A stretch of DNA of 64,000 bases from Acidimicrobiales bacterium (GTDB taxonomy: Bacteria; Actinomycetota; Acidimicrobiia; Acidimicrobiales; DATDAH01): positions 7,161 through 71,160 of the forward strand of contig JAYRFK010000023.1 of NCBI GenBank assembly GCA_041908445.1, written 5' to 3'. Under the pieces are notes generated by a model. It did no database searches. It worked only from the letters and a program-made list of their open reading frames with translations, and was not told the DNA's origin. The position numbers and the translations under genes were made by a program. Positions 1-64,000 of the stretch are shown here, piece by piece (position 1 is the first letter of the stretch; each line of letters begins with the position of its first letter).

Positions 1-606
1 GGCGCCGGCATCCCGGGCGAGCAGCGCGACCGCACGCGAGGTGCAGCTGATGCACACGGTCTCGCGCTGGCCGAAGATGCCGTCCTTGCCCTCGGTCTCC
101 GCCGGGTTGATCTGCCAGACGTAGAGCGGGATGCCGGCCTCGTAGAGGTCACCCCAGCCCGAGCCCACCTGGGCGGCGCTGAAGGTGGCGAAGGTGTCGT
201 TGTCCGAGATGATCTCGAGGGCGCGGGCCTGGTTGTTGGACAGCTCGTCGTCGATCACGTCGTCGTCGTTCAGCACCAGCTCCCGGCCGTTGACCCCGCC
301 CTGGTCGTTCATGTAGGCGAAGTAGGCGCGGATGCCGTCCGTGTAGCAGTCGAGCACGCAGGTGCCGAGCGGGTTGTTGGCCTGGGTGCCGAGGGCCGAG
401 AACCGGATCTCGGTGTCGGTGACGCCGGGCTGGTCGACCGAGACCTGCTCACCCGCTGCGGTGGTGTCGGTGGACCCCGAGTCGGCCTCGGTGGTGTCGC
501 TGCTGCTCTCGTCGTCGCCCGAGTTGCTACAGGCGGCGACGACGAGCGCCGTCGCGGCGAGCAGGGCGAGCAGGAAGCGCCAGCGCTTCGTGGACGTGGA
601 CCTCAT
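1..606 (-). CDS. ABC-transporter substrate-binding lipoprotein (LivK / PBP type-1-like). The N-terminal part lies in the window and the rest runs off the window start.
   Basis: Own translation of the minus strand from ATG at 606 gives MRSTSTKRWRFLLALLAATALVVAACSNSGDDESSSD...GVTDTEIRF...QGGVNGRELVL. It has a signal peptide with a VAAC lipobox and a Ser/Asp/Thr linker, the same layout as the other SBPs here. It is absent from the ORF track because the window edge truncates it. Confidence 0.75.
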   Translation of the reverse strand, partial: MRSTSTKRWRFLLALLAATALVVAACSNSGDDESSSDTTEADSGSTDTTAAGEQVSVDQPGVTDTEIRFSALGTQANNPLGTCVLDCYTDGIRAYFAYMNDQGGVNGRELVLNDDDVIDDELSNNQARALEIISDNDTFATFSAAQVGSGWGDLYEAGIPLYVWQINPAETEGKDGIFGQRETVCISCTSRAVALLARDAGA

Positions 607-731
607 GTGGATACCTTCCCCCAGTGGAAACGTGGTTCTTCCCCAGCGAGAGCACGGCACTCGCTGAGCCGGGAGCGTAGTCGCTCCCCCCGGGCCGCGT
701 GCCGCGACCCGGTCCCGCCCGACCGGCGCCG

Positions 732-2201
732 CTACGACACCGGGATCGCGAGGGTCTTGGTCTCGAGGTACTCCTCGAACCCGGCGACCCCCATCTCCCG
801 GCCGATGCCGGACTGCTTGTAGCCCCCGAACGGGCAGTCGGGGGCGTACCACATGCCCCCGTTGACGCTGACCGTGCCGGTCCGCAGGCGCTTGGCGACG
901 GCGGTGGCGTGGTCGTCGTCGCTGCTCACCACCGTGGCGGAGAGGCCGAAGACCGAGTCGTTGGCAATGCGCACGGCGTCGTCGTCGTCCTCGTAGGGCA
1001 GCACCGTGAGGACCGGCCCGAAGACCTCCTCCTGGTTGATCTTGGCGTCCGGGCCGACGCCGGCGATCAGCGTGGGCTCGTAGAAGAAGCCGTCGGGCAG
1101 GTGCTCGGGCACCTTGCCGCCGAGCACGACGGAGCCGCCCTCGGCGACCGCGCTCTGCACGTAGGCGTCGACCTTCTGGCGCTGCGCCTCGCTCACGAGC
1201 GGGCCCATCATCATCCCGGGGTCGGTCGGGTCGCCGTAAGGGACGCCGGCCATGATCGCCGCGGTCTGCTCGACCGCCTCGTCGTACTTCGAGGCGGGGA
1301 CGAGCAGGCGGGTGGTGATGGCGCAGCCCTGGCCGGCGTGGGAGCAGATGGTGAAGCCGGCGAGCATGGCCGAGAGGCCGAGGTCGGCGTCGTCGAGGAC
1401 GATGAAGGCGGACTTGCCGCCGAGCTCGAGGAACACCTTCTTCACGGTGGCGCTGGCCGCGGCCATGATCCGCCGGCCGGTCGGGGTCGAGCCGGTGAAC
1501 GTCACCATGTCGACCCGCGGGTCGGTGGTGAGCGACTCCGCCACGGCCACGTCGGTGCCCGAGTCGGTGATCATGTTCACGACGCCGGCGGGGATGTCGG
1601 TGTGCTCGGCGATGAGGCGGCCGAGGAAGTTGGTGACCAGCGGCGTCTGCGGCGCGCCCTTGGCCACGACCGTGCAGCCGGCGGCGAGGGCGGGGACGAG
1701 CTTCGCCAGGGTGATCTGCAGCGGGTAGTTGTACGGGACGATGGCGGCGGCCACGCCGACGGGCTCGCGTTCGACCCAGCGGCGGTGGTCGGCGCCCCGG
1801 ACCAGGGCGGTGCCGAGGTCCTCGCTGAACTCGTAGCGCTCGAGCAGGTCGGCGTACCAGTTGATCATCGCCACCGGCGTGTCCTGCTGGGGGCCGTCGT
1901 GGGTGAGCATGACCGGCGCGCCCACGTCGGCCACGATCAGCGGGCGCAGCTCCTCGGCCTGGGCGACGAGGGCCTCGTGGAGCTGGCGCAGGCAGCGCAG
2001 GCGCAGCTCCCGGTTCGTCGCCCAGTCGGTCTCGTCGAAGGCGCGGCGGGCGGCGCCGATGGCGCGCTCGGCGTCACCGACGGACGCGTCGGCCGGCTCG
2101 CAGAGCACCTGGCCGGTGGCCGGGTTCAGCGTTTCGAAGGTGCGGCCGCCCTCGGCCGCCACCAGCTCGCCGTCGATCAGCAGACGGTCCTCGTAGCCCA
2201 T
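732..2201 (-). CDS. NAD(P)-dependent aldehyde dehydrogenase
   Basis: 489-aa ORF with ALDH family hallmarks: FTGSTPTGRRIM, ELGGKSAFIV and the catalytic Cys region SHAGQGCAITTRLLV. A GAGGGGGA Shine-Dalgarno sequence precedes ATG 2201. Confidence 0.9.
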   Translation of the reverse strand: MGYEDRLLIDGELVAAEGGRTFETLNPATGQVLCEPADASVGDAERAIGAARRAFDETDWATNRELRLRCLRQLHEALVAQAEELRPLIVADVGAPVMLTHDGPQQDTPVAMINWYADLLERYEFSEDLGTALVRGADHRRWVEREPVGVAAAIVPYNYPLQITLAKLVPALAAGCTVVAKGAPQTPLVTNFLGRLIAEHTDIPAGVVNMITDSGTDVAVAESLTTDPRVDMVTFTGSTPTGRRIMAAASATVKKVFLELGGKSAFIVLDDADLGLSAMLAGFTICSHAGQGCAITTRLLVPASKYDEAVEQTAAIMAGVPYGDPTDPGMMMGPLVSEAQRQKVDAYVQSAVAEGGSVVLGGKVPEHLPDGFFYEPTLIAGVGPDAKINQEEVFGPVLTVLPYEDDDDAVRIANDSVFGLSATVVSSDDDHATAVAKRLRTGTVSVNGGMWYAPDCPFGGYKQSGIGREMGVAGFEEYLETKTLAIPVS

Positions 2202-2216
2202 CGGGCGTCCCCCTCG

Positions 2217-2232
2217 GTTCGTTCGTTCGTTC
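2217..2232. repeat. (GTTC)4 tetranucleotide repeat next to an RBS
   Basis: gttcgttcgttcgttc lies immediately upstream (minus-strand sense) of the aldehyde dehydrogenase Shine-Dalgarno sequence. Confidence 0.6.
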
Positions 2233-2279
2233 GGTGCGGTCGGTTCGGTCGGGTGGTCCTGCGGTGCGCGGGCGGGCGC

Positions 2280-3455
2280 TCAGGGCGCGGCGACGGCGAA
2301 GACGACGGCGCTGCCCATGCCGCCGCCGGCGCACATGGCGGCGACGCCGGTGCCCCCGCCGCGGCGCAGCTCGTGGACCATGGTGATGATCATGCGGGCG
2401 CCGGTCATGGCGATCGGGTGGCCGAGGCTGCAGCCGCTCCCGAGCACGTTGACGATGCCCTCGTCGAGCCCGAGGGCCTTGCAGGTGGCCACGGGCACCG
2501 AGGCGAAGGCCTCGTTGATCTCGAAGAGGTCGACGTCGGCGACGGTGAGCCCGGCCCGGTCGAGGGCCTTCGGGATGGCGTCGATCGGGGCCATGCCCGT
2601 GCGGGCGGGGGCGACGCCGACCGACGCCCACGAGCGGATGGTGGCCAGCGCCTCGAGGCCCTCGGCCTCGGCCAGGTCGCCGGCGGTGAGCACGAGGGCG
2701 GCGGCGCCGTCGTTCATGCCCGCGGCGTTGCCGGCGGTGACGCTGAAGCCCTCGATCTCGGGGTGCAGCACCTTGAGGCCGGCGAGGCGCTCCATGGACG
2801 TGTCCCGGCGGGGGTGCTCGTCGACCTCGAAGGTGAACGTGGTGCCGTCGCGGCGGGTCACCTCGATCGGGAAGATCTCCTCGGCGAAGGCACCGCTGTC
2901 GATGCCCGCCACCGCCCGCTGGTGCGAGCGCAGGGCCCAGGCGTCGAGGTCCTCGCGGGTGAGGCCCGCCTCCACGGCGGTGTTCCACCCCACGGTGATC
3001 GACATGTCGAGGTTGGGGGCCTCGGGCGTGTTGCGGTGGGTCGGCGACATCCACTCGTCCCAGTCGTCGGTGCCCGGCACCCGGCGCATGGCCCGGGGCG
3101 AGGTCGACGAGGCCTGGACGCCGCCGGCGACGACGATGCGGTCCATGTCCGAGCGGATCGAACCGGCGGCGGTGGCGACCGCGGCCAGGCCCGAGGCGCA
3201 GTGGCGGTTGTGGGCCAGGCCGGGGACGTTGTCCATCCCGAGCTCGGTGGCGGCGTAGCGGGCGAGGTCGCCGCCGCCGTAGAGGGCCTCGCCGAGGACG
3301 ATGTCGTCGACCCGGGTGGGGTCGATCCCCGAGCGGGCCACGGCCTCACCCACGGCCTTGGTGGCGAGCTCGAGGCCGTCGACGTCGTTCAGCGAGCCCT
3401 TGAAGGCGGTGCCGATGGCGGTGCGGGCGGTCGAGACGATGACGGCGTCAGCCAC
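2280..3455 (-). CDS. acetyl-CoA C-acyltransferase (degradative thiolase)
   Basis: 391 aa. Thiolase motifs are NRHCASGLAAV (nucleophilic Cys), GSGCSLGHPIAMTGARM and AAMCAGGGMGSAVVF. The GTG start overlaps the upstream stop by 8 nt. Confidence 0.9.
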   Translation of the reverse strand: MADAVIVSTARTAIGTAFKGSLNDVDGLELATKAVGEAVARSGIDPTRVDDIVLGEALYGGGDLARYAATELGMDNVPGLAHNRHCASGLAAVATAAGSIRSDMDRIVVAGGVQASSTSPRAMRRVPGTDDWDEWMSPTHRNTPEAPNLDMSITVGWNTAVEAGLTREDLDAWALRSHQRAVAGIDSGAFAEEIFPIEVTRRDGTTFTFEVDEHPRRDTSMERLAGLKVLHPEIEGFSVTAGNAAGMNDGAAALVLTAGDLAEAEGLEALATIRSWASVGVAPARTGMAPIDAIPKALDRAGLTVADVDLFEINEAFASVPVATCKALGLDEGIVNVLGSGCSLGHPIAMTGARMIITMVHELRRGGGTGVAAMCAGGGMGSAVVFAVAAP

Positions 3456-4278
3456 GGTTGGGGTCCTTTGCGGGCATCGGGCGCAGCATGGCGTCCTGGA
3501 CGTACGACGCCACGAGGGCGCCGGCGGGGGTGAAGACGTCGGCCCGGCCGTAGCTGCGGCCGTGGCCGGCGTGGGGACTGCGGTGCGCGAGCAGCAGCCA
3601 GTCGTCGGCGGGGAAGGGCTCGTGGAAGGTGATGGTGTGGCTGACCACGCCGGTGGCGAGGGTTCGGTGGGCCTGGGACTGGCCCACGCCGGCGTGGGGG
3701 CGCATGGCCGTGCCGATCAGGAAGCCGTCGGAGGCGAACGACAGCACCGCCTGGGCGGTGAGCACGTCGTCGGGAGCGCCCGGGAAGCGGGTCCAGACGT
3801 CGAGCTCGGCCGGGCCCACGAGCTCGGGGTCGGAGATGTCGACGTCGCCCACGATCTGCACCTGCCACTCGTCCGGGCCGCCGGACGCCGGCGTCTCGGG
3901 TGGGGCGCCGACGGCCGGGGCCGGGTCGGCGTGGTGGATGAAGTCGGGCTCATCAGCGGTGAGCAGCACGAGCGATCGGGTGCAGAGGCGGTCGCCCTGG
4001 CTGATGGTGACGGTGGCGCTGGCGAAGGCCCGGCCGCCGTGCATCTCCTCCACGGTGACATCGAGGGGGACGCCGGGCGCCGCCCCGCGGGCGAAGACCG
4101 TGTGGAGGGTCTTGGCCCGCTTGTCCTCGTGGCCGATCGACGCCGCCACCAGCGACTGGGCCAGGAGCTGGCCGCCGAAGATGACCTCGTGGCCGGTCTC
4201 GACCTCGGGGGCGCGGTAACGGCCCGGGCCGGCCGGCTCGAGGGTGAGGCCGGCGACGAGGTGGTCGACCTTCAGCAC
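3448..4278 (-). CDS. acyl-CoA thioesterase II (TesB-like double hot-dog)
   Basis: 276 aa with a TesB-like pattern (VIFGGQLLAQSLVAAS ... TITFHEPF). GTG start at 4278, 4 nt after the stop of the upstream SDR gene. Confidence 0.8.
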   Translation of the reverse strand: MLKVDHLVAGLTLEPAGPGRYRAPEVETGHEVIFGGQLLAQSLVAASIGHEDKRAKTLHTVFARGAAPGVPLDVTVEEMHGGRAFASATVTISQGDRLCTRSLVLLTADEPDFIHHADPAPAVGAPPETPASGGPDEWQVQIVGDVDISDPELVGPAELDVWTRFPGAPDDVLTAQAVLSFASDGFLIGTAMRPHAGVGQSQAHRTLATGVVSHTITFHEPFPADDWLLLAHRSPHAGHGRSYGRADVFTPAGALVASYVQDAMLRPMPAKDPNRG

Positions 4279-4282
4279 GGCG

Positions 4283-5053
4283 CTACTTCGGCGGGAAGCG
4301 CAGGGCGCCGTCGAGGCGGATGTTCTCGCCGTTGAGGTACGGGTTGGCGGCGATCGAGGCCACCAGCAACGCGAACTCCTCGGGCTTGCCCATGCGCTTG
4401 GGGAACTGGATGCCGTCCTCGAGCTTCTCGCGCATCTGCTCGGGCACGCTCAGCATCAGCGGGGTGCCCATGGTGCCGGGGGCGATCGCGCAGACCCGGA
4501 TGCCGAGGGGCGACAGGTCGCGGGCCATCGGCAGGGTCATGCCGAGGATGGCGGCCTTGGCGCTGCCGTAGGCGAGCTGGCCGGTCTGGCCCTCGAGGCC
4601 GGCGATGGAGGCGGTGTTGACCACCACGCCCCGCTCCCCCTCGTCGTTGGGCTCGTTGGCGGCCATGGCCGCCGCGGTGAGCCGGGTGACGTTGAAGGTG
4701 CCGAAGGCGTTCATCTCCATGGTGGCGGTGAAGGCCGTCTTGTCGTGCGGGGTGCCGTCACGGCCGACCGTGCGGCCGCCGCCCACGCCGCCGCCGGCGA
4801 CGTTCACGACCAGCGACAGCGTGCCGAGCTCGCCCGCGGCGGCGATGGCGCCGGCGACGGCCTCGTCGTCGTTCACATCGCCCGTGGCGGAGCGGGCCCG
4901 GTCGCCCAGCTCGGCGGCCAGGGCCTCGGCCCGCTCGGCGTCGCGGTCGAACACGACCACGCCGTAGCCGACGTCGTGCAGGTGGCGGACGGTGGCGGCG
5001 CCCAGGCCACCGGCCCCGCCGGTGACGATCGCGGCGCGTCCCTCTGGCTGCAT
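4283..5053 (-). CDS. short-chain dehydrogenase, 3-hydroxyacyl-CoA dehydrogenase type
   Basis: Contains the SDR motifs TGGAGGLGAATV and YGSAKAA. I prefer ATG 5053 (MQPEGRAAIVTGG), which is preceded by GAGGGA, over the ORF-track start at 5095. Confidence 0.85.
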   Translation of the reverse strand: MQPEGRAAIVTGGAGGLGAATVRHLHDVGYGVVVFDRDAERAEALAAELGDRARSATGDVNDDEAVAGAIAAAGELGTLSLVVNVAGGGVGGGRTVGRDGTPHDKTAFTATMEMNAFGTFNVTRLTAAAMAANEPNDEGERGVVVNTASIAGLEGQTGQLAYGSAKAAILGMTLPMARDLSPLGIRVCAIAPGTMGTPLMLSVPEQMREKLEDGIQFPKRMGKPEEFALLVASIAANPYLNGENIRLDGALRFPPK

Positions 5054-5126
5054 CAGGTCCCTCGTTTCCCCTACTCGGGCGACGCGCTCCCCCAACGGTG
5101 CGCGTGCGTGGGCGGACCGTACGTTT

Positions 5127-5144
5127 CTCTAACACTCACGTCAA
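5127..5144. promoter_or_regulatory. operator-like motif TCTAAC-ACTCAC-GTCAAC in a divergent promoter region
   Basis: The 16-mer TCTAACACTCACGTCA is identical to the one at 50373-50388. It sits in an AT-richer island between the divergent SDR operon and the DUF35-thiolase gene. Confidence 0.45.
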
Positions 5145-5210
5145 CTCTGTGCGGAGGTGGTGGTACCGTCGCCCGCCGTCCCCTCGCCGGGACCCGACCG
5201 AGGAGGGTTC

Positions 5211-6866
5211 GTGCGACCGCTGCCCCAGCTGACGCCCGTGAACGAGTGGTTCTGGACCTCGGGCGCCGATGGCCGCCTGCGCGTCCAGCGCTGCGACGAC
5301 TGCTCGACGTTCGTGCACCCGCCCGTGCCGATCTGCCCGACCTGCCGGAGCCGGGCGTGGACGCCGACCGCCGTGTCGGGCCGGGCCACGGTCATCGGGT
5401 TCACCGTGAACCACCAGCAGTGGCTGCCCGGCTTCGCCCCGCCCTACGTGCTCGCCAACGTGGCCCTCGACGACGCCCCGGGCGTCCACCTCACCACCAA
5501 CCTGGTCGACGTCGACCCCCTCGACCCCGACGCCGCGTTCATCGGCCAGGTCGTGGAGGTGCGGTTCGAGCAGGTGGAGGACGTGTGGGTGCCGCTGTTC
5601 GCCCCGACCGGCGAGGTGGCGGACGTCGACCCGGTGGCGACGCCCACCCGCCCGACCCCCCGCCCGCCGGTGAGCGACGACCGCTTCGAGCACAAGGCGA
5701 TCCTGTCGGGCGTCGGACGGTCGGCCATGGGGCGGCGCCTGCTCGTCGACCCGCTCTCGCTGACCGTCGACGCCTGCCTCGCCGCGGTCGCCGACGCCGG
5801 CCTCGAGCTCGACGACATCGACGGCCTCTCGACGTACCCGGGCCCCGGCGCCATGGGCATGAGCGAGGGCGGCGTCACCGCGGTCGAGGAGGCGCTGCGC
5901 CTGCGACCCACCTGGATCAACGGCGGCATGGACCTGCCCGGCCCCGGCGGCTCGGTCATCGCCGCCATGCTCGCCGTGGCCGCCGGCCTCTGCCGCCACG
6001 TGCTCGTGTTCCGCACGGTGTGGGAGACGACCTACGGGGCGTGGGGCCTGCACGGGACGGGCGGGGGCGGCATGGGCGGCGGTGGCCGGGTGAGCGGGCC
6101 GATGGCGGAGTGGCGCCTGCCCTACGGCGCCGCGTCGGCGTCGACCTGGATCGCCCTGCACGCCAGCCAGTACCTGCACCGCTACGGCGCCACCCGGGAG
6201 CTGCTCGGCCACATCGCGGTGAACGCCCGCACCGGCGCCGGCCGCAACCCCGCCGCGATCTACCGCGACCCGATGACCCTCGACGACTACTTCGACGCCC
6301 GCATGATCACCACGCCGTTCGGCCTCTACGACTGCGACGTGCCCTGCGACGCCGCGCTGGCGGTGATCGTGTCCGCCGCCGACGTCGCCGGCGACCTCCC
6401 CCACCCCGCGGTGCGGGTCGAGGCCGTCGGCACCCAGGTCAACGAGCGCATCTCCTGGGATCAGGACACCGTCACCCACGAGCCCCAGGTGCTCGGCCAG
6501 GCCGCCCACCTCTGGACCCGCACCTCGCTGACGCCGGCCGACGTCGACCTGGCCCTGCTCTACGACGGCTTCACCTTCAACGCCGTGTCGTGGCTCGAGG
6601 CCCTCGGCTTCTGCGAGCTCGGCGGCGCCCAGGACTGGATCGACGGCGGCCGCCGCATCGCCCTCGACGGCGACCTGCCCGTGAACCCCCACGGCGGCCA
6701 GCTCTCCGAGGGCCGCACCCACGGCTTCGGCTTCCTCTACGAGGCCGTCACCCAGCTGCGCGGCGACGCCGGCGAGCGCCAGGTCGCCGACGCCCGCACG
6801 GCGGTCGTGACCTCCGGCGGCGGCACCCCGTCCGGCGTCCTGTTGCTCCAGCGCGCCGGCGCCTGA
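5211..6866 (+). CDS. fusion protein: DUF35 Zn-ribbon/OB-fold domain plus SCP-x/Ltp-type thiolase-like domain
   Basis: The N-terminus reads RVQRCDDCSTFVHPPVPICPTCRS followed by an OB-fold region (DUF35 pattern). After a Pro/Thr linker comes a thiolase-superfamily domain (...NPHGGQLSEGRTHG...QLRG). I chose the start at GTG 5211, after GAGGAGGG. The alternative is 5157. Confidence 0.8.
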   Translation: MRPLPQLTPVNEWFWTSGADGRLRVQRCDDCSTFVHPPVPICPTCRSRAWTPTAVSGRATVIGFTVNHQQWLPGFAPPYVLANVALDDAPGVHLTTNLVDVDPLDPDAAFIGQVVEVRFEQVEDVWVPLFAPTGEVADVDPVATPTRPTPRPPVSDDRFEHKAILSGVGRSAMGRRLLVDPLSLTVDACLAAVADAGLELDDIDGLSTYPGPGAMGMSEGGVTAVEEALRLRPTWINGGMDLPGPGGSVIAAMLAVAAGLCRHVLVFRTVWETTYGAWGLHGTGGGGMGGGGRVSGPMAEWRLPYGAASASTWIALHASQYLHRYGATRELLGHIAVNARTGAGRNPAAIYRDPMTLDDYFDARMITTPFGLYDCDVPCDAALAVIVSAADVAGDLPHPAVRVEAVGTQVNERISWDQDTVTHEPQVLGQAAHLWTRTSLTPADVDLALLYDGFTFNAVSWLEALGFCELGGAQDWIDGGRRIALDGDLPVNPHGGQLSEGRTHGFGFLYEAVTQLRGDAGERQVADARTAVVTSGGGTPSGVLLLQRAGA

Positions 6867-6938
6867 TCGGGTCGCCGTCGACCCGTCGGGCCGTTGCGGC
6901 CACGCTGCGTGATTGTTCCGTCGTACCGGCGCCGACCT

Positions 6939-6978
6939 GGAGGAAATGGCAGTCACACATACGACAGCCATTTCCTCC
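6939..6978 (+). other. 12-bp perfect-stem hairpin that sequesters a GGAGGAAATG (SD plus ATG-like) sequence
   Basis: GGAGGAAATGGC-agtcacacatacgaca-GCCATTTCCTCC lies in the ~320-nt gap between the thiolase-fusion stop (6866) and the lipoprotein signal peptide (7189). Confidence 0.4.
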
Positions 6979-7188
6979 GGAGACGGCCCGTTCGGCTGGT
7001 CGGGGCGACTGACGGCCACCTTGCGTGGCAACCGAGCAGACGTGACCGCCGGCGAGCAGCAGACCCCCTTGGTCGCGGCCGTTCGGTCCAGCGGCGACGC
7101 CTGCACCCTTCGCCGCGCTCGCGACGCGTCGGCGAGGCGTGCGGGCACCGGCCGGGCGCCGGCCGGCGGGGCGGGTCAGACTGCGGGG

Positions 7189-8022
7189 GTGCGTCGGGTC
7201 GTCGCGCTGCTCCTCTTGGGCGGGGTGCTCGGGTTCGGCACGGGCGCGTGCGGGAGCGGGAGCGACTCGGGTGACGCCGGCCCCGAACAGGCGGCGCCGC
7301 CGATCCACGCGGAGATCCTGCGGTCCCGGCTGTTCGAGCTGCAGCACCGGCTCAAGCTGACGCTGCGCAACGACGGCGACGCCCCGATCGCGGTCGACGG
7401 CCTCCAGCTCGCGCTCCCCTGGTTCGAGGAGGTTCCCGTCCAGGAGCGCCACTCGACGCTCCAGCCCGGGCAGACCGTCGCCGTCCCGATCGACTTCGGC
7501 GACGCCCGGTGCCCACCGGGCGAGGACCGCGGGGGTGGCGTCGCCCTGACCATCGCCGGCGAGCCACAGCGGATCCCGGTCGTCGAGCCGTCCGACGCCC
7601 TCGCGGTGCTGAACGAGCGGCAGTGCCAGGAGCGTCAGGTCCGCGACGCCTTCGCCATCACGTGGGGCGACGACCTGACGCCGGCCGGCGAGGTCGCGGT
7701 CCGCACCACCCTCGACGTCGAGCGCCTCCAGCCCGACCACACCTTGGACGTCCACCTCGTGCGGAGCAGCGTGGTGTTCAACCTGGCCGAGGTCGGCGGC
7801 GGCCACCCGAGCGTCGCCGTCGGCGCCGAGCAGGACCGGGCGTCGGTCGACGTCGTCTTCGACGCCTCGCGTTGCGACGCCCACGCCCTCACCGAGAGCA
7901 AGAAGACCTTCATCTTCGTCGCCGAGCTCCAGCTCGACGACGGCCCGGTCATCCCCCTCGAGCTGCCCGCGGAGGGCCCCCTGCGCGAACGCCTCGAGGG
8001 CTTCCTCGCCACCTGCTACTGA
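7189..8022 (+). CDS. hypothetical secreted protein or lipoprotein (no family recognised)
   Basis: The ORF 6913-8022 is open. GTG 7189 gives VRRVVALLLLGGVLGFGTGACGSGSD, a signal-peptide-like sequence with a weak lipobox. The rest matches nothing I recognise. The start is uncertain, and an in-frame ATG also exists at 6946. Confidence 0.5.
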   Translation: MRRVVALLLLGGVLGFGTGACGSGSDSGDAGPEQAAPPIHAEILRSRLFELQHRLKLTLRNDGDAPIAVDGLQLALPWFEEVPVQERHSTLQPGQTVAVPIDFGDARCPPGEDRGGGVALTIAGEPQRIPVVEPSDALAVLNERQCQERQVRDAFAITWGDDLTPAGEVAVRTTLDVERLQPDHTLDVHLVRSSVVFNLAEVGGGHPSVAVGAEQDRASVDVVFDASRCDAHALTESKKTFIFVAELQLDDGPVIPLELPAEGPLRERLEGFLATCY

Positions 8023-8163
8023 CCGCCCCGCGACGCATCGGCGGCGCTCCGGCGGCCGGCACGGGACGCGAAATCCGTCCGCCGGGCGGACCCCGGGGTG
8101 GCTACGTTGCGCGCGAGGTGGCCGCAGCCGCATCGGCGGCCGTCCACGAGGGAGGCACACGAG

Positions 8164-8526
8164 ATGGCAGGCGCGAGGTTGCGAGGGGTCACGTTGGACT
8201 GTGCCGATCCGCAGGCGCTGGCGGACTTCTACGCGGCGATGACCGGCATGGGCGAGCTCTTCCGCTCCGGCGACTTCGTCGCGCTGACGGACGGCTCCGG
8301 CTGCGACCTGGGGTTCCAGCGGGTCGACGACTACCGGGCGCCGCAGTGGCCCGGCCAGGACGTGCCGCAGCAATTCCACCTCGATCTCGCCGCGGACGAC
8401 CTCGACGCGGCGGAGGCGCAGGCGCTCGACCTGGGCGCCACCCGACCGGAGCACCAGCCCGGCGCGGATCGCTGGCGGGTGCTGCTCGACCCGGCCGGCC
8501 ACCCGTTCTGCCTGACCTCGTCCTGA
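8164..8526 (+). CDS. VOC (glyoxalase/bleomycin-resistance/dioxygenase) family protein
   Basis: MAGARLRGVTLDCADPQALADFYAAMTG...HLDLAADDLDAAEAQALDLGA...LLDPAGHPFCL is a typical small VOC protein. I prefer ATG 8164 over the track start at 8098. Confidence 0.8.
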   Translation: MAGARLRGVTLDCADPQALADFYAAMTGMGELFRSGDFVALTDGSGCDLGFQRVDDYRAPQWPGQDVPQQFHLDLAADDLDAAEAQALDLGATRPEHQPGADRWRVLLDPAGHPFCLTSS

Positions 8527-8606
8527 CGTCGGCGTCGGGACCCGAGCGGGGCACCCGACCCCGGGTGAGGCGCCTCCGGCCGCAGGGCCGCCCGCCGGCC
8601 CCGGCG

Positions 8607-9401
8607 TCAGCGGATCCGGGGCTCGATGCGGCCGCCCTTGGCGAAGACCTCCTGGCCCTCGTTGAGGGCGTCGACCGACGTCCCGATCTGCAGGAACAGG
8701 TTGCCGAGCTCGGTGGCGTGGTTGATGGGCAGGTCCTTGGCCGCCCAGAGGGTGCGCAGCGTCGCCTGCACGGCCATGGCCGGCTGCGATGCGATCGTGG
8801 CGGCCAGCGCCTGCGCCGACGCGAGCAGCTCGCCGCCGGGCACGACCTCGGAGACGAGCCCCAGCTGCTGAGCGGTCCCGGCGCTGAGGCGCTCGTGCAC
8901 GCCGGTGAGGGCCATGCGCAGCACGTCACCGAAGGGCATGCGCCGCAGCAGCAGGATCGGCTCGTAGGCGGCCACCATCCCGTAGGTGACGTGGGGGTCG
9001 AAGAAGGTGGCGTGCTCGGCGGCGAGGATCACGTCGGCCTCGCCCAGGAAGTAGAACGCCCCGCCGCAGGCCATGCCGTTGACCGCGGCGATCACCGGCT
9101 TCCAGAGTCCCTGGCTCTTCGGGCCGAGGAGCTTGCCCGGGTCCTCGTAGGTGAACACGTCGTAGCCGAACTCGACCTCGGTGCGGTCGATCCCCGTGCA
9201 GAACGCCTTCTCCCCCGCGCCCGTGAGCACGATGGCCCGTACGTCGTCGGCCGCCTTGGCCCACTGCCACACCGCGGCGATCTCCTCGACCATGGTCGGG
9301 TTGAACGCGTTGTAGACCTCGGGCCGGTTCAGGGTGACGGTGGCGACACCGTCGGCGACGTCGAGGGTGAGGGTGGTGAGCTCGGGGCGGTCGGCAGCCA
9401 T
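8607..9401 (-). CDS. enoyl-CoA hydratase/isomerase (crotonase) family
   Basis: 264 aa with the crotonase pattern VATVTLNRPEVYNAFN ... GAGEKAFCTGID ... AAVNGMACGGAF. Confidence 0.9.
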   Translation of the reverse strand: MAADRPELTTLTLDVADGVATVTLNRPEVYNAFNPTMVEEIAAVWQWAKAADDVRAIVLTGAGEKAFCTGIDRTEVEFGYDVFTYEDPGKLLGPKSQGLWKPVIAAVNGMACGGAFYFLGEADVILAAEHATFFDPHVTYGMVAAYEPILLLRRMPFGDVLRMALTGVHERLSAGTAQQLGLVSEVVPGGELLASAQALAATIASQPAMAVQATLRTLWAAKDLPINHATELGNLFLQIGTSVDALNEGQEVFAKGGRIEPRIR

Positions 9402-9465
9402 GGCGCCGGATGCTAGGCGGCGCCCGCCCGCTTCCCGTCCGCGGCGACGAGTCCGACCACCGCTG

Positions 9466-9527
9466 CCTTCGTTCTGGTCACGGATTCGCGAGGTCCAACC
9501 TCGCGAATCCGTACCCAGAACGGAAGG
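9466..9527. repeat. 62-bp imperfect palindromic intergenic element
   Basis: CCTTCGTTCTGGTCACGGATTCGCGAGGT-cca-ACCTCGCGAATCCGTACCCAGAACGGAAGG. Its termini resemble the CAGAA(A)CGGAAGG arms of the repeats at 10584 and 20311. Confidence 0.6.
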
Positions 9528-9548
9528 ACGGGGCAGGGTCGAGGCGGG

Positions 9549-10517
9549 TCAGAGGTTGGGGAGGACCTCGGTCTCGATGAGGCGCAGGCTCGACCAGGCC
9601 AACTCGGGGTCGAGGCCCCCGCAGAGGGGTTGGAGGCCGAGGTACCCGGTGGTGTGCACGAGGGCCACCGCCTCCTCGGGGGTGAGGATGCGGTAGCTGC
9701 CGCCCTCAGCACGGAGCTCCTCGACCGTCGTGGCCCGGGAGCGGGTGACGGCGTCGTGGTCGTCGCCCAGCCAGGCGCCGTAGGCCCGGGCGTCGTGCAG
9801 CAGGTGCGGGCCCATCGCGTCCCACGCGGCGTCCACGTCCTCGGCGACGAACACCGAGCTCGGCGACGCCTTGGACGGGACGAGGCACGCGCCCGGCTCG
9901 CGCCCGACCCGGGCGGCCTCGGCGGCGTAGGCCTCGGCCAGGTCGGGGCGGTCGGCCTCGCCGATGAAGTCGAGCCCGAAGCGGGCGGCGCGGCGAGCGG
10001 CGGCCGGCGTGCCGCCGCCGTAGGACAGGCGCATCCCGCCCTCGGTGTAGGGCCGCGGGCGGACCGACGCGGTCCGCCCCCGCCACTCGACCTCCTCGCC
10101 GGCGACCAGCCGCTGGAGCACCGCCACGCGCTCCTCCATCTCGGCGCCGCGAGCGGCGGCGTCGACGCCGAACATGGCGAACTCCTCCGGCCGGTAGCCG
10201 AGGCCGATGGTCGGTGACACCCGACCCCGGGACAGGTGGTCGAGCACGTTGAGGTCCTCGGCCAGCTTCACGGGGTCGTACATCAGGAGCAACAGCGCGG
10301 CGATGCTGATCGGGATGGTCGAGGTGCGGGCCGCGACCGCCGCCGCCATCACCAGCGGCGAGGGCAGGTAGCCGTCGTCGGAGGCGTGGTGCTGGGAGAG
10401 CACCACCGCGAGGCACCCTCGGGATTCGCCCCACTCGGCCATGTCGAGGGCGGCGGCGTAGAGGTCGGCGGGCGGCGTGGGGCCCGGGGCTCGCAGGTCG
10501 AAGCGCATCAGGAACAC
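9549..10517 (-). CDS. LLM-class (luciferase-like) flavin/F420-dependent oxidoreductase
   Basis: 322 aa. MRFDLRAPG...VVLSQHH...YDPVKLAEDLNVLDHLSRGRV..GLGYRPEEF matches the luciferase-like monooxygenase pattern. An alternative start is ATG 10508. Confidence 0.8.
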   Translation of the reverse strand: MFLMRFDLRAPGPTPPADLYAAALDMAEWGESRGCLAVVLSQHHASDDGYLPSPLVMAAAVAARTSTIPISIAALLLLMYDPVKLAEDLNVLDHLSRGRVSPTIGLGYRPEEFAMFGVDAAARGAEMEERVAVLQRLVAGEEVEWRGRTASVRPRPYTEGGMRLSYGGGTPAAARRAARFGLDFIGEADRPDLAEAYAAEAARVGREPGACLVPSKASPSSVFVAEDVDAAWDAMGPHLLHDARAYGAWLGDDHDAVTRSRATTVEELRAEGGSYRILTPEEAVALVHTTGYLGLQPLCGGLDPELAWSSLRLIETEVLPNL

Positions 10518-10583
10518 CCCGAGAGCATGGCCGCTCCCGACGGCGAGCGCGGACGGCGCCCATCATCCGGCCGTCGTTCGACC

Positions 10584-10634
10584 CTTCTTCCAGCAGAAAC
10601 GGAAGGTTGCACCTTCCGTTTCTGCTGGAGGAAC
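10584..10634. repeat. 51-bp hairpin repeat, copy 1 (19-bp perfect stem)
   Basis: CTTCTTCCAGCAGAAACGGAAGGT-tgc-ACCTTCCGTTTCTGCTGGAGGAAC. It lies between the PhyH stop and the LLM start on the minus strand. Confidence 0.7.
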
Positions 10635-10654
10635 AGCGATCGTGGGGACGAGCG

Positions 10655-11932
10655 TCAGGCGTCGGGGGGTGCGTCGGCCCAGGCGTCCTTCGCCGACGGC
10701 GCGCTGGCGCCGAGCAGGAGCTTGGGCGCCTTCTCCCGCAGGTCGGACAGCGCCTTGCTGCCGGCGCTGGCCTTGGGATCGCCCTCGTCGGCGCGGGGCA
10801 CCTGCGAGAACCCGGCGTACATGACCTTGCGGGCCTCGGTGACCGGCGGGCGGGCCTCGTGCAGCGTGCACGAGAGGTGGACGGTCAGGTCGCCGGGCTC
10901 GGTCGTCACCGCCACGACGGGCAGGTACGGGTCGTGCTTGGCGATCTCGACGGGCATGACCACCCGGTGCGAGCCGGCGCACACCCGGAGGCGCCCGTTG
11001 GCCTCGCTGCTGCCCGTGACCGAGATGCCGATCGTCGCCCCCGAGCAGCCGTAGGGGTGGCGGCCGAGGTGGCAGTCGCGGTGGAAGGTCACGTCGGAGG
11101 CGCCCCGGACCACACCGACGGGCTTGATCAGCGCCTCGATGGCCTTGCCCTTCACGAGTTCGGCGTCGTCGCCGGCGAGGGTGACCCGCAGCTGCTCCCA
11201 CACCGGCCCGTCGAGGATCGCCGCGGTCGTCGGCGAGTACGGGAGGAAGTCCTGGAGGCGCACGACCCGGTGGCTGCCGTCGGCCAGCTCGGCCCACCAC
11301 GAGCGGCCGTCACCCTCGGTGTACTCCCCCTGGGCCCGGTCGATGTCGGCGGAGATCGTCGCCATGTCGGTGGGGTCGAGCCAGCCCCGCAGGTGCAGGT
11401 ACCCGGCCTCGCGCAGGAAGTGGGCGACGTCGGCGGGATCGTCGTCGCGGGTGAACGACCGCCCGAGGTCGAGGGGACGGCCGTCCCGGTCGAGGAAGGC
11501 GAGGTCGGGGTCGACGATGGGCCAGCCGTCCTGGATGGTGAGCCAGAGCGAGTCCCAGATCGAGACGTCCCGCTCGGTGCCGTCCCGGTAGCGCAGCACC
11601 TGGGCCACGCTCAGCCCGTTGAGGCTGGCCTGCAGCTGGGCCCAGTCGGAGAAGGTGGCGGTGTCGAAGGTGACGACCACCGCCCCGTCGACGACCCCGG
11701 ACCGCACGGCCACGGTGCCGCCCTCGGCCACCAGCGACCAGGCACCACCGCCCTCGCCCTCGACCTCGACCTCGACCGCCAGCGGCGGCGCGCCGAGGGC
11801 CTCGAGGCCGGCCGGGGCCATCGGGCCGCGGCCGGCCAGCAGGGGCGGGAGGTCCTCCGCGAAGAAGGTCGCCGGGTCGAGGGCGCGGATGTCGGCGTCG
11901 CGGCGCGTGCGCCGGTCGAACGGTGCGGGCAT
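10655..11932 (-). CDS. phytanoyl-CoA dioxygenase (PhyH) family Fe(II)/2-oxoglutarate oxygenase with an N-terminal SCP2-like domain
   Basis: 425 aa. The N-terminal ~110 aa resemble an SCP2/sterol-carrier-like module. The C-terminal part has PhyH-type motifs (FHRDCHLG ... CAGSHR). Confidence 0.7.
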   Translation of the reverse strand: MPAPFDRRTRRDADIRALDPATFFAEDLPPLLAGRGPMAPAGLEALGAPPLAVEVEVEGEGGGAWSLVAEGGTVAVRSGVVDGAVVVTFDTATFSDWAQLQASLNGLSVAQVLRYRDGTERDVSIWDSLWLTIQDGWPIVDPDLAFLDRDGRPLDLGRSFTRDDDPADVAHFLREAGYLHLRGWLDPTDMATISADIDRAQGEYTEGDGRSWWAELADGSHRVVRLQDFLPYSPTTAAILDGPVWEQLRVTLAGDDAELVKGKAIEALIKPVGVVRGASDVTFHRDCHLGRHPYGCSGATIGISVTGSSEANGRLRVCAGSHRVVMPVEIAKHDPYLPVVAVTTEPGDLTVHLSCTLHEARPPVTEARKVMYAGFSQVPRADEGDPKASAGSKALSDLREKAPKLLLGASAPSAKDAWADAPPDA

Positions 11933-11962
11933 CGCGGCACTGTCGCGCCGGTTCGCACGCGA

Positions 11963-11980
11963 TGCAAGGGTTCCCTTGCA
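11963..11980. promoter_or_regulatory. perfect 18-bp palindrome TGCAAGGG-TT-CCCTTGCA
   Basis: Lies in the 79-bp divergent region between the PhyH oxygenase (11932) and the TetR gene (12012), just upstream of the TAGCGT -10-like box. Confidence 0.5.
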
Positions 11981-12011
11981 GTGCCCGGGAACGGCGCCTA
12001 GCGTCCTCGCC

Positions 12012-12635
12012 GTGGCGAACGGGGGGCGTGGGTCGACGCGTGAGCGCCTGCTCGATGCCGCGCTCGAGGTCTTCGGCGAGGTCGGCTACACCGGCGCCAC
12101 CATCACCGAGATCGAGCGCCGCGTGGGCCTCACGCCGGGCACCGGCAGCTTCTACCGGCACTTCCCCGACAAGGCCGCGCTGCTCCAGGCGGCCGTGGAA
12201 CGAGAGGTCACCCGGGTGCTCGACGACCTCCGCTCGCCCGAGTGGAGCCCGGCCAGCGCGGAGCAGGCCGAGGCCACGGACGTGACGCTCCGCAAGTCGT
12301 TTGCCATCATCCGCCGCCTCGATCCCCTCTTCCGCCTGATGACGAACGAGGGCGACCGGGTGCCCGAGGTGCGCACCGCCATCGAGGCGGTGGTCGGTGA
12401 CCAGCAGCGCCGGCTGGCGTGGGAGGACGACCCCGGCCTCGTGATCGGCGTGGCCGCGCTCGGCGGCTACCACCTGTTCAGCCGCTTCCAGGGAGGCTCG
12501 TTCCAGCAGGTCCCCGAGGACGCCTTCCTCGGCGCACTGGCCGCCCTCGTCGACACCGCCCGACACGACCCGGGGCGCCTTGACCGGACAACGACGGCAC
12601 CGTACCGTTCTGAGAATTCGATTCTGACGACGTGA
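12012..12635 (+). CDS. TetR/AcrR family transcriptional regulator
   Basis: The HTH region reads RERLLDAALEVFGEVGYTGATITEIERRVGLTPGTGSFYRHFPDKAAL. GTG 12012 sits 7 nt after TAGCGT (leaderless layout). The long upstream ORF extension is Arg/Ala/Ser junk. Confidence 0.85.
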   Translation: MANGGRGSTRERLLDAALEVFGEVGYTGATITEIERRVGLTPGTGSFYRHFPDKAALLQAAVEREVTRVLDDLRSPEWSPASAEQAEATDVTLRKSFAIIRRLDPLFRLMTNEGDRVPEVRTAIEAVVGDQQRRLAWEDDPGLVIGVAALGGYHLFSRFQGGSFQQVPEDAFLGALAALVDTARHDPGRLDRTTTAPYRSENSILTT

Positions 12636-12649
12636 GAACGAAGTTCTGA
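12611..12649. promoter_or_regulatory. two tandem 17-bp palindromes TGAGAAY-N3-RTTCTGA
   Basis: TGAGAATTCGATTCTGA (12611-12627) and TGAGAACGAAGTTCTGA (12633-12649) lie at the TetR 3' end, upstream of the MFS-LivF transporter operon. The stretch is locally AT-rich. Confidence 0.5.
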
Positions 12650-12701
12650 CCGGCCGCGGCCGGGACCACGAGGGGGAGCAACGACAAGTGGGGGAGCGCC
12701 C

Positions 12702-14909
12702 GTGAGCGACGACGCGGCGGCCGAGACCTCGGCCGCGCAGGCGGCGACCCTCGCCGACGCGGTCCTGACCGCGGAGGCCGAGCGCCAGGCCGAGCAGGCC
12801 GAGCGCGAGGTCCTCTTCGCCGACGACCTGCTGCCCGGCGTCGGCGACGAGGCCCTGACCCTGCGCCAGGGCCTCGAGGTCGGCGGCGCCTTCACCTTCG
12901 TGGTCCTGCTGCTGCTGAACGCGCTCGAGCAGCTCGAGGGCGCCGCCCTCAGCGTGCTCGCCCCCGACATCCGCGACGCCTTCAACGTCAGCAGCGGCGT
13001 CATCGTCTTCATCAGCGCCGCCGCCGGCGGGTTCCTCGTCCTCGGCGCGGTCCCCATGGGGTGGCTGGCCGACCGGTACAACCGCCCCCGGATCGTCGGC
13101 ATCGCCAGCCTCGTGTTCTCGGCCATGGTGGCGTGCTCGGGCCTGGCGGTGAACGCGTTCACCCTCTTCCTCGCCCGCTTCGGCGTGGGCATCGCCCGCT
13201 CCAACACCCTGCCCGTCCACGGCTCGCTGATCGCCGACACCTACCCGATCGGGGTCCGTGGGCGCCTGAGCGCCACGACCATGGGCGCCGGCCTCGTCAT
13301 CGCCGCCATCAGCCCGGTGCTCGTCGGCGGCATCGCCGACCTCGCCGGCGGCGCCAACGGCTGGCGGTGGGCCTTCTTCGTCCTCGGCATCCCCGTGCTC
13401 GGCGCCGCCTTCCTCGCCTTCCGGATCCGCGAGGTGCCCCGCGGCCAGTTCGAGATGAAGGACGTCCTCGGCGAGGTCATCGACACGACGCCGGTCGCCA
13501 TGTCGATGGAGTCGGTGTTCTCCCGCCTGAAGCAGATCCGCACGCTGCGCACGGTGATGCTGGCCTTCGCGGCCATCGGCTTCGGACTGTTCACCGGCCC
13601 GGTCCTGATGAACGTCTACGTGGAGGACCGCTTCGGCCTCTCCGCCCTCGAGCGGGGACTGCTCGGCAGCTTCGGCGGCCTGTTCACCCTGGCCATCCTC
13701 CCCTTCGCCGCCCGCGGCTACGACCGGCGCTTCCGGGAGGACCCCGAGAAGGCGCTGCGCCTCGTCGGGCTGCTCATCATCCCCGTCGCCCTGCTCGTAC
13801 CGCTGCAGTACTCGATGCCGAACGCGTTCCTCTTCGCGGTGTTCAGCGTGCCCCCGGCCATCCTGCTCATGACCGCCTTCACCATGGTGGGGCCGATCCT
13901 GCAGTCGGTCACCCCGTACCGCCTGCGGGGCATGGGCAACGCCCTCGGCGCGATCTACGTCTTCTTCGTCGGCGCCACCGCGGGTGCCCTGCTCGCCGCG
14001 TTCTTCACCGACGCCCTCGGCCCCCGCGCCGCGGTGATCCTGCTGATGGTGCCGTCGACGATCATCGGCGGCGTCCTCGTCCTGCGCAGCTCCACGTTCA
14101 TCAAGAACGACCTCTCCCTCGTGGTGGCCGAGCTCCGCGAGGAGATGGACGAGCGCAAGCGCCAGCTCGAGGACCCCGAGCGGACCCCGATGCTCCAGGT
14201 CGCCTCGGTCGACTTCTCCTACGGCCACGTGCAGGTGCTCTTCGACGTGGGGTTCGAGGTCCGCAAGGGCGAGGTGCTCGCGCTGCTCGGCACCAACGGC
14301 GCCGGGAAGTCGACGATCCTGCGGGTGATCGCCGGCCTGGGCACGCCCGCCCGGGGCGTGGTGCGGCTCGAGGGCCGCACCATCACCTACGTCTCGCCCG
14401 AGCGCCGGGGCCCCCTCGGCATCCGCCTGCTGCCCGGCGGCAAGGGGGTGTTCCCCCAGATGACCGTGCAGGAGAACCTCGAGATGGCGGCCTTCGTGTA
14501 CCGGCGCGACCGTGCCGACCACGACCGCCGCATCGCCCGGGTGCACGAGCTCTTCCCGACGCTCGCCGAGCGCCCCGACGACCTCGCCGGCTCGCTGTCC
14601 GGCGGCCAGCAGCAGATGCTGGCGCTCGCCTCGACCCTGCTGCACGAGCCCGACGTGCTCCTGATCGACGAGCTCTCCCTCGGCCTCTCCCCCATCGTCG
14701 TCCAGCAGCTGCTCGAGGTCGTCGAGCGGCTGAAGGCCGAGGGGACCACCATCGTCATCGTCGAGCAGTCCCTGAACGTCGCCCTCGCGGTCGCCGACCG
14801 GGCCGTCTTCCTCGAGAAGGGCCAGGTGCGCTTCGAGGGCGACGCCCGGGAGCTGGCCGAGCGCGACGACCTCGCCCGTGCCGTCTTCCTCGGGCGGGAG
14901 GGCGGATGA
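12702..14909 (+). CDS. fusion protein: 12-TM MFS-type membrane domain plus LivF-type ABC ATPase
   Basis: 735 aa. The N-terminal ~480 aa carry MFS motif A (GWLADRYNRPRIV) and many TM segments. The C-terminal ~240 aa read LGTNGAGKSTILRVIAG...LSGGQQQMLA...LLIDELSLGLSP (Walker A, signature, Walker B), which is LivF-like. Confidence 0.85.
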   Translation: MSDDAAAETSAAQAATLADAVLTAEAERQAEQAEREVLFADDLLPGVGDEALTLRQGLEVGGAFTFVVLLLLNALEQLEGAALSVLAPDIRDAFNVSSGVIVFISAAAGGFLVLGAVPMGWLADRYNRPRIVGIASLVFSAMVACSGLAVNAFTLFLARFGVGIARSNTLPVHGSLIADTYPIGVRGRLSATTMGAGLVIAAISPVLVGGIADLAGGANGWRWAFFVLGIPVLGAAFLAFRIREVPRGQFEMKDVLGEVIDTTPVAMSMESVFSRLKQIRTLRTVMLAFAAIGFGLFTGPVLMNVYVEDRFGLSALERGLLGSFGGLFTLAILPFAARGYDRRFREDPEKALRLVGLLIIPVALLVPLQYSMPNAFLFAVFSVPPAILLMTAFTMVGPILQSVTPYRLRGMGNALGAIYVFFVGATAGALLAAFFTDALGPRAAVILLMVPSTIIGGVLVLRSSTFIKNDLSLVVAELREEMDERKRQLEDPERTPMLQVASVDFSYGHVQVLFDVGFEVRKGEVLALLGTNGAGKSTILRVIAGLGTPARGVVRLEGRTITYVSPERRGPLGIRLLPGGKGVFPQMTVQENLEMAAFVYRRDRADHDRRIARVHELFPTLAERPDDLAGSLSGGQQQMLALASTLLHEPDVLLIDELSLGLSPIVVQQLLEVVERLKAEGTTIVIVEQSLNVALAVADRAVFLEKGQVRFEGDARELAERDDLARAVFLGREGG

Positions 14910-17791
14910 CGCCCGTGCTCGCCGCCACGCTGGTGACCCGCCAGCTCATCTTCACGGGTGTCGTCAACGGCATGGTCTTCGGCCTCGTGGCCATGGGGAT
15001 CGTGCTGATCTACCGATCGACCCGGGTCATCAACTTCGCGGTCGCCAACCTCGGCCTGATCGGGACGGGCCTGTTCGTCCTGCTGGTGGCGCAGTACTCC
15101 GTGCCGTTCTGGCCGGCGGCGATCCTCTCGCTCGCGGCGGGCACCCTCTGGGGCGCGCTGATGGAGCTGGTGGTCATCCGCCGCCTCTTCACCGCGCCCC
15201 GGGTCATCGTGCTGGTGGCCACCATCGGCATCTCCAGCCTGTCGCTCGCCGTGCTGCTGCTGTTCCCCGAGGTCGACGCCCCCGGTGCCCGCTTCCCCGT
15301 GGCGGTGGGCTCGGTGCACGAGTGGCTCGGCGTGCGGGTCACCGGGCCCGAGCTCGTCATCGTGGTGCTGGTCCCGCTCGTCGCGATCCTCTTCACCTGG
15401 ATGCTGAACCGCACCGCCCTGGGCAAGGCGGTGAAGGCGTCGGCCGACAACCCCGACCTGGCCCGCCTCGCCGGCATCAGCCCCAAGCTGGTGTCGACCG
15501 CGGTCTGGGCCATCGCCGGCGCCCTGGCCACGCTGTCGCTGTCGCTGCTGGCCGGTGACACCGGGGCGGCGACCAACCTGGCCAGCCTCGGCCCGAGCAC
15601 CCTGGTCCGCGCCCTCGCCGCCGCCGTCATCGCCGGCATGTACTCGTTCCGGCGGGCGTTCATCGCCGGCATCGCCATCGGCGTGGTCGAGGCGGTCGTG
15701 CGCTTCAACTACCTCGACGCCCCGGGCCTCATGGACTTCCTCGTCCTGCTGGCCGTGCTCGTCGCCGTCAACTGGCAGAGCCGCCAGGGCACCGGCGAGA
15801 CCCAGACCTTCTCCTTCGGCGCCAAGCCCCGACCCATCCCCGAGCGCCTCCGGGGCGTCTGGTGGGTGCGCCAGATCGACCGGGCCGGGCTCGTGCTCAT
15901 GGGCCTCGGCGCGATCGTGCTCCCGATCATCGTCACGGCGCCGTCGCGCCAGCTGCTCTACACGTCGATCCTCGCCTTCGCCCTGTGCGCCCTCTCGCTC
16001 ACCGTCCTCACGGGATGGGGCGGCCAGCTCTCCCTCGGCCAGATGGCCTTCGCGGGGATCGGCGCACTGCTGATGGCGGCGTTCTCCCGGGGCGTGAACG
16101 TCGACCTGCGCGTCGGTGACGTGCGCCTCCTGAAGGCCGGGATCCAGCCGCTCACCTTCGTGACCGCCGTCGCGCTGGCCGTGGCCATCACCGCGCTGCT
16201 GGCGACCCTCATCGGCGCCAGCGCGCTGCGGGTCCGCGGCCTCTACCTGGCGGTCAGCACCTTCGCCTTCGGCCTCGCCGCCCAGCAGTACCTCTACGGC
16301 CGGCCCCTCCTGAGCGGCGGGTTCAGCCAGTCGGTGCCCTACCAGCGCACGAACCTGTTCGGGATCGTCGACCTCGGGTCGCAGCGCTCGATCTACTACG
16401 TGACCCTCGTCCTGTTGATCGTGGGCGTGGTGGTCATCGCCCACCTGCGCCGCACCGGGATCGGCCGCACCACCATCGCGGTGCGCGACAACCCCGACGG
16501 CGCCGCCGCCTACACGGTGTCGGCCACCCACACGAAGCTGCGGGCCTTCGCCCTGGCCGGCGGCATCGCCGCGCTGGGCGGGGCCCTGCTGGCCGCCAAC
16601 ATCCAGAGCGTCCCCACGACCCGCTACTTCACCGTGGCGGACTCGCTCCTGCTCGTGGCCATGGTCGTGATCGGCGGGCTCGGGTCGGTGGCGGGCGCCG
16701 TCCTCGGTGCGATCTGGGTGGTCGGCCTGCCGGCGTTCTTCCCCGACAACGACGTGGTGCCGCTGCTCACCTCGAGCCTCGGCCTGCTCGTCCTGCTCCT
16801 CTACTTCCCCGGCGGGCTCGTGCAGATCGGCCACGCGCTGCGGGACGCCATCGTGGGCTGGGCCGAGCGCCGCCACCCCGCCGAGACCACCAAGCAGCAG
16901 GTGACCGTACCCGTGGCGCCGGTGCGCTCCGAGCGGGTGGCGCTGCCCGAGGGCACGCCGGCGCTGCGCACCACGGACGTCGTGGTCCGCTTCGGCGGCA
17001 TCCACGCGGTCTCGGGGGTGAGCATCGACGTGGGCGACGGCGAGATCGTCGGGCTCATCGGCACCAACGGCGCCGGCAAGTCCACCCTGATGAACGCCGT
17101 CGGCGGCTACGTGCCCTCGCAGGGCCACGTCGAGCTCCTCGGGCGGCCGGTCGACGGGCTCTCCGCGAACCGGCGGGCCCGCCTGGGCCTCGGGCGCACG
17201 TTCCAGGCCGCCACCCTCTTCCCCGAGCTGACCGTGCGCGAGACCGTGCTGGTCGCCCTCGAGGCCCGCCACCGCAGCGCCCTCGTCACCAACGCGCTGT
17301 TCTGGCCGCCGGCGCTCAAGCACGAGCGCACCAAGCGGGCCCAGGCCGACGAGATCGTCGACTTCCTCGGCCTCGGCCGCTACGCGGAGGCGTACATCGG
17401 CGACCTCTCCACCGGCACCCGCCGCATCGTCGAGCTGGCCGGCCTGCTCGCCCTCGACGCCCGGGTGCTCTGCCTCGACGAGCCGACCGCCGGCGTGGCC
17501 CAGCGCGAGACCGAGGCCTTCGGACCGCTGCTGCTGGAGATCCGGCGCGAGCTCGGGGCGTCGCTGCTCGTCATCGAGCACGACATGCCCCTGATCATGG
17601 GCATCAGCGACCGGGTCTACTGCCTCGAACTGGGCCAGATCATCGCCGAGGGCGCGCCCGAGGCCGTCCGCAACGACCCCGCCGTCATCGCCAGCTACCT
17701 CGGCACCGACGAGCGGGCCATCGCCCGCAGCGGGGCGGCGGCCGAGCCGTCATCGACGCCGACGACGCCCGCCGAACCGACCACCGCCTGA
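14906..17791 (+). CDS. fusion protein: LivH-like permease plus LivM-like permease plus LivG-type ABC ATPase
   Basis: ATG 14906 overlaps the upstream stop (ATGA). It forms one uninterrupted frame of 961 aa. Domains are LivH (IVLIYRSTRVINFA), LivM (LTGWGGQLSLGQMAFAGIGA) and LivG (LIGTNGAGKSTLMN...LSTGTRRIVELA...LCLDEPTAG). The ORF-track extension back to 13061 is an out-of-frame overlap artefact. Confidence 0.85.
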   Translation: MTPVLAATLVTRQLIFTGVVNGMVFGLVAMGIVLIYRSTRVINFAVANLGLIGTGLFVLLVAQYSVPFWPAAILSLAAGTLWGALMELVVIRRLFTAPRVIVLVATIGISSLSLAVLLLFPEVDAPGARFPVAVGSVHEWLGVRVTGPELVIVVLVPLVAILFTWMLNRTALGKAVKASADNPDLARLAGISPKLVSTAVWAIAGALATLSLSLLAGDTGAATNLASLGPSTLVRALAAAVIAGMYSFRRAFIAGIAIGVVEAVVRFNYLDAPGLMDFLVLLAVLVAVNWQSRQGTGETQTFSFGAKPRPIPERLRGVWWVRQIDRAGLVLMGLGAIVLPIIVTAPSRQLLYTSILAFALCALSLTVLTGWGGQLSLGQMAFAGIGALLMAAFSRGVNVDLRVGDVRLLKAGIQPLTFVTAVALAVAITALLATLIGASALRVRGLYLAVSTFAFGLAAQQYLYGRPLLSGGFSQSVPYQRTNLFGIVDLGSQRSIYYVTLVLLIVGVVVIAHLRRTGIGRTTIAVRDNPDGAAAYTVSATHTKLRAFALAGGIAALGGALLAANIQSVPTTRYFTVADSLLLVAMVVIGGLGSVAGAVLGAIWVVGLPAFFPDNDVVPLLTSSLGLLVLLLYFPGGLVQIGHALRDAIVGWAERRHPAETTKQQVTVPVAPVRSERVALPEGTPALRTTDVVVRFGGIHAVSGVSIDVGDGEIVGLIGTNGAGKSTLMNAVGGYVPSQGHVELLGRPVDGLSANRRARLGLGRTFQAATLFPELTVRETVLVALEARHRSALVTNALFWPPALKHERTKRAQADEIVDFLGLGRYAEAYIGDLSTGTRRIVELAGLLALDARVLCLDEPTAGVAQRETEAFGPLLLEIRRELGASLLVIEHDMPLIMGISDRVYCLELGQIIAEGAPEAVRNDPAVIASYLGTDERAIARSGAAAEPSSTPTTPAEPTTA

Positions 17792-17814
17792 CCCGACCAC
17801 GCCTGATCCGCGGG

Positions 17815-17845
17815 CGACCGACCTTCGACCGACCTTCGACCGACC
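17815..17845. repeat. 11-bp tandem repeat (CGACCGACCTT x2.8) followed by (ACACC)2
   Basis: cgaccgacctt cgaccgacctt cgaccgacc lies between the LivHMG stop and the SBP RBS. Confidence 0.6.
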
Positions 17846-17872
17846 ACACCACACCAACCAGGGGGAACCACC

Positions 17873-19222
17873 GTGCGCAGGACCATCCTCGCCGTGACCG
17901 CAGCCGCGCTGCTGCTGTTCGGCTGCACCTCCGGCGACTCGTCGTCGTCGGACACCACCAGCGGGGGCGACAGCACCGCCTCCACCACCGCCCAGACCTT
18001 CCCGACCGGGCCGGCGCCGGGCGTCACCGACACCAGCGTCAAGGTGGGCGTGACCTACGTCGACCTGGCCAGCCTGGCCGGCATCGTCGACATCGACCAC
18101 GGCGACTACGAGGCGGCCTACACCGCGCTGTTCGACTCGATCAACGCCGAGGGCGGCATCAACGGCCGCACCATCGAGCCGGTCTTCGCCCCCATCGCCC
18201 CGACCGGGAACGAGCCCGCCGACGCCGCCTGCACGAAGCTCACCGAGGACGACGACGTCTTCCTCATCATGGGCTTCTTCCTCGGCGACAACGTGCTGTG
18301 CCCGGTCGAGGCCCACTCGACCGCGGTCATCGGCGGCGTGCTCACCGCCGAGCGCCTGGCCCGGGCCGACGCCCCCTGGTACTCCAACGAGGGCAGTGAG
18401 GACCTCCAGGCCGAGGCCGTGCGCTCGATGGCCGAGGCGGGCGACCTCGACGGCACCGTCGGCGTCTTCGGAGGGCCCGAGGAGCAGACCCTCATGGACG
18501 ACGTGATCCTGCCGCTGCTCGACGAGCTCGGCGTCGACGTGGCCGAGTCCGCCATCGTCGACCAGAGCGCCGACGACACCGCCGGCACCGACAACTCCAC
18601 CCAGGTGATCGGCCAGCGCTTCGAGGCCGCCGGCGTCGACCAGGTGATCGTGCTCGGCACCTCGAGCATCGCCTGGGCCCGGGGTATCGCCGCCACCGAC
18701 TACCGGCCGGCGCTGCGCTTCACCGAGCAGGGCGCCATCAACACCTACGTGGGCCAGGAGAGCGCGGACCTGACCCTGATGGAGGGCGCCGAGCTCGGTG
18801 GCCTCTTCGGCGGCTCGGCCAACCAGTACCAGCTCCCGGCGATGCAGGACTGCCTCGGGATCATCGAGGACGCCGGCATCGAGGTGCCCGACCCCGAGGG
18901 CCAGGAGACCGTCGACAACCAGCCCTGGACCTCCTCCATGACCGCCTGCTCCCAGGTGATGCTGTTCCAGGCGCTCGTCGAGGCGGCCGGCGAGGACCTC
19001 AACTACGGGTCGCTGCAGGGCGGCGCCGAGGGCCTCGTGGTCGACATGCCCAACCAGCCCGAGCCCTTGACCTTCGGCAACGGCGAGCACGGCGACGGCG
19101 ACCCGCCGGCGTACCTGTTCGACTTCGACGCCGACAGCCGGGCGTTCGTCCTCCGCGAGGGCCAGACCGGTGACGCCGGCGACGGCGGTAGCTCCGACAC
19201 CACGGACACCACCGCCGACTGA
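17873..19222 (+). CDS. ABC-transporter substrate-binding lipoprotein (LivK-like)
   Basis: MRRTILAVTAAALLLFGCTSGDSSSSD gives a signal peptide with a lipobox and a Ser/Thr linker. It is a clear paralogue of 29047-30372 (shared GVTD..KVGVTYVD...GGINGR.IEPVFAPI...KLTED.DVFLI.GFFL). Confidence 0.85.
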   Translation: MRRTILAVTAAALLLFGCTSGDSSSSDTTSGGDSTASTTAQTFPTGPAPGVTDTSVKVGVTYVDLASLAGIVDIDHGDYEAAYTALFDSINAEGGINGRTIEPVFAPIAPTGNEPADAACTKLTEDDDVFLIMGFFLGDNVLCPVEAHSTAVIGGVLTAERLARADAPWYSNEGSEDLQAEAVRSMAEAGDLDGTVGVFGGPEEQTLMDDVILPLLDELGVDVAESAIVDQSADDTAGTDNSTQVIGQRFEAAGVDQVIVLGTSSIAWARGIAATDYRPALRFTEQGAINTYVGQESADLTLMEGAELGGLFGGSANQYQLPAMQDCLGIIEDAGIEVPDPEGQETVDNQPWTSSMTACSQVMLFQALVEAAGEDLNYGSLQGGAEGLVVDMPNQPEPLTFGNGEHGDGDPPAYLFDFDADSRAFVLREGQTGDAGDGGSSDTTDTTAD

Positions 19223-19232
19223 ACCCGTTTGC

Positions 19233-19273
19233 GCACCGGTCGGGCACGGCGTCGCGCCGGGCCCGACCGGTGC
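19233..19273 (+). terminator. hairpin terminator candidate after the SBP gene (13-bp perfect stem)
   Basis: GCACCGGTCGGGC-acggcgtcgcgccgg-GCCCGACCGGTGC. There is no U-tract, which I recall is frequent for intrinsic terminators in high-GC actinobacteria. Confidence 0.4.
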
Positions 19274-19326
19274 CCGACGCGCCCCCAACCGGCCCTCGAC
19301 GGGCCCAGCGAGGAAGGTGACCTGCC

Positions 19327-20298
19327 GTGAGCGACACCCCCGACGTCCCCCGCGTGACCCACCCCGACGCCGACGACCAGCTGGACCCCTGGGTCGTGCA
19401 GTGGATGGTCGACAACCCGCTGCGGGCGGGGGTGTTCGACACCCTCGACCCCGCGATCCTCCCGCTGGCCCGGGGCGACAACCCCTTCCCCGTGACCCGG
19501 GAGATCGCCAAGGTCACCGACGAGGAGGTCGCCGGCGTCCCCGTGCGCATCTACGAGCACGACGAGCCCGCCACCGGGCTGCTGGTCTACCTGCACGGCG
19601 GCGGCTTCTGCATCGGCAGCATCGGCCTGATGGACAACGTGGCCCGCGAGCTCGCCCACGCCACCGGCGCCGCGGTGGTCTCGGTGGAGTACCGCCTCGC
19701 CCCCGAGCACCCGTACCCGGCGGGCCTCGACGACTGCGAGACCGTGACCCGCTGGGCGCTGGCCAGCACCGAACGCTTCGGCGTCGCCCCGGGCCAGGTG
19801 GTGGTGGGCGGCGAGAGCGCCGGCGGCAACCTCACCGCGGCGGTGGCGCTGCGCCTCCGGCGCGACCCGGCCGAGGCACCCCTCGCCGCCCAGCTCCTGC
19901 TCTACCCGGGCACCGCCGGCCGTGCCGACGACGCCGACCTGCCGTCACGCGAGTACTTCGACGGCATCGTCCTCAGCGACAAGGCCCGGGACGTGTTCTG
20001 GGGCGCGTACAGCGCCGGCCGCGACCTCGACGGCGACCCCGAGGCGGCGCCGCTGTGGGCCGACGACCTCACCGGCCTCCCGCCGGCCATCGTCGTCCTC
20101 GGCGGCTGCGACGTGCTCCGCGACGAGGGCCGCGCCTACGCCCGTCGCCTCGCCGAGGCGGGCGTGCCCACCCACGAGGTCTGCTACCCGGGCCAGCCCC
20201 ACGGCTTCTTGAACCACGACTTCCCCGCCGCCGCGGAGGCGTGGGCCGAGGTCGGCACCTGGCTCCGCCCGATCCTCGCCGCCGCCTCCTCCTCCTGA
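19327..20298 (+). CDS. alpha/beta hydrolase, hormone-sensitive-lipase-type esterase
   Basis: 323 aa with the HGGGF oxyanion motif (YLHGGGFCIGS) and the GESAGGNL nucleophile elbow. Confidence 0.85.
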   Translation: MSDTPDVPRVTHPDADDQLDPWVVQWMVDNPLRAGVFDTLDPAILPLARGDNPFPVTREIAKVTDEEVAGVPVRIYEHDEPATGLLVYLHGGGFCIGSIGLMDNVARELAHATGAAVVSVEYRLAPEHPYPAGLDDCETVTRWALASTERFGVAPGQVVVGGESAGGNLTAAVALRLRRDPAEAPLAAQLLLYPGTAGRADDADLPSREYFDGIVLSDKARDVFWGAYSAGRDLDGDPEAAPLWADDLTGLPPAIVVLGGCDVLRDEGRAYARRLAEAGVPTHEVCYPGQPHGFLNHDFPAAAEAWAEVGTWLRPILAAASSS

Positions 20299-20310
20299 CC
20301 TCGACACACG

Positions 20311-20361
20311 CTTCTTCCAGCAGAAGCGGAAGGTCCCACCTTCCGTTTCTGCTGGAGGAAC
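20311..20361. repeat. 51-bp hairpin repeat, copy 2
   Basis: CTTCTTCCAGCAGAAGCGGAAGGT-ccc-ACCTTCCGTTTCTGCTGGAGGAAC. It matches copy 1 at 47 of 51 positions and lies between the convergent esterase and GH3 genes, so it may also act as a bidirectional terminator. Confidence 0.7.
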
Positions 20362-20367
20362 GACGGA

Positions 20368-22938
20368 TCAGGGCTGAGCCGGCGCGTCCGCTTGGTCGTC
20401 GGGCTCGGGGGCGGGTGGGGCGGGGACCTCGACGGTGGCCCGGCCGGTGAGGTCGGCCGACGAGCGGCCCACCAGCAGGGTGTAGGTGCCGGGGTCGACC
20501 TGCCAGCCGGGGGCGCGGCGCTCGGCTCGTAACTGGGCGCCGAGCATGTCGCCGAGGCGCTCGGCCACGGCGTCGGCGTCGGGCTCGCCCGGGTCCCCGT
20601 AGGCGAACGACCGGTCGTCCAGCACGAGGTCGACGGTGGTCGTCTCCCCCGGAGCGAGGCGCACCTTGGCGAAGGCCTTGAGCTCCTTCGGGGGACGGAC
20701 GAGGCGGGGCGACTCGGTGGCCACGTAGAGCTGCACCACCTCGGCGCCGGGCCGGTCGCCGGTGTTGGTCACGGGCACCGACACGGTGAGCGTGTCGCCG
20801 GGCTCGAACGTGGACGACGACAGCGTCGGCTCCCCGAGGGCGAAGGTCGTGTAGCCGAGGCCGTGGCCGAACGGGAACCGGGGCGTGATGGCCCGGTGCT
20901 CGAAGCCCCGGTAGCCCATGAACACGCCCTCGCCGTAGCGGACGTGGCCGTTCTCGCCGGGGAAGTTGTCGTGCGACGGCGAGTGCTCGACCCGCTCGGG
21001 GTACGTCGTCGGGAGGCGCCCGCCGGGCTCGAGCGCGCCGGTGAGCACGTCGGCGACCGCCGGGCCGAGCTCCTGGCCGCCGAACCAGCACTGGAGGGTG
21101 GCGGCCACGTCGTCGACCCACGGCAGGTCCACCGGAGAGGCGGCGTTCACGACCACCGCTGTGCGGGGGTTGGCCGCGAGCACCCGGCGGACCAGGTCGT
21201 CCTGGCCACGGGGCAGCGCGAAGGACGTGCGGTCGCGGCCCTCGGTCTCCCACTCATGGTTGGTGCCGACGAACACCACCGCCACGTCGGCGTCCGCGGC
21301 CGTGGCCACCGCCTCGTCGAGGAGGGCGGCGGCGTCGGCGGTCCGGAAGCCGACCCGCACGCCCGCCATGCCCGAGCCCCGGTAGAAGTAGTCGACCCGG
21401 ACCGCGACCGGGGTGCCCACGGTGACCTCGATCTCGGTCACCTTGTCGAGGCTGGCGTAGCCGAAGAAGTCGCTGCCGCCGCGCGGCGGCGGGTCCTCCA
21501 CGCCGTCGAGCACGAGCTCGTCGTCGAGGTACACCCGGGCCGTGCCCACCTGGGCGAGGGAGAGCTCGAAGCGGCCCGACACGACGGGCACGACGGTGCC
21601 GGTGATGCGCATGGTCCAGCGCTCGTCCTCCCCCTCGGGCTGGCCGAGGCGCACGATCATCTTGCGCAGCTCGTCGAGCTGGTCGCGCTCGAGGAGCTCG
21701 CCGTCGAACTCCTCGCCGGCGAAGCGCTCCAGGGTGAAGCCGTCGGGCACCGGCAGCACCGAGGTGCCCAGCACGGCGGCCGACCGGCCGATCTCCAGGG
21801 CGCGCGCGTAGGTGACCTCCACGCCGTCGCCGAGGGCGGCGGTGAGGGCGTCGAGGGGGCTCACCTGTGGGTGCTGCACCACCTGGGCGGAGCCGCCGCC
21901 GACGATGCAGGCCGACACCGCGGGCTCGCCGATGACGGCCACCCGCCCCACGGCGCCGGCGTTGATCGGCAGGAGGCCGTCGTTGGCGAAGAGCACGCAG
22001 GCGTCGGCGGCGGCGCGCCGCAGCAGGTCCACGTCCGCCGCGGTGGGCGGCTGGGGCACGACCGGCGGCGTCGGCTCGTCGAGCGCGCCGATGCGGTCGA
22101 GGGCGTGGAGCAGGCGGGTCACGGCGGCGTCGAGGTCGGCCTCGGGCACCCGCCCCTCGGCCACGGCCTCGCGCACGACGTCGCCGAGGGCCCGCGCCGG
22201 CGCCGGCATCTCGAGGTCGAGGCCGGATCGCAGCGACGTCTCGGTGCTGGCCACGGCGAACCAGTCGGTCATCACCAGGCCCTCGAAGCCCCAGTCGTCA
22301 CGCAGGAGGTCGACGAGCATCGCCTCCTGCTCGGTGAGCCAGCTCCCGTTGAGCCGGTTGTAGGACGTCATGATCCCGAGGGCGCCGCCCTCCTTCACCG
22401 CCAGCTCGAAGGGCACGAGGTAGAGCTCGCGCAGCGAGCGCTCGTCCACGTCGGAGCTGATGGTCATGCGCTCGAACTCGGCCTCGTTCGCCACGAAGTG
22501 CTTCACCGTGGCGAACACGCCGTTGCCCTGCACGCCCCGCACGTAGCCGGCGGCGAGCTTCCCCGAGAGGTACGGGTCCTCGGAGTAGCACTCGAAGTTG
22601 CGACCGGCGTAGGGGTGGCGGTGGAGGTTGACCGTCGGCGCCAGCAGGCCCCGACAGCCCCGCTCGAACGCCTCGCGGCCGACGAGCTCGCCGAGTGCCT
22701 CGGCGACCGCCGGGTCCCACGTGGCGCCGACCGCCGAGCCGCACGGCAGGCAGCTCGACGCCGCGCCGCCGGCCCCCGGGTAGCTGAGGCCGCGTGCGCC
22801 CGACGGCCCGTCGGTGACGTTCACCTGGGGGATCCCGACCCGCTCGACAGCGACCAACGAGAACATGTCGGCGCCGGCGGTCAGCGCCGCCTTCTCCTCG
22901 AGCGTCAGCGCGGCGACGAGCGCCTCGACGTCAGCCAT
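20368..22938 (-). CDS. glycoside hydrolase family 3 beta-glucosidase with PA14 insert and C-terminal Fn3-like domain
   Basis: 856 aa. LTLEEKAALTAG...VTDGPSGARG, ...VMTDW... and a C-terminal GETTTVDLVLDDRSFAY pattern fit GH3. There is no signal peptide. Confidence 0.9.
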   Translation of the reverse strand: MADVEALVAALTLEEKAALTAGADMFSLVAVERVGIPQVNVTDGPSGARGLSYPGAGGAASSCLPCGSAVGATWDPAVAEALGELVGREAFERGCRGLLAPTVNLHRHPYAGRNFECYSEDPYLSGKLAAGYVRGVQGNGVFATVKHFVANEAEFERMTISSDVDERSLRELYLVPFELAVKEGGALGIMTSYNRLNGSWLTEQEAMLVDLLRDDWGFEGLVMTDWFAVASTETSLRSGLDLEMPAPARALGDVVREAVAEGRVPEADLDAAVTRLLHALDRIGALDEPTPPVVPQPPTAADVDLLRRAAADACVLFANDGLLPINAGAVGRVAVIGEPAVSACIVGGGSAQVVQHPQVSPLDALTAALGDGVEVTYARALEIGRSAAVLGTSVLPVPDGFTLERFAGEEFDGELLERDQLDELRKMIVRLGQPEGEDERWTMRITGTVVPVVSGRFELSLAQVGTARVYLDDELVLDGVEDPPPRGGSDFFGYASLDKVTEIEVTVGTPVAVRVDYFYRGSGMAGVRVGFRTADAAALLDEAVATAADADVAVVFVGTNHEWETEGRDRTSFALPRGQDDLVRRVLAANPRTAVVVNAASPVDLPWVDDVAATLQCWFGGQELGPAVADVLTGALEPGGRLPTTYPERVEHSPSHDNFPGENGHVRYGEGVFMGYRGFEHRAITPRFPFGHGLGYTTFALGEPTLSSSTFEPGDTLTVSVPVTNTGDRPGAEVVQLYVATESPRLVRPPKELKAFAKVRLAPGETTTVDLVLDDRSFAYGDPGEPDADAVAERLGDMLGAQLRAERRAPGWQVDPGTYTLLVGRSSADLTGRATVEVPAPPAPEPDDQADAPAQP

Positions 22939-23030
22939 GGGGTTCCCCCGTTCCTTCTCTGCGACTGCGGCACCGCCACCCGACGGGCGCCCGCCGACGG
23001 TAGTGGTCCCACGCCGGCCCGACGCCTTCT

Positions 23031-23080
23031 GGGACCAGCAGGTCGTTCCTCACGACAGCAGGCTGGTCCCGGAGCGAGGG
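23031..23080 (-). terminator. interrupted hairpin between the Gfo/Idh/MocA stop and the GH3 start
   Basis: GGGACCAGC...GTCGT-tcctc-ACGAC...GCTGGTCCC. It could be a terminator or an attenuator. Confidence 0.3.
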
Positions 23081-23089
23081 CGCCGAGGG

Positions 23090-24082
23090 TCAGACCGAGG
23101 GACCGTGGGCACCAGTGCCGGGCGGGGCGTCCTCGCCCGGGTAGACCATGCCGATCTGGGCGCGGATGGCGTCGAGGGTCTCGGCGAGGACGAGCGTCTC
23201 CGACAACGGCATCACCGGGCTCTGGAGCTCGCCGGCGGCGAGGCAGCGGTGGACCTCGTGCACCTGGAAGCGCAGGCCGTTTCCCTCGTAGCCCGCCTCG
23301 ATGCGCTCGTGGTCGCCCGGGCCGTGGACGTCGAGCCAGGTCGGGCAGTGCATGAACGGTGGCAGGTCGATCCAGCCCTCGGTGCCCGAGATGCGGGCGC
23401 CACACGCCAGCGAGACCCGCAGCGCCGCCTTCACCACGCCGAGGCGGTCGCCCGGGTGGCGCAGCACGGCCGCCACCTGCTCGTCGACGCCGGTGGTGCC
23501 GACATGGCCGGCGGCGACGACCGCCTCGGGGTGTCCGAGGACGAGGGTGCACAGCTGCACCGGGTAGATGCCGAGGTCGAGCAGGCCGCCGCCGCCGGTG
23601 GCGAGGTCGAAGTGGCGGTGGTGCGGGTCGAAGGGCCAGCGCAGGGCGAACTCGGCGTCGACCTGCAGCACCTCGCCGATGCGACCCTCGCCGAGCACGT
23701 CGCCGAGCGCCACGTAGGACGGGAGGAACCGGCTCCACAGCGCCTCCATGCAGAACACGCCGTTGGCCGCGGCGGCGTCGGCCATGCGCCGGGCCTGGGT
23801 GGCGTTCAGGGCGAAGGGCTTCTCGCAGAGCACGGCCTTGCCCGCCTCGAGCATGAGCAGGGTCTCGGCCTCGTGGCGGGCGGCCACGGTGGCGACGTAG
23901 ACGACGTCCACGGCGGGGTCGTCGGCGAGGGCCCGGACGTCGCCGTAGGCGGTGTCGACCCCGAACTCTGCGGCAAAGGCGTCGGCCCGCTCCTGCGCGC
24001 TCGACGCCACCGCGGTGATGCGCCCGTCGTCCACGAGGGTCATCCCCTCGGCGAACCCGCGGGCGATGACCCCGGGCCCCAC
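23090..24082 (-). CDS. Gfo/Idh/MocA family oxidoreductase
   Basis: 330 aa from the track's GTG start. The N-terminal Rossmann strand (TVRWGVVGPGVIARGF) continues upstream in frame. The real start is probably CTG at 24103, overlapping the upstream stop (CTGA). Confidence 0.8.
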   Translation of the reverse strand: MGPGVIARGFAEGMTLVDDGRITAVASSAQERADAFAAEFGVDTAYGDVRALADDPAVDVVYVATVAARHEAETLLMLEAGKAVLCEKPFALNATQARRMADAAAANGVFCMEALWSRFLPSYVALGDVLGEGRIGEVLQVDAEFALRWPFDPHHRHFDLATGGGGLLDLGIYPVQLCTLVLGHPEAVVAAGHVGTTGVDEQVAAVLRHPGDRLGVVKAALRVSLACGARISGTEGWIDLPPFMHCPTWLDVHGPGDHERIEAGYEGNGLRFQVHEVHRCLAAGELQSPVMPLSETLVLAETLDAIRAQIGMVYPGEDAPPGTGAHGPSV

Positions 24083-24099
24083 GACCCCCCAGCGGACGG

Positions 24100-25095
24100 T
24101 CAGCGGTCGGCCCTCGGCGCCGGGGCCACGTCGACGACGACCTTGCCCACGGCGCCGCCGCCGCCGACCAGGGCCAGCGCGTCGGCGGCGCGATCGAGGG
24201 GGAAGCGGGCGCCGATGTGGGGCCGGACCCGGCCGCTCGCCAGCAGGTCGAGCAGCTCGGCCTCGTTGCGGGCGGCGTCGTCGGGCTGGTTCACCATGAA
24301 GGAGAGGAACTCGAAGGCCCGGATCTGGCTGCCCTTGAGCAGCACCAGGTTGAGCGGCACACGCGGGATCGTCCCCGAGGCGAAGCCCACGGTGACGAAC
24401 CGGCCGCCGTAGTGCAGCGAGCGGAGCGCTGGCTCGGCCAGGTCGCCGCCGACCGGGTCGACCACCACGTCGGCGCCATCGGGGAGCTGCTCACGCAGGG
24501 CCTGGCGCAGGTCACCGGCCGTGTGGTCGACGAGCCGGGTCGCGCCCTCGGCCTCGGCGGCGGCCAGCTTCTCCGGCGACGACGCCACCGCGGTGACGGT
24601 GGCCCCGAGCAGCGCGGCGAGCTGGACGGTGGCCAGGCCGACACCGCCGCCGGCGCCGAGCACCACGACCTCCTCACCGGGCTGGACCTCGGCGACCGAG
24701 CGCAGGGTGTGCCACGCGGTGCGGTGGGCGACCCCGAAGGCGGCGGCGTCCGCCTCGGCCACCCCGTCGGGGATGGCGGTGACCGCGGTGGCGCCCACCG
24801 CGACCTCCTCGGCGAAGGCGCCGACCAGGCCAGTGCCGAAGACCCGGTCGCCGACCGCCGGCGAGGCCACGTCGTCGGCCACCTCGGTCACCGTGCCGGC
24901 GAACTCGCTACCGGGGACGAAGGGTGGCGGCACCTTGATCTGGTACTCCCCCGCCACGAGCAGCACGTCGGGGAAGTTCACCGCCGCGGCGGCGACGGCG
25001 ACCCGGACCTGCCCCGGGCCGAGCTCGGGCGACGGGCGCTCCTCCACGGTGACCACCTCCGGCGGTCCCCACGCCGGGCACCACGCCGCCCGCAC
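24100..25095 (-). CDS. NADPH:quinone oxidoreductase / zinc-type MDR family dehydrogenase
   Basis: 331 aa. VRVAVAAAAVNFPDVLLVAGEYQ...PFVPGSEFAGTV...VLGAGGGVGLATVQLA matches the quinone-oxidoreductase-like MDR pattern. Confidence 0.85.
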   Translation of the reverse strand: MRAAWCPAWGPPEVVTVEERPSPELGPGQVRVAVAAAAVNFPDVLLVAGEYQIKVPPPFVPGSEFAGTVTEVADDVASPAVGDRVFGTGLVGAFAEEVAVGATAVTAIPDGVAEADAAAFGVAHRTAWHTLRSVAEVQPGEEVVVLGAGGGVGLATVQLAALLGATVTAVASSPEKLAAAEAEGATRLVDHTAGDLRQALREQLPDGADVVVDPVGGDLAEPALRSLHYGGRFVTVGFASGTIPRVPLNLVLLKGSQIRAFEFLSFMVNQPDDAARNEAELLDLLASGRVRPHIGARFPLDRAADALALVGGGGAVGKVVVDVAPAPRADR

Positions 25096-25097
25096 GG

Positions 25098-25877
25098 TCA
25101 GCGGCCCTTCCAGTCCGGAGCGCGCTTCTCCACGAAGGCCCGGGCCCCCTCCTGGGCGTCCTCGCTCGAGAACACCACCTTCTGCCAGTGGCGCTGGCGC
25201 TCGTTGGCCTTGTCGGTGTCGACCAGGACGAGCCGGGCGATCTCCCTGACCGCGGCGACCCCGAGGGGGCCGTTGGCGGCGATGCGCTCGGCCAGTGAAA
25301 CGGCGGTGTCCACCACGGCGTCGGGGGCGACGACCGAGTTGACCAGGCCCATCTCGTAGGCCCGGGGCGCGTCGACGAGATCGCCGGTGAGGAGCATCTC
25401 CAGCGCGAGGCCGAGGGGCACCCGCAGCGGGAGGAACGTGCCCCGCCCACCCGGGAACAGCCCCCGCTTCACCTCGGGGAGCCCGAAGCGGGCGTCGCCC
25501 GACGCCACGATCAGGTCGCAGCCGAGCAGGAGCTCGAGGCCACCGCCCACCGCGGCGCCGTTGGCCGCCCCGATCAGCGGCACGGAGACGTCACCCGCCA
25601 TGAGCCGGTTGCCGGCCTTGGTCTCGGGGTCGTCGCCGACGCCGACCTGCTCGCCGGCGGCGAACGCGGCGAGGTCCATGCCGGCGCAGAAGGCCCGGTC
25701 CCCGGTGCCGGTGAGCACCAGCACCCGCAGCTCGGGGTCGGTCTCGGCCTCGAGCACCGCGGCCCCGATGGCCCGGAACAGCGAGGCGTTCAGCGAGTTG
25801 CGGGCGTCGGGGCGGTTGAGCCGGGCGACCAGCACCGGCCCGCGACGCTCCACCACCAGCTCGTCGGATTGGCTCAT
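25098..25877 (-). CDS. enoyl-CoA hydratase/isomerase family
   Basis: 259 aa. VLVARLNRPDARNSLN...GTGDRAFCAGMDL...AANGAAVGGGLELLL matches the crotonase pattern. Confidence 0.9.
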   Translation of the reverse strand: MSQSDELVVERRGPVLVARLNRPDARNSLNASLFRAIGAAVLEAETDPELRVLVLTGTGDRAFCAGMDLAAFAAGEQVGVGDDPETKAGNRLMAGDVSVPLIGAANGAAVGGGLELLLGCDLIVASGDARFGLPEVKRGLFPGGRGTFLPLRVPLGLALEMLLTGDLVDAPRAYEMGLVNSVVAPDAVVDTAVSLAERIAANGPLGVAAVREIARLVLVDTDKANERQRHWQKVVFSSEDAQEGARAFVEKRAPDWKGR

Positions 25878-25887
25878 GTCGGCCTCC

Positions 25888-26970
25888 TCAGCCCTGGTAG
25901 TCCGTGGACGCGGCCAGGTCGGCGGCGCCCTGCATCAGGTCGAGCACGATGGGCCCGAACGCGTTCAGCTTCGGATCCTCGCCGGCCCGCTGGTAGCCCT
26001 GCTCGAGCACCACGGCCAGCTTCCACTTGGCCAGCACGAGGTAGTAGTCGAGGTCGTCCACCTGGCGGCCGGAGACCTCGGCGTAGTGGGCGAGCATCTC
26101 CTCCTTGGAGGGCATGTCCTTCAGGTCGACGTAGCTCGACGTGGCCGCCTCGGGCGCCGACGTGTCGTCGGGCCAGCCCTGGAGCATCCAGGCCAGGTCG
26201 AGCTTGGGGTCCCCGACCGTGCCCATCTCCCAGTCCACGATCGCGGCCAGCCGGGCCGGCGCACCGTGGGCGAACATCACGTTGGCGAACTGGTAGTCGC
26301 CGTGCATGAGGCCGGGGACGAAGTCGATCGGCTTGTGGGCCCGCAGCCACGCCGACGCCTCGGCGAACCCGGGCAGCTCGCGGCCCTTGATGCGCTCGAG
26401 GAAGGCCGTCCACCGGTCGACCTGACGCTCGTGGAAGCCGTCGGGGCGGCCGAGGTCCTGGAGGCCCTTGGCCTGCCAGTCCACGTTGCCGAGCAGGGCG
26501 ATGCCCTCGGCGAGCTGGAAGGCGAGATCGCGCTTGGCGGCGACGTCGGTGTCGAATGGCGGCGGCCAGGGCTTGCCCCCGGACAGGCCCATGGGCGACC
26601 AGCCGTCCACGAAGCCCATCAGGTAGAAGGCCCGGCCGAGCACGTCGGTGTCGGGGCAGACGGCGATGGCCGCCGTGTGCGGCACGTCGGTGCCGTCGAG
26701 GGCCTCGATGATCCGCCACTCCCGGATGATCCCGGCGTCGCGGCTCTCGGGGGCGGTGGTGGGAGGGATGCGCAGGGCGCCGTGGAGCTCGCCGCGGCGG
26801 ACCTCGTAGATCTCGTTCTGCGAGCCACCGGAGATGAAGCGGGCCTCGATGGGCGCGCCGGCGGGGCCGAGGCCCTGGGCGTCCATCCACGGCGCGAGGC
26901 GCTCGACGTCGAGGGTGGGCTCGTCGCCGGCGGCGGGGTCGTCGGGGCTGGCGTCGGTCAGGCCGCTCAC
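25888..26970 (-). CDS. APH-type phosphotransferase (kinase) family protein, ACAD-associated
   Basis: GTG 26970 overlaps the ACAD stop (GTGA). The 360-aa product includes FISGGSQNEIYEV...LRIPP, ...HGDYQFANVMF and ...IVDWEM (Brenner/DxD-type APH motifs). The ORF-track extension to 28263 is antisense junk. Confidence 0.85.
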   Translation of the reverse strand: MSGLTDASPDDPAAGDEPTLDVERLAPWMDAQGLGPAGAPIEARFISGGSQNEIYEVRRGELHGALRIPPTTAPESRDAGIIREWRIIEALDGTDVPHTAAIAVCPDTDVLGRAFYLMGFVDGWSPMGLSGGKPWPPPFDTDVAAKRDLAFQLAEGIALLGNVDWQAKGLQDLGRPDGFHERQVDRWTAFLERIKGRELPGFAEASAWLRAHKPIDFVPGLMHGDYQFANVMFAHGAPARLAAIVDWEMGTVGDPKLDLAWMLQGWPDDTSAPEAATSSYVDLKDMPSKEEMLAHYAEVSGRQVDDLDYYLVLAKWKLAVVLEQGYQRAGEDPKLNAFGPIVLDLMQGAADLAASTDYQG

Positions 26971-28268
26971 AGGTTCCCCACCTCCAGCTCGAGGAACTCG
27001 GCGTACTTGGCCCGGGCCGCCTCGCGCAGCTTGGGGATGTGGCGGGTGGGCCAGAGATCGTCGCTGGGCCGGTGGTCCCGGAGCACCTGGCGGGCGATGG
27101 TGACCTTGTGGACCTCGGTGGGGCCGTCGGCCAGGCCCATCACGCTGGCGCCCAGCATCATCCCGGTGAAGGGCATCTCGTTGCTGACGCCGAGGGCGCC
27201 GTGGACCTGCATGGCCCGCCAGGCGATGTCGTGCAGCACCTGGGGCATGACCACCTTCACCGTGGCGATGTCCTTGCGGACCCGCCGGTAGTCGTTGTAC
27301 TTGTCGATGGTCCACGCCGTGTAGAGCGTGAGCAGGCGGAACTGGGTGAGCTGGGCGTACGAGTCGGCGATGTAGCCCTGCACGAACTGCTTGTCCGCCA
27401 GCAGGCTGCCCTGGGTCTCGCGGCTGAGGGCCCGCTCGCACAGCATGTCGAGCGCCTTGCCGGCCATGCCGATGGTGCGCATCGCATGGTGGATGCGACC
27501 GCCGCCGAGGCGGGTCTGGGCGATGGCGAAGGCCTGGCCCTCGCCACCGAGCAGGCCCTCCTCGGGCACCCGCACGTCCTGGTAGTGGATGAGGGCGTGG
27601 GAGCCGTGGCCCTCGGGCTCGCCGCCGAGGCCCACGTTGCGGACGATCTCGATGCCCGGCGTGTCGGTCGGGACCAAGAACATGGACATGCCCTGGTAGG
27701 CGCTCACGTCGGGGTTGGTCACCGCCATGACGATGAGGAACGAAGCCGTGCCGGCGTTGGAGGAGAAGAACTTCCAGCCGTTGATCACCCACTCGTCGCC
27801 GTCCTTCTCGGCTCGGGTGGTGAACATGGTGGGGTCGGCGCCGGCGTGGGGCTCGGTCATCGAGTAGCACGAGAACATCTCGCCCTCGAGCAGCGGGTGC
27901 AGGTAGCGCTCCTTCTGCTCGGGCGTGCCGTAGTGGGCGATGATCTCGGCGTTGCCGGTGTCGGGCGCCTGGCAGCCGAACACGATCGGCGCCCACGACG
28001 AGCGGCCCAGGATCTCGTTGAGCAGCGAGAGCTTCACCTGGCCGTAGCCGGCGCCACCGAGCTCGGGGCCGAGGTGGGTGGCCCAGAGGCCCTGGTCGCG
28101 CACCCGCTGCTTGAGCGGGTCGATCGCCCGGCGGCGGTTGTCGTCGAGGGGCGTGAACTCCAGCCCCGGCCACACGAGGTCGAGCGGCTCGACCTCCTCG
28201 CGGACGAACTCGTCCGCCCAGTCGAGCTTCTCCTGGAATTCGGGCTCCGTCTCGAAGTCCCACGCCAT
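26967..28268 (-). CDS. acyl-CoA dehydrogenase family protein (kinase-partnered subgroup)
   Basis: ATG 28268 is preceded by GAAGGGGGA. The 433-aa product begins MAWDFETEPEFQEKLDWADEFVREEV and includes CYSMTEPHAGADP, WKFFSSNA and RLGGGRIHHAMRTIG. Confidence 0.9.
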   Translation of the reverse strand: MAWDFETEPEFQEKLDWADEFVREEVEPLDLVWPGLEFTPLDDNRRRAIDPLKQRVRDQGLWATHLGPELGGAGYGQVKLSLLNEILGRSSWAPIVFGCQAPDTGNAEIIAHYGTPEQKERYLHPLLEGEMFSCYSMTEPHAGADPTMFTTRAEKDGDEWVINGWKFFSSNAGTASFLIVMAVTNPDVSAYQGMSMFLVPTDTPGIEIVRNVGLGGEPEGHGSHALIHYQDVRVPEEGLLGGEGQAFAIAQTRLGGGRIHHAMRTIGMAGKALDMLCERALSRETQGSLLADKQFVQGYIADSYAQLTQFRLLTLYTAWTIDKYNDYRRVRKDIATVKVVMPQVLHDIAWRAMQVHGALGVSNEMPFTGMMLGASVMGLADGPTEVHKVTIARQVLRDHRPSDDLWPTRHIPKLREAARAKYAEFLELEVGNL

Positions 28269-28292
28269 GTCGGTCCCCCTTCGGTCGGCGGG

Positions 28293-28307
28293 CAGAATAG
28301 CATTCTG
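28293..28307. promoter_or_regulatory. palindrome CAGAAT-AGC-ATTCTG overlapping a -10-like TAGCAT
   Basis: Lies in the 42-bp divergent region between the ACAD (28268) and the TetR gene (28311). TAGCAT at 28298-28303 is 7 nt before the ATG. Confidence 0.5.
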
Positions 28308-28310
28308 GGG

Positions 28311-28970
28311 ATGGAGAACGCTGTGCGGGACGATCCTGACGACGCCGCCGGGGCGGGGCCCGACGACGTGGCCGCCCGGATCGCGCAGCGCACGCTCGCG
28401 GCCCGCGGCGCCGAGTACGCCGGCGAGGTGCGCCGCCTGCTCGACGCCGGCCTCACGGTGATGGACCGCTGCGGCACCGGCGCCCGGCCCCGGGTGGCCG
28501 ACATCGTCGCGGAGGCGGGGCTCTCCAACGACGCCTTCTACCGCCACTTCCCCTCGAAGGACGCGCTGGTCGCCGCCATCCTCGACGACGGCGCCGACCG
28601 CCTCGGCCGCTACCTCGGGCACCGCATGGCCAAGGCCGACGGGCCCGAGGCCCAGGTCCGCCAGTGGGTCGCCGGCGTCCTCGCCCAGGCCGACCCCGCC
28701 ATCGCCGCCACCACCCGGGCCGTGCTCTGGAACGGCGGCGGCGCGACCGGCCAGGCCGCCGGCCGCCACCCGGCGAGCGAGGCCCTCGCGGCGCTGCTGG
28801 TCGCGCCCTTCGACGCGCTCGGCAGCCCCGACCCGGCGGGCCAGGCCACCCTCGCCGCCCACGCCGCCCTCGGCCGCCTCGCCGACCTGCTCTGGGCGGA
28901 GGCGGCGCCCACCCGGGCCGAGGAGGACGCGCTCGTGGCGTTCCTCCTCGCCGCCATCCGTCGGTCCTGA
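28311..28970 (+). CDS. TetR/AcrR family transcriptional regulator
   Basis: The HTH region reads ARPRVADIVAEAGLSNDAFYRHFPSKDALV. ATG 28311 lies 7 nt after TAGCAT (leaderless layout). The gene is divergent from the ACAD operon. Confidence 0.85.
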   Translation: MENAVRDDPDDAAGAGPDDVAARIAQRTLAARGAEYAGEVRRLLDAGLTVMDRCGTGARPRVADIVAEAGLSNDAFYRHFPSKDALVAAILDDGADRLGRYLGHRMAKADGPEAQVRQWVAGVLAQADPAIAATTRAVLWNGGGATGQAAGRHPASEALAALLVAPFDALGSPDPAGQATLAAHAALGRLADLLWAEAAPTRAEEDALVAFLLAAIRRS

Positions 28971-28999
28971 CCCGTCTACTACACGCCGTTGTAAGCGAG

Positions 29000-29028
29000 T
29001 GGTCACTCATCTACGATCCAGGTACTCA
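29000..29028 (+). promoter_or_regulatory. sigma-A-like promoter (TTGTAA-17 nt-TACGAT) for the SBP gene
   Basis: TTGTAA at 29000-29005, a 17-nt spacer, and TACGAT at 29023-29028. GGGGGAG and ATG 29047 follow. Confidence 0.4.
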
Positions 29029-29046
29029 TCACCCAGGGGGAGATCC

Positions 29047-30372
29047 ATGACCACCGGAACCCGCCGCCTCGTGGCGGCGCTCGCGCTCGTCGCCGCCTCC
29101 GCGCTCGCGGTCGCGGCCTGCACGTCGGGCGACACGTCGGACGACGACGCCGCCTCGTCCACCACCGCGGCCTCGTCGGAGGACACCGCGCCCGCGGCGA
29201 CCGGGCCGTCGCCCGGCGTCACCGACGACACCATCAAGGTGGGCGTCACCTACGTCGACACCGCCAGCCTCGTCGCGTCGGGCCTCAACTACGACCTCGG
29301 CGACCACGAGGCCGTGTACACCGCGCTGTTCGACCAGATCAACGCCGACGGCGGCATCAACGGCCGCCAGATCGAGCCCGTGTTCGCGCCGATCGACCCG
29401 ACCAGCCCGGCGCCGGCCGAGGAGGCGTGCGTGAAGCTGACCGAGGACGAGGACGTCTTCCTCATCACCGGCTTCTTCCTCGCCGACGCCGTGACCTGCC
29501 CGGTCACCACCCACGAGACCGCCGTCGTCGGCGGCGAGATGACGCCGCAGCGCACCGCCGACGCCGCTGCACCGTGGATCACGTGGATCCCCGACGAGGA
29601 GCTCCCGGCCTCCGTCGTGGCCGCCTACGACGAGGCGGGGCTGCTCGACGGCACCGTGGGCGTCTTCGGCGCCGCACGTGACCAGGAGCAGATCGAAGGG
29701 ACCATCGTCCCGGCCCTCGAGGAGGCCGGCGTCGACGTGGCCGAGACCGGCATCATGGATGCCCCGGCCGACGACCAGGCCGCGGTGAACGCCAGCGTGC
29801 AGGCCATCGCCGAGCGCTTCGACGCCTCGGGCGTCGACACCGTGGTGATCGCGGGGTCGAGCGGCCAGGACTGGCCCACGAACATGGCCGACGACGACTC
29901 GTACCGGCCGACCCTCCTGTTCACCACGCTCGTCGGGCCCCACGCGTTCCTGTCGAACGCTGCGACCACCGACACGTCGGTGCTGGACGGCTCGTACGCG
30001 GGTGGCGCCTACGGTCCCGACCAGGCCCGCTTCGAGGAGGCCGCGATGCAGGACTGCATCCAGATCCTGAGCGACGCAGGCCTCGACACCCCCGCGCCCG
30101 AGGAATCGAGCGACGACCCGTCGAACCAGCCCTACCAGGCCGCCTTCCAGGCCTGCCCGGACGTGGTGCTGACCCAAGCGCTGCTCGAGGCCGCCGGCCC
30201 CGACCTCAACTACGGCACCCTCGAGGCGGCCATCGACGGCCTCGAGGTCACCATCCCGGGCGATCCCGAGGCCCGCACGTACGGGCCCGCCCCGGCGTCC
30301 GACGGTGACCCCACGGCCTACCTGTTCGAGTTCGACACCGACGCCCAGGACTACACCCTGATCGAGGACTGA
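29047..30372 (+). CDS. ABC-transporter substrate-binding lipoprotein (LivK-like)
   Basis: MTTGTRRLVAALALVAASALAVAACTSGD contains a lipobox and is followed by an Asp/Ser/Thr/Ala linker. It is a paralogue of 17873-19222. ATG 29047 is preceded by GGGGGAG. Confidence 0.85.
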   Translation: MTTGTRRLVAALALVAASALAVAACTSGDTSDDDAASSTTAASSEDTAPAATGPSPGVTDDTIKVGVTYVDTASLVASGLNYDLGDHEAVYTALFDQINADGGINGRQIEPVFAPIDPTSPAPAEEACVKLTEDEDVFLITGFFLADAVTCPVTTHETAVVGGEMTPQRTADAAAPWITWIPDEELPASVVAAYDEAGLLDGTVGVFGAARDQEQIEGTIVPALEEAGVDVAETGIMDAPADDQAAVNASVQAIAERFDASGVDTVVIAGSSGQDWPTNMADDDSYRPTLLFTTLVGPHAFLSNAATTDTSVLDGSYAGGAYGPDQARFEEAAMQDCIQILSDAGLDTPAPEESSDDPSNQPYQAAFQACPDVVLTQALLEAAGPDLNYGTLEAAIDGLEVTIPGDPEARTYGPAPASDGDPTAYLFEFDTDAQDYTLIED

Positions 30373-30383
30373 CCACCCCCCGT

Positions 30384-30412
30384 CCCGGATCGGTCGACCC
30401 GGCCGATCCGGG
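30384..30412. terminator. hairpin between convergent genes (10-bp stem)
   Basis: CCCGGATCGG-tcgacccgg-CCGATCCGGG lies between the SBP stop (30372) and the hydrolase stop (30456). Confidence 0.35.
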
Positions 30413-30455
30413 CGGGAGGCGGCTCCGCCGCGGCGTCCGCTCGGCGAGCGGGACC

Positions 30456-32468
30456 CTACGAGACGACGACCCGGGCCCGTCCGAGGTTGAGCACCCGGGC
30501 GTGGGGCGAGCGCAGGCTCCCCTCGCGCTGGGCGCTGACCCGCACGGCCACGAAGTAGGTGCCGGGCTCGTCGTAGGTGTGGGTGATCGACGACGTGCAG
30601 CGCGACGACGCCCCGTCGACGGTCGGGTCCGACTCGGCGTAGGCGCCGGAACCGTCGACGTCCCACTCCACCGCGACGACGGTGCCGGTGCCCGGCGGCA
30701 CCTCGATCTCGGCACGGAGCTCGACGGTCGCGCCGACGGCCACCTCGGCGCGCGACCCGCCGTTCGCGGTGAGCGACACGGTGGGTTGGATGCCGCGGCG
30801 TTCCCCCGCGGTGGGCGGCACGTGCACCTGGCCCCCGACCACGTCGTAGACGGTGCTCGCCGGCGGCGGCACGTCGTGCTCCGCCCACGCCACCAGCGCC
30901 CGGAGGGCGTGCTGGAGGGCGCCGGCGTAGCTGGTGAAGCGGGTGGTCGGCACCGGCCGCTCGGCGCCGGGCAGGTCCATCGGGGCCATGTGCATGGCGT
31001 GGTCGAGGAAGTAGATGCGGAAGCGTTCGTCGGCGGCCGGGCCCTGCGCCTCGTGGACGAGGTCGTCGTACCAGGCCGCCTGCCAGGGGTAGGCCGCCTC
31101 GTCGAGCAGCGCCTCGACCACGATCATCTTGGCGTTGAAGCGGCCCGACTGGACCGTGCCGGTGCCCGGCTTGCTCATCGTCGTGCCGATGAACCGCGGC
31201 CGCTGCGGGTACACGGGTCGGCCGTCGAGGCAGAACTGCTCCCACACCGGGAAGTCCGGGCTGACCTGGTGGCGGTGGTAGGTCTGGAAGGCGAGGTGGG
31301 CGTCGTTGTCGATCGTCACCTCGTCCCCCGCGGCCACCCCGGCGAGGTGCTCGAAGTGGGCCTCGCCCACCCCGGTGAGCACGAAGCCGTCCTGGAGCCC
31401 GGCGATCCAGAGGTTGACCCCCGCGGCCGACCCGGTGGTGATGCGCAGCTGCGCGCCCCGCACCTCGCCGTCGGGCAGGTCCGCCAGCTCCAGCGCAGCG
31501 ACGATGTCAGCGACGGGGACCCCACGGGGCATGGCGAGCGGGAGCGGAAGTCCGAGCTCCGCGGCCTCGTCCCCCATGATCGGGCGGGCGATGGTCGTGC
31601 GGTGCTGGACGCGCGCCCTGGCCAGCGAGGCCGGCGGGTCCGCGCCGAGGTAGCCGGGGACGGTCCAGAAGTCCTCGACGTAGGTGCGGTCGGCGGCGAG
31701 CAGGTTGTCGGCCAGCGCTCCCCACACCGTGGTGTAGCTGCGGGCCAGGCTCTGGTAGGCGAACCACGCGCGGGGCGGGAAGCCGACGGCGGTGGCCTCG
31801 GCGAGCGCCTCGCGCTCCTCCACCGAGAGGCCGGCGTAGGGGTCGCCGGAGCCGCCGGGCTCGAGGGCGTCGACGATCTGCGGGAACCGCTCCCAGAGGA
31901 TGCGCAGGGCATGGGCCTGCACGCCGAACACGCTCGGGATCGACTGGGGGCTGCCGATGACGAACGGCACCCCGCCGTCCCACACGTCCACGGTGTTCTC
32001 GAGGCACGCCATCGTCTTGAAGCCGCCGCCGCTGCCGCCGTAGCAGTAGCCGTACGGTCGGTGCTCGCCGTACATCTCGGCCGCGAGCGTGCGGGAGTAC
32101 CGCGCCACCGCCGCGCTGGCCCGGAAGCCCGTCACCGTCCCGTCCTCGCCCGGGAAGGGGTTCGTGCGCCCGAGGTTGGACTCGACGAGGTAGGCGCCGC
32201 TGTCGACCGCGAACTCGATCGAGGCCCCCATGCCGACGAGGATCCCCATGCCGACCGCGTGCTCCGTGCCCGACATGAACATGAGGGGCTGGAAGAACCG
32301 CCCCTCGTACCGCTCCACCGGCGGGAAGTACATCGAGAAGAGCAGGTCGGTGCCCTCGAACCCGCCGTGCACGTAGCGGTGCGGCACGGGCTCCTCGCGC
32401 CACTCGTCGACGTCGACGAACGGCGTCGCGAACTCCGGATCCTTCGACCCCGCGGCTGGCAGGCTCAT
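30456..32468 (-). CDS. uncharacterised putative hydrolase with C-terminal PKD/Ig-like domain
   Basis: ATG 32468 follows GGAGGGAAGG. The 670-aa product has an N-terminus PHRYVHGGFEGTDLLFSMYFPP and a GYCYGGSGGGF stretch, a possible G-x-S-x-G elbow. The last ~100 aa look PKD-like (VEWDVDGSGAY...THTYDEPGTYFVAVRV). No signal peptide is seen. Confidence 0.55.
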   Translation of the reverse strand: MSLPAAGSKDPEFATPFVDVDEWREEPVPHRYVHGGFEGTDLLFSMYFPPVERYEGRFFQPLMFMSGTEHAVGMGILVGMGASIEFAVDSGAYLVESNLGRTNPFPGEDGTVTGFRASAAVARYSRTLAAEMYGEHRPYGYCYGGSGGGFKTMACLENTVDVWDGGVPFVIGSPQSIPSVFGVQAHALRILWERFPQIVDALEPGGSGDPYAGLSVEEREALAEATAVGFPPRAWFAYQSLARSYTTVWGALADNLLAADRTYVEDFWTVPGYLGADPPASLARARVQHRTTIARPIMGDEAAELGLPLPLAMPRGVPVADIVAALELADLPDGEVRGAQLRITTGSAAGVNLWIAGLQDGFVLTGVGEAHFEHLAGVAAGDEVTIDNDAHLAFQTYHRHQVSPDFPVWEQFCLDGRPVYPQRPRFIGTTMSKPGTGTVQSGRFNAKMIVVEALLDEAAYPWQAAWYDDLVHEAQGPAADERFRIYFLDHAMHMAPMDLPGAERPVPTTRFTSYAGALQHALRALVAWAEHDVPPPASTVYDVVGGQVHVPPTAGERRGIQPTVSLTANGGSRAEVAVGATVELRAEIEVPPGTGTVVAVEWDVDGSGAYAESDPTVDGASSRCTSSITHTYDEPGTYFVAVRVSAQREGSLRSPHARVLNLGRARVVVS

Positions 32469-32584
32469 GGCACGTCCCCCCTTCCCTCCGGCGGCGCCGG
32501 GGGCCACGGGGACGCTAACCGGGAACGCGGTTCCCGTCGGCCGAGGGCGTGGTCTCCGACGGGCCGGGAGGGCGCCGTCGCCGA

Positions 32585-34248
32585 TCAGCCGAAGTCCATG
32601 CCCTCCAGCGACCCTGACGGCTCGATGTCGGGCAGGCGCACCATGCGCAGGGAGTTGGCGATGCCGATCAACCCGGCCACGAGCGGGACGAGCAGCGCCA
32701 CCTGCAGGGAGCGGTCCCTCGCCTCGGCGTTGACGTCGAGGATCGCGGCCTCGACCTCCGGGGGCTGGTCGGTGATGAGGGCGTCGAGCTGGGCGTTACT
32801 CATGATCTCGGCGTCGTCCTCGAGGGCGGTGGCGATGCGAGCCTGCTCGGCGGGAGGGATGACGTCGCTGGCCTCGGTCAGGTTCGTGAAGGAGAACGAG
32901 AGCGTGGCCAACATGATGCCGCCGGCCATGGCCAGCCCGAACGACAGCCCGAAGTTGCCACCCGCCGAGTTCACGCCGGCCGCCTCGCTGACTCGCTCCT
33001 CGGCGATCGGGGCGAGGGTGTAGTTGTTGAGCTGCGACACCAGCAGCCCGAAGCCGGCGCCGACGACCACGAGCGGCAGGGCGAGGGCGAGGCCGCGGTC
33101 GATGCGGGGCACGAGGACGACGATCGCGGCGATGCCGAGGCTGGCGAGCACGAAGCCGGCCCGGACGATCGCTGCCGGGCGACGGCGGCCGGCCCGCTTC
33201 CCGGCGACGAGCGCGACCACGAACATCGTGAGCGACAGCGGGGCCATGGACAGGCCGGCCTTCATCGCGTTGTAGCCGAGCGTCATCTGCAGGAACAGCG
33301 GGAGGGCGATCATGAGCCCGCCCAGGCCGACCTGCTGGAGGAGCTGGCCCGAGATGCCGGCGGTGAAGTTCGGCAGCCGGAACAGGTCGGGGTCGAGCAG
33401 GGGCTCGCGGCCGGCGCGCTTGCGCCGTCTGAGCCACCACGCCAGCAGGGCCAGGGCCACGGCGCCGACCGCGAGGAGCGCTCCCACCGCCTCCCCGCCC
33501 TCCTGCCACACCAGGATGCCGAGCACGACGCCGCCCATGCCCACGACGGACAGGCCGGCGCCCACCAGGTCGATGCGGCGGGGCCCGGTGTAGGGCACGT
33601 CGCGCACGAGGCCGATCTGGGCGAGGACCACGGCGATGATGACCACCTCGAGGGCGAAGCCGACCCGCCACGACAGGTAGGTCGTGAGGAACCCCCCAGC
33701 AAGGGCCCCACCGCGGCGGCGATGGCCGCCGACGCACCGACCATGGCGTAGGCCTGGCGCTGCGCCCGGCCGGTGAAGTTGCCGTGGATCAGCGACTGCA
33801 TGGCGGGCAGGAGCAGTGAGGCACCGAGGCCGCCGATCACCGCCCAGAACACGAGGATGGCGGTCAGGCTCTGGGCGAGGGTCATGGCCAGGGCACCGAT
33901 CGCGTAGGCGAGCAGGCCCAGCACGTAGGCCCGCTTGCGCCCGAGGAGGTCGCCGACCTTGGCGTTGATGAGGATGAACGCGGCGGAGACGAGGGCCTCG
34001 ATGGCGATGGCCGCCTGCACCCCGCTGGCGGTGGTGTCGAGGTCGTCGATGACCGCGGAGATGGACACGTTCATGAGCGACGTGTCGACCACGAGGACGA
34101 ACATGGCCATCGCCAGCAGCACCATCAGGCGCCGGCTCCCCTCGGGCGCGGCCGCGTGCTCGGGTTCCGTCACGCCCAGCCCGCCCGGCGCCGTGACCTC
34201 GCCGCTGCGCCCCGGGTCATCGCCGAAGTGTAGATGCCGTTGGACCAC
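32585..34248 (-). pseudogene. MFS drug:H+ antiporter (DHA2/EmrB-like, 14-TM type) interrupted by a 1-nt frameshift
   Basis: Two overlapping ORFs (33310-34248 and 32585-33646) lie in different frames. The N-terminal frame reads ...AAAVGPLLGG and then junk. One base further on, the frame reads FLTTYLSWRVGFALEVVIIAVV.... The join is at the C6 run 33692-33697. Confidence 0.7.
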
Positions 34249-34317
34249 CCCGGCGACGCCGGCTCGCCCCCTACCGGGACCTCCGAGCGGCGCTGACGGC
34301 GGGCGGGCCGCGCCCGA

Positions 34318-35337
34318 TCAACCCGCCGGTGCGGCGCCTCGTTGGCGTCGGGTGATCATCCCCGCGGCCAGCCAGGCGTCGAGCGCGATCCCGAGCGACT
34401 CGCGGACGGGCCGGAAGGCGACCCCGAGCTCCCGTGCGGTGGCATCGTCCGTGCCGGGCCACGTGGTGATGAGGGTCATCGCCTCCTCGGTCAGCGACGG
34501 CTCGTAGGGCAGGGCGGATGCGGCGAGGTCGGCGGCGCGCCCCATGGCACGGAGGACGCCGGGCGCGAACGGCGCGATCGGGAACCGCCGCCCGGTCAGG
34601 GCCCGGAGCTCGCGCTGCAGGTCCTCCATGGTCAGGCGGGCGCCGCCGCACATGACCCGGGCCGGCGCCGGGCCCGACGGGTCCAGCAGCCGGCGGTGCA
34701 CCTCGGCCACGTCGCGGACGTCGACCAGTGAGATCGCGGCCCGGCGGGTCGGGAGCACGCCACCGGCGACGAAGCTGGCCACCCCCCGGGACGTCTCGCC
34801 GAGCGCCTCCCCCGCCGCCGGCCCGATGACCCCGGCGGGGTATGTGATGTGGACCGGGGCGCCGGCGGCCTGCAAGGACCGGGCGACGAGCTCGGCCGCG
34901 GCCTTGGAGGCGGCGTAGCCGACCGACTCCGCCACCGGGTCGTCGACGCCGAGGGGCAGGTCGCCGTAGCGCAGCGCGCTGGTGGACGACACGTGGACGA
35001 TCGGATCGAGACCGAGCTCGGCGGCGCCGCGCACCACGTGCTCCGCCCCTGCCGTGTTCACCGTCAGCGCCTCGGCGGCGTGCTTGCGCTCCACCGACAC
35101 CGCGCCGGCGGCGTGCACGACGGCGTCGCACCCGAGCAGGGCGCCACGCACCGAGTCCCGGTCGGTGACATCGCCGAGGACCAGCTCGACGTCGTCGCCC
35201 CAGCCCACGGCGCGTCCCATGCGGCGGGCCCTTCCGTGGTCGCGCACGAGGAGGCGCAGGTCGTGGCCGTCATCGTGCAGGGCGCGGGCGGTGTGCGCCC
35301 CGACGAACCCCGTCGCCCCGGTGACGAGGACCTTCAC
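34318..35337 (-). CDS. NAD-dependent epimerase/dehydratase-type extended SDR (possible acyl-CoA or aldehyde reductase)
   Basis: GTG 35337 overlaps the WS/DGAT stop (GTGA). The 339-aa product begins VKVLVTGATGFVGAHTARAL and contains YAASKAA (YxxxK). Confidence 0.85.
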   Translation of the reverse strand: MKVLVTGATGFVGAHTARALHDDGHDLRLLVRDHGRARRMGRAVGWGDDVELVLGDVTDRDSVRGALLGCDAVVHAAGAVSVERKHAAEALTVNTAGAEHVVRGAAELGLDPIVHVSSTSALRYGDLPLGVDDPVAESVGYAASKAAAELVARSLQAAGAPVHITYPAGVIGPAAGEALGETSRGVASFVAGGVLPTRRAAISLVDVRDVAEVHRRLLDPSGPAPARVMCGGARLTMEDLQRELRALTGRRFPIAPFAPGVLRAMGRAADLAASALPYEPSLTEEAMTLITTWPGTDDATARELGVAFRPVRESLGIALDAWLAAGMITRRQRGAAPAG

Positions 35338-36680
35338 GCGCCCACCGCGGCCGCCGTGCGGTCGAGCTCGTCGAGGAGCAGCGGGCCCAGGGCCTGCAGC
35401 CCGTCGCCTGCGCTCGCGTAGGCGTGGACGCCCACCATGAGGTCGTCCCGGTAGCTCCAGGCGGTGAGGTTCAGCCCGAAGTGCCCGGCCAGGGGGCCGA
35501 CCGAGCGCAGCTCGGCCACCGGCAACCCCAGGATCGAGAACGGGGCCGGGCCCCGCACGCTCGAGCAGATGAGGTTGTACGCGGGACGGCCGCGGCGGCG
35601 TTCTTCGGCCTCCATCGCCCGCACGATGCCGCCGTTGAGCCGCCGGAAGCGCTGCAGGTCCGGGAGCAGCCGGGGGTCGTGGGCCGTGGACGCCCGCGCC
35701 GCCCGGATGCTCGCCCGGACCGCGTCGAGGCGGGCGGCCCCGTCGACGACGTCGGTGCACAGCGAGACCGACACGACGGTGGTGCCGTTGCCGTACCGGT
35801 GCGGCCGTGACGGCAGACCGATGGGGACGTTCGTCGTCAGCGTCCCGTCGACGGGCTCGCCCAGCGCCTCGAGGTGGCGGCGCACCGCGCCGCCGACCAC
35901 CGCCAGGTACACCTCGGTGAGGCTCGCCCCGGAGGCGGCCCGCACGGCGGCGAGGCGCGCCAACGGCAGGGGGGCGAAGGTGACGCGCCGGCCCGCCTCC
36001 GGCTCGCCGTTGAAGCGCGTCCCGGGACCGAGGAAGGGCTTCGTGGCCGTCGGACGACCGGCGCGGGCGTCGGCGCGCAGACGACGTTGGGCCCGACCGA
36101 AGCGCGCCAGTAGCGCCGGGAGCCGGCCGAGGTCACGGGCGCCGGTGGCCAGGGCGTGGCGCGGGACCGAGCCCGTCTCGACCCACGGGATGGCGCCGAG
36201 GCGCTCCTCGGCCGTCGGCTCGCCGGCGCGGCGATCGGCCAGCTCCTCCCAGAGCGACACGCTGCCGGCGCCGTCGGCGATGGCGTGGTGGATCCGGAAG
36301 ACCAGGGCGTCGCGGCCGCCGGCGAGACCGGTCACGTGGGTGAGGTGCCAGAGCGGCCGGGACCGGTCGAGCGGGTCGCCGGCGGCCGCCGACAGCCGCG
36401 CGTCGAGCTCGGCCTCGCCTCCCGGGGCCGGGAGGGCGACGTGGTCGACCTGGGCCGTCACGTCGGGCACGCCGCCGTCCACCCAGACCGGGCGGGCCCA
36501 CCGGGGCCCGGCGAGCACCCACCGCAGCGGCGGCGCCTCGACCAGGGTGGTGGCCGCCCACCGTTCGACCTCGTCGGCGGCGATCGGCCCTTCGAGGACG
36601 GCCACCTTCAGCGTGTGCATCGGCCGGTCGGGCCGCTCCTGGCTGAGCTGGAAGAGGTCCGGCCCGTCGAGGACGTGCAC
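35334..36680 (-). CDS. wax ester synthase / diacylglycerol acyltransferase (WS/DGAT) family
   Basis: 448 aa with the HHxxxDG active-site motif (FRIHHAIADGAGS) and an N-terminus MHTLKVAVLEGP typical of the family. Confidence 0.85.
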   Translation of the reverse strand: MHVLDGPDLFQLSQERPDRPMHTLKVAVLEGPIAADEVERWAATTLVEAPPLRWVLAGPRWARPVWVDGGVPDVTAQVDHVALPAPGGEAELDARLSAAAGDPLDRSRPLWHLTHVTGLAGGRDALVFRIHHAIADGAGSVSLWEELADRRAGEPTAEERLGAIPWVETGSVPRHALATGARDLGRLPALLARFGRAQRRLRADARAGRPTATKPFLGPGTRFNGEPEAGRRVTFAPLPLARLAAVRAASGASLTEVYLAVVGGAVRRHLEALGEPVDGTLTTNVPIGLPSRPHRYGNGTTVVSVSLCTDVVDGAARLDAVRASIRAARASTAHDPRLLPDLQRFRRLNGGIVRAMEAEERRRGRPAYNLICSSVRGPAPFSILGLPVAELRSVGPLAGHFGLNLTAWSYRDDLMVGVHAYASAGDGLQALGPLLLDELDRTAAAVGA

Positions 36681-36727
36681 TCAGGAGGCTCCCGGCCCCG
36701 GTGACCGGCGCACCGCTGGGCGTCCCA

Positions 36728-37498
36728 TCAGTGCGGCACCATGCCGCCGTCGACGAGGAGGGCCTGGCCGGTGATGAAGCTGCCGGCGTCCGAGGTGAGC
36801 AGCAGCGCAGGGCCGACGATCTCGTCGGGGCTGGCCATGCGCTTGAGCAGCATCAGCTGGCTCATCATCTCCTGGCGCTCCGGGCTGTTGGATCGGACCA
36901 TGTCGGTGTCGACCGTGCCGGGGGCCAGGGCGTTGACCCGGATGCCGAAGGGCGCGAACTCAGCGGCCGCCGAGCGCGTGTGGGCGAGGAGGCCCGCCTT
37001 GCCCGTGGCGTAGAGCGAGATGTTGGGCGAGAACATGAAGGCGGCGCCGGAGAGGATGTTCAGCACCGCGGCGTGGCCGCTCTCCTTCAGGTGGGGCAGG
37101 GCGGCCGCGGTGAGGAAGACCGGGCCCCGGAGGTTTACGTCGAGGGACTTCTCCCACGCCTCCGGCGTGTAGTCGGCGATCGGCTGGGCCAGGGCGGTGG
37201 CCGCGTTGTTGACCACGACGTCGATGCGGCCGAAGGCGTCGACCGTCCGGTCGACCAGGTTGCGCAGGGCGTCGAGATCGCCGAGGTGGGTCGCCACGCC
37301 GAGGGCGTCGACGCCCATCGAGCGCAGGTGCGCCTCGGTCTCGGCGCAGGACGCCGGCTTGCGGCTGGCCACCACCACCGTGGCGCCGGCACAGGCGTAG
37401 CCCTCGGCGAGGGCCCGGCCGATGCCGCGGGTGCCGCCGGTCACGATCACGACCCGGCCGGTCATGTCGAACAGGGTCGAGAAGGTCTCCTGGTTCAC
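36728..37498 (-). CDS. short-chain dehydrogenase/reductase
   Basis: Contains TGGTRGIGRALA, NNAA and YATGKAG. I chose GTG 37498, which lies 8 nt after TATCCT (leaderless layout). The alternative is ATG 37465. Confidence 0.85.
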   Translation of the reverse strand: MNQETFSTLFDMTGRVVIVTGGTRGIGRALAEGYACAGATVVVASRKPASCAETEAHLRSMGVDALGVATHLGDLDALRNLVDRTVDAFGRIDVVVNNAATALAQPIADYTPEAWEKSLDVNLRGPVFLTAAALPHLKESGHAAVLNILSGAAFMFSPNISLYATGKAGLLAHTRSAAAEFAPFGIRVNALAPGTVDTDMVRSNSPERQEMMSQLMLLKRMASPDEIVGPALLLTSDAGSFITGQALLVDGGMVPH

Positions 37499-37508
37499 GA
37501 CCGGCGAG

Positions 37509-37523
37509 GATAACGATGTTATG
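37509..37523. promoter_or_regulatory. palindrome CATAAC-ATC-GTTATC (minus-strand reading) fused to a -10-like TATCCT
   Basis: The minus strand reads CATAACATCGTTATCCTCGCCGGTC-GTG(37498). It shares the GTTATsCTCGCCGG core of the module at 41367-41391. Confidence 0.5.
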
Positions 37524-37539
37524 AGTGACCCGCCAGCGG

Positions 37540-38193
37540 TCAGGCGCCCGCCTCGTCCCGGCGGTCGGGCGCCTCGATGGCCTGCACGAAGCGGCGGGTG
37601 AGGTCGGCCCACGCCTCCGGGTCGGGGTCCTCGATGCCGAAGGCCTCGAGCACGCCGAGCCCGAGCTCCATGGCCCAGAGCATCATGACGGCGGCGCGCA
37701 TGTCCACGGCCGGGTCGAGCTGGCCGCCGGACTGGGCGGCCTCGTACTCGACGACCCAGGACTCCATCCGCCGGACCTGCTCGCGGTGCAGGCGCTCGCG
37801 GACGGCGGCGTCACCACGGGCCGTCGCCGCCCCCTCGAGCAGGAGCGCCCGGAGCTGCGTGCGCTCGCGGACCCGCCGGCCGACGTCCTCCAGGTAGTCC
37901 CGGAAGGTGGTCTCGATGTCCCGCGGCGTCTCGACCCCGGTGTCGACCCGGGCGTCGATGGCCTCGACGAGCAGGTCGGCCTTGTTGAGGAAGTGCGCGT
38001 AGATGGCCCCGGTGGTGAGCGAGGAACGGCGGGCGAGGTCGCGCACCGAGACCGCGGCGTAGCCCTCCTCGGCGAAGACCTGGCCCGCGAGGTCGAGGAG
38101 CCGGTCGCGCGTCAGCGGCGGGGTGTCGACGACCTCGTCGGCGTCGGCCGACTCGACGACGTCGGCGCCGGCGCCGTCGGTGAGGTCGGTCAC
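37540..38193 (-). CDS. TetR/AcrR family transcriptional regulator
   Basis: The HTH region reads TRDRLLDLAGQVFAEEGYAAVSVRDLARRSSLTTGAIYAHFLNKADL. GTG 38193 lies 7 nt after TAGCCT. Confidence 0.85.
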   Translation of the reverse strand: MTDLTDGAGADVVESADADEVVDTPPLTRDRLLDLAGQVFAEEGYAAVSVRDLARRSSLTTGAIYAHFLNKADLLVEAIDARVDTGVETPRDIETTFRDYLEDVGRRVRERTQLRALLLEGAATARGDAAVRERLHREQVRRMESWVVEYEAAQSGGQLDPAVDMRAAVMMLWAMELGLGVLEAFGIEDPDPEAWADLTRRFVQAIEAPDRRDEAGA

Positions 38194-38233
38194 GGGCCGA
38201 AGGCTACCGAGGGCCCCGGGGCGGCCACCGGGA

Positions 38234-39655
38234 TCAGCCGCTGTGGGTGAAGTCGCCGTCGAGCTGCACGACGTAGTCGTCCCCGCACGCGAAGGTGTCG
38301 TCCTGGGGCAGGTAGCGGACGAACGCCCCGTCCTGGACCTGCATCACGATGATGCAGGAGGCGCTCTCGTTCTCCGAGGGGTTCGTGGGGGCGTGGAGGC
38401 CGCCGCCGTCCCACTCGGTCACCGAGGCCGCCTCCTCGAGCAGGCAGTCGCGGGTCAGGGTGCCCGCGTCGTCGCAGGCGTCCGCCGCCTGGGTGAACAG
38501 CAGCCACGCGGACATGCTCTGGGCCCCCAGCAGGGCCACCTCACCGTCGATGCCCTCGACCAGGTCGATGTACTGCTGCACGGCCGGGTTCTGGTCGGCT
38601 TCCTCGAACGGCACGAACGAGGACCGGACGAAGGTGCCCTCGGCCGCGTCACCGGCGGCGTCGAGGTAGCCCTGGTCGTAGAAGTTCGCGTCCTGCGCGG
38701 TCACCTCGGGCGAGTAGCCCGCCTCGGACATGGCCTGCTGGAGCTGGGCGAGGAACGTGCCGTCGCCGACGAAGTTGAGCCACTCGACGCCGTCGTCCTG
38801 CAGCTTCTGCACGAACGGCGCCCAGTTGGCCTCGCCGGTGACGTTGTAGGACTGCTCCGACACGATGGTCGCGCCGACCTGCTCGTAGGCCTCGGCGGTG
38901 CGGTCGGCGATGGTCTTCAGCGTGCCGAAGTCGGCGTACATGATCCCGACGTGGTCGAGCGCCTCGGGGTGCTCCTCGGCGAGCAGGCGGATGTCGCCCA
39001 CCGGGAAGCGGTCCTGGGGGTTGGGGGCGGGCTGGACCGTCCGCCGCTCGATGACGCTGTCGTGGCCGGCCGGGCCGCCCTTCTCGGGCGTGGCCGCGTA
39101 GGCGGCGATGTCGACGAGGCCGCACTCCTGGCCCGTGGACGACCACTCGGTGTCCTGGGCGCCGCCGCCACCGACGAGGGCGAGCACCTCGCCGCACGCC
39201 TCCGTCACCTTGGCGGCGTAGTCGAAGATGGCGGCGTCGTACTCGGTGAGCTCGATCGGCCGGCCGTTGATGCCGCCCTGGCTGTTGCACCACTCGACGA
39301 AGGCCTGGCCGGCGTCGAAGAGCTCCTGGTTGAGCCCCGGCTGGCCGCTGAACCCGGGATCGGAGATCGTGCCGATGGCGATCGCATCGTCGCTCACCCC
39401 GGTGGTCTGGCTCGGGTCCGACGAGCCGCCGCCGGCGGCCGCGGTCGTCGTGGTGTCACCGGCATCGTCGCCCTGGCTGCAGTGCGAGGGCTGCGTGCCG
39501 AACATCTGGCCCGCCGAGCTGTCGGCCGCCGTGGTGGTCGTGGCGCCGTCGCCGCTCGGCGCGGACGCGTCCTCGCCGCGAGATGAGCAGGCGGCCACGG
39601 TGAGCACGAGGACGAGGGAGACCAGGATCGCCCCAGGGCGCGTTCGAACGGACAT
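38234..39655 (-). CDS. ABC-transporter substrate-binding lipoprotein (LivK-like)
   Basis: MSVRTRPGAILVSLVLVLTVAACSSRGED contains a lipobox and is followed by a Thr/Ala/Asp linker, then ...GVSDDAIAIGT...GGINGRPIEL. I prefer ATG 39655 (7 nt after TATGAT) over 39667. Confidence 0.8.
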   Translation of the reverse strand: MSVRTRPGAILVSLVLVLTVAACSSRGEDASAPSGDGATTTTAADSSAGQMFGTQPSHCSQGDDAGDTTTTAAAGGGSSDPSQTTGVSDDAIAIGTISDPGFSGQPGLNQELFDAGQAFVEWCNSQGGINGRPIELTEYDAAIFDYAAKVTEACGEVLALVGGGGAQDTEWSSTGQECGLVDIAAYAATPEKGGPAGHDSVIERRTVQPAPNPQDRFPVGDIRLLAEEHPEALDHVGIMYADFGTLKTIADRTAEAYEQVGATIVSEQSYNVTGEANWAPFVQKLQDDGVEWLNFVGDGTFLAQLQQAMSEAGYSPEVTAQDANFYDQGYLDAAGDAAEGTFVRSSFVPFEEADQNPAVQQYIDLVEGIDGEVALLGAQSMSAWLLFTQAADACDDAGTLTRDCLLEEAASVTEWDGGGLHAPTNPSENESASCIIVMQVQDGAFVRYLPQDDTFACGDDYVVQLDGDFTHSG

Positions 39656-39664
39656 GGCGTGGAT

Positions 39665-39679
39665 CATAACGTTGTTCTG
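39665..39679. promoter_or_regulatory. hybrid palindrome CAGAAC-AAC-GTTATG (minus-strand reading) overlapping a -10-like TATGAT
   Basis: The minus strand reads CAGAACAACGTTATGATCCACGCC-ATG(39655), upstream of the SBP gene. Confidence 0.4.
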
Positions 39680-39709
39680 GATGCGGCCGGGACGCGCCGC
39701 CCCCGGTGC

Positions 39710-40168
39710 TCAGCGGGTCGAGAAGGGCACCGAGTCCGCCGTGTCGAGGACGATCTCGAGGTGGGCGAAGGCGAGCCCGCCGGCGGTGCGCACGACACGA
39801 CCCTCGACGACCGCGGTGCTGATCGGGTCCGGCTTGCCCGCCTGGATCTGGGTGACCAGCAGGTAGGAGGTGAACGACGCCGCGTCCGGGCCGTCGGGGT
39901 CGGCGACCACGTTCGTGGTGCAGTGCCGGAGGGGGTGCGGGCTGTCGGCCCGGTGGGGGCGCTGCCAGTCGACCGCGGCCTGCCGCCCGGTGACGTCGCT
40001 GCGCACGAACTCCTCGTAGTCGGTCGTGCCGGTGTCGGTCCGGGTCACGAACCGCGCCTCGGCGGTCAGCAGCGGGGCGAGGCCGTCCACGTCGCCGGCG
40101 TCGTAGCGGTGCCAGTAGCGGGCCAGCAGCTCGGCGACCTCGGCCGTCGTCGGGGCGGCCCCGCTCAC
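39710..40168 (-). CDS. NTF2-like / SnoaL-like fold protein
   Basis: 152 aa. VAELLARYWHRYDAGDVDGLAPLLTAEARF is typical of SnoaL/ring-hydroxylating-dioxygenase-beta-like small proteins. The GTG start overlaps the upstream stop (GTGA). Confidence 0.65.
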   Translation of the reverse strand: MSGAAPTTAEVAELLARYWHRYDAGDVDGLAPLLTAEARFVTRTDTGTTDYEEFVRSDVTGRQAAVDWQRPHRADSPHPLRHCTTNVVADPDGPDAASFTSYLLVTQIQAGKPDPISTAVVEGRVVRTAGGLAFAHLEIVLDTADSVPFSTR

Positions 40169-41367
40169 AGCGGGTCGCCCATGCGGGCGTAGGCGGCGGC
40201 GATGTTGCCGCCGAGGAACCCGGCCTTCACGGTCGAGTCGAAGCCCTCGAGCAGGTCGTCGTAGTAGGTGACCGGCGTGCCGTTGCCCTCGTGGTGCGGG
40301 TAGTCCGACGAGAAGACGGCCATTTCCGGGAACGCGCGCAGGAAGTCCACCGGCGACTCCCGGAGGGCGGGCACCGGGGAGATGCGGACGTGGTCACGGA
40401 AGTACTCCCCCGGCGTGCGGGGCAGGTCGTACTCGCCGAGGACCAGCGGGCTGACGCCGGGCTGGGCCATCACGTCGAGGCGGGTGATGAGGCGCGGCAC
40501 CCACTCGATGCCGAGCTCGGAGATGAGCACCGTGAGCTTCGGGTGGCGCTCGAAGACCCCGCCGAAGACGAGCGCGGTGAGGTACACCTGCGCGGCCTGG
40601 TCGGGCTGGAGCACCGAGAGGAGGCGGATGAGGCCGGGGGCGGCGTCCTTCGCCCACCCGGGGTGGATGAGCGACGGCGCCATGCCCACGTGCAGCAGCG
40701 GGATCATGCCGAGGTCGGTGGCCGCCGACCAGACCGGGTCGAACGCCGGGGAGCTCGGGGCGATCCCGCCCTGGGGCTCGGCGCTGACGAGGAACGCGCG
40801 GCTGCCGAGACCACGCAGGCGGGTCATCTCCCGCACCGTCCAGTCGAGGTCGTCGTAGCGCAGGCAGGCGACCGGGTGGACCCGGCCACCGTGGCCGGCG
40901 AGGCGCTCGGCGAGCGTGGTGTTCACCGCCTCGAGGGTCCGCTGGCCCAGCGCGGGGTCGTCGATGACCCGGGCCAGCGTGTAGCCGCCGCCGGAGATCG
41001 CGTTCTGGTGGTCGATGCCCGCGTCGTCCATCCAGGCGATGCGGGCGTCGACGTTGGCCGCCGTCGTCAGCGGGTACTGGTCGGAGCCGGCGTACACCAG
41101 GTCGTGGAGGCGCTGCTCGCCGAGCATGAAGGTCATCGCCGGCGTGACCATCTCCTCGATGGGGGGCCGCTCGGCGACCGGGACGCCCCGGAGGAGGTCG
41201 TCGCTGACGAAGAAGGCGAACATCTCCGGCGAGCCCAGGCGGAAGCGGGGGTCACCGGTCGGCAACCGCTCGGGCAGCTCGGCCTTCAGCGAGGGGAAGT
41301 CGTCGAGCCAGTCGAGCTCGGGCTCGAAGTGGGCGTCGACGTCGATCACGAGGCTGCCTGAGGCCAT
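40165..41367 (-). CDS. amidohydrolase_2 (ACMSD-like metal-dependent hydrolase/decarboxylase) family
   Basis: Contains VIDVDAHFEP and SSDYPHHEG. I chose ATG 41367, 7 nt after TATGCT. The track start 41379 lies inside that -10-like box. Confidence 0.85.
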   Translation of the reverse strand: MASGSLVIDVDAHFEPELDWLDDFPSLKAELPERLPTGDPRFRLGSPEMFAFFVSDDLLRGVPVAERPPIEEMVTPAMTFMLGEQRLHDLVYAGSDQYPLTTAANVDARIAWMDDAGIDHQNAISGGGYTLARVIDDPALGQRTLEAVNTTLAERLAGHGGRVHPVACLRYDDLDWTVREMTRLRGLGSRAFLVSAEPQGGIAPSSPAFDPVWSAATDLGMIPLLHVGMAPSLIHPGWAKDAAPGLIRLLSVLQPDQAAQVYLTALVFGGVFERHPKLTVLISELGIEWVPRLITRLDVMAQPGVSPLVLGEYDLPRTPGEYFRDHVRISPVPALRESPVDFLRAFPEMAVFSSDYPHHEGNGTPVTYYDDLLEGFDSTVKAGFLGGNIAAAYARMGDPL

Positions 41368-41376
41368 GCCGGCGAG

Positions 41377-41391
41377 CATAACAGCGTTATG
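41377..41391. promoter_or_regulatory. palindrome CATAAC-GCT-GTTATG (minus-strand reading) fused to a -10-like TATGCT
   Basis: The minus strand reads CATAACGCTGTTATGCTCGCCGGC-ATG(41367), upstream of the amidohydrolase. Confidence 0.5.
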
Positions 41392-41415
41392 TTCGGGCGG
41401 AAAGACCGCCGCGCG

Positions 41416-42561
41416 CTAGGTCGAGAGGATGGAGACGCCGGCGGTGCCGGGAGCGCCGTAGAGCTGGGCGTACCCGACCTTGGGGTCGCCGGGGACCTGG
41501 CGCTCGCCGGCCTGGCCGCGGAGCTGGAGCACCAGCTCGTGCACCTGGCGGAGGCCCGACGCGCCGATGGGTTCGCCGTTGGCGATGAGCCCGCCGTCGG
41601 TGTTGACCGGCAGCGGGCCGCCGATCTCGGTGGCGCCGTCGGCGATGAGCTGCTCCTGGTCACCGTCGGCGCAGAAGCCGTTCTCGGCGAGGTGGATGAC
41701 CTCGGCGCCGGCGTCGGTGTCCTGCAGCTGGATGACGTCGACGTCCTCCGGGCCGATGCCGGCGAGCTCGTACGCCGCCTTGGAGGCGTAGACGGTGGGG
41801 GCGTCGTCCTGGTCGACCGCGGCCCACGAGGCGTGCACCTCGAACGCGCCGTAGCGGCGGGTGCGCAGCGTCGTGGCCCGCAGGTAGATCGGCGTCGAGG
41901 TGTACTCGTGGGCCTTGTCGGCCCGGCACAGCAGCACCGCGGCGGCGCCCTCGTCGGGGGCGCAGAACATGTAGTGGGTGAGCGGGTAGTTGAGCATCCG
42001 CGAGGCGAGGATGTCCTCGACGCTCACGGGCTTGCGGCGGAAGGCGTTCGGGTTCAGCGAGCCGTTCCGGTAGTTCTTGGCCGCCACCCGGGCCAGGGTC
42101 TCGTGGGAGATCCCGTGGTCGTGCATGTAGCGGTTGATCTTCATGGCGAAGAACTTGGTGGTGAGGAAGTGGCCGATCTCGCCGTACCAGGGCGGGGCGG
42201 CGTAGTCGACGGGGTCGGACGTGAACGCGCCGGCGGCGTGCTTGTCCATGCCCACGGCCACGCCGAGGTCGTACTGGCCCGAGCGGATCGAGTCGGCGGT
42301 GAGCTGCAGCGCGGTGGCCGCGGTGGCGCAGCCGTTGTAGACGTCCATGAAGGGGATGCCGGTGAGGCCGAGGCGGCTGGTCACCGCATCGGGGTTGTCC
42401 ACCTCGAAGCTGCCGCCGAAGCCGAACTGCACGTCCGACCACTGGGCGCCGGCGTCGGCGAGCGCGGCGCGGATGGCGTCGGCGCCCATGTCGATGGCCG
42501 ACTTCTCGCCGAACCGGCCGAACGGGTGGAGCCCCACCCCGATGATCGCGACATCGGTCAT
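41416..42561 (-). CDS. SCP-x/lipid-transfer-type thiolase (Cys nucleophile present)
   Basis: ATG 42561 overlaps the DUF35 stop (ATGA). The 381-aa product begins MTDVAIIGVGLHPFGRF and contains VYNGCATAATAL and NTDGGLIANGEPIGASG...QLRG. Confidence 0.85.
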   Translation of the reverse strand: MTDVAIIGVGLHPFGRFGEKSAIDMGADAIRAALADAGAQWSDVQFGFGGSFEVDNPDAVTSRLGLTGIPFMDVYNGCATAATALQLTADSIRSGQYDLGVAVGMDKHAAGAFTSDPVDYAAPPWYGEIGHFLTTKFFAMKINRYMHDHGISHETLARVAAKNYRNGSLNPNAFRRKPVSVEDILASRMLNYPLTHYMFCAPDEGAAAVLLCRADKAHEYTSTPIYLRATTLRTRRYGAFEVHASWAAVDQDDAPTVYASKAAYELAGIGPEDVDVIQLQDTDAGAEVIHLAENGFCADGDQEQLIADGATEIGGPLPVNTDGGLIANGEPIGASGLRQVHELVLQLRGQAGERQVPGDPKVGYAQLYGAPGTAGVSILST

Positions 42562-42989
42562 GACGCCTCCTCGACTGGTGCAAAGGCGAAGGTGACGACC
42601 TCGGTGCCGTCCTCGTCGGTGCGGAAGGGCACGACCACGACCTCCATGGGCATGCCGAAGTCGAGGGCGTCGACGTCGGCGGTGGTGAGCCGCCCCTCGA
42701 CCCGGACCTCGCCGCCGAGCTCGACCAGGCCCACGCCGTAGGGGCGGAAGGTCTCCACGGTCTCGCCGCTGGCGTAGGGCTCCTTGGGCAGGAACTCCTG
42801 GGTGGTGAAGGTCCACAGCGTGCCCTGGCGGGCCAGCAGGTGGCGATCGACCTCGGTCGAGCCGCACCGGGCGCACGACGGGGGCTGGGGGAAGGTCACC
42901 GACCCGCAGGCGGTGCACCGCCCGCCGATCAACTGGGGCTCGTCCGCCGGCCACGTGAAGACATCCGGCGCGAAGGGAACGCTGGTCAC
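42558..42989 (-). CDS. DUF35 Zn-ribbon/OB-fold protein (thiolase partner)
   Basis: 143 aa with GGRCTACGSVTFPQPPSCARCGS followed by an OB-fold. It is translationally coupled to the downstream thiolase. Confidence 0.85.
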   Translation of the reverse strand: MTSVPFAPDVFTWPADEPQLIGGRCTACGSVTFPQPPSCARCGSTEVDRHLLARQGTLWTFTTQEFLPKEPYASGETVETFRPYGVGLVELGGEVRVEGRLTTADVDALDFGMPMEVVVVPFRTDEDGTEVVTFAFAPVEEAS

Positions 42990-43004
42990 GCCCCGACGGT
43001 AGTC

Positions 43005-43019
43005 GAGAACGGCGTTTCC
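43005..43019. promoter_or_regulatory. degenerate AGAAC-N3-GTT-type site upstream of the DUF35/thiolase pair
   Basis: The minus strand reads GGAAACGCCGTTCTC followed by GAC-TACCGT-cggggc-GTG(42989). Only one half-site is good. Confidence 0.3.
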
Positions 43020-43052
43020 GTCACCCGCACTCGTCGTTTCCGCCCGCGGCGC

Positions 43053-44096
43053 TCAGCCGTCGGCGGCCCGGTAGGCGGCGACCACCGGCGCCAGCTCGTC
43101 GGGCGAGGCGCCGTGGAGGATGACCGCGTCGGCGCCCAGGTCGAACTGGCCGTGCACCGTCGCCACGCACTGCTCCGGGGAGCCCGTCGCCGACGGCGCC
43201 AGCCACTCCTCGGGGATCAGGGTGGCGATGTGCTCGAGCTGCTCGGTGGTGGCCTTCTGGTCGATGGCGCCCGCAAAGGTCCCCACCACGGGATCGGCGC
43301 GGAAGGCGGCGAGCGGGGCCGGGTCCCAGCCGTTGGTGGCGACGAGGAGGTCGCCGTAGCCCTGGAGGTAGCCGGCGAGGCGGCCGACGGTCTTGCGCAG
43401 GCGCACGTCCTCAGGGAGGTGATCGCCGACGGTGGCGAAGCAGGACCACACCGTGACCGCGTCGGGGTCGCGGCCCGCCTGCTCGGCGGCCCGCTTCACC
43501 GTGGCCACGGCCCGGGCGGTGGTCTCGTCGGTGAAGAAGGTGTGCAGCACGACGTGGTCGAAGGCCCGGCCGCCCAGCTTCAGCGACTCGGGCCCGAAGG
43601 CCACCAGGAGCAGGGGGATGTCCTCGTCGAACTCGGTGCCGAGGGTCAGCACGGGCCACGAGCCGGACGGCCCCTGGTGCCCGACGACGACCTCGCCCTT
43701 CCAGAGGCGGCGCAGCAGGCCGGCGGCGTCCTCCAGCTGCGCGGTCGTGATCCGGGGGATGCCGAAGGCGTCCTGCATCAGCGGGATGCCACGACCCAGG
43801 CCCAGCACGTAGCGACCGCCCGTGAGGGTGTGCATCGTCATCGCGTGCGAGGCGGTGACGAGCGGGTGGCGGGTGTTGTGGTTGGTCGCCGCGGTGGCGA
43901 TGCGCAGGCCGGTGGGCACCGCGCCGGCGGCGCCCGCCAGCGTCGCCGCCTCCTTCACGTTGTAGCGCTCGGAGATGAACGCGGTGCCGAGGCCGAGCGC
44001 CTCGCCCCCCGCCATCTCGTCGACGATCCCGGCGGGCGAGGTCACACCCCCCGCCAGCAGGTAGAAGCCGAGCTCGTCCAGGCGGCGATCGGTCAT
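43053..44096 (-). CDS. LLM-class F420/flavin-dependent oxidoreductase
   Basis: 347 aa. The luciferase-like pattern includes GLGTAFISERYN, GGRYVLGLGRG and a TIM-barrel-like layout. Confidence 0.85.
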   Translation of the reverse strand: MTDRRLDELGFYLLAGGVTSPAGIVDEMAGGEALGLGTAFISERYNVKEAATLAGAAGAVPTGLRIATAATNHNTRHPLVTASHAMTMHTLTGGRYVLGLGRGIPLMQDAFGIPRITTAQLEDAAGLLRRLWKGEVVVGHQGPSGSWPVLTLGTEFDEDIPLLLVAFGPESLKLGGRAFDHVVLHTFFTDETTARAVATVKRAAEQAGRDPDAVTVWSCFATVGDHLPEDVRLRKTVGRLAGYLQGYGDLLVATNGWDPAPLAAFRADPVVGTFAGAIDQKATTEQLEHIATLIPEEWLAPSATGSPEQCVATVHGQFDLGADAVILHGASPDELAPVVAAYRAADG

Positions 44097-44164
44097 GGGG
44101 GGCTCCCGGGGTCGGTCGGCAGGCGGGGCTGGTGGCGGGCGGCACCGTAGCCGCGCCGGACGGT

Positions 44165-44182
44165 TTCGACGCCCGTGTCGAA
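44165..44182. promoter_or_regulatory. perfect palindrome TTCGAC-N6-GTCGAA (candidate TetR operator)
   Basis: TTCGACGCCCGTGTCGAA lies in the divergent region between the LLM oxidoreductase and the fadD-like/TetR operon. Its reverse complement matches 47882-47899 at 16 of 18 positions, including the spacer. Confidence 0.5.
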
Positions 44183-44212
44183 AAGCGCGGCGACCGCCTA
44201 GGCTCGCCGGCC

Positions 44213-44248
44213 GTGCCGGCCCCCGAGCGCCTCCGAGGCCCCGCGTGA
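44213..44248 (+). CDS. candidate leaderless 11-codon uORF (VPAPERLRGPA) coupled to the acyl-CoA synthetase start
   Basis: TAGGCT at 44199-44204 is followed after 8 nt by GTG 44213. The uORF stop TGA (44246-44248) overlaps the GTG 44245 start of the next gene (GTGA). This rests purely on sequence geometry. Confidence 0.25.
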   Translation: MPAPERLRGPA

Positions 44249-45879
44249 CCGCCTTCGGCCGTCTGCTCGCCGATCGGGCCGACGACGACGGCGTCGCCCT
44301 GCTGCACGGGGACGGCGCCTGGACCTACCGCGAGCTCGTCGCCGAGGGTCGCCGGCGGGCGGCCCTCCTGGCCGAGCGGCTCGACCCCGACCGACCGCCC
44401 CACGTCGGCGTGCTGCTCGACAACGTGCCGGACTACCTGTTCTGGCTGGTGGCCGGTGCCCTCTCCGGCGCGATCGTCGTCGGCATCAACTCGACCTACC
44501 GCGGCGAACCGCTCGCCCAGTTGATCGACCACACCGACTGCCAGGTGCTCGTCACGTCGAGCGACCTCGCGCCCCTGCTCGACACCGCGCCCCACGAGCT
44601 GCCGGATCAGCGGGTGCTCGTCGTCGACGACCCGGGCTATGCGGACGCCCTCGCCGCCGTGGACCCCGACGCCGCCGCCGGCCCGCTCCCCGACGAGGAC
44701 GACCTCTACCTCCTGATCTTCACCTCGGGCTCCACGGGCCTACCCAAGGCGGTGCGGTGCACGCAGGGCCGCATCGGGCGCACCGGCGCACACGTGGCGG
44801 GGATCTCCGGCCTCGCCCCCGGCGACGTCACCTACGCCCCGCTCCCCTTCTTCCACGCCGCCTCGCTGTTCACGGGCTGGGCCGGCGCCGTGCACGCCGG
44901 CACGCCCATCGCCACCCGTACCCGCTTCTCGGCGTCGGGCACCGTCCCCGACCTGCGTCGCTTCGGCGCCACCCACCTCACCTACACGGGCAAGGTCCTC
45001 AACTACCTCCTCGCCGTGCCCGAGGCGCCCGACGACGCCACCGTGCCGCTGCGCCTGGCCATCGGCAACGAGGCCTCCGAGGCCGACATCCGCGAGTTCG
45101 CCCGCCGCTTCGACTGCCAGGTGCGCGACAGCTACGGATCGACCGAGGGCGTGATCATCATCCGGCGCGACGCCTCGATGCCGCGGGGCGCGCTCGGCAC
45201 GGCGGCCGACACGGTGAAGGTCCTGGACCCCGAGACGGGGGTCGAGTGCCCGCGGGCGGTCTTCGACGAGGACGGCCGGGTCACCAACCTCGACGAGGCG
45301 GTGGGCGAGATCGTCGAGACCCAGCCGACCTCGGGTTTCGAGGGCTACTACCGCAATGCCGCCGCCACCGAGGAGCGCTTCCGCGACGGCGCCTACTGGT
45401 CGGGCGACCTCGCCTACCGCGACGCCGACGGCTGGCTGTACTTCGCCGGCCGCTCGAACGACTGGCTGCGCGTGGACGGCGAGAACTTCGCGGCCGGCCC
45501 CGTCGAGGCGATCCTCGGCCGCCACCCCGACGTCCGGTCGGTGGCGGTCTACGCCGTCCCCGACGACCCCGTCGGCGACCGGGTGATGGTGGCGCTGGAG
45601 CTGTGGGCCGGCGCCACCTTCGACGCCGCGGCGTTCGACGCCTTCCTCGCCACCCAACCGGACCTCGGCCCCAAGTGGGTGCCGGCGTTCGTCCGGGTCG
45701 ACGACGAGCTCCCGAAGCTGTCGAGCATGAAGGTCGACAAGAAGGCGCTGCGGCGCGACGCCTGGCGGTCCGCCGGCGTGGTGTGGCGGCCGGCCAAGGG
45801 CGAGGCCCTGCGCCCGCTCACTGACGAGGACCGGGACGCGCTCGCACCGCTGCTCGACGGCCCGAGCAGGGCGACGTGA
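44245..45879 (+). CDS. acyl-CoA synthetase (AMP-binding, FadD-like)
   Basis: Contains LIFTSGSTGLPKAV (AMP-binding motif I), YGSTEG and WSGDLAYRDADGWLYFAGRSNDWLRVDGENF. GTG 44245 is preceded by GAGG. Confidence 0.85.
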   Translation: MTAFGRLLADRADDDGVALLHGDGAWTYRELVAEGRRRAALLAERLDPDRPPHVGVLLDNVPDYLFWLVAGALSGAIVVGINSTYRGEPLAQLIDHTDCQVLVTSSDLAPLLDTAPHELPDQRVLVVDDPGYADALAAVDPDAAAGPLPDEDDLYLLIFTSGSTGLPKAVRCTQGRIGRTGAHVAGISGLAPGDVTYAPLPFFHAASLFTGWAGAVHAGTPIATRTRFSASGTVPDLRRFGATHLTYTGKVLNYLLAVPEAPDDATVPLRLAIGNEASEADIREFARRFDCQVRDSYGSTEGVIIIRRDASMPRGALGTAADTVKVLDPETGVECPRAVFDEDGRVTNLDEAVGEIVETQPTSGFEGYYRNAAATEERFRDGAYWSGDLAYRDADGWLYFAGRSNDWLRVDGENFAAGPVEAILGRHPDVRSVAVYAVPDDPVGDRVMVALELWAGATFDAAAFDAFLATQPDLGPKWVPAFVRVDDELPKLSSMKVDKKALRRDAWRSAGVVWRPAKGEALRPLTDEDRDALAPLLDGPSRAT

Positions 45880-46544
45880 CCGACACCGTCACGCCGCGCT
45901 CGGCCAAGGGCGTGCGCACCCGGGCCCGGCTGCTCGACGCCGCCCGCGAGGTCTTCGAGGCCCTCGGCTTCCTCGAGGCCCGGGTGTCCGACATCGTCGA
46001 GCGGGCCGGCCTCTCGCACGGCAGCTTCTACCACTACTTCGACTCAAAGGAGCAGGTGTTCCGGGCGGTCGCGGAGACCCTCGAGGCGCAGCTGACCGCA
46101 CCGGCGGACGAGCAGGAGCGGGAGCGGGAGCGGGACGGCGACGAGGGCGGTGACGGGACCGCCCCGGCCCCCGCGTCGGAGTACGCGCGCATCCTCGCCG
46201 CCAACCGCCTCTACCTCGAGCGCTACCGGGCCCACGCCCGGATCATGGGCGTGATCGAGGAGGTCTCCCGGTACGACGACCACGTCAACCAGGCCCGCAT
46301 GCGCCGCCAGAAGCACTTCGCCGACCGCGCCGAGCGGGCCATCCGCCGGCTCCAGGACGCCGGCGAGGCCGACCCGGCCGTCGACCCCGGCATCGCCGCC
46401 CTCGCCCTCGGCTCGATGGTCGCCCGCACCGCCGAGCTCTGGCTGGTCGAGGGCTGGGCCGACTACGACCTCGACGTCGTGGCCGAGCAGGTCACCCGCC
46501 TCTGGGCCGGCGCCCTCGGCCTCCCCGTCCCACCCCGTTCCTGA
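45876..46544 (+). CDS. TetR/AcrR family transcriptional regulator
   Basis: The HTH region reads RTRARLLDAAREVFEALGFLEARVSDIVERAGLSHGSFYHYFDSKEQVF. The GTG start overlaps the fadD-like stop (GTGA). Confidence 0.85.
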   Translation: MTDTVTPRSAKGVRTRARLLDAAREVFEALGFLEARVSDIVERAGLSHGSFYHYFDSKEQVFRAVAETLEAQLTAPADEQERERERDGDEGGDGTAPAPASEYARILAANRLYLERYRAHARIMGVIEEVSRYDDHVNQARMRRQKHFADRAERAIRRLQDAGEADPAVDPGIAALALGSMVARTAELWLVEGWADYDLDVVAEQVTRLWAGALGLPVPPRS

Positions 46545-46574
46545 CCGCGACCGCCGAGGCCGGATCCCGCCGAA

Positions 46575-46627
46575 CTGGCTCCTGATTTCGGTGCTCTGGC
46601 ACCGAAATCGGGAGCCAGAACGAAAGG
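46575..46627. repeat. 20-bp-stem hairpin followed by the CCAGAACGAAAGG motif
   Basis: CTGGCTCCTGATTTCGGTGC-tctg-GCACCGAAATCGGGAGCCAG, then AACGAAAGG. It lies between the convergent TetR and amidohydrolase genes and is a likely bidirectional terminator. Confidence 0.6.
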
Positions 46628-46650
46628 CCTGGGGGCGGGCGCGCTTGGCG

Positions 46651-47829
46651 TCAGGCCGGGACGGTGACGCCCAGGAGGTCGACGGCGTTGGTACGGGCGA
46701 TGCGGGCCACGTCGGCGTCGGGGAGGCCGGCGAGCGTCCCGGTGACGAACTCGTGGGGCGTGCGGGTGCCCTCCGCATGGGGCCAGTCCGAGCCGAGCAG
46801 GAGGCGGTCGGCCCGGAAGGCGGCCGCCACCTCGGGAACGTCGTCCTCCCAGAACGGCGTGACCCACACGTGCTCGCCGAAGGTGTCGCGGGGGTGCTCG
46901 GCGAAGAAGCCGGGGTTGCGGTTGGCGGCGTCGTCGAGGCGGTGCAGCAGGTCCGGGATCCACGATGCCCCGTTCTCGACGCTGGCGAGACGGAGCCCGG
47001 GGTGGCGCTCGAAGAGCTTGTGGCACACCGCGGCGGCGTAGAAGTCGCTGACGGCGCGGCCCTTGGTCACCACGTTGCGGAGGGGCGAGCGGAAGACCGA
47101 GCTCTCCGCGCCGCCGGGCTCCCACATCTGGACGATGGCGTCGTAGCCATCGTTGCCGGCGTGGGTCGCCACCACCACGCCCGACTCGGCCGCCAGCGCC
47201 CAGAACGGGTCGTACGCGGGGTCGAACGGGGAGCGGTAGCCGCCCGGGACCGGGACGGGCGCGTTGCGGACGTTGACCGCCACGGCGCCCCGGTCGAGCA
47301 GGTCGCGCAGCTCGGCGACGGCGGCCGCCGGATCGAGGAACGGGATGTACGGGACGGCGAAGAGACGGCCCTGGTGGGCGAAGCCCCAGTCCTCCTCCAG
47401 CCAGCGGTTGAAGCCGGCGAAGACCGCGGCGGCGGCCTCGGGGTCGTCCTTGAGCGCCTCCTCCAGGCCGACGCCCAGGGTCGGGAAGAGGAGGGTGGCG
47501 GCCACGCCCTGCTCGTCGAGCACGGCCAGGCGGGCCTCACGGTCCCGGTACTCGGGTCGGATCGGCTCGAGCTCGCCGAAGGCCTCCACGATGGTCTTGG
47601 CCTCGGGGTTGCCCCGGTACCACTCGTAGAGGCAACCGGGCTTGGCCACCGGGTCGAAGGTGGGGTTGGCCACGTAGGCGTTGACCCGGCCGCCGACGAG
47701 CAGGCGCCGGCGCCCGTCGACCTCGGCCCAGCGCACGCCCCGGCCCCGCAGCGCCGGGTCCTGGTGGCGGGTGAAGGCGTCTTCGGCTTCGTAGTAGTGG
47801 TTGTCGAAGTCGAAGATCCGCTCGGCCAT
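46651..47829 (-). CDS. amidohydrolase_2 family protein
   Basis: ATG 47829 follows GGGAGGA. The 392-aa product begins MAERIFDFDNHYYE and contains LLGSDWPHAEG, the same family as 49061-50338. Confidence 0.85.
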   Translation of the reverse strand: MAERIFDFDNHYYEAEDAFTRHQDPALRGRGVRWAEVDGRRRLLVGGRVNAYVANPTFDPVAKPGCLYEWYRGNPEAKTIVEAFGELEPIRPEYRDREARLAVLDEQGVAATLLFPTLGVGLEEALKDDPEAAAAVFAGFNRWLEEDWGFAHQGRLFAVPYIPFLDPAAAVAELRDLLDRGAVAVNVRNAPVPVPGGYRSPFDPAYDPFWALAAESGVVVATHAGNDGYDAIVQMWEPGGAESSVFRSPLRNVVTKGRAVSDFYAAAVCHKLFERHPGLRLASVENGASWIPDLLHRLDDAANRNPGFFAEHPRDTFGEHVWVTPFWEDDVPEVAAAFRADRLLLGSDWPHAEGTRTPHEFVTGTLAGLPDADVARIARTNAVDLLGVTVPA

Positions 47830-47881
47830 CGGTCCTCCCGGGGGGTTTGACCCCCTGTCGGCGCCCGACGAGACTACCGAA

Positions 47882-47899
47882 GTTGACACGGGCGTCGAA
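47882..47899. promoter_or_regulatory. GTTGAC-ACGGGC-GTCGAA operator-like site
   Basis: Lies in the divergent region between the amidohydrolase (47829) and the phosphotransferase (47915). It shares the 16-mer GACACGGGCGTCGAAA with the reverse complement of the 44165 site. Confidence 0.5.
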
Positions 47900-47914
47900 A
47901 AGCCGGGGGACCGC

Positions 47915-48982
47915 ATGACCGCCACACCGCCGTTCCCGGACGCGCCCGAGGACGTCACCGCCGAGTGGCTGACCGCCGCACTGCGCACCACCGACCCCAC
48001 CGCCGAGGTCACGGGTGTCGAGGTGCTGGCGCGACACGCGGGCACGACCGGCCGCCTCCGGCTCGGGCTCACCCACGCCCCCGGCGCCGCCGGGCCGGCC
48101 AGCGTCTTCGTGAAGCTGCCGCCGTTCGAGGAGGGCCAGCGCAAGCTGGTCGCGGCCACGGACATGGGCCGCCGCGAGGCCCGCTTCTACGCCGAGCTCG
48201 CCGGCGAGGTGCCGCTGCGGGTGCCCGGCTGCCACTACGCCGCCCACGGCGAGGAGCGCACCGAGTACGTCATGGTGCTGGAGGACCTCGAGGCGTCGGG
48301 CTGCCGCTTCACCGACCGGGCCGACCCCGGCGGGGCCGAGCACGCCGGGAAGGTCGTCGAGGGCCTCGGCCGCCTGCACGCCCACTTCTGGGAGGACGCC
48401 CGCTTCGGCGACGGCACCCTCGACTGGGTGCGGCCGGCGATGCGGGGCAAGCGGGGCGCGGACTTCGTGGCCATGGCCAAGGAGCAGTTCGCCGCCGAGT
48501 CGCCGCCGCTGTTCGCCGAGCTGTGCGACCTCTACATCGAGCACGCCGACGCCGTCGTCGAGTGCTGGGACGAGGGCGAGACGACGCTCGTCCACGGCGA
48601 CACCCACTCGGGCAACCAGTTCGTGGACGGCGACGCCGTCGGCCTCTACGACTGGGCGGTCATCAGCCGCTCCCCCGGCGTGCGCGACCTGGCCATCTTC
48701 CTCGGCAACTCGTGCGCCACGGAGCTCCGCCGCGAGCACGAGGCCGACTGGCTCGCCGCCTACCGGCGGGTGCTGGTCGACGCCGGCGTCGACGCCCCGC
48801 CGGCCGACGTGCTGTTCGACCGCTACCGGCGCTGCGTGCTCTACGCCTGGATCGCGGCGACGACGACCGCGGCCATGGGCAGCCGCTGGCAGCCGATCGA
48901 GGTGGGGCGGGCGGGCATGGCGAGGGCCACGACCGCCTGCGCCGACCTCGACACCCTCGGCGCCCTCCGCGCCGCCCTCTGA
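47915..48982 (+). CDS. phosphotransferase (APH / ecdysteroid-kinase-like) family protein
   Basis: ATG 47915 gives a 355-aa product that begins MTATPPFPDAPEDVTAEWLTAAL and contains VHGDTHSGNQF and LYDWAV (kinase catalytic loop and DxD-like motifs). Confidence 0.8.
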   Translation: MTATPPFPDAPEDVTAEWLTAALRTTDPTAEVTGVEVLARHAGTTGRLRLGLTHAPGAAGPASVFVKLPPFEEGQRKLVAATDMGRREARFYAELAGEVPLRVPGCHYAAHGEERTEYVMVLEDLEASGCRFTDRADPGGAEHAGKVVEGLGRLHAHFWEDARFGDGTLDWVRPAMRGKRGADFVAMAKEQFAAESPPLFAELCDLYIEHADAVVECWDEGETTLVHGDTHSGNQFVDGDAVGLYDWAVISRSPGVRDLAIFLGNSCATELRREHEADWLAAYRRVLVDAGVDAPPADVLFDRYRRCVLYAWIAATTTAAMGSRWQPIEVGRAGMARATTACADLDTLGALRAAL

Positions 48983-48990
48983 GCGCGTTG

Positions 48991-49031
48991 TCGAGGCAAT
49001 AGCCCCTGGATTCCGGGGGCTATTGCCTCGA
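48991..49031. terminator. bidirectional hairpin terminator (16-bp perfect stem)
   Basis: TCGAGGCAATAGCCCC-tggattccg-GGGGCTATTGCCTCGA lies between the convergent phosphotransferase and amidohydrolase genes. Confidence 0.6.
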
Positions 49032-49060
49032 GTTCGTCAGATCGCGGCGGGTTCCGGTAC

Positions 49061-50338
49061 TCAGGAGGGGACGAGGCCGGCGGCTTCGTTGCGCTCGCGC
49101 CACTCGGAGCGGGGCCGGCGGGTCGTGTCCACGCCGGCGGCGCGCGCCCGGGCCCGCAGCGCGCCGACGGTGGCGTCCTCGCGGGCGGTGTGGGCGAACG
49201 GGTCCCAGTCGAAGAAGCGGCAGGCGTTCTCCCAGGTGATCTTGTGGATCTCGTCGTCGGCGCAGCCGGCCTCCTGCAGCTCGGCCCAGGTGAACTCGGG
49301 GGACTCCGGCCACGTCGTGTCCGTGTGGGGGTAGTCGCACTCCCACGCCAGGATGTCGACGCCGATGCGATCGCGCAGGGCGAGGCCGGACGGGTCGGTG
49401 ATGAAGCAGGCGAGGATGTGGTCGCGGAACACCTCGGACGGCCGCTTGCCGCCGAAGTCGTCGCGGTCGTGCAGCCACGTCTGGTTCTCGAAGTGGCGGT
49501 CGATGCGGTCGAGGTAGAACGGGATCCAGCCGATGCCGCCCTCGGAGAGCGCCACCTTCAGGTCGGGGAAGGTCCGCAGGGTCGGGCCGAAGAGCAGGTC
49601 CTGGGCGGTGATGGCGCTGATCTGGCAGGCCAGCACCATGAGGTGGTCGATCGGCGCCTCCTCGGGCCGGCGGATGACCTCGAAGCCGGCGCCGATGTGC
49701 AGCGACAGGACCATGCCCTCGTCGCAGATGGCGGTGAGCATGGGGTCCCAGTGGCCCGACAGGAAGCTCGGGAAGCCCTGGACGTGCGGGGTCTCGAGGA
49801 AGCTGATCGACCGGCAGCCCTTCTTCCCGAGCCGGCGCACCTCGGCGGCGGCGAGCTCGGCGTCCCACATGGGGACGATGCCGAGGGGGATGAACCGGTC
49901 GGGATAGGCCGCGGCCCACTCGTCGATGGCCCAGTCGTTGTACGCCTGGAGCATGACCAGGGCGATCTCGGTGTCGCCCGCCTCGTGGAAGGTGCGGGCG
50001 TTGAAGCCGGCCATGGTCGGGAAGTTCATCGAGGCCAGCACGCCGTTGGCGTCCATGTCCTTCACCCGTTCGTGCACGTCGAAGCAGCCGGGGCGCAGCT
50101 CGGCGAACGAGCCGGGGTTGAAGCCCCAGTCCTCCCGGGTCCAGCCCACGGTGGCGGCCATGCCGAACGGCGTCGACGTGGCCTGGCCGAGGAACTCCCA
50201 CTGGTCGGTGCCCGCCTCGGTGCGTACCACCCGGGGCATCTGGGCCTGCCACTTCGCGGGCACGTGGTTCCGGAACATGTCCGGGGGCTCGATCATGTGG
50301 TCGTCGATGCTGACCAGGATCATGTCGTCGAGCTGCAC
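49061..50338 (-). CDS. amidohydrolase_2 family protein
   Basis: GTG 50338 follows GAGGAGG. The product begins VQLDDMILVSIDDHMIEPPDMF and contains AWECDYPHTD. Confidence 0.85.
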   Translation of the reverse strand: MQLDDMILVSIDDHMIEPPDMFRNHVPAKWQAQMPRVVRTEAGTDQWEFLGQATSTPFGMAATVGWTREDWGFNPGSFAELRPGCFDVHERVKDMDANGVLASMNFPTMAGFNARTFHEAGDTEIALVMLQAYNDWAIDEWAAAYPDRFIPLGIVPMWDAELAAAEVRRLGKKGCRSISFLETPHVQGFPSFLSGHWDPMLTAICDEGMVLSLHIGAGFEVIRRPEEAPIDHLMVLACQISAITAQDLLFGPTLRTFPDLKVALSEGGIGWIPFYLDRIDRHFENQTWLHDRDDFGGKRPSEVFRDHILACFITDPSGLALRDRIGVDILAWECDYPHTDTTWPESPEFTWAELQEAGCADDEIHKITWENACRFFDWDPFAHTAREDATVGALRARARAAGVDTTRRPRSEWRERNEAAGLVPS

Positions 50339-50372
50339 GGGGCGACCTCCTCGGGGTCCGCGGTCACCCTTT

Positions 50373-50390
50373 TCTAACACTCACGTCACA
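50373..50390. promoter_or_regulatory. second copy of the TCTAACACTCACGTCA operator-like motif
   Basis: Identical 16-mer to 5127-5142. It lies about 35 nt upstream of the amidohydrolase start (50338) on the minus strand. Confidence 0.45.
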
Positions 50391-50431
50391 GCACGGCCAG
50401 GGGTGGGGTCGCCCCGACCCGGGCCGACGGC

Positions 50432-51640
50432 TCAGCGGGGGCCTGACGGCGTGAAGCGCACGGGCATCCGTTCGTAGCCGCTCACGAAGTTGGCGGGGCG
50501 CAGCGCTGGCTCGTGGTCGTCGACCAGGGCGAGGTCGGGCACCCGGTCGAACAGCTCCTCCAGCACGACCCGCAGCTCGAGGCGGGCCAGGCTCGCCCCG
50601 AGGCAGAAGTGGGGGCCGAAGCCGAAGGCGACGTGCTCGTTGGGCGTGCGCCGCAGGTCGAAGGTGCCGGCGGCGGGGAAGACGGCCTCGTCGCGGTTGG
50701 CCGACGGGTAGAGCAGCAGCACCTTCTCCCCCGCCGGGATCACCTGGTCCGCGAGCTCGACGTCGGACGTGGCGGTGCGGGCCATGTTCTTGATGGGGCT
50801 GACCCAACGCAGCATCTCCTCCACCGCGGTCGGGATGAGGCTGCGGTCGTCGCGCAGCGTGGCCCACCGCTCGGGCTCGACGAGCAACTGGTAGATGCCG
50901 CCGGTGATCACGTGGCGCGAGGTCTCGTCGCCGCCGATGAGCAGGAGCAGCGAGTCCATGATCACCTGGTCCTCGGTGAGGCGGTGGCCGTCGACCTCGG
51001 CGTGCACCAGGGTGCTCATGAGGTCGTCGGTGGGCTCGACCCGGCGCTCGGCGATGCGCTCCCGGGCGTAGTCCATGTAGGCCATGGCCGCCGCGATGCC
51101 GACGGCTTGGACCTCGGGGTCCTTGGGGCCGAGCATCTGCATGAGCTCGTCGCTCCAGGCGAGGAGCTGGAGGCGGTCGGGCGGGGCCACCCCGAGGGCG
51201 TCGCCGATGACGATCAGCGGCACCCAGGCGGCCAGGTCGGCGACGAGGTCGCACTCGCCCCGCTCGCACCACGTGTCGACGAGGGTGTTCACGATCTCGC
51301 GGATCGAGGCCTCGCGATCGCGGACCCGGCGGGGGGTGAACCCTCGGCTGACCAGCTTGCGCCGCAGCTTGTGGGCGGGGTCGTCGAGGTCGATGAGCTG
51401 TGCCGTGCCCGGGTGGTCGGGGCGGATGCCGCCGGCGCTCGAGAACTGCTGCGGATGGGTGGAGACGTGCTTCACCAGGTCGTAGGTGGCGATGCCCCAC
51501 ACCCCGTTGGCCGGATCGCGCCACACCGGTGCGTTCGCCCGCAGCCACGCCAGCTCCTCCTGCGGGTCCCGGCCCCAGAAGGCGCCGTCCACCAGGTCGA
51601 TCCGGGCCTCGACGTCGTCGGCGGTCTGCGTCGCGTCCAT
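50432..51640 (-). CDS. cytochrome P450
   Basis: 402 aa with the EEMLRW (ExxR) motif and heme-Cys loop FGFGPHFCLGASLARLE. Confidence 0.9.
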   Translation of the reverse strand: MDATQTADDVEARIDLVDGAFWGRDPQEELAWLRANAPVWRDPANGVWGIATYDLVKHVSTHPQQFSSAGGIRPDHPGTAQLIDLDDPAHKLRRKLVSRGFTPRRVRDREASIREIVNTLVDTWCERGECDLVADLAAWVPLIVIGDALGVAPPDRLQLLAWSDELMQMLGPKDPEVQAVGIAAAMAYMDYARERIAERRVEPTDDLMSTLVHAEVDGHRLTEDQVIMDSLLLLIGGDETSRHVITGGIYQLLVEPERWATLRDDRSLIPTAVEEMLRWVSPIKNMARTATSDVELADQVIPAGEKVLLLYPSANRDEAVFPAAGTFDLRRTPNEHVAFGFGPHFCLGASLARLELRVVLEELFDRVPDLALVDDHEPALRPANFVSGYERMPVRFTPSGPR

Positions 51641-51652
51641 GCCGCGACCCTA

Positions 51653-51670
51653 TTTGACGTCGGTGTCGAA
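51653..51670. promoter_or_regulatory. TTTGAC-GTCGGT-GTCGAA operator-like site
   Basis: Lies in the divergent region between the P450 (51640) and the thioesterase-like operon (51694). It has the same half-sites and spacing as 44165 and 47882. Confidence 0.45.
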
Positions 51671-51693
51671 ATCGCTCGCTAGGGTCCCGGCCC

Positions 51694-52488
51694 GTGCCGG
51701 CCGACGCCCTGTTCCTGCCCGACGGGGACGCCACCTTCGTGCCGACGTCGGGCGCGGTGGGGCCGTGGGACGCCCGCATCGTGCACGGCGCCGCCGTCGT
51801 CGCCCTGCTGACCGGCCGCCTCACCCCCGCGGAGGGGACGATGGCGCGGGTCACCGTGGACTTCCTGCGCCCGGTGCCGATGGGACCGCTCGACCTCGAT
51901 CTGGCCGACCTCGGCGGCGGCACCCGAGCCCAGCGGCACCGGGCCGTGCTCACGAGCGACGGCCAGGAGGTCGCCGCGGCCGAGTCCGTCGTGCTGCGGG
52001 CCGGCGCCCTCGAGCTGCCGCCGAAGGCGCTGGGGCACCCGACCCCCTTCGACCCCGCCGCCGCACCCCCGCTCGACGAGCCCAACCACGCCGCCGCCGA
52101 GGTCGTGGGCCACGAGAGCTACGACAGCGAGAGCGCGGTGTTCGTGCCGATGCGGGTCGAGGGCGACCGCCGGGTCCACGCCTGGATCAGCCTGGCCCTG
52201 CCCGTGGTCGCCGGCTCACCGCTCCTCGGCACCGAGCTGGCCGCCGCGGCGGCGGACTACGCCCAGACGGCTGTGCACCGCCAGCTCCCCTTCGCCGAGT
52301 GGTCGTTCCGCAACACCGAGCAGACCATCCACTTCTCGCGCCCGCCGGTCGGCCGCTGGGTGGGGCTGCGCAGCGACGCGCTCGTCCAGCCCGTCGGCGC
52401 CGGCTTCAGCGCCGCCGACCTGTTCGACGCCGATGGCTGGGTCGCCCGCACGGCGGCGGCGGTGGTCGTCGAGCGCCGCCCGACCTGA
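51694..52488 (+). CDS. thioesterase-like (acyl-CoA thioesterase, double hot-dog-like) family protein
   Basis: 264 aa. A pattern such as GAVGPWDARIVHGAAVVALL...VTVDFLRPV is typical of the TesB-related 'thioesterase family protein' group. GTG 51694 lies 8 nt after TAGGGT. Confidence 0.65.
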   Translation: MPADALFLPDGDATFVPTSGAVGPWDARIVHGAAVVALLTGRLTPAEGTMARVTVDFLRPVPMGPLDLDLADLGGGTRAQRHRAVLTSDGQEVAAAESVVLRAGALELPPKALGHPTPFDPAAAPPLDEPNHAAAEVVGHESYDSESAVFVPMRVEGDRRVHAWISLALPVVAGSPLLGTELAAAAADYAQTAVHRQLPFAEWSFRNTEQTIHFSRPPVGRWVGLRSDALVQPVGAGFSAADLFDADGWVARTAAAVVVERRPT

Positions 52489-52535
52489 GCCCGACCCGAC
52501 CGCCTCCCCGCCCGTCCCGCCGAGAGGAGCCTCCT

Positions 52536-53423
52536 GTGGCGCCGACGTTCCACCTCTACCTGCCCCAGATGCGCCTGGCGGTCGACGCCATCGCCGAGCG
52601 GGCGGTGGCAGCCGAGGCCGCCGGCTTCGAGGGCATCGCCTTCATGGACCACCTGGCCCCGCCCCTCGCCCTCGACCAGCCCATGTGGGACGCCATGGCG
52701 GTGGCGACCTTGGCGTTGGCCCGAACGTCCACGCTGCAGGTCGGCCACCTCGTGCTCTGCGACGCGTTCCGCCACCCGGCGGTGCTGGCCCGGGAGGTCA
52801 CCACCCTCGACCACGCGTCGGGCGGCCGCTTCGAGCTCGGCATCGGCTGGGGCTCGGTCCCGACCGAGTTCACGACCTTCGGCGTCGGCTCGACCGAGCC
52901 CCGCGATCGGGTCTCCCGCCTCGGGGAGTCGCTGGCCATCCTGCGCGGCCTCTGGTCGGGCGAGCCGGTCGACCACGCCGGCGACCACTTCACCCTCGCC
53001 GGCGCCCAGCAGCGCCCCACCCCCACCCGGCCCATCCCCATCACCATCGGCGGCGTCGGCCGCCGCACCCTCGCGCTCGTCCGCGAGCACGCCGACTGGT
53101 GGAACGTGCCCATCCACCAACTCGACCGGGTGGACGAGCTGCGGGACCAGGCCGGCGACGCCCGCCTGTCGGCCCAGACCATGGTCGCCTTCGCCCCCGA
53201 CGCCGCCGACCGCGACGAGGTGGAGGCCGCCGCCCGTCGGCGCTTCGCCGGCACCCAGATGGGCGAGCGCCTCGTGGCCGGCACCGCCGACGAGCTCGCC
53301 GCCCACTTCGCCGAGCAGCACGCCGGCGGCGTGGACCGCTTCTACGTCTGGTTCGCCGATTTCGCCCCGGTCGACACGATCGCCGGCTTCGGCGCCGTCG
53401 TCGCCGCCCTCGCCGCCCGCTGA
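52536..53423 (+). CDS. LLM-class F420-dependent oxidoreductase
   Basis: GTG 52536 follows GAGAGGAG. The product contains AAGFEGIAFMDHL and GGRFELGIGWGS, a luciferase-like pattern. Confidence 0.85.
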   Translation: MAPTFHLYLPQMRLAVDAIAERAVAAEAAGFEGIAFMDHLAPPLALDQPMWDAMAVATLALARTSTLQVGHLVLCDAFRHPAVLAREVTTLDHASGGRFELGIGWGSVPTEFTTFGVGSTEPRDRVSRLGESLAILRGLWSGEPVDHAGDHFTLAGAQQRPTPTRPIPITIGGVGRRTLALVREHADWWNVPIHQLDRVDELRDQAGDARLSAQTMVAFAPDAADRDEVEAAARRRFAGTQMGERLVAGTADELAAHFAEQHAGGVDRFYVWFADFAPVDTIAGFGAVVAALAAR

Positions 53424-53483
53424 TCGGCCGGGCGGGCCCGGCGGTAGGGTCGCGGGGTCTCGAGCGCAGGGGGAGCAGACGAC

Positions 53484-55217
<1,734 letters not shown>

Positions 55218-55281
55218 CGGCGCACCACTCACCGCCCCCGACCCGCCCCGACCCGCCCGAGAACCCAGGAGGCACGGCCCC

Positions 55282-56244
55282 GTGAGCGGCGCCCTCGACT
55301 ACGACCCCGCGCGCCGCCCGGCCCAGCCGGCCACGCCCGCCGCCGACGCGTTCACGATCCACCGCGCCGCGCTCTCGACCGGCGCCGAACTGGCCTTCGT
55401 CAACGAGGGCGCCGGCGGCACGCCGCTGCTGCTGATCCACGGCTGCCCGGAGACCAAGCGCCTCTGGTGGCGCAACATCGGGCCGCTCGCGGCGGCGGGC
55501 TTCGAGGTCATCGCCCCGGACCTGCGCGGCATCGGGGACAGCGCGCCCGCACCCGACGACGTCCACGACATCGCCGCCTACGCCAAGGACCTGCACGCCC
55601 TCGTGGCCGAGCACCTCGGCCACGACACCTGCGTCGTCGCGGCGGGCGACCTCGGCGGCGTGGTGGCGACCGACCTCATCCACCGCTACCCGGGCTTCGT
55701 CACCGGCAACTGCGCCTTCAACACGGTCCCGCCCATGGGCGCCGACTACGCCGGCGCCGGCCTCGACTTCGCCGACTTCAGCGCCCTCGGCCAGGGCCCG
55801 ACGGGCGACTACCGCGTGTGGCAGGGCGCCAGGCCCGACGAGCTCGCCGCCATCCTGAACACCCCCGAGGCCCGCCGGCTCTGGGTCGCCGGCGTGTTCC
55901 GCTCCCGCCTGTGGGCCTCGCCGGGCAGCTTCAGCGACGCCGAGGTCGACTTCCAGACCGAGCCCTTCGCCGACGAGGCCTGCCTGCGGGCGTCGTGGGC
56001 GCCGTACCAGATCGCCCACGGCCGCCCCATGTCCGAGCTGCCCCGGATGGCTGCCGTCGACGTCCCCACCCTGGTGCTCTACGGCGCCGACGACCACGTG
56101 ATCGGCCCCGACTTCCTGGTCTACGCCGAGGCCGCGTACACGAACCGCATCGGCCCCCTCGTGGTCGCCGGGGCCGGCCACTTCCTCCCCTGGGAGCGCG
56201 CCGACGTGTTCAACCGCCTCCTCCCCGCCGTCTTCAGCCCCTAG
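55282..56244 (+). CDS. alpha/beta hydrolase (epoxide hydrolase / haloacid-dehalogenase-like, Asp nucleophile)
   Basis: 320 aa with LLLIHGCPETKRLWWRNI and VVAAGDLGGVVA (Asp in the nucleophile elbow) and a C-terminal GAGHFLPWER. Confidence 0.8.
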   Translation: MSGALDYDPARRPAQPATPAADAFTIHRAALSTGAELAFVNEGAGGTPLLLIHGCPETKRLWWRNIGPLAAAGFEVIAPDLRGIGDSAPAPDDVHDIAAYAKDLHALVAEHLGHDTCVVAAGDLGGVVATDLIHRYPGFVTGNCAFNTVPPMGADYAGAGLDFADFSALGQGPTGDYRVWQGARPDELAAILNTPEARRLWVAGVFRSRLWASPGSFSDAEVDFQTEPFADEACLRASWAPYQIAHGRPMSELPRMAAVDVPTLVLYGADDHVIGPDFLVYAEAAYTNRIGPLVVAGAGHFLPWERADVFNRLLPAVFSP

Positions 56245-56373
56245 CGAAACCGGCCCCCGGCCCGACCGCTCCGCCCCGAGCGGGCTGCCCTATGCTCGCC
56301 GCCGCCGGCCCCCGCGGCCGGTCGCGGCAGGGGCGGCCGCGCCGAACGCAGAGCGAGCCGGGGGGTTCGAGCT

Positions 56374-57348
56374 TTGAGCACGGTGGTCGAGAGCACCATC
56401 ACCTTCCCCTACCAGCGGTCCCTCGGACCGGTGCTGGGGGCCTTCATGACCGCGCTCACCGAGGAGCGCTTCATCGGGATCCGCAACGGCGACCGGGTGC
56501 TGTGCCCGCCGCTCGAGTGGGACCCGGAGACCGGCGCCGAGCTCGCCCACGAGTTCGTCGACGTCGGCCCCGCCGGCACCGTCGAGTCGTGGTGCTGGGT
56601 GGCCGAGCCGTCCGAGCAGCACCCGCTCGCCCACCCCTTCGCCTTCGCCACCGTCCGCCTCGACGGCGCCGACACCGCACTGATCCACGCGGTCGACGCC
56701 GGGAGCCCCGACGCCATGAGCGTCGGCATGCGGGTGGCGCCGCGCTGGCGGGCCGAGCGCCGCGGCCACCTCACCGACCTCGAGGCCTTCATCCCCGGCG
56801 AGGAGCCCGTCCCGGGCGGGGGCGGCGGCGCCGACGAGCCGGTGACGATGATGGGCTACAACGCGTCGATCGCCTACACGACCCCGGTGCCCGACAACGT
56901 CGTGCGCTCCGAGGCCGCCGCCGCCGAGAGCCGGTTCCTCGGGCTGAAGTGCCCGATCTGCGACCGCACCTACACCGGTGGCCGGGGCTACTGCCCGGTC
57001 GACTCGATCGCGCTCACCACCGAGCACGAGATCGACCTGCCGCAGCAGGGCATCCTCACCAGCTACACGATCGTCACGCCCGTCCAGTACCCGGGCCAGA
57101 CCGAGACCGAGCCCTTCGCCCGGGTCCACGTGCTGCTCGAGGGCACCGACGTGGTGCTCAGCTACCAGGCCCTCGTCGACACGCCGAACGAGGACATCCG
57201 CACCGGCATGCGCCTCGCCCCCGTGTGGGCGTCGGCGGCCGAGCTGGAGGACGGCGCCGGCGACACCCGGGAGGCCGGCCTCATCGGCTGGATCCCCACC
57301 GGTGAGCCCGACGCCACCGACCCCGACCTCGTGAACCGGCTCTGCTGA
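56374..57348 (+). CDS. tandem DUF35/OB-fold protein (partner of the two following thiolase-like proteins)
   Basis: 324 aa with two OB-fold modules. The second is preceded by a Zn ribbon, KCPICDRTYTGGRGYCPVD. The start is probably TTG 56374 or GTG 56383. Confidence 0.75.
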   Translation: MSTVVESTITFPYQRSLGPVLGAFMTALTEERFIGIRNGDRVLCPPLEWDPETGAELAHEFVDVGPAGTVESWCWVAEPSEQHPLAHPFAFATVRLDGADTALIHAVDAGSPDAMSVGMRVAPRWRAERRGHLTDLEAFIPGEEPVPGGGGGADEPVTMMGYNASIAYTTPVPDNVVRSEAAAAESRFLGLKCPICDRTYTGGRGYCPVDSIALTTEHEIDLPQQGILTSYTIVTPVQYPGQTETEPFARVHVLLEGTDVVLSYQALVDTPNEDIRTGMRLAPVWASAAELEDGAGDTREAGLIGWIPTGEPDATDPDLVNRLC

Positions 57349-58472
57349 TGGCACTCGACCACGCACCGGGCGACCACCCGGACGACATCGCCATCATCGG
57401 GTGGGCCCAGACCCCGATGGTGCGCCACACCGACAAGACCGAGACCCAGCTCCTGCTCGAGGTCGTCACCGGCGCCCTCGACGACGCCGGCCTGACCCGG
57501 GCCGACGTGGGCTTCACGTGTGCCGGCAGCTGCGACTACGTGGCCGGCCAGGCCTTCTCGTTCGTCCAGAACACCGACGCCATCGGCGCCTGGCCCCCGA
57601 AGCGGGACAGCCACGTCGAGATGGACGGTGCCTGGGCCCTCTACGAGGCCTATGTGCGCCTCCTCCTCGGCGACGAGGTGGACGTGGCCCTGGCCATGGG
57701 GTCGGGCCGCTCGTCCACCGCCGACCCGGCGCTCATCTACCCGATGGAGATGGACCCCTTCTACCTGGCCCCGCTGGGTGCCGACGCCCTCAGCCTCGCC
57801 GCCCTGCAGGCCCAGGCGGTGCTCGCCGCCGGCGACATCACCGAGCGCCAGCTGGCCGAGATCGCGGTGCGCTGCCGCCGCGACGCCCAAGCCAACCCGT
57901 ACGCCCAGGTGAGCGGCGAGTTCGACGTCGACGCCCTCCTCGCCGAGGACGCGGTGCGGGCGCCGCTGCGCCGCCACGACCTGCCGCCCATAACCGACGG
58001 CGCCGCCGCGGTGGTGATCGCCCGGGCCGAGAAGGCGAAGGCGGTGTGCGAGCACCCGGTGTGGATCACCGGCATCGCCCACTGCGCCGAGCTGCACTAC
58101 CCGGGCATGCGGGACCTCACCCGGTCGCTCTCGGCCCGCAAGGCGGCCGAGGCCGCCGGCGTGCCCGACGGCCCGGTCGACGTGGCCGAGCTGCAGGCGG
58201 CGTTCACCCACGAGGAGCCCCTCCTCGTGGAGGCGCTCGAGCTGCACCCCACCGTCAGCGTGAACCCATCGGGCGGCCCGCTGGCGGCCAACCCGATCAT
58301 GGCCACCGGCCTCGTGCGCATCGCCGAGGCCGCCGCCGCCATCCGGGACCGCGGGGCGAGCCGCACCGTCGGCCACTCGACCTCGGGCCCGTGCCTCCAG
58401 CAGAACCTCGTGTGCGTCCTGGAAGCCGGGCCCGAGCGGCCCCACGGAGCGGGACAGGGAGGTCGGGCATGA
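57348..58472 (+). CDS. thiolase-like lipid-transfer protein (Ltp4-like)
   Basis: 374 aa. ATG overlaps the upstream TGA (TGATG). It has a thiolase-superfamily layout (IAIIGWAQTP..., ...NPSGGPLAANPIMATGL). Confidence 0.8.
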   Translation: MALDHAPGDHPDDIAIIGWAQTPMVRHTDKTETQLLLEVVTGALDDAGLTRADVGFTCAGSCDYVAGQAFSFVQNTDAIGAWPPKRDSHVEMDGAWALYEAYVRLLLGDEVDVALAMGSGRSSTADPALIYPMEMDPFYLAPLGADALSLAALQAQAVLAAGDITERQLAEIAVRCRRDAQANPYAQVSGEFDVDALLAEDAVRAPLRRHDLPPITDGAAAVVIARAEKAKAVCEHPVWITGIAHCAELHYPGMRDLTRSLSARKAAEAAGVPDGPVDVAELQAAFTHEEPLLVEALELHPTVSVNPSGGPLAANPIMATGLVRIAEAAAAIRDRGASRTVGHSTSGPCLQQNLVCVLEAGPERPHGAGQGGRA

Positions 58473-59635
58473 GCCATGCACCCGCCGCCATCGTCGGCAT
58501 CGGCCAGACCCACCACAAGAAGAAGCGGTGGGACGTGTCCCTTGGCGGCCTCGTCCGTGAGGCCGCCCGCCGGGCCCTCGACGACGCCCAGATGGACTGG
58601 GGCGACATCGACGCCGTGGTCATCGGCAAGGCGCCCGACCTCTTCGAGGGCGTCATGAAGCCCGAGCTCTACCTGACCGACGCCCTCGGCGCCCACGGCA
58701 AGCCCATGTTCCGGGTCCACACCGCCGGCTCGGTCGGTGGCACCACCGGCATCGTGGCCAGCCACCTCGTCGAGACCGGTCGGCACCGCCGCGTGCTGGC
58801 CGTCGGCTACCAGAAGCAGTCGGAGGGCAACGCCCAGTTCGCCCTCGGCTCGGGAAAGGGCGCCTCCCTCGGCGCCGGCGGCGCGTTCGCCCCGTTCATC
58901 CGCTCGTACATCCACCGGTCCGGCGCCCCGCTCGACGTCGGCCCGATGGTGGCGGTGAAGGACCGGCAGAACGCCCTGAAGAACCCGTACGCCCACCTGC
59001 GCCTCGAGGACATCTCCATCGACTCGGTGAAGGCGTCGCCGATGATGTGGGACCCGCTGCACTTCCTCGAGTCGTGCCCGTCGTCCGACGGTGCCTGCGC
59101 CATGGTGTTCACCGACCAGGCCGGCGGCGAGGCCGCAGCCGCCGACGGGCGCCCGCCGGCGTGGGTGCTCGGGTCGGCCATGCGCTCCGAGCCCTTCGGC
59201 TTCCCCGGCCGCGACCCCGTGCTGCCCCAGGGCGCGGCCGACTGCGCCGAGGACGTCTACGCCCAGGTCGGCATCACCCGGCCCCGCGAGCAGATCGACT
59301 GCGCCGAGCTCTACGTGCCGTTCTCCTGGTACGAGCCGATGTGGCTCGAGGCTCACCACCTGGCCGGGCCGGGCGAGGGCTGGCAGCTCGTGGAGTCGGG
59401 CGCGACCGCGCTCGACGGCTCGTTCCCGGTGAACATGTCGGGCGGCGTGCTGTCCTCGAACCCCATCGGCGCCTCGGGCCTGCTGCGGTTCGCGGAGGCG
59501 GCGCTCCAGGTCCGCGGCATGGCCGGTGAGCACCAGGTCGACGGCGCCAAGGTGGCCGTCGCGCAGGCCTACGGGGCGTCCGCGCAGTACTTCAGCATGT
59601 GGGTGGTGGGAGCCAGCCTCGATCCCTTCGGCTGA
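58469..59635 (+). CDS. thiolase-like lipid-transfer protein (Ltp3-like, no Cys at the nucleophile position)
   Basis: ATG 58469 overlaps the upstream stop (ATGA). The 388-aa product begins AAIVGIGQTHHKKK. It has HTAGSVGGTTG where thiolases carry C-A-S-G, and also NMSGGVLSSNPIGASGL. Confidence 0.8.
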   Translation: MSHAPAAIVGIGQTHHKKKRWDVSLGGLVREAARRALDDAQMDWGDIDAVVIGKAPDLFEGVMKPELYLTDALGAHGKPMFRVHTAGSVGGTTGIVASHLVETGRHRRVLAVGYQKQSEGNAQFALGSGKGASLGAGGAFAPFIRSYIHRSGAPLDVGPMVAVKDRQNALKNPYAHLRLEDISIDSVKASPMMWDPLHFLESCPSSDGACAMVFTDQAGGEAAAADGRPPAWVLGSAMRSEPFGFPGRDPVLPQGAADCAEDVYAQVGITRPREQIDCAELYVPFSWYEPMWLEAHHLAGPGEGWQLVESGATALDGSFPVNMSGGVLSSNPIGASGLLRFAEAALQVRGMAGEHQVDGAKVAVAQAYGASAQYFSMWVVGASLDPFG

Positions 59636-59723
59636 GCCCGCGGGGCACCTCCCGGTCGGCCATGATGTCCAACGCCGAGGCGGCCCACCTGTGGCCGACC
59701 GCACCGAGCCGGGGAGAACCACC

Positions 59724-60938
59724 GTGGGACTGATGGACAAGCTCAAGGGCGAACTCGTCGACATCATCGAGTGGGTCGACGACTCGCGCTCGACGCTGGC
59801 GTGGCGGTTCCCCCGCTATCAGAACGAGATCAAGAACGGCGCCCAGCTGATCGTCCGTGAGGGCCAGCGGGCGGTGTTCGTGTACCGGGGCCAGCTGGCC
59901 GACTCGTTCCAGCCCGGCAACTACGAGCTGAAGACCGAGAACCTGCCCATCCTCGGCACCCTGCAGGGCTGGAAGCACGGCTTCAACAGCCCGTTCCGCA
60001 GCGAGGTCTACTTCCTCAACACCCGCCCGGTCACCGACCTGCTCTGGGGTACGCCGCAGCCCGTCACCGTGCGCGACCCCGACTTCAAGATGGTGCAGGT
60101 CCGGGCCAACGGCATGTGCGTGGTGAAGATCGCCGACCCCGAGGTGTTCCTGCGCGAGGTCATCGGCACCGACAGCGCGGTCGAGATCGACGAGATCACC
60201 GAGCTCCTGCGCCGGGTGATCGCCCTGGCCTTCGCCGACATGGTCACCGAGTCGAAGCTCGGCGCCATCGACCTCCAGGGCCACCAGATCGAGCTGGCCG
60301 ACAAGCTGCGCGAGTTCGTGGCCGAGCGGGTCGACGACGAGTACGGCCTCGCCATCGACTCCATCACCATGACCATCTCGCTGCCCGACGAGATCACCCA
60401 GGCCATGACCCGCGGCGTGGCCCGTGGCGTCGAGCAGGCCGGCTACCTCGACAACGTCGGCCCCATGGACCGCCTCCAGCAGGGTGCCGCCGCCGAGGCC
60501 ATGGTCGCCGCGGCCAACAACCCGGCCGGCAGCGCCATGGGCGACATGATGCAGATGGGCATGGGCGTGGCCATGGCCGGCCAGATGGCCAACCAGATGG
60601 GCGCGGCCATGAACCCGCCCGCCGGCGGTGCCGGTGGCGGTGCGGCCGCGCCGCCGCCGCTGCCCGGCCAGGCGCTCTACCACGTGGAGATGGGCGGGCA
60701 GTCGTCCGGCCCGTTCAGCGTCGACCAGATCCGTGCCGGCGTGGCCAACGGCCAGGTCAACGCGCAGACCCTGGTGTGGACCGAGGGCATGGCGGCGTGG
60801 TCCGCGGCCGCCACGGTGCCCGCGCTCGCCCCGCTGTTCTCCACCCCGCCCCCGATGCCGCCCAGCGGTGGCACCCCACCGCCGCCGCCTCCGGCCCCAC
60901 CGGCCCCGCCGGCGCCGCCGACCCCGCCGGCGGGCTGA
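59724..60938 (+). CDS. SPFH/Band-7 (YdjI / virion-core-like) protein with C-terminal GYF_2 domain and polyproline tail
   Basis: GTG 59724 follows GGGGAGA. The product begins VGLMDKLKGELVDIIEWVDD and continues with an SPFH-like core. Next come a Met/Gly/Ala-rich linker, the GYF_2-like stretch YHVEMGGQSSGPFSVDQIRAGVANGQVNAQTLVWTEGMAAWSAA, and then PPPMPPSGGTPPPPPPAPPAPPAPPTPPAG. Confidence 0.8.
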   Translation: MGLMDKLKGELVDIIEWVDDSRSTLAWRFPRYQNEIKNGAQLIVREGQRAVFVYRGQLADSFQPGNYELKTENLPILGTLQGWKHGFNSPFRSEVYFLNTRPVTDLLWGTPQPVTVRDPDFKMVQVRANGMCVVKIADPEVFLREVIGTDSAVEIDEITELLRRVIALAFADMVTESKLGAIDLQGHQIELADKLREFVAERVDDEYGLAIDSITMTISLPDEITQAMTRGVARGVEQAGYLDNVGPMDRLQQGAAAEAMVAAANNPAGSAMGDMMQMGMGVAMAGQMANQMGAAMNPPAGGAGGGAAAPPPLPGQALYHVEMGGQSSGPFSVDQIRAGVANGQVNAQTLVWTEGMAAWSAAATVPALAPLFSTPPPMPPSGGTPPPPPPAPPAPPAPPTPPAG

Positions 60939-61125
60939 GCGGTGAGCGACCAGCCGACGCCCCCACCCGTGCCCGGCGCGCCTCCGCCGCCGGCGGCGGC
61001 GGCGCCCCCGCCCCCGCCGCCTCCACCTCCCCCTCCCCCGCCGCCCGTGGCCACCGCGCCGCCGCCGGTCCCACCGGTCCCTCCCGCCGCCGCGCCCACC
61101 GCCCCGGCACCGGTCGTGCCCGACC
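60841..61125 (+). repeat. CCN-rich low-complexity tract encoding polyproline on both sides of a gene junction
   Basis: The tract encodes ...PPPMPPSGGTPPPPPPAPPAPPAPPTPPAG-TGA-gcg-GTG-SDQPTPPPVPGAPPPPAAAAPPPPPPPPPPPPPPVATAPPPVPPVPP... Confidence 0.8.
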
Positions 61126-62225
61126 CGGCGCTGCACCACGTCACCGAGCAGACCCGCACCTACCCCTGCCCGAGTTGCGGCGCCGAGCTGGTGTTCGACA
61201 TCGCCAAGCAGAAGCTGGGCTGCCCGTCGTGCGGCCACACCCAGGACATCGTCGAGACCGCCGGCAAGGCCGTGGTCGAACGGGACCTGCACGCGGCCAT
61301 GGACTCGCTGCGCTCCGGTGCCGCCAGCCGGGTGAGCCAGCGCATCGAGGGTGAGAAGGAGGTCGTCTGCCAGAACTGCGGCGGCCACACCACCTTCACC
61401 GGCAGCCTCACCTCCACCCGCTGCCCCTACTGCGCCACGCCCATCCAGCGCGAGGACGTGCACGAGGCCCCCGACCGGCTCACGGTCGACGGCGTGCTCC
61501 CCTTCCAGGTCGACGACCAGCGGGCCACGGCCGCCATCGACGGCTGGATCAAGTCCCGCTGGATGGCCCCCCGGGAGTTCAAGAAGTACCACCAGAAGGG
61601 CTCGTTCACGAGCGTCTACGCGGCGTACTTCACCTACGACGCCCAGACCCAGAGCCACTACCGGGGCCAGCGCGGCGACGACTACACGGTCACGGTCGGC
61701 AGCGGGAACAACCGCCGCACGGAGACGCGCACCCGCTGGCACAACGTCGACGGATGGGTCCAGAACCACTTCGACGACCTCACCGTGCTCGCCAACGACG
61801 GCTTCGACCCGAAGCACGTCCACAACCTCGAGCCGTGGCCCACCACCTCGTCGCAGCCCTTCTCCCCCGAGTACATCGCCGGCCACCTGTGCCGCACCTA
61901 CGACAAGGACGTCGGCGAGTGCTTCGGCGAGGCGAAGGGCCGGATGGACGCCACGATCCAGGAGACGATCCGGCGCGACATCGGGGGCGACAAGCAGCGC
62001 ATCGACCAGGTGAACACCGACTACCAGGGGCTCACCTTCAAGCACCTGCTGCTGCCCATCTGGCTGCTGACCATCCGCTACAGCGGCAAGCCGTACCAGA
62101 CCTTCATCAACGGCGCGACCGGCGAGGTCCACGGCCAGTACCCGTGGAGCAAGGTCAAGATCGCGCTGCTGGTGATCGCCGCGCTCATCGTCGTCGGCAT
62201 CCTCGTCGCGATCTTCGCGGGGTAG
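60942..62225 (+). CDS. polyproline-headed, double zinc-ribbon, tail-anchored membrane protein (YdjG-like?)
   Basis: 427 aa. The ~65-aa Pro-rich N-terminus is followed by CPSCGAELVF..CPSCGHT and CQNCGGHTTF..CPYCATP. After an unassigned ~250-aa domain comes the C-terminal TM helix IALLVIAALIVVGILVAIFAG. It lies in the same frame as the previous ORF, 3 nt after its TGA. Confidence 0.7.
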   Translation: MSDQPTPPPVPGAPPPPAAAAPPPPPPPPPPPPPPVATAPPPVPPVPPAAAPTAPAPVVPDPALHHVTEQTRTYPCPSCGAELVFDIAKQKLGCPSCGHTQDIVETAGKAVVERDLHAAMDSLRSGAASRVSQRIEGEKEVVCQNCGGHTTFTGSLTSTRCPYCATPIQREDVHEAPDRLTVDGVLPFQVDDQRATAAIDGWIKSRWMAPREFKKYHQKGSFTSVYAAYFTYDAQTQSHYRGQRGDDYTVTVGSGNNRRTETRTRWHNVDGWVQNHFDDLTVLANDGFDPKHVHNLEPWPTTSSQPFSPEYIAGHLCRTYDKDVGECFGEAKGRMDATIQETIRRDIGGDKQRIDQVNTDYQGLTFKHLLLPIWLLTIRYSGKPYQTFINGATGEVHGQYPWSKVKIALLVIAALIVVGILVAIFAG

Positions 62226-62235
62226 GCCGCCACCC

Positions 62236-62841
62236 GTGAGCCTGGTGCTGCTCGCCGGGGCCCTCGTCGTGGCCGCAGCCGTCGTGGGCGCGGTGGTGCT
62301 CGCCGTGCAGTCGCGCCGCCAGTACCGGGCCGCCAACCAGGTGATCCCCGGGCGCACCACCAACGCGCCCGCGTCGTGGGCCGGCGCCCACACGCCCGAG
62401 GCCCGGCTGCACCGGCGGTTGGTGGACGTGGTCGCCGCGCTCCGGGCCCACCCCCTGCTCGAGGAGGGGACGGGCCGGCTCGAGGCGCGCGTCGCGCTCG
62501 AGGAGCAGGTGGCCGCCATCGACGAGCAGCTGGTCGCGGTGGCGGCGCTGCCCGAGAACGTACGGGCGGAGCCCCTCGCCGGCGTCGAACGCCAGGTCGC
62601 CGCGGTCGAGCAGGCCGCCGCCACCCTCGCCGGCGTGGGCAGCGGGGTCCCCGGCGGGCCCGAAGCGATCGAGCAGCAGGTCGACGACGTGCGCCGCCAG
62701 CTCGACGACCTCGCCCGGATCCGAGCCGAGCTCGACGCCACCCCGCCGACGATGCCGCCGCCGCCCGCCCCGGCTCCTGCGCCCGGTGCGGCCCCCGAGA
62801 CACCGCCGGCGCCGCCGGCGCCACGGGCGGAACCCGGCTGA
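62236..62841 (+). CDS. hypothetical N-terminally anchored coiled-coil protein with polyproline tail
   Basis: 201 aa. The TM helix is VSLVLLAGALVVAAAVVGAVVLAV, followed by QSRRQYR. A long Ala/Glu/Leu/Val/Gln-rich helical region follows, ending PPTMPPPPAPAPAPGAAPETPPAPPAPRAEPG. No family recognised. Confidence 0.55.
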   Translation: MSLVLLAGALVVAAAVVGAVVLAVQSRRQYRAANQVIPGRTTNAPASWAGAHTPEARLHRRLVDVVAALRAHPLLEEGTGRLEARVALEEQVAAIDEQLVAVAALPENVRAEPLAGVERQVAAVEQAAATLAGVGSGVPGGPEAIEQQVDDVRRQLDDLARIRAELDATPPTMPPPPAPAPAPGAAPETPPAPPAPRAEPG

Positions 62842-62895
62842 GCCCGTCGGCGCCCCGTCCTCAGCCGCCTCCGACACGGGGTAGCGTCGAACGCG

Positions 62896-64000
62896 ATGAG
62901 TGACGCCGCAGACCCGGTCGACGAGGCGGCAGCGGACGAAGATCCGTTCAGCCAGATGGACCCGGCGATGGCCCGGGCCCCCCAACCGGTGTTCCGCGAG
63001 ATGCGGGCCGCCATGCGGGTGCTCCCCATGGAGGGCAGCGTCGTGATCGCCGGCCGCGCGGAGATCGACGAGGCCTTGCGCAACACCGACGTGTTCACCT
63101 CGAACATGTCGGCGGTCGACCTGCAGAACGTCCGGCCGCTGATCCCGCTGCAGATCGACCCGCCCGAGCACAAGCTCTACCGGCGCATCCTCGACCCGCT
63201 CTTCGCGCCCCGAAAGATGGCCGAGCTCGAGGAGCCGGTGAGCGCCCTGGTGAACGAGCTCATCGACGACCTCGGCGAGCGCACCGAGATCGACTTCGCC
63301 GCCGACTTCTCGACCCGGTTCCCCACCCAGGTGTTCCTCACCCTGCTGGGGCTCCCGCTCGAGAACCTCCCGACCTTCCTCGCCATGAAGGACGGCATCA
63401 TCCGCCCGAACCACGTCGTGGGCACCGCCTTCGGCACGCCCGAGGCGGTGGCCCACCAGAAGGCCACGGCCGAGTCGATCTACGCCTACTTCGACGAGGT
63501 GCTCGACGAGCGCGAGCTCGAGCCCCGCGACGACCTGCTGAGCGAGTTCCTCGCCACCGAGGTCGACGGCCGGCGCCTCACCCGCCACGAGATCCTCGAC
63601 ATCTGCTTCCTGTTCCTCATCGCCGGCCTCGACACCGTCACGGCCACGCTCGACTGCATGTTCGCCTTCCTCGCCGAGCACCCCGACCACCGGCGCCAGA
63701 TCGTGGACGACCCCGAGCTCATCCCCTCCGCCGTCGAGGAGATGCTCCGCTGGGAGACCCCGGTCATGGGCATCGTGCGGGCCGCGGTCACCGACAGCGA
63801 GATCGCCGGCTGCCCGGTGAAGCAGGGCGACCACGTCATCGCCCTGCTGGGCTCGGCCAACACCGACGAGCAGTACTTCGACGACGCCGACGAGGTGCGC
63901 TTCGACCGCGAGGTGAACCGCCACATCGCCTTCGGCGGCGGCGTGCACCGCTGCCTCGGCTCCCACCTGGCCCGCCTCGAGCTGCGCATCGCGCTCCGCG
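62896..64000 (+). CDS. cytochrome P450 (C-terminus beyond window end)
   Basis: Own translation from ATG 62896 gives ...LQIDPPEHKLYRRILDPLF..., EEMLRWETP, and the heme loop FGGGVHRCLGSHLARLE just before the window ends. Confidence 0.85.
   Translation, partial: MSDAADPVDEAAADEDPFSQMDPAMARAPQPVFREMRAAMRVLPMEGSVVIAGRAEIDEALRNTDVFTSNMSAVDLQNVRPLIPLQIDPPEHKLYRRILDPLFAPRKMAELEEPVSALVNELIDDLGERTEIDFAADFSTRFPTQVFLTLLGLPLENLPTFLAMKDGIIRPNHVVGTAFGTPEAVAHQKATAESIYAYFDEVLDERELEPRDDLLSEFLATEVDGRRLTRHEILDICFLFLIAGLDTVTATLDCMFAFLAEHPDHRRQIVDDPELIPSAVEEMLRWETPVMGIVRAAVTDSEIAGCPVKQGDHVIALLGSANTDEQYFDDADEVRFDREVNRHIAFGGGVHRCLGSHLARLELRIALR

Follow-up and report, generated by a model that had tools for sequence, protein, structure and literature searches.

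An MFS domain fused to the LivF-type ATPase of a complete HAAT-type ABC importer in Actinomycetota

The window, the whole stretch of 64,000 nucleotides of Acidimicrobiales DNA that we analysed, encodes an ABC importer in which one of the two ATPases is covalently joined to an MFS membrane domain. Its permeases, its LivG- and LivF-type ATPases and its cluster-B binding protein assign the importer, by sequence, to the HAAT type. The layout is common in Actinomycetota and constitutes a conserved subfamily of HAAT-type importers. Taken as a whole, the evidence is best explained by a subfamily with a coupled third membrane module and a substrate other than branched-chain amino acids, a reading that we favour with moderate confidence. 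The initial annotation of this DNA knew of no functional description of the arrangement and allowed that it might turn out to be both common and already characterised. Common it is, as a large actinomycetotal family; a characterisation, by contrast, did not emerge from the full-text literature, in which we found no functional description of an MFS-LivF or MFS-ABC-importer fusion, and databases label such proteins generically ('MFS transporter', 'ATP-binding protein', 'hypothetical protein').

ORF1 (12702-14909, plus strand) starts with GTG and encodes 735 residues without an internal stop, so that the joined MFS and LivF polypeptide described by the initial annotation is read in one frame. Pfam places MFS_1 at residues 70-421 (E 1.7e-32) and ABC_tran at residues 515-657; the MFS region thus passes the profile search proposed for it, with 113.1 bits against a gathering threshold of 33.4. 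An AF2 model of the protein (pLDDT 84.7, pTM 0.78) contains 12 transmembrane helices, followed by a linker helix (residues 467-490) and an NBD (496-731). The chain opens with a predicted cytoplasmic segment (residues 1-54; 12702-12863), defined from the model, motif counts and segment conservation, in which a helix at residues 4-36 is predicted at low confidence and is followed by a conserved LPGVG (residues 44-48) found in 55 of 71 full-length relatives. Residues 55-465 (12864-14096) form the 12-helix MFS_1 domain, distantly Spinster-like according to Pfam, the model and PDB relatives, whose central loop is modelled with high confidence. Motif A, GWLADRYNRPRIV, spans residues 120-132 and, together with the 12 modelled helices, bears out the motif and the approximate number of membrane segments noted before. 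Membership of the MFS fold is indicated by the MFS_1 profile, the predicted 6+6 arrangement of helices, the motif A relay and the motif B arginine. A conserved linker helix (residues 466-495; 14097-14186) then leads from TM12 to the LivF-type ATPase (residues 496-735 plus stop; 14187-14909), assigned by its NCBIfam LivF and UrtE matches and by PDB 1ji0. The top NCBIfam matches of residues 496-731 are UrtE (192.1 bits) and LivF (190.7 bits), and the domain is 40% identical to 1ji0 with a TM-score of 0.88. It contains Walker A (GTNGAGKS, residue 530), the signature LSGGQ (632), VLLIDE (652) and IVIVEQ (684).

The second gene, ORF2 (14906-17791, plus strand; 961 residues), overlaps the ORF1 stop codon in an ATGA at 14906-14909, and a ribosome-binding-like GGGAGG lies upstream. 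Both the overlap and the domain order agree with the single ATGA-coupled LivH-LivM-LivG polypeptide claimed for it. PF02653 (BPD_transp_2) matches ORF2 in two stretches (E 5.6e-54). The LivH-type permease domain (residues 1-300; 14906-15805) contains the first of these, at residues 15-288, along with a UrtB-like match at 14-291; the LivM-type domain (residues 320-660; 15863-16885) is recognized by the second stretch, a UrtC-like match at 351-639 and hydropathy segments. The C-terminal LivG-type ATPase (residues 680-961; 16943-17791; NCBIfam LivG, 208.5 bits) comprises ABC_tran at 703-862 and a tail with the LivG-specific BCA_ABC_TP_C domain (Pfam PF12399) at 911-936 (E 5.4e-11). Its motifs are Walker A at residue 719, CLDEP, LLVIEH and a non-canonical signature, LSTGT; LSTG[TS]R is kept in 56 of 56 scored loci. 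The two ATPases have PDB 1g6h and 1ji0 as their top structural relatives, and a sequence search of the PDB with the LivH-LivM part returned no solved relative. The Pfam and NCBIfam domain set agrees with the proposal that two membrane domains and two ATPases are complete without the MFS domain.

Homologues of ORF1 are numerous. At E<=1e-10 it matches 2139 protein clusters, the best 120 of which are all about 730 residues long and all carry PF07690 and PF00005. Loci encoding the MFS domain were confirmed in at least 343 instances in species-representative genomes, mainly of Acidimicrobiia, Yinghuangia/Embleya and Frankia/Parafrankia, and several copies per genome are frequent among actinomycetotal carriers; a plasmid collection yielded one full-length match, in an Embleya replicon. 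Sixty-six loci extend far enough downstream to be informative; MFS and LivF are in one ORF in 63 of them, and LivH, LivM and LivG are fused in 58. These numbers bear on whether a frameshift or misjoin has falsely merged separate MFS and LivF genes, as could be suspected of a window taken from a metagenome contig and of high-GC DNA, in which long spurious ORFs arise. The artefact is refuted by recurrence in independent genomes and samples and in complete genomes: the identical 735-residue protein occurs on nine contigs from different samples, complete genomes such as CP108400 and OZ244202 contain collinear fusions, 63 of the 66 loci are fused and the linker is conserved. We regard its probability as negligible, and the separating frameshift or stop named by the initial annotation as what would undo the fusion is absent.

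Among full-length representatives, down to 31% identity, we found no stand-alone sister of the MFS domain; all are fused. Three candidates for MFS-only sisters (P0182, P0187 and P0158) were rejected, their C termini being frameshifted fusion sequence. A single GH3-MFS-LivF reading frame in Parafrankia was likewise set aside as proof of a functional link, since its junction, in a draft genome, resembles intergenic DNA that is read through.

The MFS domain seems to be functional and not decaying: its charge relay is kept, its divergence proceeds as fast as that of LivH and LivM and tracks LivH more closely than LivF, and its cytoplasmic loops are conserved. Across 199 fusions, D124 (99%), R128 (100%) and D179 (99%) of the relay are nearly invariant; the motif B arginine R159 (94%) and G163 (96%) are also conserved. 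Acidic positions cluster in TM1, where residue 76 is acidic in 97%, residue 77 is Glu in 77% and residue 79 is acidic in 87% (Glu in 81%). K/R166 and H/Q173 are also conserved; position 166 is Lys in 84%, Arg in 9%, Gln in 5%, Ala in 1% and Ile in 1%, with Asp or Glu never seen. The transmembrane helices of the C-domain contain no conserved charges. Relatives are on average 58% identical to the window protein in the MFS domain, 57% in LivH and 60% in LivM. Conservation scores are as high in the central-loop helices (0.79 and 0.75) and the LPGVG segment (0.73) as in the ATPase domain (0.78) or nearly so, and range from 0.56 to 0.76 in the transmembrane helices; in the linker, D470 (100%) and R487 (97%) stand out, and E480, E481 and E484 are each at least 85% conserved.

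Distance matrices of the MFS domain correlate with those of LivH (r = 0.94), LivM (0.91) and its own fused LivF (0.80), and controlling for ATPase divergence leaves a partial correlation of 0.68 between MFS and LivH compared with 0.57 between LivH and LivM, although such correlations cannot tell physical coupling from rate behaviour common to membrane domains. The MFS domain follows the binding protein (0.33) much as LivH (0.31) and LivM (0.38) do; the Mantel p value is 0.001.

Of the roles that the initial annotation proposed for the MFS domain (trans-inhibition sensor, second substrate path or anchor), this pattern of conservation disfavours the passive one, in which the domain would only tether LivF to the membrane beside LivH-LivM-LivG, with its single ATPase, and ensure 1:1 assembly, neither transporting nor sensing. 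Such an anchor would fit a canonical machinery that is complete without the MFS domain, the universality of the fusion, the lack of conserved charges in the C-domain helices and the existence of one relative, P0235, with a degenerate ATPase domain. Tethering, however, needs neither 12 helices nor a motif A relay conserved at 99-100% together with a conserved set of buried acidic and basic residues in TM1 and TM4; the domain diverges at the same rate as the true permease domains, and the conserved central loop and LPGVG suggest a specific interface. We consider a pure anchor unlikely. Conserved cytoplasmic loops could alternatively serve folding or assembly only.

The same acidic TM1 cluster and motif B arginine are typical of proton-coupled carriers, and the domain resembles carriers of the Spns, EfpA, EmrB and DgoT type. 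It might therefore be an independent secondary transporter, fused for co-expression and driven by the proton gradient, which either exports a toxic aglycone or product or provides parallel low-affinity uptake, with no allosteric link to the ATPase; aglycones would be released by the cytoplasmic glycosidases encoded nearby in related loci. Against this stand the absence of any gene fission or stand-alone orthologue in several hundred loci and representatives, the conservation of the linker and cytoplasmic loops, a divergence of the MFS domain closer to that of LivH than to that of LivF, and the replacement of the Spns master-switch glutamate by Lys, Arg or Gln. On balance, an autonomous carrier is rather unlikely.

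We favour instead a HAAT-type importer with a coupled third membrane module. The importer would be packed into two translationally coupled polypeptides, with LivG, at the C terminus of LivH-LivM-LivG, and LivF pairing as the ATPase heterodimer under LivH-LivM, as in the canonical family, and with lipoprotein binding proteins delivering the substrate. The MFS domain, joined to LivF by the conserved helix, would be a third working membrane module beside LivH. The conformational machinery that an active MFS transporter needs appears to be retained in it, and its conserved cytoplasmic face and the linker may tie the state of the domain to the cycle of the ATPases; the domain would then be an allosteric regulator or a gated accessory pathway, and not a passive anchor. 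Formation of the complex, coupling, direction of transport and substrate are what we infer here. A bolder form of coupling is a hybrid of primary and secondary transport, in which the ABC ATPase cycle would drive or gate alternating access of the MFS domain through the linker and cytoplasmic face, so that a single ATPase dimer would serve two translocation paths; LivH-LivM could, for example, import an amphipathic glycoside or ester whose hydrophobic moiety is flipped or exported via the MFS domain. We judge such a hybrid to be distinctly unlikely.

The genes flanking the transporter include those expected from the initial annotation. Downstream lies a binding protein, SBP1 (17873-19222, plus strand; 449 residues), a predicted lipoprotein (lipobox LLFGC) with a LivJ-type (cluster B) fold, whose match to Peripla_BP_6 only barely reaches the Pfam threshold. 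Its AF2 model (pLDDT 87) matches LivJ, UrtA, AmiC and aromatic-acid binding proteins in Foldseek, and its family adjoins the transporter in 57 of 80 loci. A second, orphan binding protein, SBP2 (29071-30372, plus strand; 433 residues; detected by tblastn and Peripla_BP_6), is 51% identical to SBP1 and 55-60% identical to binding proteins directly beside MFS-LivF in four other loci (L005, L008, L010 and L012); it probably serves the same transporter. Upstream are a TetR-family regulator (12012-12635, plus strand; 207 residues; TetR_N E 4.4e-13) and two tandem operator-like 18-nt repeats from a repeat search, TGAGAATTCGATTCTGAC (12611-12628) and TGAGAACGAAGTTCTGAC (12633-12650), lying 22 bp apart, the second of which starts at the stop codon of the TetR gene. 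Both repeats contain inverted arms in a 5-3-5 pattern (AGAAY-N3-RTTCT), in keeping with the palindromes reported before. A TetR homologue precedes the transporter in none of 66 related loci: the gene and its putative operators are local to this contig and no conserved part of the system. A consensus scan for promoters and terminators across 11900-20500 gave no matches, such scans being uninformative for high-GC Actinomycetota.

Two candidate substrate-processing enzymes follow SBP1, a cytoplasmic Abhydrolase_3 esterase (19327-20298, plus strand; Pfam E 4.7e-69) and a GH3 beta-glycosidase with PA14 and Fn3-like domains (20368-22938, minus strand; Pfam), in which we sought a signal peptide and found none. 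Further downstream, a 670-residue uncharacterised serine-hydrolase-like protein with a PKD domain (30456-32468, minus strand; family c7) is 46-65% identical to family members lying directly next to the binding protein or transporter in eight other loci; one c7 representative has a weak Tannase match, and the protein has no relative in the PDB.

Related neighbourhoods point to glycosides or esters as the substrate, which are favoured because the neighbours are cytoplasmic glycosidases, esterases and LacI regulators. GH1, GH2, GH3 or GH78 genes, all lacking a signal peptide, occur in 30 of 80 loci (GH3 in 17) and esterases in 13 of 80; P450 and acyl-CoA enzymes are also present, and about half of the related loci contain neither glycosidase nor esterase. 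Frankia and Parafrankia have co-directional operons in which a LacI gene accompanies GH2, GH3, MFS-LivF, LivH-LivM-LivG, the binding protein, an oxidoreductase and a further GH3. One locus (L029) encodes a fusion of esterase and GH3 that runs 4 nt into the start of the transporter; the N-terminal half of this fusion aligns to the window esterase and the C-terminal half to the window GH3. In the window, the substrate may be an amphipathic glycoside or ester, such as an acylated beta-glycoside, processed in the cytoplasm by the esterase and GH3. A lipid-like substrate is equally possible there, with GH3 on the opposite strand and the genes around the transporter mostly concerned with lipid or CoA-ester catabolism.

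The label 'Liv-type' given at first therefore describes the protein families correctly and the substrate probably not. An ordinary LIV-I-type importer of branched-chain amino acids, its MFS domain a trans-inhibition sensor or minor accessory, would accord with the top family matches (LivF, LivG and UrtB-E), the LivJ-like fold of SBP1 and the JGI name 'branched-subunit amino acid transport'. Yet both ATPases fall far below the NCBIfam equivalog cut-offs for orthology to E. coli LivF (190.7 versus 441 bits) and LivG (208.5 versus 362 bits), SBP1 is only 10-17% identical to its Foldseek matches, which span leucine-, urea-, aromatic-acid- and fatty-acid-binding proteins and permit no ligand call, and genes of amino-acid metabolism were not seen among the recurring neighbours. 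We hold a LIV-I importer to be highly improbable. Judging from these scores and neighbours, the importer most likely takes up something other than a branched-chain amino acid, and 'branched-chain amino acid' labels on the subfamily are probably wrong. In soil and sludge Acidimicrobiia, in Frankia and in Yinghuangia, the genes belong to operons for the use of glycosides and esters and hence bear on carbon-uptake annotation in these abundant, poorly cultured groups.

Primary transport by ABC proteins and secondary transport by MFS proteins are usually regarded as distinct solutions to membrane transport; here, in several hundred actinomycetotal genomes, a complete ABC importer has one of its ATPases covalently joined to a complete MFS fold. 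Coupling between the two, if real, would amount to a new mode of transporter regulation or energisation, and the importer would offer a natural setting for asking whether an MFS fold can be driven by an ABC ATPase.

The closest known systems share parts of this design. The component families are common to E. coli LivJ/K-LivHMGF (LIV-I), cyanobacterial UrtABCDE (TC 3.A.1.4) and the window importer, which by analogy probably works in a binding-protein-dependent manner driven by an ATPase heterodimer. Unlike those systems, it collapses five canonical genes into two by fusing LivH, LivM and LivG, its LivF carries a 495-residue N-terminal MFS module, its LivG signature is LSTG[TS]R and its gene context speaks against amino acids and urea.

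Peripla_BP_6 binding proteins for aromatic acids (Rhodopseudomonas palustris 4evs, 4f8j and 4eyg) and a fatty acid (Thermomonospora curvata 4n03, also the top sequence match of SBP1) belong to the same fold family as SBP1. These HAAT-like systems illustrate that 'Liv-type' transporters do take non-amino-acid substrates, although at such low identity to SBP1 no ligand is transferable. To our knowledge, none of them has an MFS domain.

For the MFS domain, the nearest solved relatives by sequence are human SPNS1 (9boi; E 4e-10) and HnSpns (6e8j; E 5e-8), with similarity over the N-domain only (TC 2.A.1.49). Several HnSpns positions have counterparts in the window protein: D87/R91 of motif A correspond to D124/R128, R122 of motif B to R159, the relay residue D142 to D179 and the TM1 acid D41 to E79. 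Of the functional residues taken from PMC9440201, namely D41/R42 and the protonation master switch E129, the TM4 switch is Lys, Arg or Gln in the window family, and substrate-binding R42 corresponds to position 80, which is Ala, Ser or Gly, with Arg in 6%. Membership of the Spinster family was rejected on these two defining features, the TM1 Asp-Arg pair and the TM4 Glu. Moreover, Spns proteins are stand-alone proton-coupled carriers without an ABC ATPase, whereas the window MFS domain is fused to one.

Fusion of an MFS domain to a catalytic domain also occurs in LplT-Aas. Similarly, the Sensor Kinase-MFS fusion family (TC 2.A.1.34), listed in PMC3924187, joins an MFS domain to a cytoplasmic domain; other MFS fusions are listed in that comparative paper by Saier, and MFS-LivF is not among them. 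What distinguishes the window protein from both is its partner, the ATPase of an ABC importer that already owns permease domains.

With a G+C content of ~72%, the window has many long ORFs in wrong frames, so the two transporter genes were verified by their content. ORF1 (12702–14909, + strand) starts with GTG and runs for 735 amino acids with zero internal stops, placing its MFS and LivF parts in a single polypeptide, as the initial annotation had proposed. Residues 70–421 match Pfam MFS_1 (E 1.7e-32; 113 bits, cut-off 33.4), residues 515–657 match ABC_tran, and the top NCBIfam matches of residues 496–731 are UrtE and LivF. ORF2 (14906–17791, + strand) is, as first described, an uninterrupted 961-residue LivH-LivM-LivG protein, in which Pfam and NCBIfam recognize two BPD_transp_2 stretches, one UrtB/LivH-like and the other UrtC/LivM-like, together with ABC_tran and the LivG-specific C-terminal motif PF12399. 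Its ATG overlaps the TGA of ORF1 (GGATGA at 14904–14909) and GGGAGG lies 5′ of the junction, hence the two genes are translationally coupled. The binding-protein gene expected after them is ORF3 (17873–19222), encoding SBP1, a Peripla_BP_6 protein with the lipoprotein signal LLFGC. All the elements named in the initial annotation lie at the coordinates it gave. Elsewhere in the window, a 353-residue ORF (32585–33646, − strand) matches only positions 125–346 of the MFS_1 profile, its C-terminal two thirds; truncation of an MFS gene or a mis-called start could explain this.

The fused architecture is common. Nine contigs from several samples encode an identical ORF1 protein; the window is itself an ENA metagenome contig. 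In a protein search 2139 clusters match ORF1 at E<=1e-10, the best 120 of which are all ~720–755 amino acids long with both PF07690 and PF00005. A scan of one genome per GTDB species, using patterns drawn from the MFS domain alone, confirmed at least 343 loci, with multiple copies per genome common. The best 80 of these are mostly from Acidimicrobiia (Microthrixaceae, Ilumatobacteraceae, Iamiaceae and 'Aldehydirespiratoraceae') and the remainder from Yinghuangia, Embleya, Streptodolium and Frankia or Parafrankia; the closest genome relatives of the window among the matches listed are Acidimicrobiales/Microthrixaceae MAGs, at 84% identity. Among 66 loci with at least 4.8 kb of downstream sequence, MFS and LivF share a single ORF in 63, LivH-LivM are fused in 60 and LivH-LivM-LivG in 58. 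The exceptions come mostly from MFD-labelled MAG assemblies, presumed to be long-read and prone to indel errors. That the MFS-LivF fusion is an artefact of assembly or annotation has a next to negligible probability, given its recurrence in 63 of 66 loci and an identical protein on nine contigs.

The TetR gene (12012–12635) and the two tandem palindromic repeats reported upstream of the transporter are present in the window. Each 18-nt operator-like repeat (12611–12650, 22 bp apart) has 5-3-5 inverted arms, and the start of the second coincides exactly with the TetR stop codon, within a locally AT-rich stretch of this 72% GC contig. No TetR homologue lies upstream of the transporter in any of the 66 loci, so the gene and its operators are a local addition; the absence of the TetR gene from related loci explains why the repeats are not conserved in them.

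Unfused relatives of the MFS domain were sought exhaustively by HMMER, with that domain as the sole query, against 1.84 billion representatives, and none was found at E<=1e-30. The 220 matches at this threshold include whole-domain matches of 700–750 amino acids down to 31% identity, and ABC_tran is present in all six distant full-length representatives scanned. Three seemingly MFS-only matches proved to be frameshifted fusions. A distant relative of 619 residues (P0235) joins its MFS domain to a shortened, degenerate ATPase domain with an altered signature and no Walker A, and may represent a non-catalytic sub-branch. The fusion thus looks ancient and obligate. Copies with MFS domains 56–63% identical to that of the window also lie on short contigs (loci L028, L053, L015 and L045) that were assigned to Bifidobacterium breve, Burkholderiales or Acidobacteriota bins; these are probably mis-binned Actinomycetota contigs rather than a sign of wider taxonomic spread.

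An AlphaFold2 model of ORF1 built from 60 homologues (pLDDT 84.7, pTM 0.78) has a low-confidence N-terminal helix (residues 4–36) and 12 transmembrane helices, in agreement with the number estimated initially, followed by the ATPase domain (496–731); it also contains two short central-loop helices and a linker helix (467–490). The central loop is poorly conserved in most MFS families. Here, with sequences clustered at 80% identity and weighted (effective number 77), conservation of its two helices is 0.79 and 0.75 and that of the LPGVG segment 0.73, against 0.78 for the ATPase domain and 0.56–0.76 for the transmembrane helices. In the linker, D470 and R487 vary little or not at all.

The MFS domain also diverges as the permeases do. 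Across 59 loci, identity to the window protein averages 58% for MFS, 57% for LivH and 60% for LivM, with 72% for LivF, 71% for LivG and 37% for the binding protein (38 loci). Pairwise distance matrices from 40 complete loci correlate strongly for MFS–LivH (r 0.94; partial r 0.68, controlling for ATPase divergence), MFS–LivM (0.91; 0.51) and LivH–LivM (0.92; 0.57), with r of 0.80 for MFS–LivF and 0.59 for MFS–LivG. The binding protein correlates with MFS (0.82; 0.33) as with LivH (0.81; 0.31) and LivM (0.84; 0.38), and Mantel p = 0.001 for every partial correlation. Part of this signal could stem from rate behaviour common to membrane domains. The pattern matches what would be predicted for a third permease-like module co-evolving with LivH/LivM and specificity and is unlike that of an inert tether; a passive anchor is unlikely. 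An independent carrier, fused to LivF solely for co-expression, is a rather unlikely source of the same arrangement. Taken as a whole, we lean towards the MFS domain being an integrated module of the importer.

The architecture with its conservation, the retained MFS motifs, the correlated divergence and the gene surroundings are shown; the mechanism is inferred. As in other HAAT systems, LivF and LivG would heterodimerize beneath LivH-LivM. Binding proteins would dock on LivHM, and the MFS domain would sit at the side of LivH, where the linker and the conserved cytoplasmic face of the domain would touch the ATPase layer, coupling nucleotide state to MFS state. The MFS domain may then be either a sensor/regulator or a gated second pathway, which could take a hydrophobic moiety or a product; that the ATPases drive or gate it is distinctly unlikely. 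LivF has the canonical motifs of its family (GTNGAGKS, LSGGQ, VLLIDE and IVIVEQ), whereas LivG has the signature LSTG[TS]R, not LSGGQ, in 56 of 56 scored loci (residues ~825–830 of ORF2), so the two ATP sites may be unequal.

The initial description as a Liv-type importer holds at the family level but not as an equivalog, LivF and LivG scoring far below the NCBIfam equivalog cut-offs. SBP1 is modelled confidently (pLDDT 87), and its Foldseek matches are leucine-, urea-, amide-, aromatic-acid- and fatty-acid-binding proteins, all at 10–17% identity; no ligand can be transferred across such a span. An ordinary branched-chain amino-acid importer, as the label would imply, is very improbable. A second binding protein, SBP2 (29071–30372, + strand; 433 amino acids, Peripla_BP_6), is 51% identical to SBP1 and lacks accompanying transporter genes. 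Binding proteins directly adjoining MFS-LivF in other Acidimicrobiia share 55–60% identity with it, so the window transporter probably serves both SBP1 and SBP2.

Genes in 80 loci were called with a GC3-based caller, which reproduced the database calls in the window, and their products clustered. A binding protein is present in 57 loci (at position −1 or +2 in 49), GH3 in 17, GH78 rhamnosidase in 7, GH2 in 7, GH1 in 6, a LacI regulator in 8, a GFO/IDH/MocA oxidoreductase in 10 and an Abhydrolase_3 esterase in 6; P450, acyl-CoA synthetase, Amidohydro_2, SDR and acyl-CoA dehydrogenase also recur. At least one of GH1, GH2, GH3 or GH78 occurs in 30 loci and none of these proteins has a signal peptide, so an intact glycoside would need import. 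Frankia/Parafrankia operons are co-directional and tightly spaced, LacI preceding GH2, GH3, MFS-LivF, LivHMG, SBP, oxidoreductase and GH3. In Yinghuangia seranimata (L029:4444-7896) a 1150-residue Abhydrolase_3 esterase-GH3 fusion ends in a stop codon that shares a 4-nt overlap with the start of MFS-LivF; the window esterase (19327–20298) and GH3 (20368–22938) align to its N- and C-terminal halves, respectively. The draft genome of Parafrankia sp. EUN1f has an uninterrupted 1613-residue ORF (L026:5364-10205) with GH3, Fn3-like, MFS_1 and ABC_tran domains; its junction resembles translated intergenic DNA plus PDTPEVAN repeats, and a lost stop codon or sequencing error may explain it, not a genuine triple fusion.

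Adjoining the SBP2 gene is that of a cytoplasmic 670-residue protein (30456–32468, − strand) that combines a serine-hydrolase-like motif, GGSGGG, with a PKD domain at its C-terminus. Its family (c7), counted in 8 of the 80 loci, abuts binding-protein or MFS-LivF genes in 8 loci besides this one, and in other Acidimicrobiia the binding protein and c7 pair stands directly against the transporter. The window protein has no PDB relative by sequence, and for one member of the family the similarity to Tannase is no more than weak; c7 looks like an uncharacterized enzyme family linked to the transporter. Lipid, steroid-like or CoA-ester catabolism genes surround the transporter (1–11932 and 23090–28622), encoding thiolase, 4HBT thioesterase, SDR, ChsH2-like protein, enoyl-CoA hydratases, luciferase-like monooxygenase, PhyH dioxygenase, acyl-CoA dehydrogenase and APH-like kinase. 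These surroundings and the glycosidase and esterase neighbours lead us to favour amphipathic glycosides or esters as substrates, with a lipid-like substrate a possible alternative; in about half of the related loci the neighbours are uninformative.

The initial annotation had raised the question of whether such an arrangement was common and already characterized. Common it is, but full-text searches, largely of non-subscription journals, turned up no account of MFS fused to LivF or to an ABC importer. Under generic database names these sequences were public before, and a TCDB or InterPro entry for the architecture possibly exists. New are the recognition that the architecture is distinct, widespread and obligate, the evidence for integration of the MFS domain into the importer, and the reassignment of substrate.

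Among solved MFS proteins, the Spinster homologues SPNS1 (9boi, E 3.9e-10) and HnSpns (6e8j, 4.7e-8) are closest in sequence, with DgoT, EfpA and EmrB ranking after them. Functional residues of HnSpns (PMC9440201) were transferred by alignment onto 199 full-length fusions. Motif A (D87/R91; ORF1 D124/R128) is retained in 99%/100%, the charge-relay residue D142 (D179) in 99% and motif B R122 (R159) in 94%, the TM1 acid D41 (E79) is Glu in 81%, and D/E76, E77 and H/Q173 are likewise conserved. General MFS conformational machinery and a buried N-domain charge cluster are thus kept. Membership of the Spns family was rejected, as two of its defining features fail: substrate-binding R42 is G80 in ORF1, with Arg in 6% of fusions, and the position of E129 is R166. 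Spns is likely the origin of the MFS domain, not its family; where HnSpns has a glutamate as protonation master switch, the fusions have Lys (84%), Arg (9%) or Gln (5%), and never Asp or Glu.
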